DNA from: Mobula hypostoma
Taxonomy: Eukaryota
NCBI RefSeq assembly: GCF_963921235.1
Contig: NC_086108.1
Coordinates: 71,922,001-71,986,000 of the forward strand
Direction: 5' to 3'
Length of the DNA stretch: 64,000 nucleotides
Of the stretch, positions 1 through 64,000 are shown piece after piece. Each line of letters starts with the position of its first letter. Position 1 is the stretch's first letter. The notes beneath the pieces were generated by a model. That model saw only the letters and a program-made list of their open reading frames with translations. It was not told where the DNA came from and searched no databases. The position numbers and the translations under genes were made by a program.

Positions 1-255
1 TTTCAACAATAGTCTGCATATTTATTTCTACTACCAAAGTGCATGACCATGCATTTCCAACATTCCAACAATAGGGCAATCCTGCAGTACGATTATTTTT
101 CATTCTTTGTGCCAATAGTAAGTCTTTTTACATGGCATAAACATTTATTGTTAACTGTTTCTGTAAATACTATTTAACAATTGTTTTATTAAAACCCAGC
201 TGCAGTGGAGATGGTTCAGCCAAATTTCTTGAAGGATGAATCAGCTCTGTTTAAT

Positions 256-478
256 ACAAAACACACAAAATGCTGATGGAATGTAAGCTGTTGCCCTTCC
301 ACCCTGATAGTGGCTCCATTGTGGTCTTCCCTCTTCCTTTCTCGTCTTGAAGAAGGTTCTTGGCCTGAAACGTTGAATGTTCATTCATTTGCATGGATGC
401 TGCCTCCTGAACTCCTCCAGCATTTTGTGCGTGTTGCTTTGGATTTTCAGCATCTGCAGAATTTCTTGTGTTTATGAT
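256..478 (+). mobile_element. Penelope-like element terminal fragment with degenerate hammerhead motif
   Basis: TTGAAGA-AGGTTCTTGGCCT-GAAACGTT followed by GATGCTGCC...CTCCTCCAGCATTTTGTG...CAGCATCTGCAG; the same terminus recurs at 6250-6357 and elsewhere in the window. Confidence 0.65.
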
Positions 479-2394
479 TTGCAGCTCATTATAATTCTCA
501 CCTAGGGTTGGGTATTCAGTGATATAATGGAAGGATTATGCTCATTCCGGCTTGCACCTTCTGCTTGCCCCGTGTGGGATTTCCATGGTGACATTAACAA
601 CCTGTAACCACAATGGGTTACACTAAGTCCTTGGCCTGACTGACCGGCTGCCCTGCAAAGCAGAGCAGTTTGCACACAGCAACTAGACCTCAGAAGGAAG
701 ATCTTGTGATCTCACTACAGGATTTCCCTGTTGGCCTTCACATGTCCCTGACGTCCACACTACAACATATGAGCGTGGAAGTCAGCATGGTGCTGAGCTT
801 TGTGAAGAGCAGCCCTTCAAGCAAGCAAAATGTAAGTTTATTTCAGCCTATGGAATAATACTACTACAGTCATCCTGTTCAGTATCTTTCACAAATACTA
901 TCAGCAGCTGTTTAAGAACAGACCACTAGAGATTACTTATTTTTATACTAATTCTTATCTCCTGACTTCAATTAAGAAGGTTCAACGACATTATTTATTT
1001 TCTGTTCCATGAATTTTGATTTCCTCTAACAACAATCACATGAGGAACACTAATAAATGCCTGGTTCATTTAAATTAATTTAATGTTTAACTACAGTATG
1101 AGAATAATTGAAATACACAAAGCTGCATTCATACTTCCCAAAATGTGAACGTCAAAACAGCCTGTTTCATGCTCTAAAAATTAACTAACTATATTCCAAT
1201 GGCATTCAGAATGTTCATTAATATTGAGAAAAATGTTTTTGAAATAACTGTGGTGATCATGATTGAAATGCCAGAATGATAATGATAAAGAAAAACAAAA
1301 GCTTTCCGGAATGGTTGTGGTTAATGGAGGAGCTGGATGATTGCTGCTTTTGGTATCCATTTTTTAATCAGTTTGATTTTGCTGCATTTTATTTTGACAG
1401 AATCATTTAATGTAAGTTGTTGATGCAGTTCTGAAGCTTTGAAAAGTTTTCAGTGTTGTTGCATGCAAATGTTACCCTTTGAGGTCATCAGCTTCATGGC
1501 TTGACATGCCATTCAATCCAATTTTGTGCTCTGCATATTCTGTTCTTCTGCATTTGCAAGGCTTTGCCAGTATATAATGAACAATGAATAGCTTCACAAT
1601 GTAACAAGAGTGTTCACTTCTAAAAGCATCAACCGAATTTTTCATAGTATAGAGTCCGGGAAGTGCAAACATGTCACCTCAAAACTTCATAAAGAATCCT
1701 GATGCAGGGTTTTGTCCCAAAATGTTGATAATTACTATCATCGATGCTGCGTTCCTCCAGAAGGCTGTCTGTTGCTCCATAGTCTCCTGTGACTTCACTT
1801 CTTAAATCTAGTCTATCCCCATAGAATTGTTCCCCATGTGGCATCATGCCCAATCTGGATAAGGTACCTTTCACCCTCTCCTCAAAAGGAATTCATACCT
1901 ACATTCCAAACCCTGAGTACATGTTCAAGCCAACCAAACAAAACAAAAACAAATCACAATGATACAAGTAACAGCATTGAAGAAACTTTCTTGTAATTTC
2001 TCCCCATCTCTGCTCCCCTAACTTGTCATGTTTCTCGTGAGAAAGATTAAAACTTTGCCGAAATGTAGTGTTTGTGTGTTGTCAAAAGGCATTTGATTAA
2101 CAGCCGTGTAAAATACTCATTAGAAATAAATAAAACTATTGGAGTGGATGTAAAGCAGTGGATGTGAAATTGGTTAAGAAGCAGAGACCAGAAGGTAGTA
2201 ATGAACAAACATATAAAAATAAATCAATATTTGAACTAGGAGCAGGAAAAGGTAATTACACCCTTTGGAATTGCTTTTCCATTTTATAAAATCTGAATAT
2301 AATTCTACAATCCTATCCACCAGGTGTGATGTTTCATCCTTTGCTTATAAGGACTCTATATGCATTCAGTAAAAGGGTCAATTACTTTGTACGA

Positions 2395-2621
2395 GTGGGT
2401 ATCTTCTCTTAGGCTGGGTCACAACTAGATGGTGGAAGTTATGGAGGATTATGTGCTGGATGTGGAGGCTTGTGGGGTGGTGGTGAGGATAAGAGAAACC
2501 CTATCACTGGTGGGGTGGCAGGGTAATGGGGTGAGGGCAGACGTGCATGAAATGGAAGAGATGCGGGTGAGGGCAGCGTTGATAGTGGAGGCAGGGATGC
2601 CCCTATCTTTGAAGAAGGAGG
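2395..2621 (-). mobile_element. Penelope-like element ORF fragment (RT C-terminal/linker region)
   Basis: Minus frame reads SSFFKDRGIPASTINAALTRISS...DRVSLILTT, resembling the PLE 'F..RGYP..I...RIPLVLTYHP' region. Confidence 0.55.
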
Positions 2622-3110
2622 ACATAGAACATAAAACATAGAAATCTACAGCACATTACAGACCCTTCAGCCCACAAGGTTGTGCCAAACATGTAACTAC
2701 TCTATAAACTGCCTAGAATACCCTGCTGCAGAGGCCTCTATTCTTCTAGGCTCCGTGTACCTATCTAAGAATCTCTTCGAAGATCCTATTGTATCCCCCT
2801 CCACCACCGCTGCCGGTAGCCCATTCCATGCCCACCACTCCCTTTGTGAAAAACTTACTCCTGACATCCTCTCTGTACCTACTTACAAGCACCTTAAATC
2901 TATGCCTCCTCATATTGGCCATTTCAGCCCCGGGGAAAGGCCTCTGGCTATCTATGCAATCAATACCTCTCATCATCTTATACACCTCTGTCGGGTTACC
3001 TCTCATTCTCCGTCACTCCAAGGAGAAAAAGCCAAGTTCACTCAACCTATTCTCATAAGGCATGCTCCCCAATCCAGGCAACATCCTTGTTAAATACCCT
3101 CTGCATCTCC
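2622..3110 (-). mobile_element. CR1 LINE 3' end, 5'-truncated
   Basis: ORF 2761..3006 matches the CR1 ORF2 C-terminus (MRG..EVYKMMRGID); short-repeat tail (CATAGAA)n on + strand. Confidence 0.85.
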
Positions 3111-3149
3111 TTATTTCTGGAACAGCTTGGTTAGAGGAACAACTAATTC

Positions 3150-4250
3150 TGGGTGCAGGTCATCAGTACTATCATTTTAAGATATTAGTTTAGTCTCTGT
3201 TATTCCTAGAAATTAAGTGCAATGAATTGAATAGCCAGGATTAGGTTCTATGATTGTGGAGATCTCTAGAGGAAGCTGAGATGAATCATGAATTCTGCAG
3301 TAATGGCTGAATGGGGATGTAAACATTTCAGCTTTCAAACTATTCCTTTGTTTCCTCCTTATATCCACTTCAGAACTAACTTTTCTACTCATTATTTTTA
3401 TCATCAGTAAATTAGCAGCCTTATTTCAATGCCTTCATCTTTCAGTTATATAAATTGTAAAGCATTTGAGGCCCCAGAACTGATGCCTGTGACACGCCAC
3501 TCACTAAATCGTGCCAAAGAGTAAAAGACCCATTGATTCCTGCTCTATTTCCTGCTAGCCAGCCAGTCTTCAGATGATCTTCTATGCATGCCAACTTGTC
3601 ACCTCCTGCACTGTTTTCTTTTATTTTCCACAATTATCTTTGGCATGGCACCTTGTAAATGCTGACATAAGAGACTGCAGATACTGGAATCAAATGCAAC
3701 ATACAATGTGTTCAAAGAACTCAGCAGGTCAGACTGACCTCCTGAGTTCCTCCAGGGCTTTGTGTGTTGCACCTTACAAATGCATTCTGGAACCCCAAGT
3801 GTAATAATCCATCAGAAACCTTTTTCCACAGCATGAAGAACTCCAATAAATTAGTAAAAGATGATTGCTCTTTTGCAAAATCACGTTGCCTTTGCCTGAT
3901 TACCTCAAGTTTTCTAAGTGCCATGTTATAAAATTTTCAACGATTGCTTCTAATCTATTTCAATCCAATGGTATTTGTTTTTGAATCTGAGAAGTTTTGA
4001 AATAATAATAACAATGATTAACTACATCTTTAGACCCTTCTAGCGCAATGCTCTTTGGAACCCAGACTTAGCTCCAACAACTTGTTTTTGTTACTACTAT
4101 CCGAGTAATTTTAATTTTCTTTCCCTTTTATTCCCCTATTTACAAATATTTCTGGAATTTTTTTTATATCATTAATAGTGAAGACTGCTCCAAGGGACCT
4201 GACTAATGCATTTTTATTCTCCTTATTTTCTATAATTGAATAATTAGTGA
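3150..4250 (-). mobile_element. Old, highly decayed CR1 ORF2 remnant
   Basis: ORFs 3442..3633 (GINGSF..W..LVSGVSQASVLGP) and 3721..3924 (SSFTNLLEFF..HLGFQNAF) are RT motifs. Confidence 0.6.
3663..3768. mobile_element. Miniature palindromic PLE-terminus insertion
   Basis: Inverted arms GCAACATACAA..GAACTCAGCAGGTCAG / CTGACCTCCTGAGTTC..TTGTGTGTTGC, flanked by GCACCTTGTAAATGC (3648-3662) and GCACCTTACAAATGC (3769-3783). Confidence 0.6.
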
Positions 4251-4267
4251 TCTACAATTGAAATTGA

Positions 4268-4851
4268 ATTACGAGCAGAGAGGTAATGTTGCAGCTATAT
4301 AGGACCCTGGTCAGACCCCACTTGGAGTACTGTGCTCAGTCTGGTCGCCTCACTACAGGAAGGATGTGGGAGCCATAGAGAGGGTGCAGAGGAGATTTGT
4401 AAGGACGTTGCCTGGATTGGGGAGCATGCCTTATGAAAACAGGTTGAGTGAACTCAGTTTTTTCTCCTTGGAGCGATGGAGGATGAGAGGTGACCTGATA
4501 GAGGTGTATAAGATGATGAGAAGCATTGATCATGTGGATAGTCAGAGGCCTTTCCCCAGGGCTGAAATGGTTGCCACAAGAGGACACAGGTTTCAGGTGC
4601 TGGGGAGTAGGCACAGAGGAGATGTCAGGGGTAAGTTTTTTACGCAGAGAATGGTGAATGCGTGGAATGGGCTGCCGGCAACGGTGATGGGGGCATATAC
4701 AATAGGGTCTTTTAAGAGACTTTTGGATAGTTACATGGAGCTTAGAAAAATAGAGGGCTATGGGTAAGCCTAGTAATTTCTAAGGTAGGGACATGTTCAG
4801 CACAACTTTGTGGGCTGAAGAGCCTGTATTGTGCTGTAGAGTTTCTATGTT
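4268..4851 (+). mobile_element. CR1 LINE 3' end, 5'-truncated
   Basis: ORF 4366..4767 (ERVQRRF..RMRGDLIEVYK..FFTQR..NAWNGLP); tail GGGCTGAAGAGCCTG..TTTCTATGT. Confidence 0.9.
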
Positions 4852-4859
4852 TTTTTTAA

Positions 4860-5190
4860 AGATCATCTTTTTTGTGTCACATGTACATCAAAATATTGAA
4901 ACATTTAGTAAAATGCATCATTTTGGGTCAACGACCAAGCTGTGCAAGATTGTGCTAAGGGCAACTTGACAGGGTCGCCACACTTCCGGCACAAATGTAA
5001 CATGATCACAACTCATTAACCCTAGTCCTAACTACATGTCTTTGGAATATTGGAGGAAACCCACACAATCACAGGGGAGGGAGTGAGAAAGTACAAACCC
5101 CTTACTGTCAGCGATCAGATTAAAACCCCAATCGGTGACTGCTGGCTCGGTAAGGTGGTTTTGCTAACTGCTATGTTCCTGTATCGCTAA
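4860..5190 (-). mobile_element. SINE, probably V-SINE/HE1-like
   Basis: GTCTTTGGA..TGGAGGAAACCCACAC..TCACAGGG core, reverse-complementary to the core at 18895-18955. Confidence 0.5.
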
Positions 5191-5323
5191 TTATTAGTTC
5201 CTCAACACTACTATGTATGGGCCCACTTTGTCTTCTCTTTGCTTTTTAATTATTTACAAAAACTCAATATCTTTTCACATTTCTGGCTGGCTTTATCTTG
5301 TAATAAGATATTGATCTTTTAGT

Positions 5324-6357
5324 AACAAACACAAGAGATTTTGCAAATGCTGGAATTCCAAAGTAGCACATACAAAATGCTGGAGGAACTCAGCAGGCCA
5401 GGCAACATCTATGGAAGGGAATAAACAGTTGACATTTTGGGCTGAGACCTTTTATCAGGACTGGAAAGGAGTGGGGAAGAAGCCAGAATAAGAAGGTGGG
5501 GGTGAGGGGAGAAAGGAGAAGGCGTACAAGCTAGAAGATGGAGCCAGACGGGTGGGGGAGCGAGGGTGAAGTGAGAGGCTGGGAGGTGATAGGTGGGAAA
5601 GATAAAAGGCTGAAATAGAATGAATTTGATCGGAGAGGAGAGTCGACCATGGGAGAAGGGGAAGGAGGAGGGGCACCATGAGGAGGTTTTATAGTTAGGT
5701 GAGGAGAAGAAAAGGGATAAGAGGGGAGCCAGAGTGGGGAATGGAGAAGAAGGAAGGGGGAGGGGAGAATTACAGGAAGTTAGTAAAATTGATGTTCATG
5801 TCATCAGGCTGTAGGTTATCTAGATGGAATATGAGGCATTGCTCTTCCAACCAGAGAGTGGCCTCATCGTGGCAGTTGAAGAATGGACATATTGGTTCGT
5901 AGGTTCCTCTAGTGCCATGATGAAGCCACTTTCGTGAACATCAACTTCTTTAACTTCTGGTAATTTGTTCTTCTCCCTCTTCCCTCTTCGTCCATTCCCC
6001 ACTCTGGGTCCCCTCTTAACTCTGCTTTTCTTGTCACTGGCCTATCACCTCCCCCTGGTGCCCCTCCTCCTTCCCTTTCTCCCATGATCCACCCTCCTCT
6101 CCTATCAGATTCCTTCTTCTTCTCCAGTCTTTACTTTTTCCACCGATCAACTTCCCTGCTTCTCATTCCCCCTCCATCACCTACCTGGCTTCACCTATCA
6201 CCTGGCTTGTACTCCTTCCCCTACCCTCACCTAATTATTCTTCCGTCTTCCTTTCCAGTCCTGATGAAGGATCTCAGCCTGAAACATCGACTGTTTATTC
6301 ATTTCCATTGATGCTGCTGGACCTACTGAATTCCTCCAGCATTGTGTGTGTTACTCT
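5324..6357. mobile_element. Two PLE 3' ends in inverted orientation (~1 kb quasi-palindrome)
   Basis: Left arm 5324-~5890 and right arm ~5900-6357 are reverse complements; left arm minus frame reads LEEQCLIFHLDNLQPDDMNINF (GIY-YIG endonuclease C-terminus). Confidence 0.8.
6256..6293 (+). ncRNA. Minimal type I hammerhead ribozyme motif (PLE-associated), one stem III substitution
   Basis: CAGTC-CTGATGA-AGG(ATCTCAG)CCT-GAAA-CA-TC-GACTG: stem I CAGTC/GACTG, CUGAUGA and GAAA core, UC cleavage site. Confidence 0.65.
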
Positions 6358-6419
6358 TGATCTTTAAGTCATTCTTCTCTGTTTTTAATATTTAGGCCTG
6401 TCATTTATCTTTATACACA

Positions 6420-6804
6420 CAGTTGGAGCTCAAATACCCGGGGTCTTCTCTCTTCACCCTGCGATCCACTCTGACCCCCTTGACTTGCCGCTTGGGACCA
6501 CCCAAGGGTGATGGACCAGAGCGCTTCCAGCACGTCCGTCTTCTCCCGGGTCTCTCCTAAAAAGCCCGCCAAACACACCGGTTCCCAGCCATATGAGACA
6601 GAATATCACCCCCAAAAAAAAGAATAACATGGACACCCATTGGTTCATTCCCTCCTTATCATTAGTGATAACCCAAACAAGCTGCTAGAAAAAGAATCAC
6701 TGTCTCAGCGGTTAACATCACAGAGAAACCATTTTAATTATAACATAACAAAGAAGCCATTTTGATTAACATACGCAGCAACATAAAAGAAGAAACCCCT
6801 TACA
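6420..6804. mobile_element. Partial LTR (probably Gypsy-type)
   Basis: CpG-rich segment ending ...AAACCCCTTACA, embedded in an old CR1 remnant; other terminus missing. Confidence 0.35.
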
Positions 6805-7079
6805 CATTAATATGCTTTTACCTTAAGTTTGATTCCATTGTAAACATTTTAGATAGCCATAGATGTTGCATCCTCCCTTTGGAACTCTGCATATTATGTA
6901 AGATCTTCGAAAATATTTGCCTCTGCATTTTGATTAACCTAATTAGCAGTTCACATTAGCTAATTCTTGTTGTTCTTTAAGTTTAAAACATTAGTCTTTA
7001 CTGTATTTTTACTACCTCAGATTGAATGTAAAATTCAGTCACATTATGGTTGCTGCTATAGTGGGGCCCCTTCGTGAGA

Positions 7080-7984
7080 TAAGACCATAAGACCGCAAGA
7101 TATAGAAACAGAATTCGAACATATGGGCCATTGAGTCTGCTCTGCCATTTCATCATGGCTGATCCATTTCCTCTCTCAGTCCCGATCTCCTGACTTCACT
7201 CCATATCCCTTCATTCCCTGACAAATCAAGAACCTAATCAAACTCTGCCTTAAATACCCCCTATGACTTGGTCTCCACAGCCACCTGTGGTAACAAATTC
7301 CACAGATTCACCACTCTCTGGCTAAAGAAATTCCTCCTCATCTCCATTCTACAAGGATGCCCCTCTATTCTGAGACTGTGTTCTCTGGTCTTAGACACCC
7401 CTACCAGAGGAAACATTCTCTCCACTTCTACTCTTTTGAGGCCTTTCAACATTCAATAAGTTTCAATGAAGTTAGTCACTCATTCTTCAGAATTCCAGTG
7501 AGTACAGGCTAAGAGCCATCAAATGCTTCTCATCTGAAGAGTCTTTTCATCCTGGAATCATTTTTGTGAACCTCCTTTGACCCTCTCCAATGTCAGCACA
7601 TCCTTCCTGAGATAAGGGCCCAAAACTTCTCATAATACTCCAAGTGAGGCCTCACCAGTGCTTTATAAAACTTCAACATTACATCCTTGCTTTTATATAT
7701 TTAGTCCTCTTGAAATGCGTGCTAACATTGCATTTGCCTTCCTCACCACCCAGTCAATCTGCAAATTAATCTTTAGGGAACTGCATGAGGACTCCATAGT
7801 CTCTTTGCATCTCAGGTTTTTGGATTTTCTCTCCTTTTGGAAAATCGTCTGTTCTTTCATTTCTTCTACCAATGTGCATGACCATACACTTCCTGATACT
7901 GTATTTGATTTGCCATTCTTTGCCCATTCTCCTAATCTGTCTAAGTCATTCTTTAGCCTTTCTAATTACTCAAGACTACCTGCC
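7080..7984 (-). mobile_element. CR1 LINE 3' part
   Basis: Tail (ATAAGACC)n on +; ORF 7261..7452 matches the CR1 ORF2 C-terminus. Confidence 0.85.
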
Positions 7985-9200
7985 AAATTTATAGATGGCA
8001 TTTGTGCTATACCTAGCATAACAGTCATGGGTGTGGAGAGTAGAGCAGTGAGCTGAACATATATTCCTGCAGTGCACCAGTGTTAATTGTCAGTGAGATG
8101 GCGATGTTATTTCCAATCTGCACAGACTGTGGTCTTCCAGTTAGGAAATCGAGGATTCAGTTGCAGAGGAATGTACAGAGGTCTCGATTCTTCAGCTTTT
8201 CGATCAGGACTGTAGGAATGATGGTGTTAAATGCTGAGCTGCAGTTGATAAACAGCATCCTGACATAGGTAGTTGCATCATCCAGGTGATCGAAGGAAGT
8301 GTGGAGAGCCTTTCAGATTGCATCTACTGTAGACCTATTCTGGCGAAAGGCAAATTGCAGGTCCTTCGTTGAGGCAGGCATCGATTCTAGCCATGACCAA
8401 CCTCTCAAAGCATCTCATCGCTGTAAATGTGAGTGCTACTGGATGATATTGAGGCAGATCACACTGCTCTTCTTGGGCACTGGTATAACTGTTGCCAGTT
8501 TTGAAGCAGGTAGGAACTTCCAACTACAGCAGTGGGAGATTAAAAATGTCTTTGAATACCCCTGCCAGTTGGTTGGCACAGGTTATCAGAGCCTTGCCAG
8601 GTACTTTATTGGGCCCTGCTGCCTTGCAGGGGTTCACCCTCTTGAAAGACAGCCTGACGTCAGTCTTTAAGACAGAAATCACAGGGTCACTGGACGTTGC
8701 AGGGATCCTCATAGCTGTGGTTTTATTCTGCTTTTCAAAGTGAATATAAAAGGCATCGAGCTCAACTGGTAGTGAAGTATTGCTACCATTCATGATGTTG
8801 GGTTTTGCTTTGTAGGAAATAATGGCTTGCCAACCCTATCAGAGTTGACATGCATCCGATATCATCTCTAACTTCTGAATTGTTTCTTGGTTCTGGAAGT
8901 AGTCCTCAATAAGTCATACCTGGTTTTCTCATATAGACCTGGATTTCCAGACTTAAATGCCACAGATCCAGCCCTCAGCAGATTGCGAACCTCCTGGTTC
9001 ATCCACGGCTTTTGGTTTGGGAATGTATGGTAAGTTTTTGTAGACACACACTCATCCACACAAGTTAGTGACAACTGTGGCATACTCATCCAGGTTTGAA
9101 GATGGCTCCCTGAGCACAGTCCAGTCCACCAATTCAAAGCAGTCCTGTAAGTGCTCCTGTACCTCTCTGGTTTATACCTTCTTGGCCTTCATGACTGGAA
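7985..9200 (-). mobile_element. Rex1/Babar (L2-group) LINE RT fragment inside a CR1
   Basis: ORFs 8335..8523, 8524..8793, 8868..9137: NQKPWMN, KRVNPCKAAGP, CANQLAGVFKDIFNL, YHPVALT..MRCFERLV. Confidence 0.75.
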
Positions 9201-9745
9201 CATGACTAGTCACTGACAGCCAATCAGAAAAAACTCCCTTTATTCCCACTCTTTGCCTCCTGCCAGTCAGCTAATGCTCTTTCCATGCTACCATCTTTCC
9301 TGTATATCAATGGGTTCTTATCTTGTTCAGCAGCCTCATGTATGGCACCTTGTCAAAGACCTGAAAATCCAGATACGCAACATCCACTGACTCTCCTTTG
9401 TCTATTCTGTGTGTTATTTCTTCAAAGAATTCCAACAGATTTGCCAGGCAGGATTTTCCCTGAAGGAAATCATGCTGACTACAGCCTATTTTATCATGTG
9501 CCTTCAAGTACCGCTAAAAACCACATCCTTAACAATCAGCTCCATCATCTTCCCAACCACAGAGGTCAGACTAACTGGCCTGTAATTTCTATTTTTCTGC
9601 CTCTCTCCCTTCTTGGACTGACATTTGCAAATTTTCCATTCCTCCGGAACCATGCCAGAATCAATTGATTCTTGAAAGATCATTACTACAGTCCACAATC
9701 TCTTCAGCCACTTCATTTAGAACCCCTGGGGTGCAGTCCAGATGG
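9201..9745 (-). mobile_element. CR1 ORF2 RT fragment (upstream part of the 7080-7984 element)
   Basis: NYRPVSLTSVVGK; QHDFLQGKSCLANLLEFFEE; YLDFQVFDKVP. Confidence 0.8.
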
Positions 9746-9909
9746 ACATTAATTGATCTTATTTCTTTGAATGATCTGCATGCACTGTAGTTGTGTTTCA
9801 GACATATGTCAAAATGTTAGTTTTCAGGCCATGCCACTCTGGCACTTGTGCTAATGTTATTTTGTGACTGTGTATGCTGGATTATGGCTATATATATTGT
9901 GTGTGACTA

Positions 9910-10420
9910 TACACTCATTACAGCTTTATTAGGTATTCTTGTATACCTGCTCATTAATGCAAATATTTAATCAGCCAATCATTTACTGGCAACTCAATGC
10001 AGGCATGGTCAGGAGTTTCAGTTGTTGTTCACACCAAGCATAAGAATGGGGAAGAAATGTGACCTTATTGACTTTGACCATGGAATGATTGTCGGTGCCA
10101 GATGGGGTGGTTTGAGGATCTCAGAAACTGCTGATGTCCTGGGATCTTCATGCATATCTCTGAAGTTTACAGAGAATAGTCCAATAACAAAAAAAAATCT
10201 AGTGAGGAGCAGTACTGTGGGCAAGAATGCCTTGTTAATGAGAGCGGTCAGAGGAGAATGGCCAGGTTGTTTCAAGCTGACAGGAAGGTGACAGGTTCAT
10301 CAAGCAACCAAACATTACAACAGTGGTGTGCAGAAGAGCATCTCTGATTGCACAACACATCGAATCATGAAGTGGATGGGCTACAGCAGTAGAAGACCAT
10401 GAACATACACTCAATGTATA
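9910..10420 (+). mobile_element. Internally deleted Tc1-family transposon
   Basis: Starts TA-CACTCA..CTTTATTAGGTA; MGKKCDLIDFDHGMIVGARWGGLRISETADVLG is a paired-like HTH; sister copy at 26945-27466. Confidence 0.75.
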
Positions 10421-10869
10421 AATGGCAGATGAAATGTAATATCGAGAAGTTTTAAGGGATTCATTTTGGTAGTAGCAACGAACAGAACTAGTATAAAGCA
10501 CCCCTTAATCTTTAAAGGAAGTCAAATGACAGGGGAACCTGAAGGTGTGAATCTTCCTGTAAGGGGGAGCGCGCTCGATTGCAGCGGCCTCTCTGGGTCT
10601 GAAGAAAAAGTGTAATTGTCTGTCCTTTATGTCTTTTTTTACTATTGCAAGTCACTGCTGGATATTCAGAACATCAAGTACTGCAGGTCTATCCATCAAC
10701 AAGTTGCTCAGTCGAGGAGGAGCTGGACTTTACGGTCTACTACAGTCACCCAATGAGGAAGCCATCAGAGGCGATGCATGGAGGTGGAGTGCGGTCTGGC
10801 AAACAGTACAAGAGGTTGTCTTGGAAGTTTTTCTGGTGATCGCAGGACCCTGTTGGATATTCTGTCATT

Positions 10870-11225
10870 ATGTGTTGTGTCGTATGATGTAAACCATCAT
10901 GGTCCCATGACCATGATTGTTCTTGGCAAATTTTTCTTCCAGAAGTGGTTTGGCATAATCTTCTTCTGGGCAGTGTCTTTATAAGATGGGTGACCCCTGC
11001 CATTATCAATACTACTTCAGAGATTGTCTGTCTGGCATCAGTGGTTGCATAACCAGGACTTGTGATATGCACCACCCGTTCATACGACCAACCACCACCT
11101 GCTCCATTGGCTTCTCGTGACCCTGACTGGGGACTAAGCAGGGGGTGCAACTTACCCAAGGCTGACCTGCAGTTTAGCCAAGGGAAGGAGTACTTTACAC
11201 CTTATTTGGTAGAGATGCATCTACA
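10870..11225 (-). mobile_element. RTE-related SINE/LINE segment
   Basis: Minus strand GAAGAAG..GCCAAACCACTTCTGG..AAAATTTGCCAAGAA resembles the conserved RTE/BovB-type motif. Confidence 0.45.
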
Positions 11226-11229
11226 TAGG

Positions 11230-11720
11230 TATTAACAATGTAGAATACTGCACGTTCAGTTCACTGGTTCATTGGTGAGACCAATGGTGGGGAGCTGTGT
11301 GGCCTTGGTTGTTGTATGAACCAGGCCCTCTTACAGTGGGATCACCTGTTGCAGCTGCCCAGGAGAAGAGACTCTGGAGACGGTGTGGCGCGGCTGGGTT
11401 GGCAGCTGGCCACTCCCATCAGCGCTGCCCTCCAAAGATCACTTGGTGGAAGACAAGCTGGATTGCATTCATCTGTGGCTGCACTAGCACATGATGAAGA
11501 ACTGCTATGTACTTGTTCTTGCAGAAACATGGCTCCAGGACAACATCCCATGCACCATCAAGCTATTATTATTGTTTTTTGTGACTATATTTTACTGCTG
11601 TATGTGCCTTGTGCTGTGTGTGACTGTTGGTATTGTGTTTTGTACCTTGACCCCGGAGGACCCCTGTTTCATTTGGCTGTATTCATGTGTAACATTGAAT
11701 GATAATTAAAGTTGAATTTA
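11230..11720 (+). mobile_element. Non-autonomous Rex1/L2-type LINE derivative
   Basis: Short APE start (CYVLVLAETWLQDNIP) joined directly to a 3' UTR ending GATAATTAAAGTTGAATT. Confidence 0.45.
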
Positions 11721-11858
11721 AGCATAAGATTGTAGAAAACTTACAACACATATGAAGGCTATTTGGCCCATCATGCTCATCCCAGGTGTCAAGCAGCTGT
11801 GCAGTCTGTATCACTGCAGGTCATGGCTCTTCAAGTACACACCAAGTACCTTGGTACA

Positions 11859-12020
11859 TGTTATCTTCTGTAACTTCAAAACATTGAACTAATTCAAAGG
11901 AAGTCATGTGGGTCTAACATTGAGTTCACTTTTAGCAAGGTGCATGATGACGTATGTAATTCACATATAGACCTAACAAATTGTTTAAGTAAATATTAAA
12001 TACACAACACTCCTCCCTGC
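11859..12020 (-). mobile_element. Short LTR with adjacent polypurine tract (LTR-retrotransposon remnant)
   Basis: TGTT...AACA termini (11859-12009) followed by CTCCTCCCTGC (GCAGGGAGGAG on -). Confidence 0.4.
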
Positions 12021-12867
12021 TTAGCTGTAACCTCCAACTCAACGTAGAATGCATCTCAACTCTATACACAGTATATTATATAATGCAACCAAACCAATTC
12101 CAATTCCAAGTTCAATTGATGAGGATTTATGCCTCTTTCTCTGCATCTGAGCAAAACTTTCAAGCTGCCTGGACAACTTGAGATGGCCATTCATAAAGCT
12201 TTGTTAACCGTGGTTTCACTAGCAGACCAAAAATGAAAGAAGGGTAAAGTACAAACACTGGCTAAAATACTATCACAAATCAGGCCACCACACCTTAGGA
12301 AAGATGTCAAGGCTTTCAGGAAATAGATGTCCATTCTCCTTGGAGCAGTGACGATGAAAAGGACATTTGGCAGAAGTGCTTAAGATTAAGATTTTAATAG
12401 CATCAAAAGGGAGAAACTGTGCCACAAGGTGCAGATTTAATGTAAGTGCCCAAAGAACTGAGAGAACAAGGTAAAGCATTTTTACACAGCATATTGTTGT
12501 TGCAAGATAAGAACCCCATTAAAATACTCTCACATTTACCTTTCATATAATACCACAGCATCTTATAATGCACATTAATAAACACACAATTTAATGTATA
12601 TTTTGCCTCTATAAATATTATATCCACCAAAAAAATCTCAGCCAGCTTAGATTAATTGCAAATTATGAATTTTCCTCCCATTGTAATTGGAGGGTCCAGA
12701 TGCAGGGATTGGATACAAAATGATAAACGCATACATTCCAGTTTCTACAGACTAATTCAAATCAGATGTGACTCTCACTTATTCTGTTCTGGGCTCTCTG
12801 GCGATGCAATCCATTATCCCCTGTACAGATTAAGGAAACATGCACAATATTTGATCTTCCTTAACAG

Positions 12868-13430
12868 TCGCGATGTAATGATGCAGTTCTATAAAACTCT
12901 GGTTAGGCCACACTTGGAGTACTGTGTCCAGTTCTGGTCACCTCACTATAGGAAGGATGTGGAAGCATTGGAAAGGGTACAGAGGAGATTTACCAAGATG
13001 CTGCCTGGTTTAGAGAGTATGCATTATGATCAGAGATTAAGGGAGCTAGGGCTTTACTCTTTGGAGAGAAGGAGGATGAGAGGAGACATGATAGAGGTGT
13101 ACAAGATAATAAGAGGAATAGAAAGAGTGGATAGCCAGCACCTCTTCCCCAGGGCACCACTGCTCAATACAAGAGGACATGGCTTTAAGGTAAGGGGTGG
13201 GAAGTTCAAGGGGGATATTAGAGGAAGGTTTTTTACTCAGAGAGTGGTTGGTGCGTGGAATGCACTGCCTGAGTCAGTGGTGGAGGCAGATACACTTGTG
13301 AAGTTTAAGAGACTACTAGACAGGTATATGGAGGAATTTAAGGTGGGGGGTTATATGGGAGGCAGGGTTTGAGGGTCCGTACAACATTGTGGGCTGAAGG
13401 GCCTGTACTGTGCTGTACTATTCTATGTCC
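12868..13430 (+). mobile_element. Young CR1 3' end with TSD
   Basis: Uninterrupted ORF2 C-terminus within ORF 12656..13372; TAACAG duplicated at 12862-12867 and 13431-13436. Confidence 0.9.
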
Positions 13431-14912
13431 TAACAGGTGTATCACTTTGGATACTGTCGGGAGTGATGACCTAACAGAGGAAAGTTGCAGTGGGCCAGTC
13501 TCTGGCACTGAGTCTGCCTCTGTGAATCAGAAGGGAAGAGGGGAGAAAAGGCATGGTGTGGCAATAGGGGATTCATTAGTTAGGGGAATGAACAGGAGGT
13601 TCTGTGGACAGGAACGAGATTCCCAGATGGTATGTTACCTCCAGGTGTCAGAGTCCGGGATATCTTGGACTGAGTCCTCAGCATTCTTAAGTTGGAGGGT
13701 GAACAGTCAGAAGTTGTGGTCCATGTAGGTACCAATAACATAGGAAGGATGAATGACAATATTCTGTATGGGGAGTTCAAGGAGTTAGATGCTAAGTTAA
13801 AGGGCAGGACCTCCAGGGTTGTGATCTCAGGATTGCTACCTGTGCCACGTGCTAGTGAGACCAGAACTAGGAAGATTATATAGGTTAATATGTGTCTATG
13901 AAGTTGGTGTAGGAGGAAGGGCACGAGATTTTTGGATCATTGGGCTCTCTTCCAGGGAAGGCAGGACCAACACAAAAGGGACAGCTTGCACCTGAACTGG
14001 ACGGGGACAAGTATCCTAGCGGGAAGGTTTGTTAATGCTGCATGGAGGGGTTTAAACTAGAGTTGCAGGGAGATGGGGACCAGAGTGCTAGAACAGTTAG
14101 TGGAGAGGTTGTGGAGGCAGATGTTGGTAAGACCTCAGAAAAAATTAGGAATCAAAAGGTTGAGCACTTTGGAAGAAGAAATGAAAGGGTTGACTATTTT
14201 CTAAATGGAGCGAAAATACAAAAAACTGAGATGCAAAAGGACTTGAGAGTCTTTGTGCAGGATTCCTTAAAGGTTAATTTGCTGGTTAATGCTGTGTTGA
14301 GGAAGACAAATACAATGTTAAGATTCATTTCAAGAGGACTAGTATAGATAAGCAAGGATGTAATGTAGAGACTTTATAAATCACTGGTGAGGCCTCACTT
14401 GGAGTATTGCAAGCAGTTTTGGGCCCCTTATCTTAAAAAGGATGTGTTGAAACTGGAGAGGCATCAAAGGAGGTTTATGAAAATGATGCCAAGAGTGAAT
14501 GGCTTGTCATATGAAGAGTGTTTGGTGGCTCTGGGCCTGTATTTGCTGCAATTCAAAAGAAAGAAAGGTGAAATGCTGTGATCCAGTAGATGTGGAGAGG
14601 ATGTTTCCTATTGTGGGAGAATCTAAGACCAGAGGACATAGCCTCAGAATCGATGTGGGTCCTTTTAGAATGGAGATGAAGAGGAATTTCTTTAGCCACA
14701 GAGTGATGAATCTGTGGAATTTTTTGTCACAGGCCAAGCCTTTATATATATTTAAGGCAGAGGTTGATAGATTCTTGATTGGTCAGGGGATGAAGGCATA
14801 TGGGGAGAAGGCTGACTGGGGATGAGAAGAAAATTGAATCAGCCATGATGAAACGGCAGAGCAGACTTGATAGGTCAAATGGCCTAGTTCTGCTCTTGGA
14901 TCTTATGGTCTT
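13431..14912 (+). mobile_element. Internally deleted CR1 (ORF1 esterase plus ORF2 C-terminus)
   Basis: VAIGDSLVRG, VVVHVGTNNIG, SRVVISGLLPVPRA; then RPHLEYC..FWAPYL; tail TCTTATGGTCTT. Confidence 0.85.
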
Positions 14913-15150
14913 GTGAGCAAATAAAAAGATGTATGTATACCCAGAGAGTGAAGATGAACCAGCAGAGATGCAGGACAAATAGAGATAGATCTATGTCTGG
15001 CACACACGATTAATATGGTTGCATTCCTAATTAGGTCCTTTGGAGGTACCAGGTTTGATTCCTTTGGATTAGGGCTGTTGAGTGTTAGCCTAGTTAAACT
15101 TAATCCCCGGGCAGAAAACTTTATTCATTTATATTACCAGTTCAGTGATT

Positions 15151-15216
15151 GGTCCTTTCTAGATTGTTTTGGGTGTGGAGTTGGGACCTTCCTAGATTGT
15201 TTCAGGTGTGGAGTTG
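15151..15216. repeat. 33-bp tandem duplication
   Basis: GGTCCTTTCTAGATTGTTTTGGGTGTGGAGTTG / GGACCTTCCTAGATTGTTTCAGGTGTGGAGTTG. Confidence 0.85.
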
Positions 15217-16594
15217 GAAGGCCAATGGGGTGATATTTATTATGATGGTGATATTGGCCTGGGTGACTTAGAACTGCAGCCTACATTTCCAAACAGCATT
15301 ACACCTTATGCACATATGTGCATTTCTAGATACTTGAGCAGCATATCTGACCTCCTGCTCTGTCACTGGACTTGGCACTGAGGTCAGGACAGTGCTCAGT
15401 AGTATTACAGAGCTACATGTACTTTATGTTGCGCCCCTCAGCTTTATGCTAGTCACAGCTGCTGCATGTAGATCAACTCTCTTTCACTTGAAGTCGGCTG
15501 CTGAATGGGATTAAACAGTTCAGTGCAGGTTTGTCATTTGCTTTTTTTGCCTCTATTTTACATAAAATTACTTAGTTATTTCACCTCTATAATTTTAGTG
15601 TGGCTGTAAGTAAATCCACTATGACAATTTTAATTTTTTTCATTTGTAGATGGCTCCACTTTGTAATGAGAAACTATAGCCCACTTTGAACTGCAGCCCT
15701 GTGAAAAGTTAGTATTAAAATTAATGTTGCCACCAAAACTAGTGGTTTTATCAAAAAATCTGGGCAGCATGCATTATCTTTCTACTTACAGGCCTATACA
15801 TGGAGTGCCTATTACCCCTTCCTATCGGTCCTACAAAAACATGTTTTGTTCATCACAATAAGTCGTCACTTTAACTGGTGCATTTTGTCTGAATAGTTTA
15901 AATAAATTCTACTACTTGAGCTGAGACAAGGGAAAATTGCACATGTTCAGTATTATCCTCTGAATTTCCATTTGCCCTTCTAGAATTATTTACACCATTT
16001 TTGAAAGATGGACCATTTGATTTCAGCATTTGATTAAAGGCAGCATGAAGGGCAAAGATCCACCTTTGCAATCATCTTTGTATCTCACCAATGGATTGTC
16101 CCCAAGGATAACACAATCTCTGGTTTAACAGTTGTATCTTCAATTACTTGGGAACTGAAATCATCGTGCTGACAGTTGATGCTAACTAATTAGATCTCAA
16201 GCTTCCAAAGTGCCTAATTACTATTAAGCTGAGATACGCCACAGCTGTTGCATAAGGGAGTTATTGAGGCCAATCTGACCTTCCTCAGAAAAATAATTAT
16301 TTTACGTCACCAATGTAAAAGGTATTTACACGATATGAATTAAGTGAAAAACAATTCTGTGAAGCATTTTGAGTTTTGTTACATTAATTAGATGTGATCA
16401 TGTCAGTTTTACATTGCCAAAGAGAGAAAGAGGAAGGTTTGCTGAAGAAGTTCTTTACCTCATTTAGTAAATGTAACTTACCTTATAAGTCATTTTGGTA
16501 TTGATAGAAAACTGATCTTAGTGTTCACAGTGACACAGCAGAGATGCACAGGTAGCTATGCTTTGTAAGTTTTTGAAGAATTAGAAGTTATATT

Positions 16595-17985
16595 TAAGAT
16601 TCAAGATTACTTAATGCCATTTCCAGTACATAAGTGTAAAGGAGAATGAAATAATTATTATTCTGGATTGAAGCAGCATAAAAAAATCATTATAAGATAG
16701 ACATAATAAAAAAAACAATAATTATGAGCAGATAAGATAGCTTATATTGTATACATAGATTGTTTGTATGCCCATAAAGATACAATGGACAGGGGTGTCT
16801 ATAAATAAGGTTACTGACAGGAAATGGTAAAGCAATGGTGAGGGTGGTGGGGATGGGTTAGCAGGTGAAGGTGTTGATCAACCTTTCTGTTTGGGGTTTG
16901 GGGCAAGTAATTGTCTTTGAGTCCGGTGGTCCTGGCATGGATGCTACGTGGCCTCCTCCCTGATGGGAGTGGGACAAACAGTCCCCGTGCTGTGAGGGTG
17001 GGATCCTTTATGAAGTTGCTGGCCTTTTCTCAGCACCTTTCAGTGTCTGTGTCCTTGGTGCCGGTGGTGCATTGGGCTGTTTAGTCTAGCCGCTGCAGAG
17101 TCCTCCTGTCTGCTGCAGTGCAGTTTCCGTACCACGCAGTGACGCAGCTCGTGGGGATGCTCGCTGCTGCACATCCGTAGAGCGACACGAGTATGGATGT
17201 ATAAAGTCCAGCTCTCTTCAGAAAGTAGAGGTGCTGGTGATCTTTCTTGACTGTATAGGTTGTGTATGAAGTGCATTCTCAGGAGATTGAAAATGCTCCG
17301 TTTCCACTGTTGTGCCACTGATGTGAAGAGAGCTGTAAGCATTGCAGGTTCTCCCGAAGTCTATAACTCTCTCCTGTGACTTGTTGACATTCAGGAAGAG
17401 GTTATTTGCCTGGCACCAGGCCTTGATCTCCTCCACCTCCTCTCTGTAGGGCATCTCATCATTGCTGGTGATGAACCCCACCATCGTCATGTCATCGGTG
17501 AACTTGATTCTGTGATTACTTGGGTGTTTGGCCGTGCGGTCATGTGTGGGCAACGTGTACTGCAATGGGCTCAGTACAGCCCTTGGGGTACCCATGTTGT
17601 GGATGATGGGGAGGGGGGAGCGGTTATACATCCTGACTCTCTGAGCTCTGTTGGTTAGGAAGTCCCACACCCAGTTACACAGTGGTGTACTTAGACCAAA
17701 GAGCAGGAGTTTGTTCACCAAGGTCTGTGGGACAATGGTGTTGAATGCTGCAATGAAATCCAGAAACAGCATTCTGACATAAATGTCTTTGTTTTCTAGG
17801 TGTGTCAGGGCCAGGTGCATGACAGATGCTACGACATCTGTTGTAGAGCAGTTTTTCAGTAAGCATATTGGTGAGTGTCCAGTGTGGCAGGAATGGAGGT
17901 TATGATATGTGCCATTACCAGCTGTTCGAAGCAATTCATGATGCAGAAATTGGCGTCGGTGCCACCGGGCTGTAGTTATTTAGTT
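16595..17985 (-). mobile_element. Rex1/Babar-type LINE 3' half
   Basis: ORF 17218..17934 with RT motifs YVRMLFLDF.AAFNTI, LCNWVWDFLTNR, KFTDD; tail (TCAAGAT)n on +. Confidence 0.8.
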
Positions 17986-18399
17986 TTAAAGGTGCAGAGT
18001 CAATGAAATGCAGATCTATATGGGCACAAGTAGTCACCCCAGTGAATACCCACTGGCCAGGTACATCGAGGAAGACTGCTGCCCAAGTGAATGTAGTGAC
18101 TCAGTCCTGACAACAGATGAAGAATGTATTCTCTTAGCAGAAAGGCAAGATTGTATGTTTCTCTCCCGTTTGCACACTCTCCTCAAAGATGCTCTCAGAT
18201 CTGATTCAAATCTAATCCGGAAACTGCTGAACTCTGACAAAAAAACACCCCTTAAAGTCATAAGGGTAACCATCAGTCTTTTCCATCTGCAGTTTGACTG
18301 CTGATAAGCTACATGACCTGATAATAATGGTGGGAGTGTTCGGTAAGGAGCAGCAGATTCTGAAGCATCATGAAATGCGGTTATTCTGACGTGCTATAC

Positions 18400-19345
18400 T
18401 CTGGGAGATCAAAAGTAAAAGCGTGGTACACTGTTAAAGGCAAATTCTTCAGGAGTGTTGATGTTCAGAGGGATTTTGGGGATTCAAGTCAAGAGCTCTC
18501 TGAAAGAGGTGACACATGTTGACAGGATGGTAAAGAAGGCACATGGCATACTTAACCTTTGTTAGTTGAGGAAACAAGTTCAAGAATCAGGAGGCTATGT
18601 TACAGCTTTATAAAACTCTAATAATGCATTCAATTCTGGCTGCCCCATTATCGGAAGGATGTGGAGGCTCCGAAGGGGGTGCAGCAGATGTTTGACAGAA
18701 TGCTGCTTGGTTTAGAGAGCATATACTATAATGAGAAGTTGGACAAACTTGGCTTCTTATTTCTTGAGTGGCAAAGGCTGAGGGGAGATCAGATATGGGT
18801 TTGCAAGATAATGAGAGGCATAGATAGAGGAGACAAGAACCTTCTTCCCACCATTGAAATATTGAATATCAGAGGGCATGAACGAGGTTGTACGATCTCC
18901 CTGTGATCATGTGGGTTTCCTCTGGGTGGCCCAGTTTCCTCCCACAGTCCAAAGAAGTAGCAATTAGTAGGTTAATTGGTCATTGTAAATTGTCCTGTGA
19001 TTAGGCTCGGGTTAAATTGGGGGTTTCTGGATGGCATAGCTCAAAGGGTTAGTCCATGCTGTATTTTAATAAATAAATGAAATTAATACACTTAAGGTGA
19101 GAAGAAGTAAATTCAAAGGAGATTTTTTTTACACTGAGAAGTACCCAGAATGCACTGCCTGGGGTGATGGTGGAGGCAAATACAATAGAGGTGGTCAAGA
19201 GGCTCTTCGGATGTACAGGAAATGAGAGGATATGGACATTGTGTAGACAGAGGGATCAGTTTAGTTGGGTATTTGATTACTAAGTTAATTAGTTTGACAA
19301 ACATTGTTTGCTGAAAGGTCAGTTCCTGAACAATGTATCTGTTCT
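18400..19345 (+). mobile_element. Old CR1 3' part
   Basis: ORF 18661..18906 (LDKLGFLFLE..RLRGD...CKIMRGID). Confidence 0.75.
18885..19085 (+). mobile_element. V-SINE-like SINE inserted in a CR1
   Basis: TGTGGGTTTCCTCTGGGTG..CAGTTTCCTCCCACAGTCCAAAGA..TAGGTTAATTGG core; (AAAT)n tail. Confidence 0.65.
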
Positions 19346-20150
19346 ACGTGTTTTATTGCTACCCTGTGGATTGAAAATAAATTAACATTTCGGATCTTCA
19401 CATGGATCTTGGAGCTGGAATGTGAAGTCTGTTTCTCCTTCCACAGCGACGGCCTCACATTCTGAGTATTTTCAGTAGTTTCCATTTTTAGTTCATGTTT
19501 CTAACTTCTGCAGTTTGTCGATTTGCTTTGATATTCTATTGGAGTGTGAGTTGGCCTTTGATCCTAATAGCCAGCTATTCATTTTTTAAGCAGCTCAATT
19601 TGCAATGAAGACAACAGAGTTCTTCTAACTGAAGAGCATTGATATTTGGAATGATGTATTTTGTGGTCATAAATTATCTAAATATCAAATTTCCCTTCAC
19701 TGCCATTGATTCTTTCAGCTTTAATGCATGCAAGCCTGCAAGCTGGACTCCATACTTGAGAGAAATCTTACAGCAGGGAAAATCCTGTCATCTGTTCAAG
19801 TGATGCTTCCTTTCCACAGGAAAAGTGAAGGTGTAAACTTTTTTCAGATTACAGCTGTGATTTCACTCTTACATTGGTGAACTGCAAACTGGCAGGTGTG
19901 GGTTACCTTTTTCCTTTGCGGTAAACTTCTGTGGAAACATACAATGTCTGGAAAAAATATTCAGCCCCAACCATTTGTTCACATAAATGAGAATTACAAT
20001 CGGGGTTTCTGATAAATTTAACTGAGGATTTTAATTTGTGAATCACATGCTCCAAACAACCCCAAAAAACAGAGAAAATTGTAAAGCATGAAAAACTAAA
20101 AATTCAAAAGCTGAAATGTCAGCAATTCAAAAGTATTCCCCTCCATTTGC

Positions 20151-21203
20151 TCAGTACTCAGTTGAACCACCTCTACCAGCTAATACAGTCCGCAATCTTT
20201 TTGGATAAAAGATTTGCACAACGTGATGGAGCAAGATTTGCCCACTCCTTCTTGCAGAATTACTCAAGTTGTGCCAAGGTCATCAGAGAATGACAGTGGA
20301 CAGCAGTCTTGAGGTCTTGCCAGAGACGTTTGATCCGGTTAAGGTCAGGACTCTAACTCCCAGTCCCACTCAAAGACATCAATTCTCTTTATTTGAAGCC
20401 ACTTCATGGTTGCTTTGGGTCATCCTGCTGAAAGACAAAATTCCTCTCCAGTTTAATCTTTCTGGCTGAGATCCAGGATCTCTCTGTATTTAGCAGCATT
20501 CATCTTCCCATCAATCCTGACCAGATTTCCAGTCCCTGCTACTGAACAGTATCCCCATAGCATGATGCTGGCTCCACCGTACTTTACAGTAGTGATGGTG
20601 TTACCTGGCTGATGCACAGTATTGGATTACACCACACATACTGTTTGGTGATACCAAAAAGATCCACTTTAGTCTCATCCGACCACAAGACCTTCTTCCA
20701 CATCTTTACAGTATCTTCTAAGAAACACTTTGCAACGCCTTTAGGGGCAAGAATACAGGGCTTCTTCCTTGTTATTCTTCCATAAATACCTGCTTTGTGC
20801 AAGGCTTTAGGGACTATGGAGCAATGAACTTCATCTCCAGTTGCAGCTACTGACTTCTGCAGCTCACACAGAGTGATTGTTGGCGTTACGGTAGCCTGGC
20901 TTACAAGTGTCATTCTTCTCCAGCACTATGTTTAGAGCAGGAGTTTCCAACCTGGGCTCCATGGACCCCTTGGCTAATGATAGGGGTCCATGGCATAAAA
21001 ATGATGGGAAACTCTGGTTTTGAGAGACAGCCTGGCCTAGGTAGTGTGGCTGTGATTTCATATTTTTTCCACTTTTTCAAGATGGACAGCACTGAGCTTT
21101 GAGATATGTTCAGTGCCTTTGAGACGGCCTTGTACCTTTCCCCAGATTTATGCTGCTTTATTATCATTCCCCTGGCTTGCTTTGAATGCTCTTTTGTTTT
21201 CAT
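20151..21203 (-). pseudogene. Tc1 DDE transposase pseudogene
   Basis: MKTKEHSKQ..HKSGERYKAVSKAL; WKKVLWSDETKVDLFG; FQQD; C-terminal GGSTEY*; frameshifts and a MITE insertion. Confidence 0.85.
20938..21016. mobile_element. hAT-type MITE (79 bp)
   Basis: CAGGAGTTTCCAACC...GATGGGAAACTCTG termini; 8-bp TSD GTTTAGAG/GTTTTGAG. Confidence 0.75.
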
Positions 21204-21569
21204 TTTGGTTTGATCTGTTGAAAATCTACCATACTGTTGGACTTTACAGAGAGAGGGGTTATTTATCCTTATGAATTCATGAATTATGAACAGATTATCC
21301 TCCAGTTCTCTACATCAACAGATTTGGTGAATTGGTAATGCAATATTGGCCCCTGAAGAAAGTTAGCATAGTAATTACAATGGGGAAGAATACTTTTACA
21401 GCCCCACAATTTTGATTTTTACCTTTTAGGGAATTGCTGACTGGTTTTGGAATTTTTCTTTTGACTTGACATGATGCACATTAGCTCAAAAATCCTACCT
21501 CAATGTATTTTAAATTTAGAAAATGTGAAAATAATTGTGGGACTGAATACTTTTTCAAGGCACTATAGA

Positions 21570-21990
21570 AAATGCCATTTGGCCCTTCTTTCCTGGTCTA
21601 CTATTCTATATGATAATGAGTGACCAATCATATTAAGTACCCCATTCTTACTTTCTCTCTATATCTCTTGATCACTTTAGTGATCAGTCCATCACTTCGA
21701 TGTATTAAATTATTTGACCATAGTTTCTTCTGTGGTAGATAACTCCACAGATTCTCCACACATTCTCCACACTTTGGGTGAGGAAAATTCTCATTTTCTC
21801 AGTCCAAAATGGCCTATCCCATATCCTTAGGCTGTAACTGCTGGGTTTGAAGTTCCCCAACATCAGGAACATCCATCTTGCAACAATTCTATCTGGTCCT
21901 GTTAGGATTTTATAAGTTTCAGTGAGGTCTGCTTTCATTCTTTGAAACTGTAGTGATTCCAAGACTAATTGTCCCAAACTCTCTTCTGCT
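21570..21990 (-). mobile_element. Old CR1 3' end
   Basis: ORF 21705..22034 (RMKADLTETYKILTG..MF.MLG). Confidence 0.65.
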
Positions 21991-22164
21991 CCCAGTTTAA
22001 TTTCTGGTTTAATTTCCCCAAAGGTCCAATCCAATTAAATCAGATCAAGACGCAAGTGCATTTTCATAGGGAATGTAGAAAGTGAAGAATGGTGTCTGCT
22101 CTGATTCCCAGAAAAGACAAGAATCTTAAGTATCTAGAAATAATGTATTTATTCTTCCCGAGTT

Positions 22165-24240
22165 AGGTGTTCTTCAAGAGTGACAATGGAAAAGTGTGTA
22201 TGGAACCAGAGGAGATAGCAGAGGTACTTAATGAGTACTTTGCTTCAGTATTCACTATGGAAAAGGATCTTGGCGATTGTAGGGATGACTTACAGCGGAC
22301 TGAAAAGCTTGAGCATGTAGATATTAAGAAAGAGGATGTGCAGGAGCTTTTGGAAAGCACCAAGTTGGATAAGTCACAGAGACCGGATGAGATGTACCCG
22401 AGGCTACTGTGGGAGGCGAGGGTGGAGACTGCTGAGCCTCTGGCGATGATCTTTGCATCATCAATGAGGATGGGAGAGGTTCCGGAGGATTGGAGGGTTG
22501 CGGATGTTGTTCCATTATTCAAGAAAGGGAGTAGAGGTAGCCCAGGAAATTATAGACCAGTGAGTCTTACTTCAGTGGTTGGTAAGTTGATGGAGAAGAT
22601 CCTGAGAGGCAGGATTTATGAACATTTAGAGAGGTATATTATGATTAGGTATAGTCAGCATGGCTTTGTCAAAGGCAGGTCGTGCCTTATGAGCCTGATT
22701 GTATTTTTCGAGGATTGATGATGGTAGACCAGAAAATGTAGTGTATATGGATTTCAGCAAGGCATTTGACAAGGTACCCCATGTAAGTCTTGTTGAGAAA
22801 GTAAGGAAGCATGGGATCCAAGGGGAAATTGCTTTGTGGATCCAGAACTGGCTTGCCCACAGAAGGCAAAGGGTGTTTGTAGACGGGTCATATTCTGCTT
22901 GGAGGTCGGTCACCAGTGATGTGCTTCAAGGATCTGTTCTGGGACCCCTACTGTTTGTGATTTTTATAAATGACCTGAAAGCTGAAGAGGAGGGATGGGT
23001 TAGTAAATTTGCTGATGACACAAAGGTTGGAGGTGTTGTGGATAGTGTGGAGGACAGTCAGAGATTACAGTTGGACATTGATAGGATGCAAAAATAGGCT
23101 GAGAAGTGGCAGATGGAGTTCAACCCAGGTAAGTGTGAGGTGGTTCATTTTAGTAAGTCAAATATGATGACAGAATATAGTATTAATGGTAAGACTCTTG
23201 GCAGTACGGAGGATCAGAGGGATCTTGGGTTCCGAGTCCATAGGACACTCGAGGCTGCTGCTCAGGTTGCCTCTGTGGTTAAGAAAGCACACGGTGTATT
23301 GGCCTTCATCAATTGTGGGATTGAGTTTAAGAGCTGAGAGGTAATGTTGCAGCTATATAGGACCCTGGTCAGACCCCACTTGGAGTACTGTGCTCAGTTC
23401 TGTTCACCTCACTATGGTTATACTTTATACTTTATTGTCGCCACACAATTGATACTAGAACGTACAATCATCACAGCGATATTTGATTCTGCGCTTCCTG
23501 CTCCCTGGATTACAAATATTAAATATTAAAAATAGTAAAAAATTAGTGAATATTAAAAACTTAAATTATAAATCATAAGTAGAAAATAGAGAAACGGAAA
23601 ATAAGGTAGTGCAAAAAAACGGAGAGGCAGGTCGGATATTTGAGGGTACAGTCCAGATCCGGGTCAGGATCCGTTCAACAGTCTTATCACAGTTGGAAAG
23701 AAGCTGTTCCCAAATCTGGCTGTACGAGTCTTCAAGCTCGTAGGAAGGATATGGAAACCATAGGAAGGGTGCAGAGGAGATTTACAAGGATGTTGCCTGG
23801 ATTGGGGAGCATGCCTTATGAGAACAGGCTGATTTAACAGCGTTTTCTTCTTGGAGTGACAGAGGATGAGAGGTGACCTGATAGAGGTGTGTAAGATGAT
23901 GAGAGACATTGGTAGTGTGGATAGTCAGAGGCATTTCCCAGGGCTGAAATGGCTAGCATGAGAGGGCATAGTTTTAAGGTGCTTGGAAGTAGGTACAGAG
24001 GAGATATCAGGGGTAAGTTTTTTTTACACAGGGAGTGGTGAGTGTGTGGAATAGGCTGCCGGTGACGGTGGTGGAGGCGGATACGTTAGGGTCTCTTAAG
24101 AGACTCTTGGACAGGTATATGGAGCTCAGAAAAATAGGGGGCTATGGGTAACCCTAGGTAATTTCTCAGGTAAGGGCATGTTCGGCACAGCTTTGTGGGC
24201 CGAAGGGCCTGTATTGTGCTGTAGGTTTTCTATGTTTCTG
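22165..24240 (+). mobile_element. 5'-truncated CR1 LINE, RT domain to 3' tail
   Basis: ORFs 22167..22718, 22699..23097, 23113..23337: NYRPVSLTS, YMDFSKAFDKVPH, QGSVLGP, KFADDTK; tail TTTCTATGTTTCT. Confidence 0.92.
23416..23739 (-). mobile_element. Rex1/L2-type LINE 3' end nested in a CR1
   Basis: SLKTRTARFGNSFFPTVIRLLN; tail (TACTTTA)n; splits the CR1 sequence CCTCACTA|TAGGAAGG. Confidence 0.75.
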
Positions 24241-24583
24241 TGAGTCCAGGTCTTACCTACTGCTGTACAAACCAGACAAGTTCATAAAGCATTGTCAGCG
24301 TTGTCTGAAGATGGATTGACTTCTCTCATTGGGTATTCATATGACCAATAAATGTAGCCCAGCAACACTTGGAAACTTCAATAAAATACTAATTGAAGGC
24401 CACAGATGTTGTATACATAATTCCCAGCCCTTTTCTCTTTTCAATATAATCTTGGTTACCGTTTTTTGAAGTAGAAAGAATCAATTACCCTTTTCTCCTG
24501 TAATCAGTTGTGAACAGCTTATCGACAGAGTAATATGATAGCTGGAAAAGAGGAAATGTTGATAAATTAATGTACTGCAGTGA

Positions 24584-24608
24584 GTGTGTGTGTGTGTGTG
24601 TGTGTGTG
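24584..24608. repeat. (GT)n microsatellite
   Basis: Direct observation. Confidence 0.95.
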
Positions 24609-24664
24609 AACTGCATATGAAACATGCTACAAACACCTTTTACGGAAAGAGCTTAGAATATAGT

Positions 24665-24835
24665 ATGGATGCTTTCAAAAAAGAGATGGATAGAGCTCTT
24701 AAAGATAGTGGAATCGAAGGTTATGGGGATAAAGCAGGGACTGGATACTGATTGTGGATGATCAGCCATGATCCCAGTGAATGGCAGTGCTGGCTCAAAG
24801 GGCCAAATGGCCTACTCCTGCACCTATTGTCTATT
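24665..24835 (+). mobile_element. CR1 3' tail fragment
   Basis: GGATGATCAGCCATGATC..GAATGGC..GGGCCAAATGGCCTACTCCTGCACCT, matching 62610-62690. Confidence 0.75.
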
Positions 24836-25378
24836 AACTGTGAAACTGCAGAGGGAAAGATATTAATATTAAGAATTATAGAAGCTTTAGCATTCTCAAT
24901 GGATCAGTTCAAGCATTCTGTTATAGCATTGTAAGCACTGACATTTAAAACAAAATTCAAATATAAATGTTCATTGTAATGTATTATTTGAAGACCAGTC
25001 AAAGGATATGCACAATATTCTAATCAGGAGAAGTCAATATTCCAGAATTTGGAGCTTGCTTTTCAAAATCAAAATGGTGGATATCTTTATCCATTCTTCT
25101 AAGTGTAGTGACCTCATTCGATGATATTGCTGAATACACAAGGGAACCTGAGTAAAAAAAAGATTTGCTTCTGCAAATGTACTTCAGATATACTCCTTAA
25201 TGCTGAAGTCTTTGTGTAAATTAATCATTCAAAACCAAACTTGGAGAAGTAGAAATGATAAAAGTAAACTTAATCAGCAAGGATATAAATTTCTTACTTG
25301 GAGTCCAAGCAACAAATATGATGTGAGTTTCTGGAAGTTGTAGGTGAATTTGCTCGAATTTAAGAAGTTTTTGAAATG

Positions 25379-26082
25379 ATTTGAAGATTCAAAGTACATT
25401 TATTATCAAAGTATGTGTGCAGTATACAACCCTGAGACAGCCGCAAAATAAGGAAAACCATGGAACCCTTTCAAAGGAAACGAAAGAGTCTAAAATAGCA
25501 ACTAAAAAGGAATGACCAGAAAACAGAATCACATCATAATGTGAACTGTAGAGTCCAATCCACAAACCGTGTCAAGTAAACCTTGCCCAAGAACTCCAGC
25601 ACTATCATCTGACAGCATCAAGGGAGGGAAAGACCATTTGAACACAGGGACCTTCCTTTTGGAGTAATGAGTGAGAGGGAGAGAGTGACTATCGCAAACA
25701 GACACCTTCCTCTGGAAGCAGCGAGTGAAAGGCTGGTTGATGGCTCTGAACACCCTCTCATCTGTTGCGCTCGCCTCGATGATTTCAATCTTACTTGGCC
25801 CTTTAATCTGTGAGAGATGGAGTCGATCATGGGCTCTTGCCCTGTCACCAGGCTTATTAGCCTCAAGGCTGGACACTTCATTCGAAGCCTCCCGGAGCAC
25901 CCTTGGAGACAGCAAAGCTGCAAATCACTCAAATGGTTCAATAACACACCACCAGAATGTACATCACAGGCTCCAACAGTAGCAGGACCACAACGGAAAG
26001 AAAAAGAAGACATGAAGGAAACAGTTTTGTGAACCGTCTGGAGGATGTCGCCCTTGGTTGCGTTGTTCGCTGGCGCTATCTT
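25379..26082 (-). mobile_element. Non-autonomous Rex1/L2-type retroposon
   Basis: 3' end TTCAAAGTACATTTATTATCAAAGTA..TACAACCCTGAGA matches the revcomp of 49295-49370; 5' end AAGATAGCGCC. Confidence 0.55.
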
Positions 26083-26331
26083 CTTTGGGAACGTTCAAGA
26101 TATTAAGGAGAACTGTCAACGCAGGTGTAGAGAATATATGGCCTCTGGTTGGGAAGTCTCAGAAAAGAATTAGAATAATCTGAAGTTTCAGGCCATGATT
26201 TAGCATAGTAAAGTCAGTCAACACCTCTGCAAGCAGAGATGGAGGAGGAGAAATTTCAAATTTTCTTCCTCAGATGTCAGTAGATACTGGGACAGTTGTT
26301 AATTTTATACATGAGATTGATAGATCTTTAT

Positions 26332-26595
26332 CAGAATTAGAATCAGAATCAGGTTTATTATCACCGGCATGTGTCATGAAATTTGTTAACTTAGCTGCAG
26401 CAGTTAAATGCAATACATAATATAGAAGAAGCAGAAAAAATATATATAAATAAGTAAATCAGATACAGTATATGTATGTTGTATAGATTAAAAATTATGC
26501 AAAAAACAAATGATATGTATTTAAAAAGTGAGGTAGTGTTCACGGGTTCAATGTCCATTTAGGAATCGGATGGCAGTGGGAAGAAGCTGTGTGGA
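26332..26595 (-). mobile_element. LINE 3' fragment with (AATCAG)n tail, inserted in an old CR1
   Basis: TSD ATCTTTAT at 26324-26331 and 26596-26603; same family as 51665-52130. Confidence 0.7.
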
Positions 26596-26944
26596 ATCTT
26601 TATAAACTGTGATTGTAGTCTCTAAAGGATATGGAAACGGCAAGTATGGAGGGTTGACTCAGACTATTTGTCACCTTACTGAGTAGTAGAAGTGGATCTG
26701 AGGAGCTCAATGGCTGATGGCTATCTCTATATTCCCCTGCCCAACCCCCCATAGACAATTAGATATTTTCAATTAGAGCCATGTGTTCAGGTGGACAAGC
26801 AACTCATTCCAAAGTCCATTCAGGTAGATTTTTTATTGACTGTCAGAAGCTTGCTACTTAGGAACAGATGATTATTGGGACCTGGTGGGGACAACCATTG
26901 TGGCATTGAGTCAGGATTATACCTGTCAAAATTCAGCATACAGA

Positions 26945-27466
26945 TACACTCAGTGACCACTTTATCAGGTACGCCCTGTACGTTCATGGTCTTCTGCTGC
27001 AATAGCCCATCCATCCACTTTAAGGTCCAACGTGCTGTGCATTCAGAGATACTCTTCTGCACACCACTGTTGTAATGCATGGTTATTTGAGTTACTGTCA
27101 CCTTCATGTCAGCTTAAAACAGGCTGGGCATTCTCCTCTTACTTCTCACATTATCAAAGCATTTTCGCTCACAGAACTGCCACTCACCAGATGTTTTTTT
27201 TTCCACCTTTCTCTGTAAACTCTAGAGACTGTTGTGTGTGAAAACCCCAGGAAATCCGCAAATTCTAAGATACTCCAACCACCTTGTCTGGCACCTAAAA
27301 TCATTCCAAGGTCAATGTCACTTAGATCATATTTCTTCCCCATTCTGATGTTTGATCTGAGCAACAACTGAACTTGACCACGTCTGTATTGAGTTACTGC
27401 CACATGATTAGACACTTGTATTACTGAGCGGGTGTACAAGTGTATCTAATTAAATGGCCACGAATA
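26945..27466 (-). mobile_element. Internally deleted Tc1-family transposon
   Basis: TA-CACTCAGTGACCACTTTATCAGGTAC terminus, degenerate opposite TIR; MGKKYDLSDIDLGMILGARQGG HTH. Confidence 0.75.
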
Positions 27467-29065
27467 TGCTCACACAGATTTTATTATTTGACTGGAAACA
27501 TTCAAAGTGAACATCAACACTTTTTTTTAAACCCTAATCCAACAAATATTGCTGAATGATTAGGATTTTCTCTAGCCAATGAGAAATGAGGTAGGCAGTT
27601 TATCAAACTAAATAAACATTACTTCTGATTTTAGGAGTCTTCTTGGGAGTAACAAAATAAAGCACAGGAATCAACATTAATTCATTTTGTGAACGACTTA
27701 GGAACTCTAGGGAGCTCAAAAGGTAGGGGATGATCAGTTTCTCTTCTGGTTTAAGCTTATCTTTGTATTGGCCACATGTAGTTAAAGTTGACAGTTAATA
27801 CCTTGCACTTTGTTCAAAACAATTTGGCAGGTCAATGTGACCAGCTGCATTAGTTGCAGAGATTTGATCTGGAAGAAGTTTCAGACACAAGAAAGCTGAC
27901 TTTAATTTAAAATTCCCTTCCCCAACCCCTCCTTCCTTGCCTATAGTTACCACTGTGATGCCTAAGGCACGCTGACGTCTGGGACAAGATTACATGAGTA
28001 TTGGCACCAAGCCATCAATCTAAGACAGCCTGCCAGTAGTGAGGGCTGAGAGATCAGCCAGCTCCTGTTGAGTGGGGCTGGCTGGCCCTTAGATCTTCTA
28101 CCAAGCTTTAGGTGGGGGGGGGGAGGTCACACTGACTGACATTGGGTGGAGGCTTTTGGCGGGTAGTATAGGGCCACTCTTCCTGGCACAACAAAAATAG
28201 AAACTTTGGCTGTTATCTTTTGACCAATTTGACCAATCCCTTTGAGGATTTTTGTTTGAGCTGCTTGATGTAAGTATGAGAAAGTGGAGTGAGAATCGGG
28301 TAGGAATTAAGCAAAAAGGAACTCAATAAGCTCTCTACATACTTCCCACCTAAAATCTGTTCATATGCATTATCTTAGATATCCGTAACTTATTTAAGTT
28401 CCATAACATCGTAAGGTCCAGGTATCACCTTGCTGCAATAAAGCATGGCATCTATTCATTGCTGAAGCTGTCTGTTAGAGAGCAGTGCAAGACCAGAACT
28501 GATATCATTTAAAGGGGTTGCTCAGTGAAGCTCTTGGCAGAGTGAGCATTATCATGGTTCTGGGCATTAATAATCAGGTTTTTTTTCCCTCTGCCTCTCA
28601 CTCTGACCCTCAACTTTCTGAATCATTACAGATCTCCTCTTGCTGGAGATAGTGGTTTCCGGGGGGGGGGGCTCAAATGCTTCCTGTCCCTTGCCCCCTG
28701 AGTGGCAGGGCACCAATTAGTGACTGGTCTTTAATCCAGCAATCAGAAGTGCTGCTGCTTCCCAAACCTTTCAAGACTCCAGCTCCTCAACCCCACTGTC
28801 TCCTGCTTCTTCTAACCTTGTTCATTTCAAACCTTTCCTCAGCTTCTCTGGTTGCATTAAAAGTAGAGTGTGGCTGGGGCCCATGCTGTGAAAGGTCTCA
28901 TGATCTGCTGAGGGTACGCCATTTATCGAGAGAGTGTGTCCAAGAGAATGTTAATAGAAACTGTACACAGCCAATGAGGAGAGAGCAGTCAGCTCAGCTG
29001 CTTCACCAATCCCTGGACAATTTGCCATTACTAATTTCAGACTCATCTGAATCTCTATGTGAATT

Positions 29066-30215
29066 AAAACATAGAACAGTACAACACAGGAGCAATCCAT
29101 TCATCCCACAAAGTTGTGCCGAACCAGCTGAAAAGCAAATCAAAAACACTCAAACACTAATCCATACTACCTATGGAATGTCTATATCCCTCCATCCTCC
29201 TTACTCTATGGACCTACGCAAATGTCTCTTAGAAGCCTCTAATGTATTTCCTCCCACCACCATACCAGGCAGTGCATTCCAGGCATCTACCATCCTTTAA
29301 GTAAAAATACTTGTCCCTCACATCCCCCTCGAACCTCCCCCTCCCCCACCTTCAACGAATGCCATAAGATATAGGAGCAGAATTAGACCATTTGGCCGTT
29401 TCATCATGGCTGATCCAATTTTCCTTCAGCCCCAATCTCCTGCCTTCTCCCCTATCCCTTCAGGCCCTGACAAGTCAAGACTCTATCAAACTCTACCTTA
29501 AACATATGTAAAGACATGGCCTCCACAGCTGCCTGTGACAAAGAATTCCACAGATTCACCACTCTCTGGATAAAGAAATTCCTCCTCAAGTCCGTTCTAA
29601 AAGTATGTCCCTCGAGATCCATCCTAGAGTCTAGTGATTCTTGATAGATCATTGTTAATGCCTCCAAAATTCAGCCACCTCCTTTAGAACCCTGAAGTAT
29701 ACACTATCTGGTCCAGATGGCTTATCTACCTTCAGACCTTTCCATTTTCTAAGAACCTTCTCTCTAAATATGGCAACATTACACACTTCATGATCCCTGA
29801 CACCTGGAACTTCCGCTATACTGCTAGGTTATCCATAGTGAATACTGATACAAAATACTTATCCAGTTCGTCCACCATTTCCTTGTCCTCCATTACTACC
29901 TCTCCAGAAATGTTTTCCAGAGGTCCATTATCCACTCTTGCCTATCTTTTACACTTTTGGTATCCTCTTTAATACTTCTAGATAGCTTACTTACCTTCTT
30001 AATGACCTTTTTAGTTGCCTTCTGTTGGATCTTAAGATTCTCAATCCTCTAACTTCCCAATAATATTTTCTAATTATATATCTTCTCTTTGGCAGTTATA
30101 TGGGCTTTGACTTCTCTTGTTTGCCATGGTTTTGTCATCTTGCCTTTAGAATACTACTTCTTCTTTGGGATGTACATATCCTGTGCCTTCAGAATTGATT
30201 CCAGAAATTCCTCAT
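29066..30215 (-). mobile_element. Two stacked CR1 3' fragments (29066-29362; 29363-30215 with internal deletions)
   Basis: Two distinct CR1 tails (CATAGAAC.., CATAAGATATAGGAGCAG); ORF 29452..29667. Confidence 0.7.
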
Positions 30216-30234
30216 GTTTTGCCCTACTCCAATT

Positions 30235-31786
30235 TTTTTTTTAAAAGTTCCCATAAGGTTCATACCTATCCTTATCTATAATTATCCTGTGGTTAAGGAG
30301 TTGTGGTCATTGTTCCCTAACTGTTCACTCACTGTAAGGTCAGACACCTGGCCAAGCTCATTACCCAACACCTGGTCCAGTTCAGCCTGTCCTCTCGGAT
30401 GCCCATCCACATATTGATTTAAGAAACCTCTTGAATGGGCATCAAATTTTGCCCCATCTAAACCCCTTGTACTAAGAAGGCCCCAGTTTACGTTAGGGAA
30501 GTTGAAATCCCCCATGACAAAAACCCTATTATATTTACACATTTCTTTAATCTGATTACATATCTATCCCTTAATGTCCCAATGAATATTGGGGGATCTG
30601 TAGTACAATCCCATCAGTGAGATTGCACCCTTCCTATTCCTGAGTTCTATCCAAATGGACCTGGTGTGTGAACCCTCCATTATGCCTGACCTGAGTGCAG
30701 CTGTGATATTGTCCCTGAGTAGTGGAGCAACTAACCCCAACCCCTTTTACCTCTCTCTCTATCTGCTACATTAATCACCCATTCCTGTCCCTCACTCAAC
30801 CAAGTTTCAGTAATAGCTACAAAATTGTAGTTCCATGGACTGATCCATGCTCTTAAGTTTGACACCCTTGCCCATAACTCTCCTAGTATTAAAATATACA
30901 CTCGTCAAATTATCTGACCCATTTACCTGTTACTTCGATTTTACCTTTCAATACTTTCCCTGACATTACCTTCCGGTCCGATCCTTCCCTTACTGACCTG
31001 GTGCTCTGGTTCCCAGCCTCCTGCAAGACTAGTTTAAACTCACCGGATTAGTATTTGCAAACCTGGTAAGGATTTTGGTTCCTCTCCAGTTCAGGTGCAA
31101 CCCATCCCTCTTATACAGGTCGCCCCTTTCCCAGCAAAGGTTCCAATGATCTAAGAACTTGAAACCCTGTCCCCTGTATCATCTCTTCAGCCACTCATTC
31201 ATCCTTGCTGTCATCCCATTCCTAGCTAGACCATGGCACTGGGAGTAATCTGGAGATTACCTTTTTGAAGGTCCTTCTCGTTGGTGTCTTTCCTCACACT
31301 ATATACTCACTACATAGGACCTCTTCCCATGCTATTGGTGCCAATACGCACCACAAGCTCTGGATGTTCACTGTCCCCCCTGAGAATATCCTGCAGCCAC
31401 TCCGGTACATCCAGGACCCTGGCACTCGGGAGGCAACACACCATCCTGGTATCTCTTTTGTGGCCACAGAATCTCCTTTCTGTCTCTCTAACTACTGAGT
31501 CCCGTATAACTACCACACTGCCTGACTTCTGACTTCAACTTTCCCGGTTGTGCCTTAGAGCCAGCCACAGTGCCTCCAGCCTGGCTGTTGCTGCCGTGCC
31601 CAATGGGTTATCCCTCTCCTCTCCGTCCTCCACCCCACCACCCCCCAGAACGGTGTACCTGTTGCCGAGGGGAATAGCCCCAGGGGAACCCTGCAATGAC
31701 TTCCTAATCTCCTTACCAATCCTGGTGGTTACCCATCTACTGTCTGAAGCTTGTACTCTAGGTGTGACCACTTCTTCACAATTCTT
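30235..31786 (-). mobile_element. Older CR1: endonuclease start and ORF1 C-terminal part (host of the nested insertion)
   Basis: MGDFNFPNVNW..LGNNDHNSL; MVCCLPSARVLDV..VVRIGTNSMG; KNCEEVVTPRVQ. Confidence 0.8.
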
Positions 31787-31876
31787 ATAAGACCATAAGA
31801 CAAAGGAGCAGAAGTTGGTCATTTGGCCCATCGAGTCTGCTCTGCTGTTTTATCATGAGCTGATCCATTCTCCCAT

Positions 31877-34520
31877 TTAGTCCCACTCCCCTGCCTTCTC
31901 ACCATAACCTTTGATGCCCTGGCTACCCAGATACCTATCAATCCTTGCCTTAAATACACCCAATGACTTGGTCTCCACTGCTGCCCATGGCAACAAATTC
32001 CATAGATTCACCACTCTCTGGCTAAAAAAATTTCTTCGCATCTCTGTTCTGAATGGGTGCCCTTCAATCCTTAAGTCATGCCCTCTCGTACTAGACTCCC
32101 CCATCATGGGAAACAACTTTGCCACATCCACTCTATCCATGCCTTTCAACATTCGAAATGTTTCTATGAGGTACCCCCTCATTCTTCTAAACTCCAAGGA
32201 ATACAGTCCAAGAGCGGACAAACGTTCCTCATATATTAAGCCTCTCATTCCTGGAATCATTCTAGTGAATCTTCTCTGTACCCTTTCCAATGTCAACACA
32301 TCCTTTCTTAAATAAGGAGCCCAAAACTGCCCACAGCACTCCAAGTGAGGTCTTAACAGCACCTTACAGAGCCTCAACATCACATCCCTGCTACTATACT
32401 CTACTCCTCTAGAAATGAATGCCAACTTTGCATTCGCTTTCTTCACCACCGACTCAACCTGGAAGTTAACGTTAAGGGTATCCTGCACGAGGACTCCCAG
32501 GTCCCATTGCATCTCAGAACTTTGAATTCTCTCCCCATTTAAATAATAGTCTGCCTGTTTATTTCTTCTGCCAAAGTGCATAGCCATACACTTTCCAACA
32601 TTGTATTTCATTTGCCACTTCTTTGCCCATTCTTCCAATCTATCCAAGTCTCTCTGCAGACTTTGTTTCCTCAGCACTACCGGCCCCTCCACCTATCTTT
32701 ATATCATCAGCAAACTTAGCCACAAAGCCAACTATTCCATAATCCAAATCGTTGATGTACAACATAAAAAGAAGCGGCCCCAACACAGACCCCTGTGGAA
32801 AACCACTGGTAACCGGCAGCCAACCAGAATAGCATCCCTTTATTCCCACTCTCCGTTTCCTGCCAATCAGCCAATGCTCTATCCACGTATGTAACTTTCC
32901 TGTAATTCCATGGGCTCTTATCTTGTTAAGCAGCCTCATGTGTGGCACCTTGTCAAAGGCCTTCTGAAAATCCAAATATACAACATCCTCTGCATCTCCC
33001 TTGTCTAGCCTACTTGTAATTTCCTCAAAAAATTGTAATAGGTTTGTCAGGCAGGATTTTCCTTTAAGGAATCCATGCTGAGTTCTGCCTATCTTGTCAT
33101 ATGCCTCCAGGTACTCTGTAACCTCATCCTTGACAATTGACTCCAACAACTTCCCAACCACCGATGTCAAGCTAACAGGTCTATAATTTCCTTTGTGCTT
33201 CCTTGCCCCCTTCTTAAATAGCGGAGTGACATTTGCAATCTTGCAGTCCTCCGGAACCATGCCAGAACCTATCGACTTTTGAAAGATCATCGCTAATGCC
33301 TCCGCAATCTCCACAGCTACTTCCTTCAGAACACGCGGGTGCATTCCATCTGGTCTGGGATATTTATCTACCTTTAGACTATTCAGCTTCCTGAGTACTT
33401 TCTCTGTCGTAATTGTGACGGCGCACACTTCTCTTCCCTGCCACGCTTGAGTGTCCGGTATACTGCTGATGTCTTCCTCAGTGAAGACTGATGCAAAATA
33501 CTCATTCAGTTCCTCTGCCATCTCCTTATCTCCCATTACAATTTCTCCAGCATCATTTTCTATCGGTCTTGTATCTACTCTCACCTGTCTTTTACTCTTT
33601 ATATACTTGAAAAAGCTTTTAGTATCCTCTTTGATATTATTTGCTAGCTTCCTTTCATAGTTCATCTTTTCCCTCTTAATGACCTCCTTAGTTTCCTTTT
33701 GTAAGCTTTTAAAAACTTCCCAATCCTCTGTCTTCCCACTAATTTTTGCTTCCTTGTACGCCCTCTCCTTTGCTTTAACTTTGGCTTTGACTTCTCTTGT
33801 CAACCATGGTTGCATCCTTTTTCCATTTGAAAATTTCTTTTTTTTTGGAATATATCTGTCTTGCACCTTCCTCACTTCTCGCATAAACTCCAGCCACTGC
33901 TGCTCTGCCGTCTTTCCCGCCAGTGTCCCTTTCCAGTCAGCTTTGGCCAGTTCCTCTCTCATGCCACTGTAATTTCCTTTACTCCACTGAAATATCGACA
34001 TATCAGATTTCGGCTTCTCTTTTTCAAATTTCACAGTGAATTCAATCATGTTATGATCACTGCCTCCTAAGGGTTCCTTCACCTCAATCTCTCTAATCAC
34101 CTCCGGTTCATTACACAATACCCAATCCGGTACAGCCGATCCCCCAGTGGACTCAACAACAAGCTGTTCTAAAATGCCATCTCGCAGACATTCTACAAAT
34201 TCTCTCTCTTGAGATCCAGTGCCGACCTGATTTTCCCAATCCACTCGCATGTTAAAATCCCCCACAATTATCACAACGCTGCCGTTCTGACAAGCCTTTT
34301 CTATTTCCTGTTGTAATTTGTAGTCCACATCCCTGCAGCTGTTTGGAGGCCTATAAATAACTGCCATCAGGGTCCTTTTACCCCTGCAATTTCTTAGCTC
34401 AACCCATAAAGATTCTGCACCTTCCGATCCTACATCACCTCTTTCTAATGATTTGATATCATTTCTTATCAATAAAGCCACGGCACCCCCTCTGCCTACC
34501 TTCCTATCCTTCCGATACAC
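31877..34520 (-). pseudogene. CR1 ORF2 (APE endonuclease + RT), one frameshift near 32650-32690, N-terminus interrupted
   Basis: GDFN, LGGSDHN, NYRPVSLTS, YLDFQKAFDKVPH, PQGSVLGP, KFADD. Confidence 0.93.
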
Positions 34521-34565
34521 CGTGTATCCTTGGACGTTCAGCTCCCAGAGACATTAGCCAAGTCA

Positions 34566-35538
34566 TAGTCATAGTCATACTTTATTGATCCCGGGGGAAA
34601 TTGGTTTTCGTTATAGTTGCACCATGAATAATAAATAGTAATAGAACCATAAATAGTTAAATAGTAATATGCAAATTATGCCAGTAAATTATGAACTAAG
34701 TCCAGGACCAGCCTATTGGTTCAGGGTGTCTGACCCTTCAAGGGAGGAGTTGTAAAGTTTGATGGCCACAGGCAGGAATGACTTCTTATGATGCTCTGTG
34801 TTGCATCTCGGTGGAATGAGTCTCTGGCTGAATGTACTCCTGTGCCCAACCAGTACGTTATGTAGTGGATGGGAGACATTGGCCAAGATGGCATGCAACT
34901 TAGACAGCATCCTCTTTTTAGACACCACCGTGAGAGAGTCCAGTTCCATCCCCACAACATCACTGGCCTTACCAATGATTTGTTGATTCTGTTGGTGTCT
35001 GCTGCCCTCAGCCTGCTGCCCCAGCACACAACAGCAAACATGATAGCACTGGCCACCACAGATTCGTAGAACATCCTCAGCATCATCCGGCAGATGTTAA
35101 AGGACCTCAGTCTCCTCAGGAAATAGAGACGGCTCTGACGCTTCTTGTAGACAGCCTCAGTGTTCTTTGACCAGTCCAGTTTATTGTCAATTCGTATCCC
35201 CAGGTATTTGTAATCCTCCACCATGTCCACACTGACCCCCTGGATGGAAACAGGGGTCACCGGTACCTTAGCTCTCCTCAGGTCTACCACCAGCTCCTTA
35301 GTCTGTTTCACATTAAGCTGCAGATAATTCTGCTCACACCATGTGACAAAGTTTCCTACCGTAGCCCTGTACTCAGCCTCATCTCCCTTGCTGATGCATC
35401 CAACTATGGCAGAGTCATCCAAAAACTTCTGAAGATGACAAGACTCTGCAGTAGTTGAAGTCCGAGGTGTAAATGGTGAAGAGAAAGGGAGACAAGACAG
35501 CCCCCTGTGGAGCCCCAGTGCTGCTGATCACTCTGTCA
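34566..35538 (-). mobile_element. Young Rex1/Babar-type LINE 3' part nested in the CR1 endonuclease
   Basis: STGAPQGAVLSPFLFTIYTSD, DDSAIVG, YKYLGI, RLYFLRRL; tail (ATAGTC)n; GTCA at both junctions. Confidence 0.88.
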
Positions 35539-35827
35539 CGAGTGATGTCCACAATATCATACCTGCCAATCTGTGGCTGTACGACAAGATCATCCACCTT
35601 ATTCCTTATGCTGCGTGCATTTAAGTATAACATCTCAAGACCAGTATTTGGTACTTTTTGCTTTGATTGCACTACAACTTCATTGCACTGCAACTCGTCC
35701 CAATGGCTGCAAATTTGCTCCATCACCTGCCTGTCTTTCCTGACATCTTTACTGCTTATTATCTTAGATTTATTTCTGTTTTTCTCTTCCTCTGCTCTAT
35801 CATTCCGGTTCCCATCGCCCTGCCAAA

Positions 35828-36469
35828 TTAGTTTAAACCCTCCCTAACAGCTCTATTAAACTTTCCTGCCAGGATATTGGTCCCCTTCGGGCTCAGGTGT
35901 AACCTGTCCATTTTGAGCAGGTCATACTTCCCCCAGTAGAGATCCCAGTGATCCAAGAATCTGAAGCCCTGCCCCCTGCACCAGTCTCTCAGCCATGCAT
36001 TCATCTGCCTGATCCTACTATTGTTGCCCTCGCTAGCACGTGGCACAGGTAGCAATCCCGAGATTACTACCCTGGAGGTCCTGCTTCTCAGCTTCCTTCC
36101 TAACTCCTGGAAATCTCTCTTCAGGACCTCCTCCCTTCTCCTACCTATGTCATTGGTACCAACATGTACCAAGACAACTGGCTGCTCACCCTCTCCCTTC
36201 AGAATATTCTGGACCCGATCTGAGACATTCCATACCCTGGCACCTGGGAGACAACACACCATGCGGGTATCTCTATCAGGCTCACCGAATCTCCTGTCCG
36301 TTCCCCTGACATTGGAATCCCCTATGACTACCGCATTCCTCTTATCCCTCCTTCCCTCCTGCACAACAGCGCCAGGCTCAGTGCCAGAGATCCGGTCACC
36401 GTGGGCATTCCCTGTCAGGTCATCCCCCTCAACAGCATCCAGAACAAGATGCTTGTTGCTGAGGGGGAT
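35828..36469 (-). CDS. CR1 ORF1p SGNH/GDSL esterase domain (5'-truncated)
   Basis: VVIGDSNVRG, LVHVGTNDIG, DRLHLS: SGNH blocks I, III and V. Confidence 0.85.
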   Translation of the reverse strand: MPLSNKHLVLDAVEGDDLTGNAHGDRISGTEPGAVVQEGRRDKRNAVVIGDSNVRGTDRRFGEPDRDTRMVCCLPGARVWNVSDRVQNILKGEGEQPVVLVHVGTNDIGRRREEVLKRDFQELGRKLRSRTSRVVISGLLPVPRASEGNNSRIRQMNAWLRDWCRGQGFRFLDHWDLYWGKYDLLKMDRLHLSPKGTNILAGKFNRAVREGLN

Positions 36470-37105
36470 CTGTAATATCTTCAGCTTCCTGTATGATGGT
36501 GAGTACATCCAACTCCAGCTGCAAATCCTTGACCCAGTCAGTCAGGCGCTGAATGTGGGTGCACTTCCTGCAGTTGTAGCCATTAGGGAAACCACCAGGT
36601 ATCCTGAATTCCCACATATGGCAGGAGGAGCATTCTATCCTGACTACTCTGCACTAACAGAAAACAGCTTCGCTGTGCCTCTGCCTGCTCACTGCAAACA
36701 CTGTTGAGCCAAAACCTTCCTGGTCTATCACTGGCACGCTCAGACAATAGCTGCTCTGCTTGTTCCTGCCTTCCTTTTATTTGCAGCTGAGTTTAGGCCT
36801 CTGACGCTAACAGTTACAGTGCTGGCACGGCTGAAAAAGACTGACATTGCCCAAATCTGCTCCTTTTATGCTCCCTTTCCTAACTTCTGTAGGGCTCTGA
36901 CACTGACACTGACACTCACACTACCTACGCCCGAGCCACCAAAAAAAGACCATATTTACCCGAGTCTGCTCTTTTTATGTTTGCACTCCAAACTTCAGTA
37001 GGCCTCTAATGCCAACACTTACCGTGCCTACATATTTGAAAAACATAGGCCTAGCCAAGATATTCCTTTTATATTCTCTTTCATGACTTCCTGAATTATG
37101 CAAAT
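36470..37105 (-). mobile_element. 5' part of the older CR1: ORF1 zinc-finger/leucine zipper and repeated 5' UTR
   Basis: IECSSCHMWE..YNCRKC..IQRLTDWVKDLQLEL; three ~95-110 bp monomers at 36794-37091. Confidence 0.75.
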
Positions 37106-37599
37106 CGGTGACCAAGAAACTGGGTTTAAATCAGACAAAATAGCTACCATTCCTAAACCCTTTCAAAATGGTATGAAGATAAAAAAGTGTTTGTGATAAT
37201 TTCCAGCCGTACAATATGTTTGATAAAGAATTTTTTTCACACTTCCTTTCAGCTTCATTTATTTTCTCATTGAGAATTGGTCATCAAAAAATTAATATAT
37301 TGTTATTACGTAGGCCATGGAGTGAAATATCTGTGCTTTTATTGATTTTCCACTGAAATAGTCTTGACACATCAATTACATTGATAAATAAATGGCCTAT
37401 ATAATGCCTAATCATTCATTAATTCTATATGACAGTGCCTCATTTTATTTTATATTTGCTACTAAATCTTCAAGATCCTTTCACAATGTAATTACTTCGC
37501 TAGAGTGATCATATATATATTATTTCATCCAAACTTTTAAAATCTCTGTTCATAATCAACCAAATGTTTTCCCAATATGAAAAGAACTGAAAGCAAAAA

Positions 37600-37985
37600 A
37601 AAAAATACAGATGCTGGAAATCTGAAATAAAAGCAAAGATTGCTGTGAATATTTAGTAGGTCAGACAGCATCTGTGGAGAAAGAAACAGTTTTTGTTTCA
37701 TGGCCATGATATTTCATTGTTTTCATAGAAATAGGAAAGATCAGTTATCTGAAAGAGTTGAAAATAGAGCTATGGTGATGGAAGTGAACTTGTCATCTGA
37801 CAACCTATGTCTCTTGTCTCTCACAGACACGCTCCGATTTGCCCATCCCTCGGTTTATGTGGAACTATTTTTGTAGCACATTTATTTTCTAACTTTACCA
37901 AGTCTTTTAGAAGGGCCATTGACCTGACATGTTAACTCTGTTCTCTGCCTAATCTGCTGAGTACATCCAGCATTCTCTGTTTTTG
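37600..37985. mobile_element. Decayed PLE termini in inverted arrangement
   Basis: CAGATGCTGGAAATCTGAAATAAA..CAGCATCTGTGGAGA on the left; CTGCTGAGT..CCAGCATT on the right. Confidence 0.55.
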
Positions 37986-39319
37986 TTGTAAACGAAACAA
38001 TGTCTCTCACAGTATCTGGAGCTACATGGAAACATAATGGGAAACAGTGATCTGGAAGCACTACAATGTGGAATAATTGCACTGAATTTCAGTTCAAATA
38101 GACTTTAATATCACATTTGTCCTTCACTGGCAGGCATGATGGAAAATACTATTTGGCTGCCTCAAGAGATGGCCTATCCTGTAGTTACTGATTTAATTAT
38201 CCTAAGCCATTTGGAATTACTTGAGAACGTAACTACTTGGCAACTTATCACCAATTATAATGTAAACCAAACTATATGCTTGAAATTTACAGAGAACAGG
38301 TATCTGAAAGGAAAAGTCAGTCTTCTATTAATCATTTTAAAAAAGTCTATTTTGTATGCAGGGTGCCGTTTAATATAGATATTGGTTAGCTGAAAAAATC
38401 ATTTCCAGAGCAATTTTCTGGAATCTGTGGCTGCCAAATTGATTTGAGATTAGTTTTAGCAAATTTGTGTTCTGAGTTGCATCATTGGTTGTTAAAAGTA
38501 TGCAGATTACGAAGGTTATAGTGCCAATCAGTTGAACATCACTATATTCTATGGTTGGTGGGCACAATTTTCTATCTTCTCAGAATTTGACCCAGTCTAC
38601 ACTATTTCAGCAGCAAGATGGATCTGCCAGAAATTTTATTCAAACCAACTGCTGCTTGGGTTATTGCTGACTGATTCTACGTGTTTTAATTCGGCATATG
38701 CACAATGCTTCCAGAGTTCTTTAATGAAGTGAAAGATTTTAGTCCAGCTTCAAATTTTCTTTGAACATATATAGTTTCCACCTATGGGTACATTAGTACA
38801 TATTAATGCACGGCTAAGAAAGTGAACAGAGGGCATGTGGAACCAGAAAGGGTCCTTGGAGCCTGTAAACATATACCACCTGGATCAAGGACAGCTTCAG
38901 TCCATCGATTTAAAAATTTTTGAACACTTCCCTGGAATGGAAGGATATCTTGTCCTCACATTGTGACTCGGCACCTTACACCTATCTGCACTGCACTTGC
39001 CTTTATTCTGCACTCTGTTACTATTTTACTTTGCACTATCTCAATGCACCGTTATAATGAATTGATCTGTATAGATGGTATGCAAGACAAGTTTTACAAC
39101 GTGGCTCCATGAATGTGACAATAATCTGATTTAATTTATCAATTTTTCAGAAAGAAGTGCTCTTAGGAGGTCATATTAAGGATATATCCACCCAGGAGGT
39201 TGCAAGATCTTTATTATGTTGTATGCTGCACAAGCTGAGAGCTTACTTAAAGGGCAGTCAAGTGTGGAATTTGAAGATCTCTGACTGGATGAGAAAATGT
39301 AGCAGGAGGACCAGGGGTA

Positions 39320-39810
39320 GAACATAGACCTCTGCACAGTACAGTACAAGCCCTTTGTTGTGCTAACTATTTAAACTACTCTACGATCAACCTAACCCTT
39401 CCCTTCTGCATAGACCTACATTCTTCTATTATCTATATGTCTATCTAAGAGGTTCTTAAGTGCCCCTTAGGTATGTTCATCTACCACCACTCCTAGCAGG
39501 GCCCTACTCGCACCCATCACCTTCTCTGTAAAGAACTTTCCTCTAATATTCCCCCTTATACTTCCTTTCAAACATCTTTAAATTATGCCCCCTTGTCGTT
39601 GCCATTTCTGCCCTGTGAAAGTACCTCTGACTATCTACTCTATCTGTGCCTCTTATCATCTTGTACACTTCTATCTCCTCTCATCCTCCTTCTCTCCAAA
39701 GAGAAAAGCCCTAACTTGCTCAAAATGTCTTCATAAGACATCCCCCCCTGGTCCAGGGAGTTTCCTAGTAAATATCTGCACCCTCATTAAAACTTCCACA
39801 TCCTTTCTAT
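39320..39810 (-). mobile_element. Old CR1 3' end
   Basis: YRKDVEVL.RVQ.FTR.LPG on -; CR1-type tail. Confidence 0.7.
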
Positions 39811-39814
39811 AAGC

Positions 39815-40260
39815 CCTCCATTGGTAGGGGTCAACCATGGATGTCGCATCCTGGCTGCCTACACAAGCCAGGGCAGTACTATAGGGAGAGCACGTTGTTG
39901 CCCATGCAGCAGGCTCCTCCTCTCCACACAGATGATGGATTGAAAGGAATAGCAGAGACCGATACAGTTTGGCACCAATGGCATTGCAGGAGTTGCCAGT
40001 CAGCATTGAACTCAACGTAAGACGACCTTAGGGACTCCAGCTCTTGGTTCTTCCTCGGGGTTCATTTATGAAACTTTCCCATGAGTAAGTTTGGACACAA
40101 GGCAGCAAAGGTTTCCTTCTCCTAGATGAGCTGCCAATTATGACTGATGAACCCCAGCTGCCTGGTGCCTCTGGTGTTAATGCACCAGTAACCCTCCTTT
40201 GCTTCTTCTCCTTTCAGTAAAAAGGGCTCCCCCAGGCTTAGTAGCTAGGCACATGGGTAG
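39815..40260 (-). mobile_element. RTE-clade LINE 5' UTR segment
   Basis: CCTTCTCCTAGATGAGCTGCC and GACCTTAGGGACTCCAG motifs typical of RTE 5' regions; family assignment from recall. Confidence 0.45.
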
Positions 40261-40769
40261 AACTATCAACAGGGCAGAAGAACCTTGTGCAGGAAGATAC
40301 AGGAGCCAGAGAAGCAGGGACAGTAGCTCCAGAGCCAAGAGGACCAGGGTATGAACAGCAGGTTTATGAGTGGTAGGGCACAAAAAGCATGACATGGACA
40401 GGAGGCCCTGGGACTGTGTGAGTCAGGCAGGAGGATGTTCTGGGATCAGGTGGCTGAGGCATGATTAGAGTAAAGTAAGCTGGGGAAGGATAAGAAGAGG
40501 GGCTTGGGCTGAGAAAACAGAACGGGTTACAGGATAAGTGGGGATGGAGCTGGAGGTTTCAAGAGGAGGTAGGAGGGGACATATGGGGTGGATCTACTGG
40601 TGCAGGAGAAACTGGTTAGGAGGTGTTGGGCAGGAGGGATGAGGAGGAGGCTCTGGGATGGGGCAAAACCACAATCCACTGTTTCTGCACATTTCTTTTG
40701 CTTGATGAATCCACTCCATCCAACAAAAGGACAGTTAATACCCATTTCCATCATTCTTCTATCAAAAAA

Positions 40770-42600
40770 GATACAAATTGCATCTTGAATATGGACCAGA
40801 TAGACTACACTCCAGGTTTCTGGAAGAGTGTCCCCTTCCAATCATCTTTCATGCTCCACTTTCATGCTTCTATAATTCCCTTCACTCCACTGTAATACTG
40901 ATACATCTGACTTTAGCTTCTCCCTCTCAAATTGCAGTGTGAAGTCTATCATATTATAAGCACCGTCTCCTAAGGGTTCCTTTAGCTTAAGTTCCCTAAT
41001 CGAATCTACTTCATTACAAAACACTTAATCCAGAATAGCCTTCCACTTAGTTGACTCAATCACAAGCTGCTCTAAAAAGCCATCTCAAGGGTATTTTACA
41101 AGATCTCTCTCTTGGGATCCAGTACAAACCTGATTTTCCCAATCTACCTGCATATTGAAATCCTCCATGACTATCATAGCGTTGCCCTTTTGACATGTTT
41201 TTTCTGCCTACCGTTGTAATTTGTAGTCCACATCCTGGTTAGTGTTCAGAGGCTTGTACATAGCTCCCATCAGGGTCATTTTATCCTTGCAGTTTCTTAA
41301 CTCTACCCAAAAGGAGTCTACATCTTCCAATCCTATGTCACCTTTGTCAAAGGGTTTGATTTCATTTTTACCAACAGAGCCACTGGTGTGTGGCACAGGC
41401 AGCAATCCAGAAATTACTATGCTGGAGGTCCTGCTTTTCGGCTTTCTAGCTAACTCCCTAAATTCTCTGTTCAGGGCCTCCTCCCTTTTCCTACTTATGT
41501 AATTGATGCCAATATGTACCAAGACATCTGGCTGCTCACCCTCCCCCTTTAGAGATTTCCCTGATCCTGGCACCTGGGAGGCAACTACCCATCTGGGCGG
41601 CTCTTTCATGTCCATAGAATCTTGTGCCTACTCCTCTAACTATGAAATCCTCTATCACTACTGCAGTCATCTTCTTTCCCCTCCCCTTTCCCATCTGAGC
41701 CACATTGTCAGATTCAGTGCCAGAGACCTGGTCATTGCAGGTCCCCCCGGTGGGTTTTTCCCTTCAACAGCATCCATAGCAGTATTATTGAGGGGAACAG
41801 CCACAGGGGTGCCCTGCATTGGCTGCCCATTTCTTTTCCCACTGACAGTAACCAAACTACCTGCCTCCTGCAACTTTGGAGTGATCACTTCCCTGTAGCA
41901 ACTATCTGTCACCTCCTCAGTTTTCTGTGTGGAGCTGAAGGTCATTGAGCTGTAGCTCCAGTTCCTTAACACTTTCTCTGAGGAGCTGCAGCTCGGTTCA
42001 CCTCATGTAGATGTGGTTACCCCGGAGGCCGGCAATCTCCCGGAACTCCACACTTACAGAAAGAACACAGTGCCTGGAGCCATTTTCACTGCACTAACTG
42101 ATGAAGAATGCAGCAGGAAAAAACTTACCAGAAATGTACCTCGCCGAAGCCTGCCCACTCTAACACTGGCCCACTCACACAATGGTTGCTCCAACAATGG
42201 CTGCTCTGCTTGTCCCTACCTAATTTTTATTTGCGCTTGTTAATGAATCATGATTTGATTGGGCCACCGAAAAAGCTGAAAATGCAAGAAAGCTCCTTTT
42301 TAAATCCCTCGCCCCAACTTTCAACTTTTGATTGGGCAGCTGGAAAAAGCCAAAAACCCAGAAACACTCCATTTTAAATCTCTCTATTGCCCTGACCAGT
42401 GTGTAGCCTCGTCTCTTAATTCTGCTGGAATGCTGGTCAAAGCCAAAAGCCCGTGGCTACTCTTTATTAAATCTCTCATCCTGACTCTGTGTAGCCTCTT
42501 CTCTTGATTTGATTGGGCCACCAGAAAAAAAGAAGACAGTTCCAAAAAAAAGGCACTGAGCCAAGAAGACAGATCCAAAAAAGGCAATATGTTTTATTTT
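40770..42600 (-). mobile_element. CR1 5' half with internal deletion (5' UTR, ORF1, endonuclease)
   Basis: VLVHIGIN..SGLLPVP joined to SFWVELRNCK..YKPLN; EEVTDSCYREVITP; repeated 5' UTR. Confidence 0.8.
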
Positions 42601-44154
42601 TCCATTTGTTCCTCCAGAAAGAGCTCATGGAATTGGTGTTCTGCACTAATTCAGAACATGAAATCCTCTTGTGATAGCTCCCAGGCATTCATCTGCCAGG
42701 TTTCCACATTTTGTTCCTTCCTGTTTGCCAGCTGCCTCTACCTGCTAAATCCAGAGAAGAAACATTGCAAGCAAGTCTTTGGAAGGGAAAAATTCCAGGC
42801 CTAGTGCTGTGGAGTTAGAAATAACCTACTTCCCACCTCAGTTGTCCCTCAGTCTGAATTAAACTCATCCCTCAATACACCACAACCTACTCATATTCTT
42901 TGGTCCATATATGTGGACAAGGAAGCTACAACTCAAAACTTCCAAACTGTAGCCCACTTCTGTTTAAAAGAAAAGTATGATACAATTTGAAAGTTTTACA
43001 AATATTTTGAAACAAATATTCAGTCATTAATGAGCTATATTATTGAAAGTCATATTATAAATTCTAGACATTGCATTGTCCTGGTTTATAAATCCATCCT
43101 CTATACTTCAAGGGCACAATCAACATCCAAAGTGATATAGTTATTATGTTGAGATTTTATGGCTCTTTATAATTACAGAAAGACATTTTCATTTGTAGAA
43201 ATATCCTCTTATCGGTAGACAGAAAAATCCTCTTATCTGGTATCCACACGAGTGGAATTAGCAGTATCAAGAGAATGTTGTCAGCAGAATGTAGCCTACT
43301 TAAAATGGATTTTGATATCCTGCTTTTCTTCCAGGATTGAAAGTACTCAGAATATTTCTGAAGTAATGGTGAGTTTGAGGCATTGACGCATTTGCATGTC
43401 CAAAAATGACATGTTCGAATTCACAGCAAGTTTGCTCCAAGCTCAAATCCTCCTCTTTTTAAACAGACTAATTTCCTGCTAAGAAGAAGCTGTTACATTT
43501 ATTCTTTGACACTTCCAAACTATGTTTGTGAGGGTGCATGAATTCCAAGTCAAAGTCCACAGCCAATGCAGGACTGAGCCCAAGCTTCTATAGAGATAAC
43601 TCGGTTGAAAGTTCATTGAGAGCAGCAATATTCTGAAAATTATTGAGTGGTCATACCATTTTATGATCTCTCCTTCACCTTCTTTTGCAAACGTCTTTAT
43701 AAAATGGACACTGAACTGCATTCTATTACACATGTGTTATTTCTATGAATTCTAAATAGATGGGCAGCTCCACAGACAGAGTCAATTACAAGTACCAGGA
43801 GCTCAATGCAAATTCAAACCTGTTTCGTTTTGGCATTAATGCTCCAATGCTATGTCATTGCTGTGGCATAGCCAACATTACATGATCATTAACATTATGA
43901 GATAAGTTCATCTAAGAGGACTATCTATAGATGTAATACCTACCTCCTGCACTTCCATCCATGTCCTCTTTCTCACGTTTCTCTTCTCTTCACTTCTCTG
44001 ATGGCTTTTTCTGATATCTGCACCCTCCTTTTCCCTTTTCCTTGTCCAACCAAATCACCACCACTCCTCCCAATTCCCTTTTCCCTTTTGTCCTTCTCAG
44101 TGTTTTCCTTTATCCAGCTCCCACTCCCTCCAGCAATAACAATGACATCAGCAG

Positions 44155-45420
44155 CCAGAACACTGGAAGGATTCTCGGTGAGTCAGTCAGCATCTGTGGA
44201 GCCCAAAGGGGTAAGTTGGAATTTCAAGCTGAAAATATATTAGATGGAGAGGGAGGAGGAAAAATTGGCAGTGTATTGGAGTATATAGTGGGATGGATCA
44301 GAGAGTCTGATGGGTAATCGATTAAATCCACTGGAAAGGAGGTGTCAGGCAGATAGAACCAAGTGGGAGAAGGAACAAAGGGAGAAGAAAACTTTTCTTG
44401 TTAAATCTTTTTATTTATTTTTCCAGAAGTTATAAACAAAATAACAATGTTGATACAAAGAGATTGGAATTATCTTATTGTTAGTAAACATATACAGAAA
44501 AGATTTCAGCTAACACAGGTATAATAGACTTGCAAACTCATGATGTAATTAATCATAGAGAAAAAAGAAATAAAAAGAAAAAAATACAAAGAAAACCCCC
44601 TAAAAAAACAAAGAACTAAATACTAAACCCAAAAAAACAAACGGAACAAAACAAGGCTAGCCCAATATCTTAAATTGAACATGTTCAGTAATGTCGCCAA
44701 CTCCGCTCCTCTATTCATATATTTTAAGTTAATAAGAAGGATTCGGAAAGGCCAAATTACATCATATGACAATATTGAATAAATGGTTTCCAAGTCTCTT
44801 CAAATTTAACCGAAAGATCAAAAATATCACTTCTAATTTTTTCTAAATTTAAACATAATATAGTTTGGGAAAACCATTGGAATGTAGTAGGAGGATTGGT
44901 CTCCTTCCAGTTCAATAAAATAGATCTTCTGGCCATTAAAGTAACAAATGCAATCATCCGACAGGCTGAAGAAGATAAAGATCTGGGAGAAGGAAACTAA
45001 GTGAATGGTTAAGTGTGTGCAAGAACACTGAGGGTGTGGGTTACCTGAACCAAATAATTCAATGGTCATACCATTAGGCTGCAAGCTACCCAAGCAGAAT
45101 ACAAGATGTAGTTCTTCCAGATTGCACTTGGCCTCTCCATATTAATGGAGAAGGCCAGTGACTGGTGGGAGAGTTAAAACCACGTGCAACTTGAAGTTCA
45201 AGATATTGTGTACCGAGCACAGGTATTCCACCTCATCTACACTTGGTCTCACTGATGCAGAGGAGGCCATATTGCAACCACCAATTGCAATAGGTAAGTT
45301 TCGAGGAGGTGCATGTGAATCTCTGCCTCAGCTCGATGGTCTGCTTAGATCTCCTGATAGTGCTGAGGAAGGAGAAGAAGGAACAAATGTTACATCTCCT
45401 AAAGATGCAAGGGAAGGTCA
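44155..45420 (-). mobile_element. Penelope-like element 3' part (GIY-YIG endonuclease)
   Basis: RQRFTCTSSKLTYC..YGLLCISETKCR; LEELHLVFCLGSLQPNGMTIE; PLE terminus at 44155-44240. Confidence 0.75.
44394..44984 (-). mobile_element. L1-clade LINE 3' end with 14-bp TSD
   Basis: ARRSILLNWK..PPT..WF..L.LEKI..KF..TWKPF; AATAAA and A-rich tail on -; TSD GGGAGAAG(A/G)AAACT at 44380-44393 and 44985-44998. Confidence 0.85.
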
Positions 45421-45755
45421 AGGCACAGTCACTCTCAGTTTCCTAGCTTCAGTATAATTCTGAGAAAGATATTTACCAATGTATTTCACCAGAACAGTAC
45501 AGTGCTAATTGTTAGTTTTACTGCACCCCGCCCCCTGCTTCAGCAGCCTAGGTTTGAAACTGTCGATGTAGAGGAGGAGAAAGTTAATAGATACTGCACA
45601 GATCAAGGGAAGATATTGTTTATTACTTCCAGTGTGTTTTTTTAGTTTTGCTATAGGATTTTGGGGGAAAATGTAAGTCTTCACTATCGTGAACTAAGCT
45701 AGGCTTTTCTCATATTTCCACGCAACATAAAAGGAAGCCACCTGGCCTCTCAAAT

Positions 45756-45868
45756 CATTCCCATCAGTCCCATTTCCCTATTAATAAACTGAGACATTCC
45801 CATCAGTCCCACTTCCCCGTTAATAAACGGAGACATTCCCATCAGTCCCATTTCCCCATTAAGAAACT
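45756..45868. repeat. 39-bp minisatellite, ~2.9 copies
   Basis: Unit CATTCCCATCAGTCCCATTTCCCTATTAATAAACTGAGA at 45756, 45795, 45834. Confidence 0.9.
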
Positions 45869-46229
45869 CTTCTTGCTTGCATACCATTCAACACCACCTT
45901 TAAATCTTGCCAACCACCTACAACAGGGATAGCTTATAATAACCTATGAACCCATCCAGGGAAATCTATGCAGTCACAGGTGGAACATGCAAACGCCACA
46001 CAGGCAGCACCTTGACCCCTGTCAAACATACAGACATGAATTAACGCAGCTCGTGAAAGCTACACGTCTGTGCCTATCGCCTGGTATCCTCCATGGCACT
46101 GAACAGTTTTGATCAAGAAAACAAACTGAAATTTCATATTGAAGTGCAGCCTTTTTTTGGTACAGTTACACAAATACATTGAGCCCTGGCAGACACACGA
46201 AGATTACCAAGAGAGTTATAATTTTCAAC

Positions 46230-46535
46230 ATTTTGGACAGCCAGCGCCTTTTCCCCAGGGTGGCAATGGTCAATACCAGAGGAGAGTAGTTTAAGGTGAG
46301 TGGAGGAAAGAGGTTTTTTGTACAGAGATGGTAGGTGTCTGGAGTGCACTGCAGGAATGGTGATATGGTCTGATAGAATAGAAACATTTAAGAGACTTTC
46401 GGATAGGCACATGGATTTAGGAGGGAAGGGTTAGATTGATTGTGGAATATGTTCATATAGAATGGCACAATATTGTGGGCCAAAGGACATAATACATTTG
46501 CTGTACAGTTGTATGTTCTATGTACTGTACTATGT
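46230..46535 (+). mobile_element. CR1 3' end fragment
   Basis: CTTTTCCCCAGGG..TTTAAGGTG..GGCACAATATTGTGGGCC..TGTTCTATGT. Confidence 0.7.
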
Positions 46536-47518
46536 ATCTGCATCTTTTTCTCCTGGAAAATGTATAATCTGGCTAAAAATATCTAACATTTCAAAATTAT
46601 GTATTAATATTGCGCAGAACTTTTAGATTAGATTATGAGAACACCCAGTCCTCTTTTATTGTCATTTAGAAATGCATAGATGCATTAAGAAATGATACAA
46701 CCTTTTTGAGGACTTTAGCTTTAAATCCTGTATGGAAGGCAAAGTTAAGATAAACTTTAAGGTTATTTTCACTTTCATTTTGACAACGTGAAGTGCTGAG
46801 TAATTGAAGTAATCCTAACAGGTTCAACACTATTCCAATGCCATCATATAAGTTCTGAGTGGATTTCTGCACGTTTGCAGTTCTTCCTGCTCTTGTCTCA
46901 ATGCATATTATGTAGAACCCTGTTTGACTCTAAGCTAAGACTGCCAGTGAACTTTACACCTGATCAAAATGACATGCAAAACTAGCAAATCTAAAATTAG
47001 CTTTAAGCAATTGAGTTTGCAATAAAGTTGGTGAATTTGTGATGTTCTATTGTGAAGGTTAACTGGAAAGGAACAGATGAGCAGGGCACAATATATTATT
47101 GTATAAGATTATTTTTATTTGACATCAATATTGGCAAATAGCCCTATCAAATCAACTACCAAATATAAATTGCTTGAGAAACTCAGTGAGTCAAGCAGCA
47201 TCTGTGAGCACAGGGATCATTGATGTTCCTTGCCGGGACATCCATCAGGACTGAGAGTGTAGAAGGAGGGACACTCAACATAAAGAGGTGAAGGGGAGGG
47301 GTGAGGTAACATCTAGCGGAATATAGGTGGACCCAGGTGAGAAGAGGATAATTGACAGATATAGCCAGATGTGGAAAGGGAAGGGGTAGAATTGGAAGTC
47401 AGTGGCTGATGGATGATAGGTAGAGAGAAGGAGAGGGAGAAGTAAAAGGGGGCAGATAGATCATGATAAGGGGAGGGAAGGATGGAGATGGAGACAGAGC
47501 TGGAAGGTGATAAGTGGT

Positions 47519-49369
47519 TAATTACAAGCGAAGTGGAGATTCCAGACTTGACTGGAATCAATGAGGGATGCTCGACAGCTATGGCAAGGTTTGAATGCAA
47601 TAACCTCCTACAAAATTAAATCTAGTGACATAGGGGACAGCAGAGCTTTGCTTCCAGGAGATCTCAATGCCTTCTATGTTTGCTTTGACCACCCGATCAG
47701 GGAGGAACCATCACGTATCCCCATGTCTCCCGATGATCCTTTGGTCTCAATATCTGAAAATGACATGCGGACTGTCTTCAAGAAAACGAATCCTAGGAAA
47801 ATATCCAGTCTGGACGGCGAACTTGGCCAAGAGCCAAAAACCTGTCTGACCATCTGGCTGGTGTGTTCACAGATATCTTCAACCTCTCACTGTAGCAGTG
47901 TGTGGTGCCCACCTGCTTCAAGCAGGCTTCAATCAAAACGGTGCCCAAGAAGAGTGTGGTAACCTGCGCAATGACTTTTGCCCAGTGGCACTTGCATCCA
48001 CAGTGGTGTTTTAAGAGGCTGGTGTTGAAACATATCGGCTTCTGGCTGAGTGGCGACTTGGGTCCATTCCAATTTGCCTACTGAAGAAACAGGTCTACAA
48101 TGGATGCCATCTCATTGGCTCTTCACACAACCCTGGAACAGCTGGATGGCAAAGATGTTTACATCGGGATGCACTTTATTGATTACAACTCAGCATTTAA
48201 TATCATCATCCCCTCAAAACCAATCAGTAGAGTCCTAGACCTGGGCCTCAATAGCCCCTTGTGCAACTGGATCCTGGATTTCCTCACTTGTAGACCCCAG
48301 GCAGTTCAGATTGGGGGAAAAAAAATCTCTTCCACTATCTCCACCAGCAAAGGAGCACCACAGGGAAGTGTGCTTAGCCCCCTGCTCTACTCACTTTACA
48401 CCTATGACTGTGTGGCTAAGTACAACTCCAACACCACATATAAGTTTGCTGATGACACCGCGGTTGTGGGCTGTGTCGGGATGGTGATGAATCAGCATAC
48501 AGGAGGGAGACTTAAAATTTGGCTGAGTGATGTAACAACAACAACCTCTTACTCAATGTCAACAAGACCAAGGAACTGTTTGTAGACTTCAGGGGAGGGA
48601 AACCAGAGTTCCATGAGCCAGTACTCATTGGAGAATCAGATGTGAGATTGTCAGTAGCTTTAAATTTCTGGGTGTCACAATCTCAGAAGACCTGTCCTGG
48701 ACCCATCATATAAATGTAATTATGAAGAAAGCACAACAGCACCTCTACTTTCTCTGGAGTCTGTGGAGATTCAGCATGTCATCAAAAACCTTGGCAAACT
48801 TCTATAGATGTGTGGTGGAAAGTGTGCTGACTGGCTGCATTACAGCCTGGTAATGGGACACCAATGCTTTTGAGCGGAAAATCCTACAAAAGGTAGTGGA
48901 TTCATGGGTAAAGCCTTCCCAGCCACTGAGCACATCTACATGAAACCTTGCCATAGAGAAGCAGCATCCATCATCAAAGATCCTCAGTACCCAGGGTCTT
49001 TTCTCACTGCTGCCATCAGGTAAAAGATACAAGTGCCTCAGGGCTCACACCACCAGGTTCAAGAACAGTTACTACCCCTCAACCGTCAGACTCTCGAGCA
49101 AAAAGGGATAACAGCATGCATTCTATTTCTGGTGATCCCACAACAGATGGTCTCACTTTAACAGCTCTTTATCTTGGTATTTCATGCTCTTGTTATTTAT
49201 TGCTTTTTATTTATATATACACAGTTTGTTGCTTATTGATCCTTTTTACAATTACTGTTCTATGATTTGCTAAGTATGCCTGCCGGAAAAAGAATCTCAG
49301 GGTTGTATGTAGTGACAAGTATGTACTCTGATAATGCATTTTACTCTGAACTTTGAATTTTGAACTTTG
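47519..49369 (+). mobile_element. Rex1/Babar-type LINE, RT to 3' tail, inserted in PLE-derived sequence
   Basis: [36 protein letters not shown]; tail (TTTGAAC)n; AAGTGGT at 47512-47518 and 49370-49376. Confidence 0.88.
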
Positions 49370-50289
49370 AAGTGGTGACACTGGAGGCTGAGATGCTAAG
49401 CAGCACACAAAATGCTGATCTCAGCAGATCAGGCAGCATCTATGGAGGGGAATTAGCAGTTAACGATTCGGGCCTTGTCTGGAGCTTTGAGCATCAGGAC
49501 TGGAATGGAAAAAGGAAGAAGCCAAAGGTAGGTGGGGGGAGTAGAAGGAGCACAATCTGGCAGGTGATAACTGTTAAGTTATGAAGGTGATGAGTGGATG
49601 TATGATGGGCAATTGGAAGCAGGTGAAGAGGAAATGGGAAACCCAGTTGGTTAAGTGAGTGGGTGATTGCTCAAAGCTTTCTTGGGAGAAAAAAGTATCA
49701 TTGGTTTGTGAGAAACCCAGCCCATATCAGCTAAAAATAGAAAAGAAATACACAACTAAGTACTCTACAACAGGAACAAGTCCAAGCAAAATCAGCAGAA
49801 GTCATGCTGAGCCTCTCAAACCATGAACACACCCATCCAGTGTTGTCAAGTGTCTCCTTCTCTATGGCCTCAGCAGCTGCTGTGTTCGATATTGAGGGCT
49901 AGTGCAGAGCACACCAGGACACCAGCATGCAGGATACTCAACTAAACTTTATTGATAACTGAGTGGAATAGGAATAACACTTTTCACCAAAGTAGCCACC
50001 TCTGAACCCACACAAATAGATTGGAAGCAAGTCATCCTTAACCTGAGGGACAGTCTAAAATTATCACTGACATGCCTTTCCTCAATGTTTGCTTGGGTGA
50101 TTCTAAGTCCACTTGAGCACAAAGGAGACAAGTTTATGCCCAATTGAAACTGGTTTTCTGAAATTTATTAAGATCCACCTCTGAGTTTCTGCTTCAGTTC
50201 ATTGCCAAGAAATTTGTGCACCACAAAAACATAAGAGATTAGAAACTTGTATAAGACTAGGAACTGATTAGGTAGGTTTTAAAAACAAT

Positions 50290-51195
50290 GGATTGTAGTT
50301 AATTGGGGCACATCAGGTCCAGTACATTTTGACTTAATTAAGCAGCTGCCCCAAATAGCTGAAATTTCATTGAAATATTAAAAACATAAACTAGTATTTC
50401 ACTGAGTAACCAATTATATATTTAAATGTAATACAGAACAAATTAAAACACTACCAGTACTACTACACTACTATAAAACTGTGTATTTGTTCCTAATAGT
50501 TATCAATGGAGGAATTCATTCGGTATATACAGTCTTTTGATTGACTGTATATGAACAAAATCAGCGCAAACACCCAGTGCAGATAATGGCCTGCCTTCAT
50601 ACAATACTTTCAACGATTACATCCTCCAAATCTTCATTTTCTTTGTAATATGTAAGATGATTGTTGATACCTTCAAATTCTTCATAGTCCCTAACTTGTT
50701 GACGTAGTGAAACTTCATTTTCACTCCCTGCTATTTCTGGCATCTCTAAGCCTGAATGCTTGGAACTGCAGTGAGCAAAACAGTTCTGAATTGTCCTTCT
50801 GCTTCCTTCTCGCCAACTATCAGTGACAAAATTTACTGCCTTTTGAACACAAATACAAGCAAATGATTCAATTTTAAGAACTGTTGATTCTAAACATGGT
50901 CTAATGATCACACAAGTGCAAGCCACTGACGCTAGTTAGAAACTGCTTGGCAGCAGATGCCTGTCCCAATTAAGCAGCATGGTGTCCCAAATAAACGAAG
51001 AGAATGCTAAAACAAACAAGAGAAAATCTGCAGATGCTGGTAATCCAAGCAACACAACCAAAATGCTGGAAGAAATCAGCAGGCCAGGCAGCATCTATGG
51101 AAAAAAAAGTACAGTTGATGTTTTGGGTCAGGAGCCTTCGGCAGGACTGATGCGAGATTCTCTTTAAGAGTTGTCCTAAATAAGTGGATGCCACT
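50290..51195 (-). mobile_element. pogo/Tigger-like transposon derivative, with a PLE terminus nested at 51010-51150
   Basis: KAVNFVTDSWREGSRRTIQNCFAHC resembles the DDE_1 C-terminal motif; repeated subterminal CCCAATTAA/CCCAAATAA motifs. Confidence 0.6.
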
Positions 51196-51664
51196 GAAAG
51201 TGCCCTTCACCTTTCACAGTGATTGCCAAAATCTTCTTGAGTTCAAGCATGAGGAGGTATTCAAAGGATATCAATATTCAAAGAATATTCAATATTCCCT
51301 TTTGTCAAAAGGGAATAAAGCTGTAGCAACTTTAAAGAATAGACTGCGACTTTTGCAAAGCATTTGAATGATTGATTAATTTCACAAATATTAATTTCTT
51401 AGGGACAGCTATCACTGGGAGAGATAAAATGGAATTTTTGCACTGAAGTTTTTTTACTCAAATACTGTATATTTTTTCTTTAATTAGTTTTAGTGGACTT
51501 GGTAGTAATGGAGAACAAAATTAAATCATCAGTAAAGATAGCTGCTGATAATCATTGAAAGTTTTATCCATAACATGATTAAAGCAGATGAGAGAGAGAG
51601 AGAGTGAATCTACCCTGCGTCATTGATACCTTTTTGAACATTAGTCCTAAATTTGCGTTTTGCT

Positions 51665-52130
51665 TCATAGAATCAGATTTTCTATCATTGGCAGAGGTTA
51701 CGAAATTTGTTGTTTTACAGCAGTAGTACAAGAAATATACAATATAAGTAGTGCAAAAAGAGAACAAGAGAAGAGAAAAACAAAAGTAAGGTGGTGCACA
51801 TGGGTTCATTGTGTATTCAGAAATCTGATCGCAGAGGGGAAGAAGTTGTTAATGAAATGTTGAATGTGTGTCTTCAGCCTCCTCTTCCTCTTTGATACTA
51901 GCAATGAAAAGGTGATGAGGGTCCTTAATTACGAATGCCACCTTCTTGAGGCATCAGCTTTTGCTGGGGAGGCTAGTGCTCATTGTGGAGCTGGTGGAGT
52001 TTACAACTTCCTTCAGCTTTTTCTGATCCTGTGCAGTGGCCCCTCCCTACCAGGCCGTAATGGAACCATTAGAATGCTCACCTCAGTACACCTATAGAAG
52101 TCTTCATGTGTCTTTGTTGACGTAAAAGGT
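51665..52130 (-). mobile_element. Rex1/L2-type LINE 3' fragment
   Basis: Tail AGAATCAGA; homologous to 26332-26595 and the revcomp of 48780-49090. Confidence 0.65.
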
Positions 52131-52569
52131 CTCCTCATACTCCGTACTTCTTTGCCTGGCACATATTGTGTGATATGATGTATTACATTTCAATAAGTAT
52201 ACTAACTTTATCTGTTTCAAATGTCTGTGTTATGCCTTAATGTCTTCATCATAAAATATATCCAGTTTGAGTATCTTGATTCAGTCTATTGTGTCAATTG
52301 GAATGGTGACCATTAATTAGTTCTGATGTGGGGTTTCGATCCAAAATGTTGACTGTTCCCATCCTCTCAAAGAAAGGAATTCTTCCATCTGGTTGTTTGT
52401 TGCACCATTAATTATAGAAATACTTCTAAAAAATAGTCTGAATTAACTCAAATCTTTCCATACTTGTCACTGGTGTATTCCAAAGTCGCAAAGATGGCCA
52501 ATAAGAAACAGAAAAACCATAAAAGTACAAAACAGCTTTCTTTTTCAAATTGCAGGAAGTGGCAAAGAG

Positions 52570-52950
52570 TATTATCAGTATATCCTCTAACAGTTAGAGT
52601 TCTTTATATTATTCTGGAAGCTTCTTGGGGATTGCAATATTTGAATGGGGGCTGTCTGATTGGTTAACTCTTATCAACAAATTTGAATGGAATTAATTTA
52701 TTTTCATTTACTTAGTAATACAGCATGGATTAAGCCCTTCTGTTCCTTCAAACCATACTGCCCCTGACAAATCTGATTAATCCTAACCTAATCACTGTCT
52801 TTTATCTATGGTATAAGGAGAGCAGAGCACATTAGTTCATCATCTTTTCTTTGTTCTTGTTTCTTGCTACTCTCTTCTCTTTGTTCTCTTAGCACTTGAT
52901 AAAATGATCGTGAAGCAGCAGGTTTTGTGCTTCATTCTTGAGTTCCAACA
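52570..52950 (+). repeat. ERV 5' LTR (5' end missing; ~100-bp SINE-tail insertion at 52694-52795)
   Basis: Aligns to the 3' LTR (TATTATTCTGGAAGCTTCTTGG..CTGATTGGTTAAC..ATAAAATGATCGTGAA); ends CCAACA followed by ATTTGG. Confidence 0.8.
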
Positions 52951-53654
52951 ATTTGGCAATTTGCAATGTTTTAAGAGCTTGGGAGAATCTGAGACGAAGA
53001 GGAAATTTTCAGCACCAAAACTTAAAAGGAGGTGAGGACTCTTCCTCTATAAATTCAAAATGGTTTGAGTAAGTGGACTAGTTCTGGCTTCAACACACCA
53101 CCTAGTGGAAGCTTGAGTGAGGAACCTCCTATACGTTGCTATTCTGCAAAGATAAGATCTGTAAAACACAGACCAGCTCTGAAATTAATATCATGCTGAA
53201 ATTGAGTTTGTACAGGTTGGTGGCGTATGGGGAAATTTTCCAGCTGTAATCTAGTACTTAAAAAAAAAAACCTAGATTGTGATTTAATGAGGACACAATC
53301 GTACAAAATTTCATTTGCAAATTAGTAATAATATTTTGATTGCAATCTAGTGGTGAAATTTTAACTGCATTCTAATAATGTTAGATCGCAGGCCAAGTGA
53401 TAAAAAAGTACAAACAAATTAAGTGGTACATGAGATTGAATTAAGACAATGGCCAAAGTCGTGAAACATAACTGCAGAATCTCCACTTATGTGTGAATAG
53501 ATGACTGAGCTCTTGCCTGAATAAAACATTTTAGTTTGCTAAGAGTAATGAAAAAAAAGCTGAAGAAAAATAACATCAATTTAAGTTTATTAAGAAGGCA
53601 AAGGGAAAGGAAATTATCTGGAAGATGTGAGTTAAAGATACAAACATTGGGATG

Positions 53655-54745
53655 CATATTTCAGATGCTCTTTATCGACTACATTTCAGCAATCAATACC
53701 ATCATCCCCTTCAAACTAATCAATAAGCTCCAAGACCTTGGCCTCAATATCTCTTTGTGCAAAAGGATTCTTGAGTTCCTCACTTGCAGAGCCCAGTCAG
53801 TTCGGGTTGTCAACAACATCACCTCCATTATCTCCATCAGCACAGATACACTGCAAGGTTGTGTGCTTAGCCTCTGCTCTACTTGCTTTATAATTATGAC
53901 AGTGCGGCTAAGCACAGTTCCTACGCCATATTCAAGTTTGCTGATGACACCACTGTCATAGGCCAAATCAAAGGTGGTGATCAATCAGCATATAGGTAGG
54001 AGATTGAAAATCTGACTGAGTGTTGCCATAACAACAACCTTCTACTCAATGCTAGCAAGACCAAGGAGCTGACTATTGACTTCAGGAGGAGAAAACCAGA
54101 GGACCATGAGCCAGTCCTCACTGGAGGATCGGAGGCGAAGAGGGTCAGCAGCCTTAAACTCCTTGGTATTATCATTTCGGAGGACCTGTCCTGGGCCCAG
54201 CAAGCAAGTGCGATTAGTTTAGATAAGATTATGAGGACACTCAGTCCTCGTTTATTGTCATTTAGAAATGCATATATGCATTAAGAAATGATACAATGTT
54301 CCTCCAGAGTGATATCACAAAAAAACAAGACAAACCAAAGACGAGAGTGTCTTGGACCTTCAGGTGGTCCATAGCCAGTGGTGATTGATAAGTTCGTGGC
54401 CTAAGGTAGAAGGCGATGAGTTATACCGCTGTCGTTACATGCATGTGCAGGTCAACTCTTTGAGTGAAAATGCAAGAAGTTTGAAGTTAATAACTCATCT
54501 CCTTCTACCTTAGGCTATTAACTTATCAATCACCCCTGCTGTGGACCACTTCTGGAGGTCCAAGACGCCGACTTTTACAAAGAAGGGATCTGTATGCTCC
54601 ACGACCGTTGGACTAAGTGTGTAAATGTAGGAAAAATAAATGTGCTAGGTTTTCTAAAATTGACTCCTTCTACCTTAGGTCACGAACTTATCAATCACCC
54701 CTTGTATATATACTTCAATAATAAATTTACTTTGAACTTTGAACA
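53655..54745 (+). mobile_element. Rex1-type LINE fragment inside the ERV, itself interrupted
   Basis: [26 protein letters not shown]; tail AAATTTACTTTGAACTTTGAAC at 54722-54744. Confidence 0.75.
54349..54706 (+). mobile_element. mariner-derived MITE with three TIR copies
   Basis: GGTGATTGATAAGTTCGTGGCCTAAGGTAGAAGG and two reverse-complement copies; DFYKEGICMLHDRWTKCVNVG matches the mariner transposase C-terminus; ends CCCCTTG-TA. Confidence 0.75.
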
Positions 54746-55298
54746 CGTGGTCAGTTTGATTAAATGTATGAGCAAGTGAAAAAGTTAATGAAGCAAGTAA
54801 AGCAATTAACTAAACAATTGGGAAAGAAAAGTGAAACGTGATAAACTATGCACATGCTATGATAGAGACAGTAAAACAGTATAAACAGCAAATTTCTGCA
54901 TTAACTGAACGAATGAAAAAACAATGTGGGAAGTGCAATGGAATCAAAGTGCATTGCATTGAGCTTCAAGACCAACTGAAGCAATATGTTAATGGAGAGT
55001 AGGACCGCACAAAGGTCCCACTGTCTGTCACATGGCTATGAGACAGCACCTGAGAGACTCACCAGCCACTGATTCGAATATCATACAATACATGGCTGAT
55101 GTCCTGATTGCATCTGAAGTTGCAGACCAGCTTGAACATGATGTATTTTATTTTCTCCAACGATCACAAAGCAGCTCTAGACATGGCACAATTGTAACTA
55201 GAGGAAGTAATTTACTTGGGACAGAAAATTTCCCAAGGTAAGCATGAAATCACTGAGGATCATGCAAAAGTCTGCAAAGCCTCTTGCAACAACTTGAA

Positions 55299-55300
<2 letters not shown>

Positions 55301-55340
<40 letters not shown>
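55301..55340. repeat. (GT)20 microsatellite within pol
   Basis: Direct observation. Confidence 0.95.
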
Positions 55341-55342
<2 letters not shown>

Positions 55343-56477
55343 CTACAACTGAGTATGGGTCAATTCATCTGCTGAAATTGCCCAACCACTTAACAATCTG
55401 CTGAAGGGACGTAAGCACTCAGATGACCCTATGACTCTTAATGAAGAGCAAATGAAAACGTTTCAAACTTTAAAGATGACATTGTGACCTTAGGAATCTC
55501 TGATACAGGTAAATCTTTTATACCTTATGTCTATGAAAAACATATGATGGCAGTCTTAACTCAAGAACATGGAGACCAACAGCTTCCTATTGGTTATTAC
55601 TCTGCCAAAGATCTGAATCTGTGCCGATAGCTTCTCAATGATTAAGGGAGGCATTTGAATACCTGGATGGACTGTTGCTTCTGAAACTGAAATGCTGGCA
55701 TCAGAAAGCATGGCTCCTGGTACCTCTGAAAAACAAGCAGAACTGAAAGATCTGATTTGAAACCTGTGAGACGGCAGAAGAAGGAAGGTCAGCTAATATC
55801 TACAGTGATTCTCAATATGCTTTTAAAGTTGTTTGAAAACCTAAGGAGACAAAGGAGATTTCTTACAGCTAGAAGAATCCTAATCAAGAATGGCCAACTA
55901 GTGCAAGAACTCATGAATGTTGTGCAATTGCTGTCAGAAGTTGCTGTAATAAAGTGTAAAAGTCACTCCAAAATGACAATTGAAAGCTGTAGAAATGCAC
56001 TTGTGGATGAAATTGTGAAAAAGGCAGCACAGGAAGGGGTAAAAGAAATAAAAGAAGTTAAAGAAGTTTTAAGAAAGGTCAAAGAATTAAAAGAATACTG
56101 AGAATTTAAGCATTGAACCCAACAACTGAAATTATGAAAATGAAGTTAAAATCTATATCATAGATGAAGATACAAGATAGTCAAGAGATGCTCGCTCGAT
56201 GCTCCAGCCAGGGAAAGTTCTGGATGGAGAATGGTGTGAGGTTTAACAGTGATGGAGCATGGAGATATGACTATAATCATAGACTAGAAGCTCCAACTGC
56301 ATTGCTTCCATATCTGACACAGCAGATAGACTCCCTAGGACATATAATGGAGTGGAAAAGATGATCAACAGATTTTCCCCATGGTGGTAGAATCCAAAGT
56401 TCAAGTAACAAGCTTGACAAATGTTTGAAAGATGCACGTCATACCAGAAAACTAATCCTGGAGCAGTGGAAAAGCTA

Positions 56478-56532
56478 CATTGTGGGCTGAAGGGCCTGTA
56501 CTGTGCTGTACTATTCTATGTTCTATGTTCTA
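56478..56532 (+). mobile_element. 55-bp CR1 3' tail inserted in integrase
   Basis: Near-identical to 13385-13428; removal rejoins ..GAVEKL|PQWRSSAPPGP in frame. Confidence 0.85.
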
Positions 56533-57458
56533 CCACAATGGAGATCTTCTGCTCCACCTGGTCCATCTTTACACTTACAAGTGGACTATGTTACTTTGCC
56601 AAAGTGTCAAGGATACTCAGATGTACTGGTAATAGTAGACAAGATTTCAAGATGTATAGAAGCTATTCCACCAAGGAAAGCCAATCCCACACACAGAAAA
56701 AAAACTCCCATCAAGGATTATATTCCTAGATGGGGATTGCCATGTCACATCAACTCTGATCAAGGTTAATATTTCACTGGGAATGTTTTCAGGAATTATG
56801 TTGACTGATGAACATTTAATAGTCTCTTCATTGTCCACATCACCCAGAGTCAGTAGCACAAATTGAATGAATGAATGGAACCACTAAGTATCTTGAAGAA
56901 GGGGTACCCATGCTCTATGGCTCTTCCTATGGTCTTGCGTAGCGTCGCAGCAATCCCAAACAAGCAAACTAAGTCCATTCGAAGTAGTAACATGATGTCC
57001 TATGTCACTGCGGAGAGCTCTTGATCTCTGAGAGGCTGATATACGTATTATGGCAGATCATTTAGATAACGATGGTGTGAAATTAACTCAAACTGTCCAG
57101 TCTGCTTCTCAACAGGTTTCTACTACTTGGAGTGAGCCATCAGAAGGAGAACCCTCCCTGATGCATGGTGAGTGGGTCTTGATTAAGAAATCACATAAGA
57201 ATCATTGAGATCTTAAAAAGGAATGCCCTTCTCAAGTGCTGTTAATTATTAACTCAGTGGAATCATAGCAGCCACTGCAAGCAGGGTAAAGTGACATGTG
57301 ACAAGGATAAGCTCTGTGATTAATGTATTAGTAACCTCTGACTCAGTTCCTACACTGCTGGGCTACAGAGAGGAAATCATTAATCAGCCAGAAGACTTCA
57401 AGCAAGTCAACAACTACTGGAATGGAGGTTTATTCTCATATTATTAGTTATTATTATA

Positions 57459-58021
57459 TGTAACGCTCTGTAAGTTTTCACTTCTAATGTAACGGTTTCT
57501 CTGTAGCAGCAGCGTTTGGGTTACATCTAGAGATAACAGGGGCTTTGGAATGTACGGTGTCCAATGAGAGGCAGGCTGTTTCTTTCTTGTGTGTCTGAGA
57601 GAAGGGAATCACGGGCTTTTGTTCGGCGGAAAATGGAGAGAGAAGATACCAGAACGGAGAGGCCGTAGACTGCAGGATGGAGTGGACTTGGAGTGCAGCC
57701 GGGAGTCGATGATGCCCGGGGGGAAATCAATGGAGAACTAATGGACGGGAAAACAGTAAGCTCCAACGTGCACATTAAACTGTTACATAAAAATGGGCCC
57801 CTTTTTCTTTTTGTTTACTTTACTAACCCTATAGTCAAATTAAGGATTATAAAGCTCAATTGTTTGGTAACATATTGTGTACTGTTTGTTATGTTGTGGT
57901 ACTGATTTGTAACAGAGGAACACATCATGCAGCATCCATCCAAACAAGATTTCTCAAGCTTGGTCAGGCCAGAGGCTGTCTCCCCCTAGATTAACGAAAC
58001 TGGCCGAACCTGAGAGTTACA
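57459..58021. mobile_element. Solo LTR (563 bp, probably Gypsy-type) inserted in the env leader
   Basis: TGTAACGCTC...GAGAGTTACA (9/10 inverted match); 4-bp TSD TATA/CATA. Confidence 0.8.
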
Positions 58022-58050
58022 CATATTATTCAATTTTCCCTACTCACATT

Positions 58051-58542
58051 ATGCCAATTGAGATGATGCATAATGTATACTCGTGAGTATCACGTGAATT
58101 TGCTGATGCTGTTAATGCATCTTTCTGTAGGTTATGTCAATATACCATACACTTAGAAATAGTTACCATGGGTAAGATAGTTCATCAAAATCGTATGGCT
58201 TTAGATCTTCTCTTAGCAGTTAAGGGGAGAATATCTACAATTTTAGGCAAGGAGTGTTGTACTTGCATACCCAAAGACCTATCTGATTTGGCAGATCATA
58301 TTCGTAAAGCTGCAGCTAAAATACATCAATCAAATATATGAGATTTAGTTGATTAAATTCATTTCCGTGTAGGAAACTGGGGTTACCCAATATTACAAGT
58401 CAAGGTATTTGTCTTGATATGTTTTATCATAATTTACATATTTTATTATTGTATAAGGGTGATTGTTAATAGAGCAGTTCAAACTCCTGTAAGTGTACCT
58501 ACTTTCAAAGACAATCTACCTATCAATGACATAATCCTATGA
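58051..58542 (+). pseudogene. env: Retroviral env remnant (SU N-terminus joined in frame to TM)
   Basis: VNASFCRLCQ then HQNRMALDLLLAVKGRISTILGKECCTCIP and hydrophobic VFVLICFIIIYIFYYCI; three in-frame stops. Confidence 0.85.
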
Positions 58543-58674
58543 ATACCCTTTTGTTTGTCTATAACTTATGTAATTTTTGGATTATTTTATATTTACATAA
58601 TTAGCACAAGTTTTCTGCCTCTGAATTTTCAGATATTATGATTATAAATGTATGATTTAGAATCAAATGGGGAA

Positions 58675-61600
58675 TGTTGGATTAGACAGTATAATTGTTA
58701 TTTTCTTTGCAGTTTAACTTTCTTATGACTGCTTGTATGTACATGCAATTGTTCAGTGTGTTGCTAGTGGTTACAGTTTGTATTATTCTGGAAGCTTCTT
58801 GGATATTGTGTTATTTGAAAAGGAGCTATCTGATTGGTTAACACATCTACACATTTGAATGGAATGTCTGTTATTAATGGTATAGGAAGAGCAGACCACA
58901 TTGGCTCACCATGTTAGGAGGGGTTAGGAGGGGGAAGGGGAAGAGTCAGGTAATAGAGAGTACCCCGGTGGCTGTGCCCCTTGACAATAGGTACTCCTGT
59001 TTGAGTACTGTTGGGGGGGGCAGCTTACCCAGGGGAAGCGACAGTGGCCGTGCCTCCGGCACAGAGTTTGGCCCTGTAGCTCAGAAGGGTAGGGAAAAGA
59101 AGAAGAGGGCAGTTGTAATAGGGGACTCGATAGTAAGGGGGTCAGATAGGCGATCCTGTGAACACAGTCCAGAGACCCGGATGGTAGCTTGCCTCCCTGG
59201 TGCCAGGGTCCGGGATATTTCTGATCATGTCCAAGATATCCTGAAGTGGGAGGGTGAGGAGCCAGGGGTCGTGGTACATATAGGTACCAATGACATAGGT
59301 AGGAAAAGGGAAGAGGTCCTGAAAGGAGAATATAGGGAGTTAGGAAGGGAGTTGAGAAAAAGGGCTGCAAAGGTAGCAATCTCGGGATTACTGCCTGTGC
59401 CACGCGACAGTGAGAGTAGGAATGCAATGAGGTGGAGGATAAATGCGTGGCTGAGGGACTGGAGTAGGGGGCAGGGATTCAAGTTTTTGGATCATTGGGA
59501 CCTCTTTTGGCGCAGGTGTGACCTATACAAAAAGGATTGGTTACACTTGAATCCTAGGGGGGAACAATATTCTGGTGGGGAGATTTGCGAGGGCTACTGA
59601 GGTGACCTTAAACTAGAATGGTTGGGGGGTGGGAATCAAATTAAAGAGACTAGGAGAGAAGAGGTTAGTTCACAACAGGGGGATGGGAACCAGTGCAGAC
59701 AGACAGAGGGGTGTAAAATGAGGGTAGAAGCAAAACGTAGAAAGGTGAAAAGTAAAAGTGGCAGGCCGGCAAATCCAGGGCAAAAATCAAAAAGGGCCAC
59801 TTTTCAACATAATTGTATAAGGGCTAAGAGTGTTGTAAAAGCAAGCCTGAAGGCTTTGTGTGTCAATGCAAGGAGCATTCGCAACAAGGTATATGAATTA
59901 AAAGTGCAGATTGTTATTAATGAATATGATATAGTTGGGATCACAGAGACATGGCTCCAGGGTGACCAAGGATGGGAGCTCAACATTCAGGGATATTCAA
60001 TATTCAGGAGGGATAGACATGAAAGAAAAGGAGGTGGGGTAGCATTGCTGGTTAGAGAAGAGATTTACACAATAGAAAGGAAGGACATTAGCCGGGAGGA
60101 TGTGGAATCAATATGGGTAGAGCTGCATAACACTAAGGGGCAGAAAATGCTGGTGGGAGTTGTGTACAGGCCACCTAACAGTAGTAGTGAGGTTGGGTAT
60201 GGTATTAAACAGGAAATTAGAAATGTGTGCAATAAAGGAACAGCAGTTATAATGGGTGACTTCAATCTACATATAGATTGGGTGAACCAAATTGGTAAAG
60301 GTGCTGAGGAAGAGGATTTCTTGGAATGTATGCGGGATGGTTTTTTGAACCAACATGTCGAGGAACCAACTAGAGAGCAGGCTATTCTAGACTGGGTATT
60401 GAGCAATGAAGAAGGGTTAATTAGCCATCTTGTCGTGACAGGCCCCTTGGGTAAGAGTGACCATAATATGGTGGAATTCTTCATTAAAGTGGAGAGTGAC
60501 ATAGTTAATTCAGAAACAAAGGTTCTGAACTTAAAGAAGGGTAACTTTGAAGGTATGAGACGTGAATTAGCTAAGATAGACTGGCAAATGACACTTAAAG
60601 GGTTGACGGTGGATATGCAATGGCAAGCATTTAAGGATTCCATGGATGAACTACAACAATTGTTCATCCCAGTTTGGCAAAAGAATAAATCAAGGAAAGT
60701 AGTGCACCCGTGGCTGACAAGAGAAATTAGGGATAGTATCAATTCCAAAGAAGAAGCATACAAATTAGCCAGAAAAAGTGGCTCAGCTGAGGACTGGGAG
60801 AAATTCAGAGTTCAGCAGAGGAGGACAAGGGGCTTAATTAGGAAGGGGAGAAAAGATTATGAGAGAAAATTGGCAGGGAACATAAAAATGGACTGTAAAA
60901 GCTTTTATAGATATGTAAAAAGGAAAAGACTGGTAAAGACAAATGTAGGTCCCCTGCAGACAGAAACAGGTGAATTGATTATGGGGAGCAAGGACATGGC
61001 AGACCAATTGAATAACTACTTTGGTTCTGTCTTCACTAAGGAGGACATAAATAATCTTCCAGAAATAGTAGGGGACTGAGGGTCCAGTGAGATGGAGGAA
61101 CTGAGGGAAATACATGTTAGTAGGGAAGTGGTGTTAGGTAAATTGAAGGGATTAAAGGCAGATAAATCCCCAGGTCTGCATCCCAGAGTGCTTAAGGAAG
61201 TAGCCCAAGAAATAGTGGAAGCATTAGTGATAATTTTTCAAAACTCTTTAGATTCTGGACTAGTTCCTGAGGATTGGAGGGTGGCTAATGTAACCCCACT
61301 TTTTAAAAAAGGAGGGAGAGAGAAACCGGGGAATTATAGACTGGTAAGCCTGACATCGGTGGTGGGGAAAATGCTAGAGTCAGTTATCAAAGATGTGATA
61401 ACAGCACATTTGGAAAGCGGTGAAATCATCGGACAAAGTCAGCATGGATTTGTGAAAGGAAAACCATGTCTGACGAATCTCATAGAATTTTTTGAGGGTG
61501 TAAAATAGTAGAGTGGATAGGGGAGAACCAGTGGATGTGGTATATTTGGATTTTCAAAAGGCTTTTGACAAGGTCCCACACAGGAGATTAGTGTGCAAAC

Positions 61601-62852
61601 TTAAAGCACACGGTATTGGGGGTAAGGTATTGATGTGGATAGAGAATTGGTTGGCAGACAGGAAGCAAAGAGTGGGAATAAACGGGACCTTTTCAGAATG
61701 GCAGGCAGTGACTAGTGGGGTACCGCAAGGCTCAGTGCTGGGACCCCAGTTGTTTACAATATATATTAATAACTTAGATGAAGGAATTAAATGCAGCATC
61801 TCCAAGTTTGCGGATGACACGAAGCTGGGCGGCAGTGTTAGCTGTGAGGAGGATGCTAAGAGGATGCAGGGTGACTTGGATAGATTAGGTGAGTGGGCAA
61901 ATTCACTTTGGTGGCAAAAACAGGAAAACAGATTATTATCTGAATGGTGGCCGATTAGGAAAAGGGGAGGTGCAACGAGACCTGGGTGTCATTATACACC
62001 AGTCATTGAAAGTGGGCATACAGGTACAGCAGGCGGTGAAAAAGGCGAATGGTATGCTGGCATTCATAGCAAGAGGATTCGAGTACAGGAGCAGGGAGGT
62101 ACTACTGCAGTTGTACAAGGCCTTGGTGAGACCACACCTGGAGTATTGTGTGCAGTTTTGGTTCCCTAATCTGAGGAAGGGCATCCTTGCCATAGAGGGA
62201 GTACAAAGAAGGTTCACCAGATTGATTCCTGGGATGGCAGGACTTTCATATGATGAAAGACTGGATCGACTAGGCTTATACTCGTTGGAATTTAGAAAAT
62301 TGAGGGGGGATCTGATTGAAACGTATAAAATCCTAAAGGGATTGGACAGGCTAGATGCAGGAAGATTGTTCCCGATGTTGGGGAAGTCCAGAACGAGGGG
62401 TCACAGTTAAGAATAAAGGGAAAGCCTTTTAGGATCAAGATTAGGAAAAACTTCTTCACACAGAGAGTGGTGAATCTGTGGAATTCTCTGCCACAGGAAA
62501 CAGTTGAGGCCAGTTTATTGGATATATTTAAGAGGGAGTTGGATGTGGCCCTTGTGGCTAAAGGAATCAGGGGGGTATGGAGGGAAGGCTGGTACAGGGT
62601 TCTGAGTTGAATGATCAGCCATGATCATACTGAATGGTGGTGCAGGCATGAAGGGCTGAATGGCCTACTGCTGCACCTATTTTCTATGTTTCTATGTTTT
62701 CTTCACCTTTCTTTCTTCTTATTTCTTGCTACTCTCCTTTCTCCATTCCTTTGTTCTCTTAGTGCTCAATAAAATGATCGTGAAATAGCAAGTTTTGTGC
62801 CTTGTTCTTGATTCCTGAAAGAACCTTAGATTAAAAATACCATAATCCAACA
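58675..62852 (+). repeat. ERV 3' LTR split by a CR1 (halves 58675-58915 and 62699-62852)
   Basis: Perfect 10-bp inverted termini TGTTGGATTA/TAATCCAACA; PPT AAATGGGGAA upstream; AATAAA at 62768-62773. Confidence 0.85.
58916..62698 (+). mobile_element. Young near-full-length CR1 (ORF1 esterase + disrupted ORF2)
   Basis: ORFs 58911..59600 (VVIGDS, HIGTND), 59622..61079 (GITETWL, GDFN, SDH), 61092..62410 (RT); tail (TTTCTATG)n; ATGTT at both junctions. Confidence 0.95.
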
Positions 62853-64000
62853 AGTGATAGTGCTTTATTGAGCGTAAGTTTAAAGTATAGTAAATTGATG
62901 TGCTAAGAATTAAATGTTTATCTACATCTGTTTTGTAGTAACTTCATCCTTAATTTCATTTTAATGTGAAAAGTGGGCCAAAAATTGTTTTCTATATTTG
63001 AAACACATTGAACTGTCATTACAGTGAGTTTCACTTTACAGTACTTAGGACTTGGAGCGATGGTGAAAGAGTTTAAAAGAGTTGGGTCTTGGGGCTTGCT
63101 TGTGAGTTTCATTTCACTGGAGCTGTGACTTGGAGCAGGAAAATTTAAAAGAGGTAAATCTGGGGCACTTCCCTGGATTGTTCAGGCCATTAAAATAATT
63201 TTACTTGATTGCATATTTACGAATCTGCTTGTAACTAAAGTTTCTCCAGCAACAGCTGCTTTTTGCTATATCATATTTTTTTCCTCTGGAGATCACCGTG
63301 GGTCTGTCATGGACCAACTGCCCTTTAGCAAAATTTTTACAGATATACACCAGCCTTTATGCAAACACTGGGATCCAGCTCTCACTCTCTACCTACAATC
63401 TTGTCTCTTCTACTGGATGCATTAATACAGATACAGAAATAAACTCTGGGCTGCAATGACTTCCAGATGGGAAGAGCAAACAATAGTGTTTGCCTCTCGC
63501 TAGAAATCTATGCTCCAGCCCTGCCATTGAGAATATGTGTCACCTCCCCGGAGACCCATGTTGAGCCAATGCTACAGCATTTTCCTTCACAAATAATCCT
63601 GTTAGTTCCTCAATGCCCTTCCCCATGGTGCTCCAGCTATACAGCACCTCAACTGTGACTTTTTGTGACCTCCCTATTTTACTGTTCTGATGAACAATCA
63701 ATGAAATGAGCTGATGGCTCTGGCTCTGTCTCTGTTTCCACAGATGTTGATTGACCTGTTAAGAATCTCTAGCATTTTCTATTTTTGTTTAAGATTTCTC
63801 CTTCCGCCACTCTCACTGTCTCATTAATCTCTCACCTTGTATTTCCAGATGGTTCTCAGTTGGTCTAAATTCTGTGTTACTAAACTTCCGTTAGTACTAA
63901 AGTCTATGATACATCCTGCATCAGTTGCTCCTCGCCTATTACACCACACCCCTCTGAGCAACATTGGCTAACAGCCCCTACCACTCAAGTTTAAAATTCT

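Follow-up and report, generated by a model that had tools for sequence, protein, structure and literature searches.

The question raised by this locus is whether the repeat-, pol- and env-like stretches at 52570..62852 of the window (the whole stretch of DNA analysed, 64,000 nt) belong to one retrovirus and, if so, to which kind. The first-pass annotation had described a hidden endogenous retrovirus (ERV) with an LTR pair, pol and env, and remnants of the LTRs, polypurine tract (PPT), pol and env were indeed all recovered. Our reading, with a probability of roughly 0.8, is that one old provirus, no longer functional, occupies 52570..62852, left by a class I-like retrovirus with an env gene whose deep-branching lineage has otherwise been sampled in teleosts. 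The parts of the provirus lie on one strand in the order LTR-leader-pol-env-PPT-LTR (52575..62852, +) and are listed here with the nested inserts.

52575..52950, +: 5' LTR remnant, ending in ...CCAACA
52694-52795: SINE-like stretch (by eye), inside the 5' LTR
52951..53649, +: leader and possible 5' gag (gag homology not significant)
53650..54216, +: LINE RT fragment, 76% identical to 48168-48708, ends approximate
54218..54296, +: 79-nt repeat, 94% identical to 46622-46700
54349..54702, no strand: MITE with inverted repeats, presumably mariner-like
54703..54999, +: stretch resembling a coiled coil, a probable but weakly supported remnant of the gag N-terminus
55002..55484, +: C-terminal half of RT and thumb, with YMAD at the YxDD position, interrupted by (GT)20 at 55301-55340
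55490..55609, +: initial part of the tether (connection); the ~120 residues that come next in relatives (P0151 aa 445-563) are absent
55605..56047, +: second, retroviral-type RNase H, spread over three frames
56221..57281, +: integrase (IN), with a degraded zinc-binding region and the core D-D-E positions retained
56477-56532: CR1 3' tail, 56 nt, inside the integrase
57400..58542, +: gamma-type env remnant with a signal-peptide-like start, 5' end approximate
57459..58021, no strand: solo LTR from a different family of high copy number (TGTAAC...GTTACA, TATA/CATA flanks), inside env
58665..58674, +: PPT, AAATGGGGAA, purines 9/10
58675..58915, +: first part of the 3' LTR
58916..62698, +: 5'-truncated CR1 LINE, 3,783 nt, with esterase ORF1, endonuclease and RT, inside the 3' LTR
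62699..62852, +: second part of the 3' LTR, AATAAA at 62768-62773

Remnants of the provirus and their decay

The two LTRs lie on the same strand and are 84% identical over 262 nt. The homology of ~85% over ~87 nt noticed earlier corresponds to the block 52603-52693 versus 58777-58865 (83.5% over 91 columns, E 2e-22), and two further blocks, 52796-52846 versus 58865-58915 and 52836-52946 versus 62699-62815, are each 80% identical. The local alignments scored 125 and 136, while the maxima from 300 shuffles each were 47 and 51. As also noted earlier, the 3' LTR, which is split in two by the CR1, has perfect ends once this insert is removed: TGTTGGATTA (58675-58684) and TAATCCAACA (62843-62852) form a 10-nt inverted repeat and keep both the TG and the CA end, and the PPT was confirmed at 58665-58674. 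The 5' LTR keeps its CA end and has lost its start. It is alignable only from 52575, and the opening ~78 nt of the 3' LTR have no counterpart in it; it lacks 33 nt just before its last bases, and carries ~100 extra nt at the SINE-like stretch. In a search for a target-site duplication (TSD), the AGTG located 3' of the 3' LTR recurred once (52558) in the 300 nt upstream of the start-less 5' LTR, which is about the chance level. A TGG at 52954-52956 lies where the primer binding site (PBS) would be expected to start; the sequence there differs from the corresponding site of the related contig L046 and could be assigned to no tRNA. No tRNA genes were found within the 64-kb window.

The pol remnant is colinear with the related proteins P0151 and P0164, and PR and the N-terminal half of RT are absent. 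The window shares the second RNase H with all 46 retroviral-type references, and none of the 10 Gypsy-type references has it. Of the pol motifs claimed earlier, RNase H stands, and the tether does so for its first part. The C-terminal integrase domain can be aligned with relatives in which Pfam MLVIN_C is above cut-off; in three frames of the window itself MLVIN_C gave no match, and likewise the tether. All Pfam matches in the ERV parts of the window are below curated cut-offs. Among solved RTs, the nearest to P0151 was MLV-type (E 3e-114), compared with foamy (1e-56) and Ty3 (7e-51).

The assignment of env as gamma-type was also upheld. The remnant contains CxxC (CRLC at 58126), an ISD (QNRMALDLLLA at 58186), a CX6CC without the first Cys (CC at 58255-58260) and a membrane anchor (58390-58467). 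Syncytin-1 was the best PDB match of TM (E 7e-5), and Pfam TLV_coat matched with E 0.0023, below its curated cut-off. The gap of ~120 nt between env and the PPT leaves no room for accessory genes. In the env homolog search, none of the 18 candidates scored.

For gag, Pfam gave no match in the window, nor did comparison with the gag of L046; an HMM built from four relatives gave E=6, and the best ESM Atlas score of the gag stretch was 0.88, to unnamed viral clusters. The coiled-coil-like stretch occupies the same place as a coiled coil in the relatives' gag, a weak indication: its best match to these proteins, from one of six frames tried, was equalled in 3 of 300 shuffles. The coiled coil also raised the question of a link to zebrafish Bik, which was dropped, Bik being a lokiretrovirus (PMC12067270).

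Every reading frame is lost. The three large internal deletions took the rest of gag together with PR and the N-terminal half of RT (directly 3' of 54703..54999), part of the tether, and most of env SU with the furin site and fusion peptide. Six nested inserts plus the CR1 interrupt the remainder. The three deletions, the six inserts and the start-less 5' LTR had escaped the earlier reading. None of the 15 joints listed (3,252 further) bypassed the solo LTR or the CR1, and Rfam returned two chance-level matches only. Because RT is without its catalytic core and env without its fusion machinery, the provirus does nothing now; it is inert today, with no sign of a host function.

The RT deletion may instead have preceded integration, the copy being non-autonomous and moved in trans by a helper, which is compatible with a single provirus. 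In L046, an open frame of 1,049 aa runs from the N-terminal part of gag directly into the RT thumb and has no RVT_1 match, and the contig also has an intact env frame of 427 aa; several proteins of the clade also have no RVT_1, and the gag/RT junction of the window is common to organisms A, B and C. The breakpoints differ, however: the one in the window falls at about aa 233 of P0151, that in L046 at about aa 351. In addition, the junction contig is at single-copy depth in organism A, and the RNase H and IN pieces decayed like the rest. We regard this history as possible, at odds well short of even. The lineage may habitually have spread as RT-less, env-keeping derivatives.

Number of insertions and age

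The ancestral virus entered cells by Env, with SU and TM joined through CxxC and CX6CC; its RNA was copied by RT/RNase H, with a tRNA and the PPT as primers, and integrase inserted the copy with two identical LTRs of ~395 nt. The provirus would then have reached germ-line fixation before the three organisms diverged. Neutral decay probably followed, with loss of the three large internal stretches and of the 5' LTR start, and the six nested inserts plus the CR1 would have been taken in later.

The LTR divergence is 0.18, and half of it 0.09. The 14 stops in 611 codons correspond to a coding decay of 0.19 substitutions/site (range 0.11-0.32). Since this is at least half the LTR divergence, one old insertion is enough to account for the LTR gap. 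Checks for orthologous loci and LTR-LTR dating had been proposed. In a comparison that covered organisms A, B and C, with D and E (share 0.05-0.06) outside it, the insertion is shared with two related organisms, B and C (orthologous contigs, 1.9% and 5.3% diverged), and the LTR divergence is ~3.5x the larger of these values. A neutral substitution rate for the host was not found in the literature. Of the proposed "old provirus of a cartilaginous-fish lineage", the age holds, and the provirus is common to three organisms; its nearest sampled relatives are teleost ERVs and not the skate ERV.

The 5' LTR with its leader, on the left, and the run pol-env-3' LTR, on the right, could also be two insertions of the same family: either a 5'-truncated provirus lies next to a solo LTR, or recombination has joined two copies at the gag/RT deletion. 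Neither a TSD nor a PBS was identified, gag homology is not significant, the 5' LTR start is lost, and the LTR divergence of 0.18 would suit such a history, as would the depth of the leader, which is near single-copy while that of pol and the LTRs is higher (a weak hint). On the other hand, both parts are on the same strand in the expected order, and at tens to ~100x single-copy depth (a rough figure) for the family, a chance landing within 2 kb is unlikely. The coding decay agrees with the LTR gap, the coiled-coil-like stretch lies where the relatives' gag has one (weak), and contigs from all three organisms (A, B and C) span both the run from left flank through LTR to leader and the gag/RT junction. 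An independent insertion of the 5' LTR is unlikely, and two insertions as a whole are improbable.

Phylogenetic placement

In concatenated trees, the pol of the provirus falls in a 100/100 clade of 9 rows with teleost ERVs of Alosa (P0164), Coilia (P0166), Astyanax (P0173) and Danio (XP_073791153, P0320), the best identity being 51% over 550 columns. Further members of this clade are the Serrasalmus integrases P0001-P0006, contig L046, P0169 (in a 90% cluster with a Cyprinus protein) and P0165 (clustered with a Gadus protein). These 9 rows are nested in a larger clade of 27 rows, supported at 100/98, that also contains WEHV1, WDSV-like and MLV; the single SnRV-like reference, which we take to be snakehead retrovirus, is outside. 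The teleost ERVs and the window together are sister to the sampled gamma and epsilon viruses. RT, RNase H and IN taken singly each place with the same fish ERVs, and in the RNase H tree the grouping is with WEHV/WDSV at 95.

The proposed RT/IN phylogeny therefore supports the gamma/epsilon-like part of the first-pass claim, whereas a joint clade with Epsilonretrovirus is absent from the best trees and is not rejected by AU (p=0.35). A 100/100 clade of MLV, REV, bat and baboon viruses excludes the window, which is thus not a Gammaretrovirus, and pairing with the skate ERV Pol (P0106 cluster) was rejected (AU p=0.001). The provirus is class I-like and probably not Epsilonretrovirus proper. Scans of viral contigs with P0004, A3 and P0216 gave no matches; in the literature, no description could be matched to the teleost ERV clade, and nothing was found on endogenous retroviruses in Mobula.

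A retrovirus of the SnRV-like type (class III, clade Huo) that had a gamma-type env, rather than class I, is slightly less credible still than two insertions. The clade branches below all sampled gamma and epsilon rows, its grouping with the SnRV-like row and P0216 is not rejected (AU p=0.13), the relative P0320 has no Gag_p30 match, and class III Pol with gamma-type Env has been reported in some fish ERVs (Chen et al., 10.1101/2021.11.23.469661). Against this, the ML tree holds the SnRV-like row outside at 100/98, the identities of the window to L048 are 42/173, 30/122 and 54/267 (~20-25%), and both the grouping of RNase H alone with WEHV/WDSV at 95 and the relatives' above-cut-off MLVIN_C point to class I.

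A Ty3/Gypsy retrotransposon adjoined by an unrelated env-like fragment is refuted: although tether-like RNase H motifs and integrase are found in Gypsy too, and dual RNase H in some plant Tat elements (PMC4408406, PMC9040795), the second RNase H is found in 0/10 Gypsy-type references, RT and IN are 40-57% identical to the fish ERV clade versus 20-26% to Gypsy-type references, an env TM with ISD is placed between IN and PPT, and the Gypsy grouping is rejected (AU p=1.6e-5), so that the earlier call of class I rather than Gypsy stands.

Host range and comparison with known systems

A teleost-to-ray host jump is suggested because the provirus is as close in the tree to the nearest teleost-type Pol (path 0.85, a value that decay inflates) as members of the teleost clade are to one another (0.77-0.91); AU tests fell short of showing the jump (p=0.07 and 0.20). 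We tentatively propose, as a view somewhat less likely true than false, a deep class I lineage not yet described, which would be sister to gamma and epsilon and would have crossed between teleosts and ray ancestors many tens of Myr ago. If the crossing is true, the locus is a datable fossil of a host jump and among the oldest two-LTR ERV loci of cartilaginous fish (0.18 versus 0.02-0.03 for CmiERVs). Cartilaginous fish are already known to carry class I ERVs with gamma-type env, and host switching by fish retroviruses has been published; the kind of element is therefore ordinary. The value of the locus is modest: being fixed in three organisms and retaining two LTRs, it can set a lower limit on the age of a poorly named fish ERV clade.

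Lokiretroviruses carry an F-type (paramyxo-like) Env; they were set aside as a candidate, the Env of the window being gamma-type instead, and no named lokiretrovirus is among the tree rows. The closest known system is the teleost ERV clade, which shares the Pol layout, with 60% identity in the IN core to the piranha proteins. L046 also has a TLV_coat (gamma-type) env and a comparable PPT/LTR junction (AAAAGGGAGGAA followed by TGTTAGATT, versus AAATGGGGAA followed by TGTTGGATT in the window), whereas the env N-terminus and gag of the window show no significant match to it. The teleost members have long open frames, and the window copy is dead and deleted, in a probable ray. The skate ERV Pol (Leucoraja/Amblyraja) is likewise a class I Pol in a batoid, although of a separate lineage.

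Epsilonretrovirus (WEHV1, P0050; WDSV-like, L009) resembles the provirus in its fish class I Pol and in RNase H, but the path length to the window is 2.07, its Env has no TLV_coat match and L009 has a cyclin gene. A large non-gamma-type Env and accessory (cyclin) genes have been described for Epsilonretrovirus (Chen et al., 10.1101/2021.11.23.469661). Compared by description, the provirus is similar to Pol-LE.1 and Pol-LE.2, epsilon-related class I ERVs of anamniotes that combine a class I Pol with a gamma-type Env bearing ISD, CX6CC/CXnC and TM, and that lack accessory genes; such class I ERVs have been reported from 6 cartilaginous fish, and orthologous groups of them from Chiloscyllium (Chen et al., bioRxiv 10.1101/2021.11.23.469661). 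The CmiERV lineages II and III of the elephant shark, which are not among the tree rows, are also env-bearing epsilon-like proviruses in a cartilaginous-fish host (Han 2015, PMC4422223). The two complete CmiERVs differ in their LTR divergence, which is 0.033 in lineage I and 0.024 in lineage II (PMC4422223), compared with 0.18 for the provirus in the window.

LTR pair and nested insertions

The element at approximately 52570–62852 of the window is a real, dead endogenous retrovirus (ERV), ordinary in kind; its layout, homologies, tree placement, orthology and decay are established here. The homologous LTRs proposed in the first-pass annotation were confirmed. Block 52575–52946 corresponds to blocks 58753–58915 and 62699–62815, with 220 of 262 aligned bases identical (29 transitions and 13 transversions; K2P 0.184, SE 0.030) and local alignment scores (125 and 136) far above the shuffle maxima (47 and 51; 300 shuffles each). 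Its perfect 3′ LTR ends after CR1 removal and its PPT were also found: a 10-nt inverted repeat without mismatches marks the termini of the right-hand LTR, which contains an AATAAA and directly follows a purine tract. The left-hand (5′) LTR has its CA terminus at 52950, lacks 33 nt close to the 3′ end, carries a surplus of ~100 nt, and shows no match to the initial ~78 nt of its right-hand counterpart (score 19; shuffle mean 20). A search for target-site duplications at the LTR pair yielded none demonstrable. The inter-LTR length is 5,724 nt, of which the six nested inserts make up 1,659 nt.

Parts and inserts of the ERV (window positions).
58675–58915 + 62699–62852: right-hand (3′) LTR, 395 nt, split by a 3,783-nt CR1
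58916–62698: this CR1, fairly intact, with a GDSL/SGNH esterase ORF1 (E = 1e-15) and a degraded ~10-nt duplication on both sides
Between the LTRs: LINE fragment; 79-nt repeat; inverted-repeat element; (GT)20; CR1 tail; solo LTR
57459–58021: this solo LTR, 563 nt, TGTAAC/GTTACA ends, within the env signal region

Read depth over the solo LTR reaches ~2,000 times the single-copy level, and organism B, a related organism, shares the left junction of this insert. As a whole, the window is vertebrate DNA rich in repeats, among them numerous CR1 copies. Positions 1–51500 contain abundant CR1 and other LINE fragments and, by eye, a Tc1-like piece (20910–21314) and a pogo/Tigger-like piece (50597–50935); no host gene was recognised there in 32 ORFs of at least 120 aa, and no second retroviral pol was found.

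Pol and Env remnants

The pol remnant is colinear with P0151, a Pol protein of the fish ERV clade described below, in agreement with the annotated pol motifs with tether and RNase H. Similarity first appears at approximately residue 233, indicating loss of the protease and the N-terminal half of RT, continues via the thumb to residue 444, and resumes from 564 across RNase H and integrase; approximately 120 tether residues are gone. The RT catalytic motif is YMAD; by eye, the four acidic positions of RNase H and the D-D-E of integrase can be made out, and the zinc finger is degraded. Pol contains 14 stops in 611 codons, and its reading frame shifts about ten times. A second RNase H, present in all 46 retroviral-type and none of 10 Gypsy-type references, also occurs in the window. 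Independently of the other readings, the copy may have been RT-deleted already at integration, which we regard as less likely than not.

Pfam matches on native frames of the ERV parts, all below curated cut-offs, were RVT_1 (E = 0.011), RNase_H (0.083), rve (1.5e-6) and TLV_coat (0.0023). The last, together with the best PDB match of env, syncytin-1 (E = 7e-5), bears out the annotated gamma-type env. Env retains a signal-like start, CxxC, ISD, a membrane anchor and CX6CC minus the first Cys; CxxC-to-ISD spacing is 16 codons versus roughly 235 residues in L046, a fish ERV contig of the same clade, whose TM scored higher against that of the window than any of 500 shuffles. For gag, Pfam, shuffled pairwise comparisons, an HMM of relatives and the ESM Atlas gave no demonstrable homology.

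Retroviruses enter cells through Env, are copied by reverse transcription, in which RNase H acts and the PPT serves as a primer, and are inserted by integrase; the ancestral virus would have used each of these steps.

Orthology and age of the insertion

Part of the stretch is present in 13 sequencing runs from five studies, and four of the runs were compared. Organism A is possibly the source of the window itself and so lends no independent support. Contigs of organism B span the left flank–5′ LTR–leader (52026–53462), gag/RT, env/solo-LTR and 3′ LTR–right flank junctions, and those of organism C, also related, span the left flank–5′ LTR, 5′ LTR–leader and gag/RT junctions. Divergence was 1.9% for B and 5.3% for C (seven of eight listed pieces per run, excluding the CR1-body piece). 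LTR divergence is ~3.5 times that between A and C, placing the insertion long before their split, in line with the annotation as an old provirus. Depending on the rate, the LTR age would be 42, 92, 184 or 418 Myr, at assumed values of 2.2e-9, 1e-9, 5e-10 and 2.2e-10 per site per year; 2.2e-10 is the shark rate assumed by Han (2015, PMC4422223). The stop-codon load corresponds to 0.19 substitutions per site (0.11–0.32), probably inflated by frame edges.

The probable history (about 0.8) is that the provirus entered the germ line once and then decayed neutrally, undergoing three deletions and taking up nested inserts; a chimera of two insertions is improbable. Read depth, which is not a copy number, suggests that related pol and LTR copies number in the tens. 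One organism B contig over 55450–56245, at ~4–6 times single-copy depth, matches patchily over RT, tether and RNase H, and is possibly a younger related pol family.

Phylogenetic placement and known ERVs

An integrase core query matched seven of eight candidate proteins, six of them from piranha (60%). The fish Pol set, gathered by profile search and a P0151 search, comprises Alosa, Coilia, Astyanax and Danio proteins plus clusters with Cyprinus and Gadus proteins, and includes the top scorers on the window; the host is named for five of the eight fish-clade rows in the tree. Trees (IQ-TREE, LG+G4, 718 columns) held 38 and 39 rows picked from ~400 proteins and 50 loci, without CmiERV, ZFERV, SSSV and lokiretroviruses, and the window was represented by single-frame pieces, its breaks being coded as unknown. 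Anchors were WEHV1 (named), MLV (by PDB match), foamy virus (by Pfam Gag_spuma), a cyclin-bearing genome that we take to be WDSV-like and a 10,688-nt genome, presumably SnRV-like.

The window falls in a 9-row clade (100/100), adjoining P0169, Coilia, Alosa and P0151 (98/96 and 99/97). Single-domain trees of RT+tether (99) and integrase (100) agree, and the RNase H tree places the window with the fish clade inside a group (95) that also holds WEHV/WDSV. This clade is sister to the remaining class I rows (27 rows together, 100/98), upholding the claimed class I type. AU tests did not reject clade+epsilon (p = 0.35), a grouping of the fish rows apart from the window (p = 0.068 and 0.20) or clade+SnRV-like (p = 0.13). 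An SnRV-like identity is improbable; in the tree that row lies outside the 27-row clade. A Gypsy element can be dismissed (AU p = 1.6e-5; second RNase H present). Grouping with a skate ERV was also rejected (p = 0.001).

L046 has a TLV_coat env and a PPT/LTR junction similar to that of the window, and both therefore occur in the clade. It also carries an open 1,049-aa frame (2690–5839) joining the gag N-terminus directly to the RT thumb, with no capsid, protease or RT core match; its gamma-type env frame (6393–7676), of 427 aa, is intact. P0170 is a similar case, P0181 and P0190–P0198 likewise lack RVT_1, and RT-less derivatives may be common in the clade. Two further proteins, P0188 and P0346 (the latter a cluster of 22), have the RNase H–integrase of the clade behind a long N-terminal coiled coil with PF09730, presumably BicD, replacing gag/RT; the coiled coil looks like captured host cargo-adaptor sequence. 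P0174 (cluster of 3,937 members), near the Danio gag-pol P0320, is a heavily amplified young family within the clade.

A tentative reading is that a deep, as yet unnamed class I lineage crossed between teleosts and elasmobranchs long ago; it hinges on the host being a ray, with which the CR1 load is consistent. In a search that took in few subscription journals, we found no ERV paper naming Mobula. Further sources are PMC10699275, PMC4977317, PMC12067270, PMC4408406 and PMC9040795. Cartilaginous-fish ERVs are scattered over the retroviral tree with frequent host switches (Xu et al., PMC6001957), and the present lineage may be listed in the supplements of Chen et al. (bioRxiv 10.1101/2021.11.23.469661). 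In zebrafish, the majority of class I ERVs belong to an “ancestor type” to gamma and epsilon (PMC8672886), which may correspond to the present fish clade.
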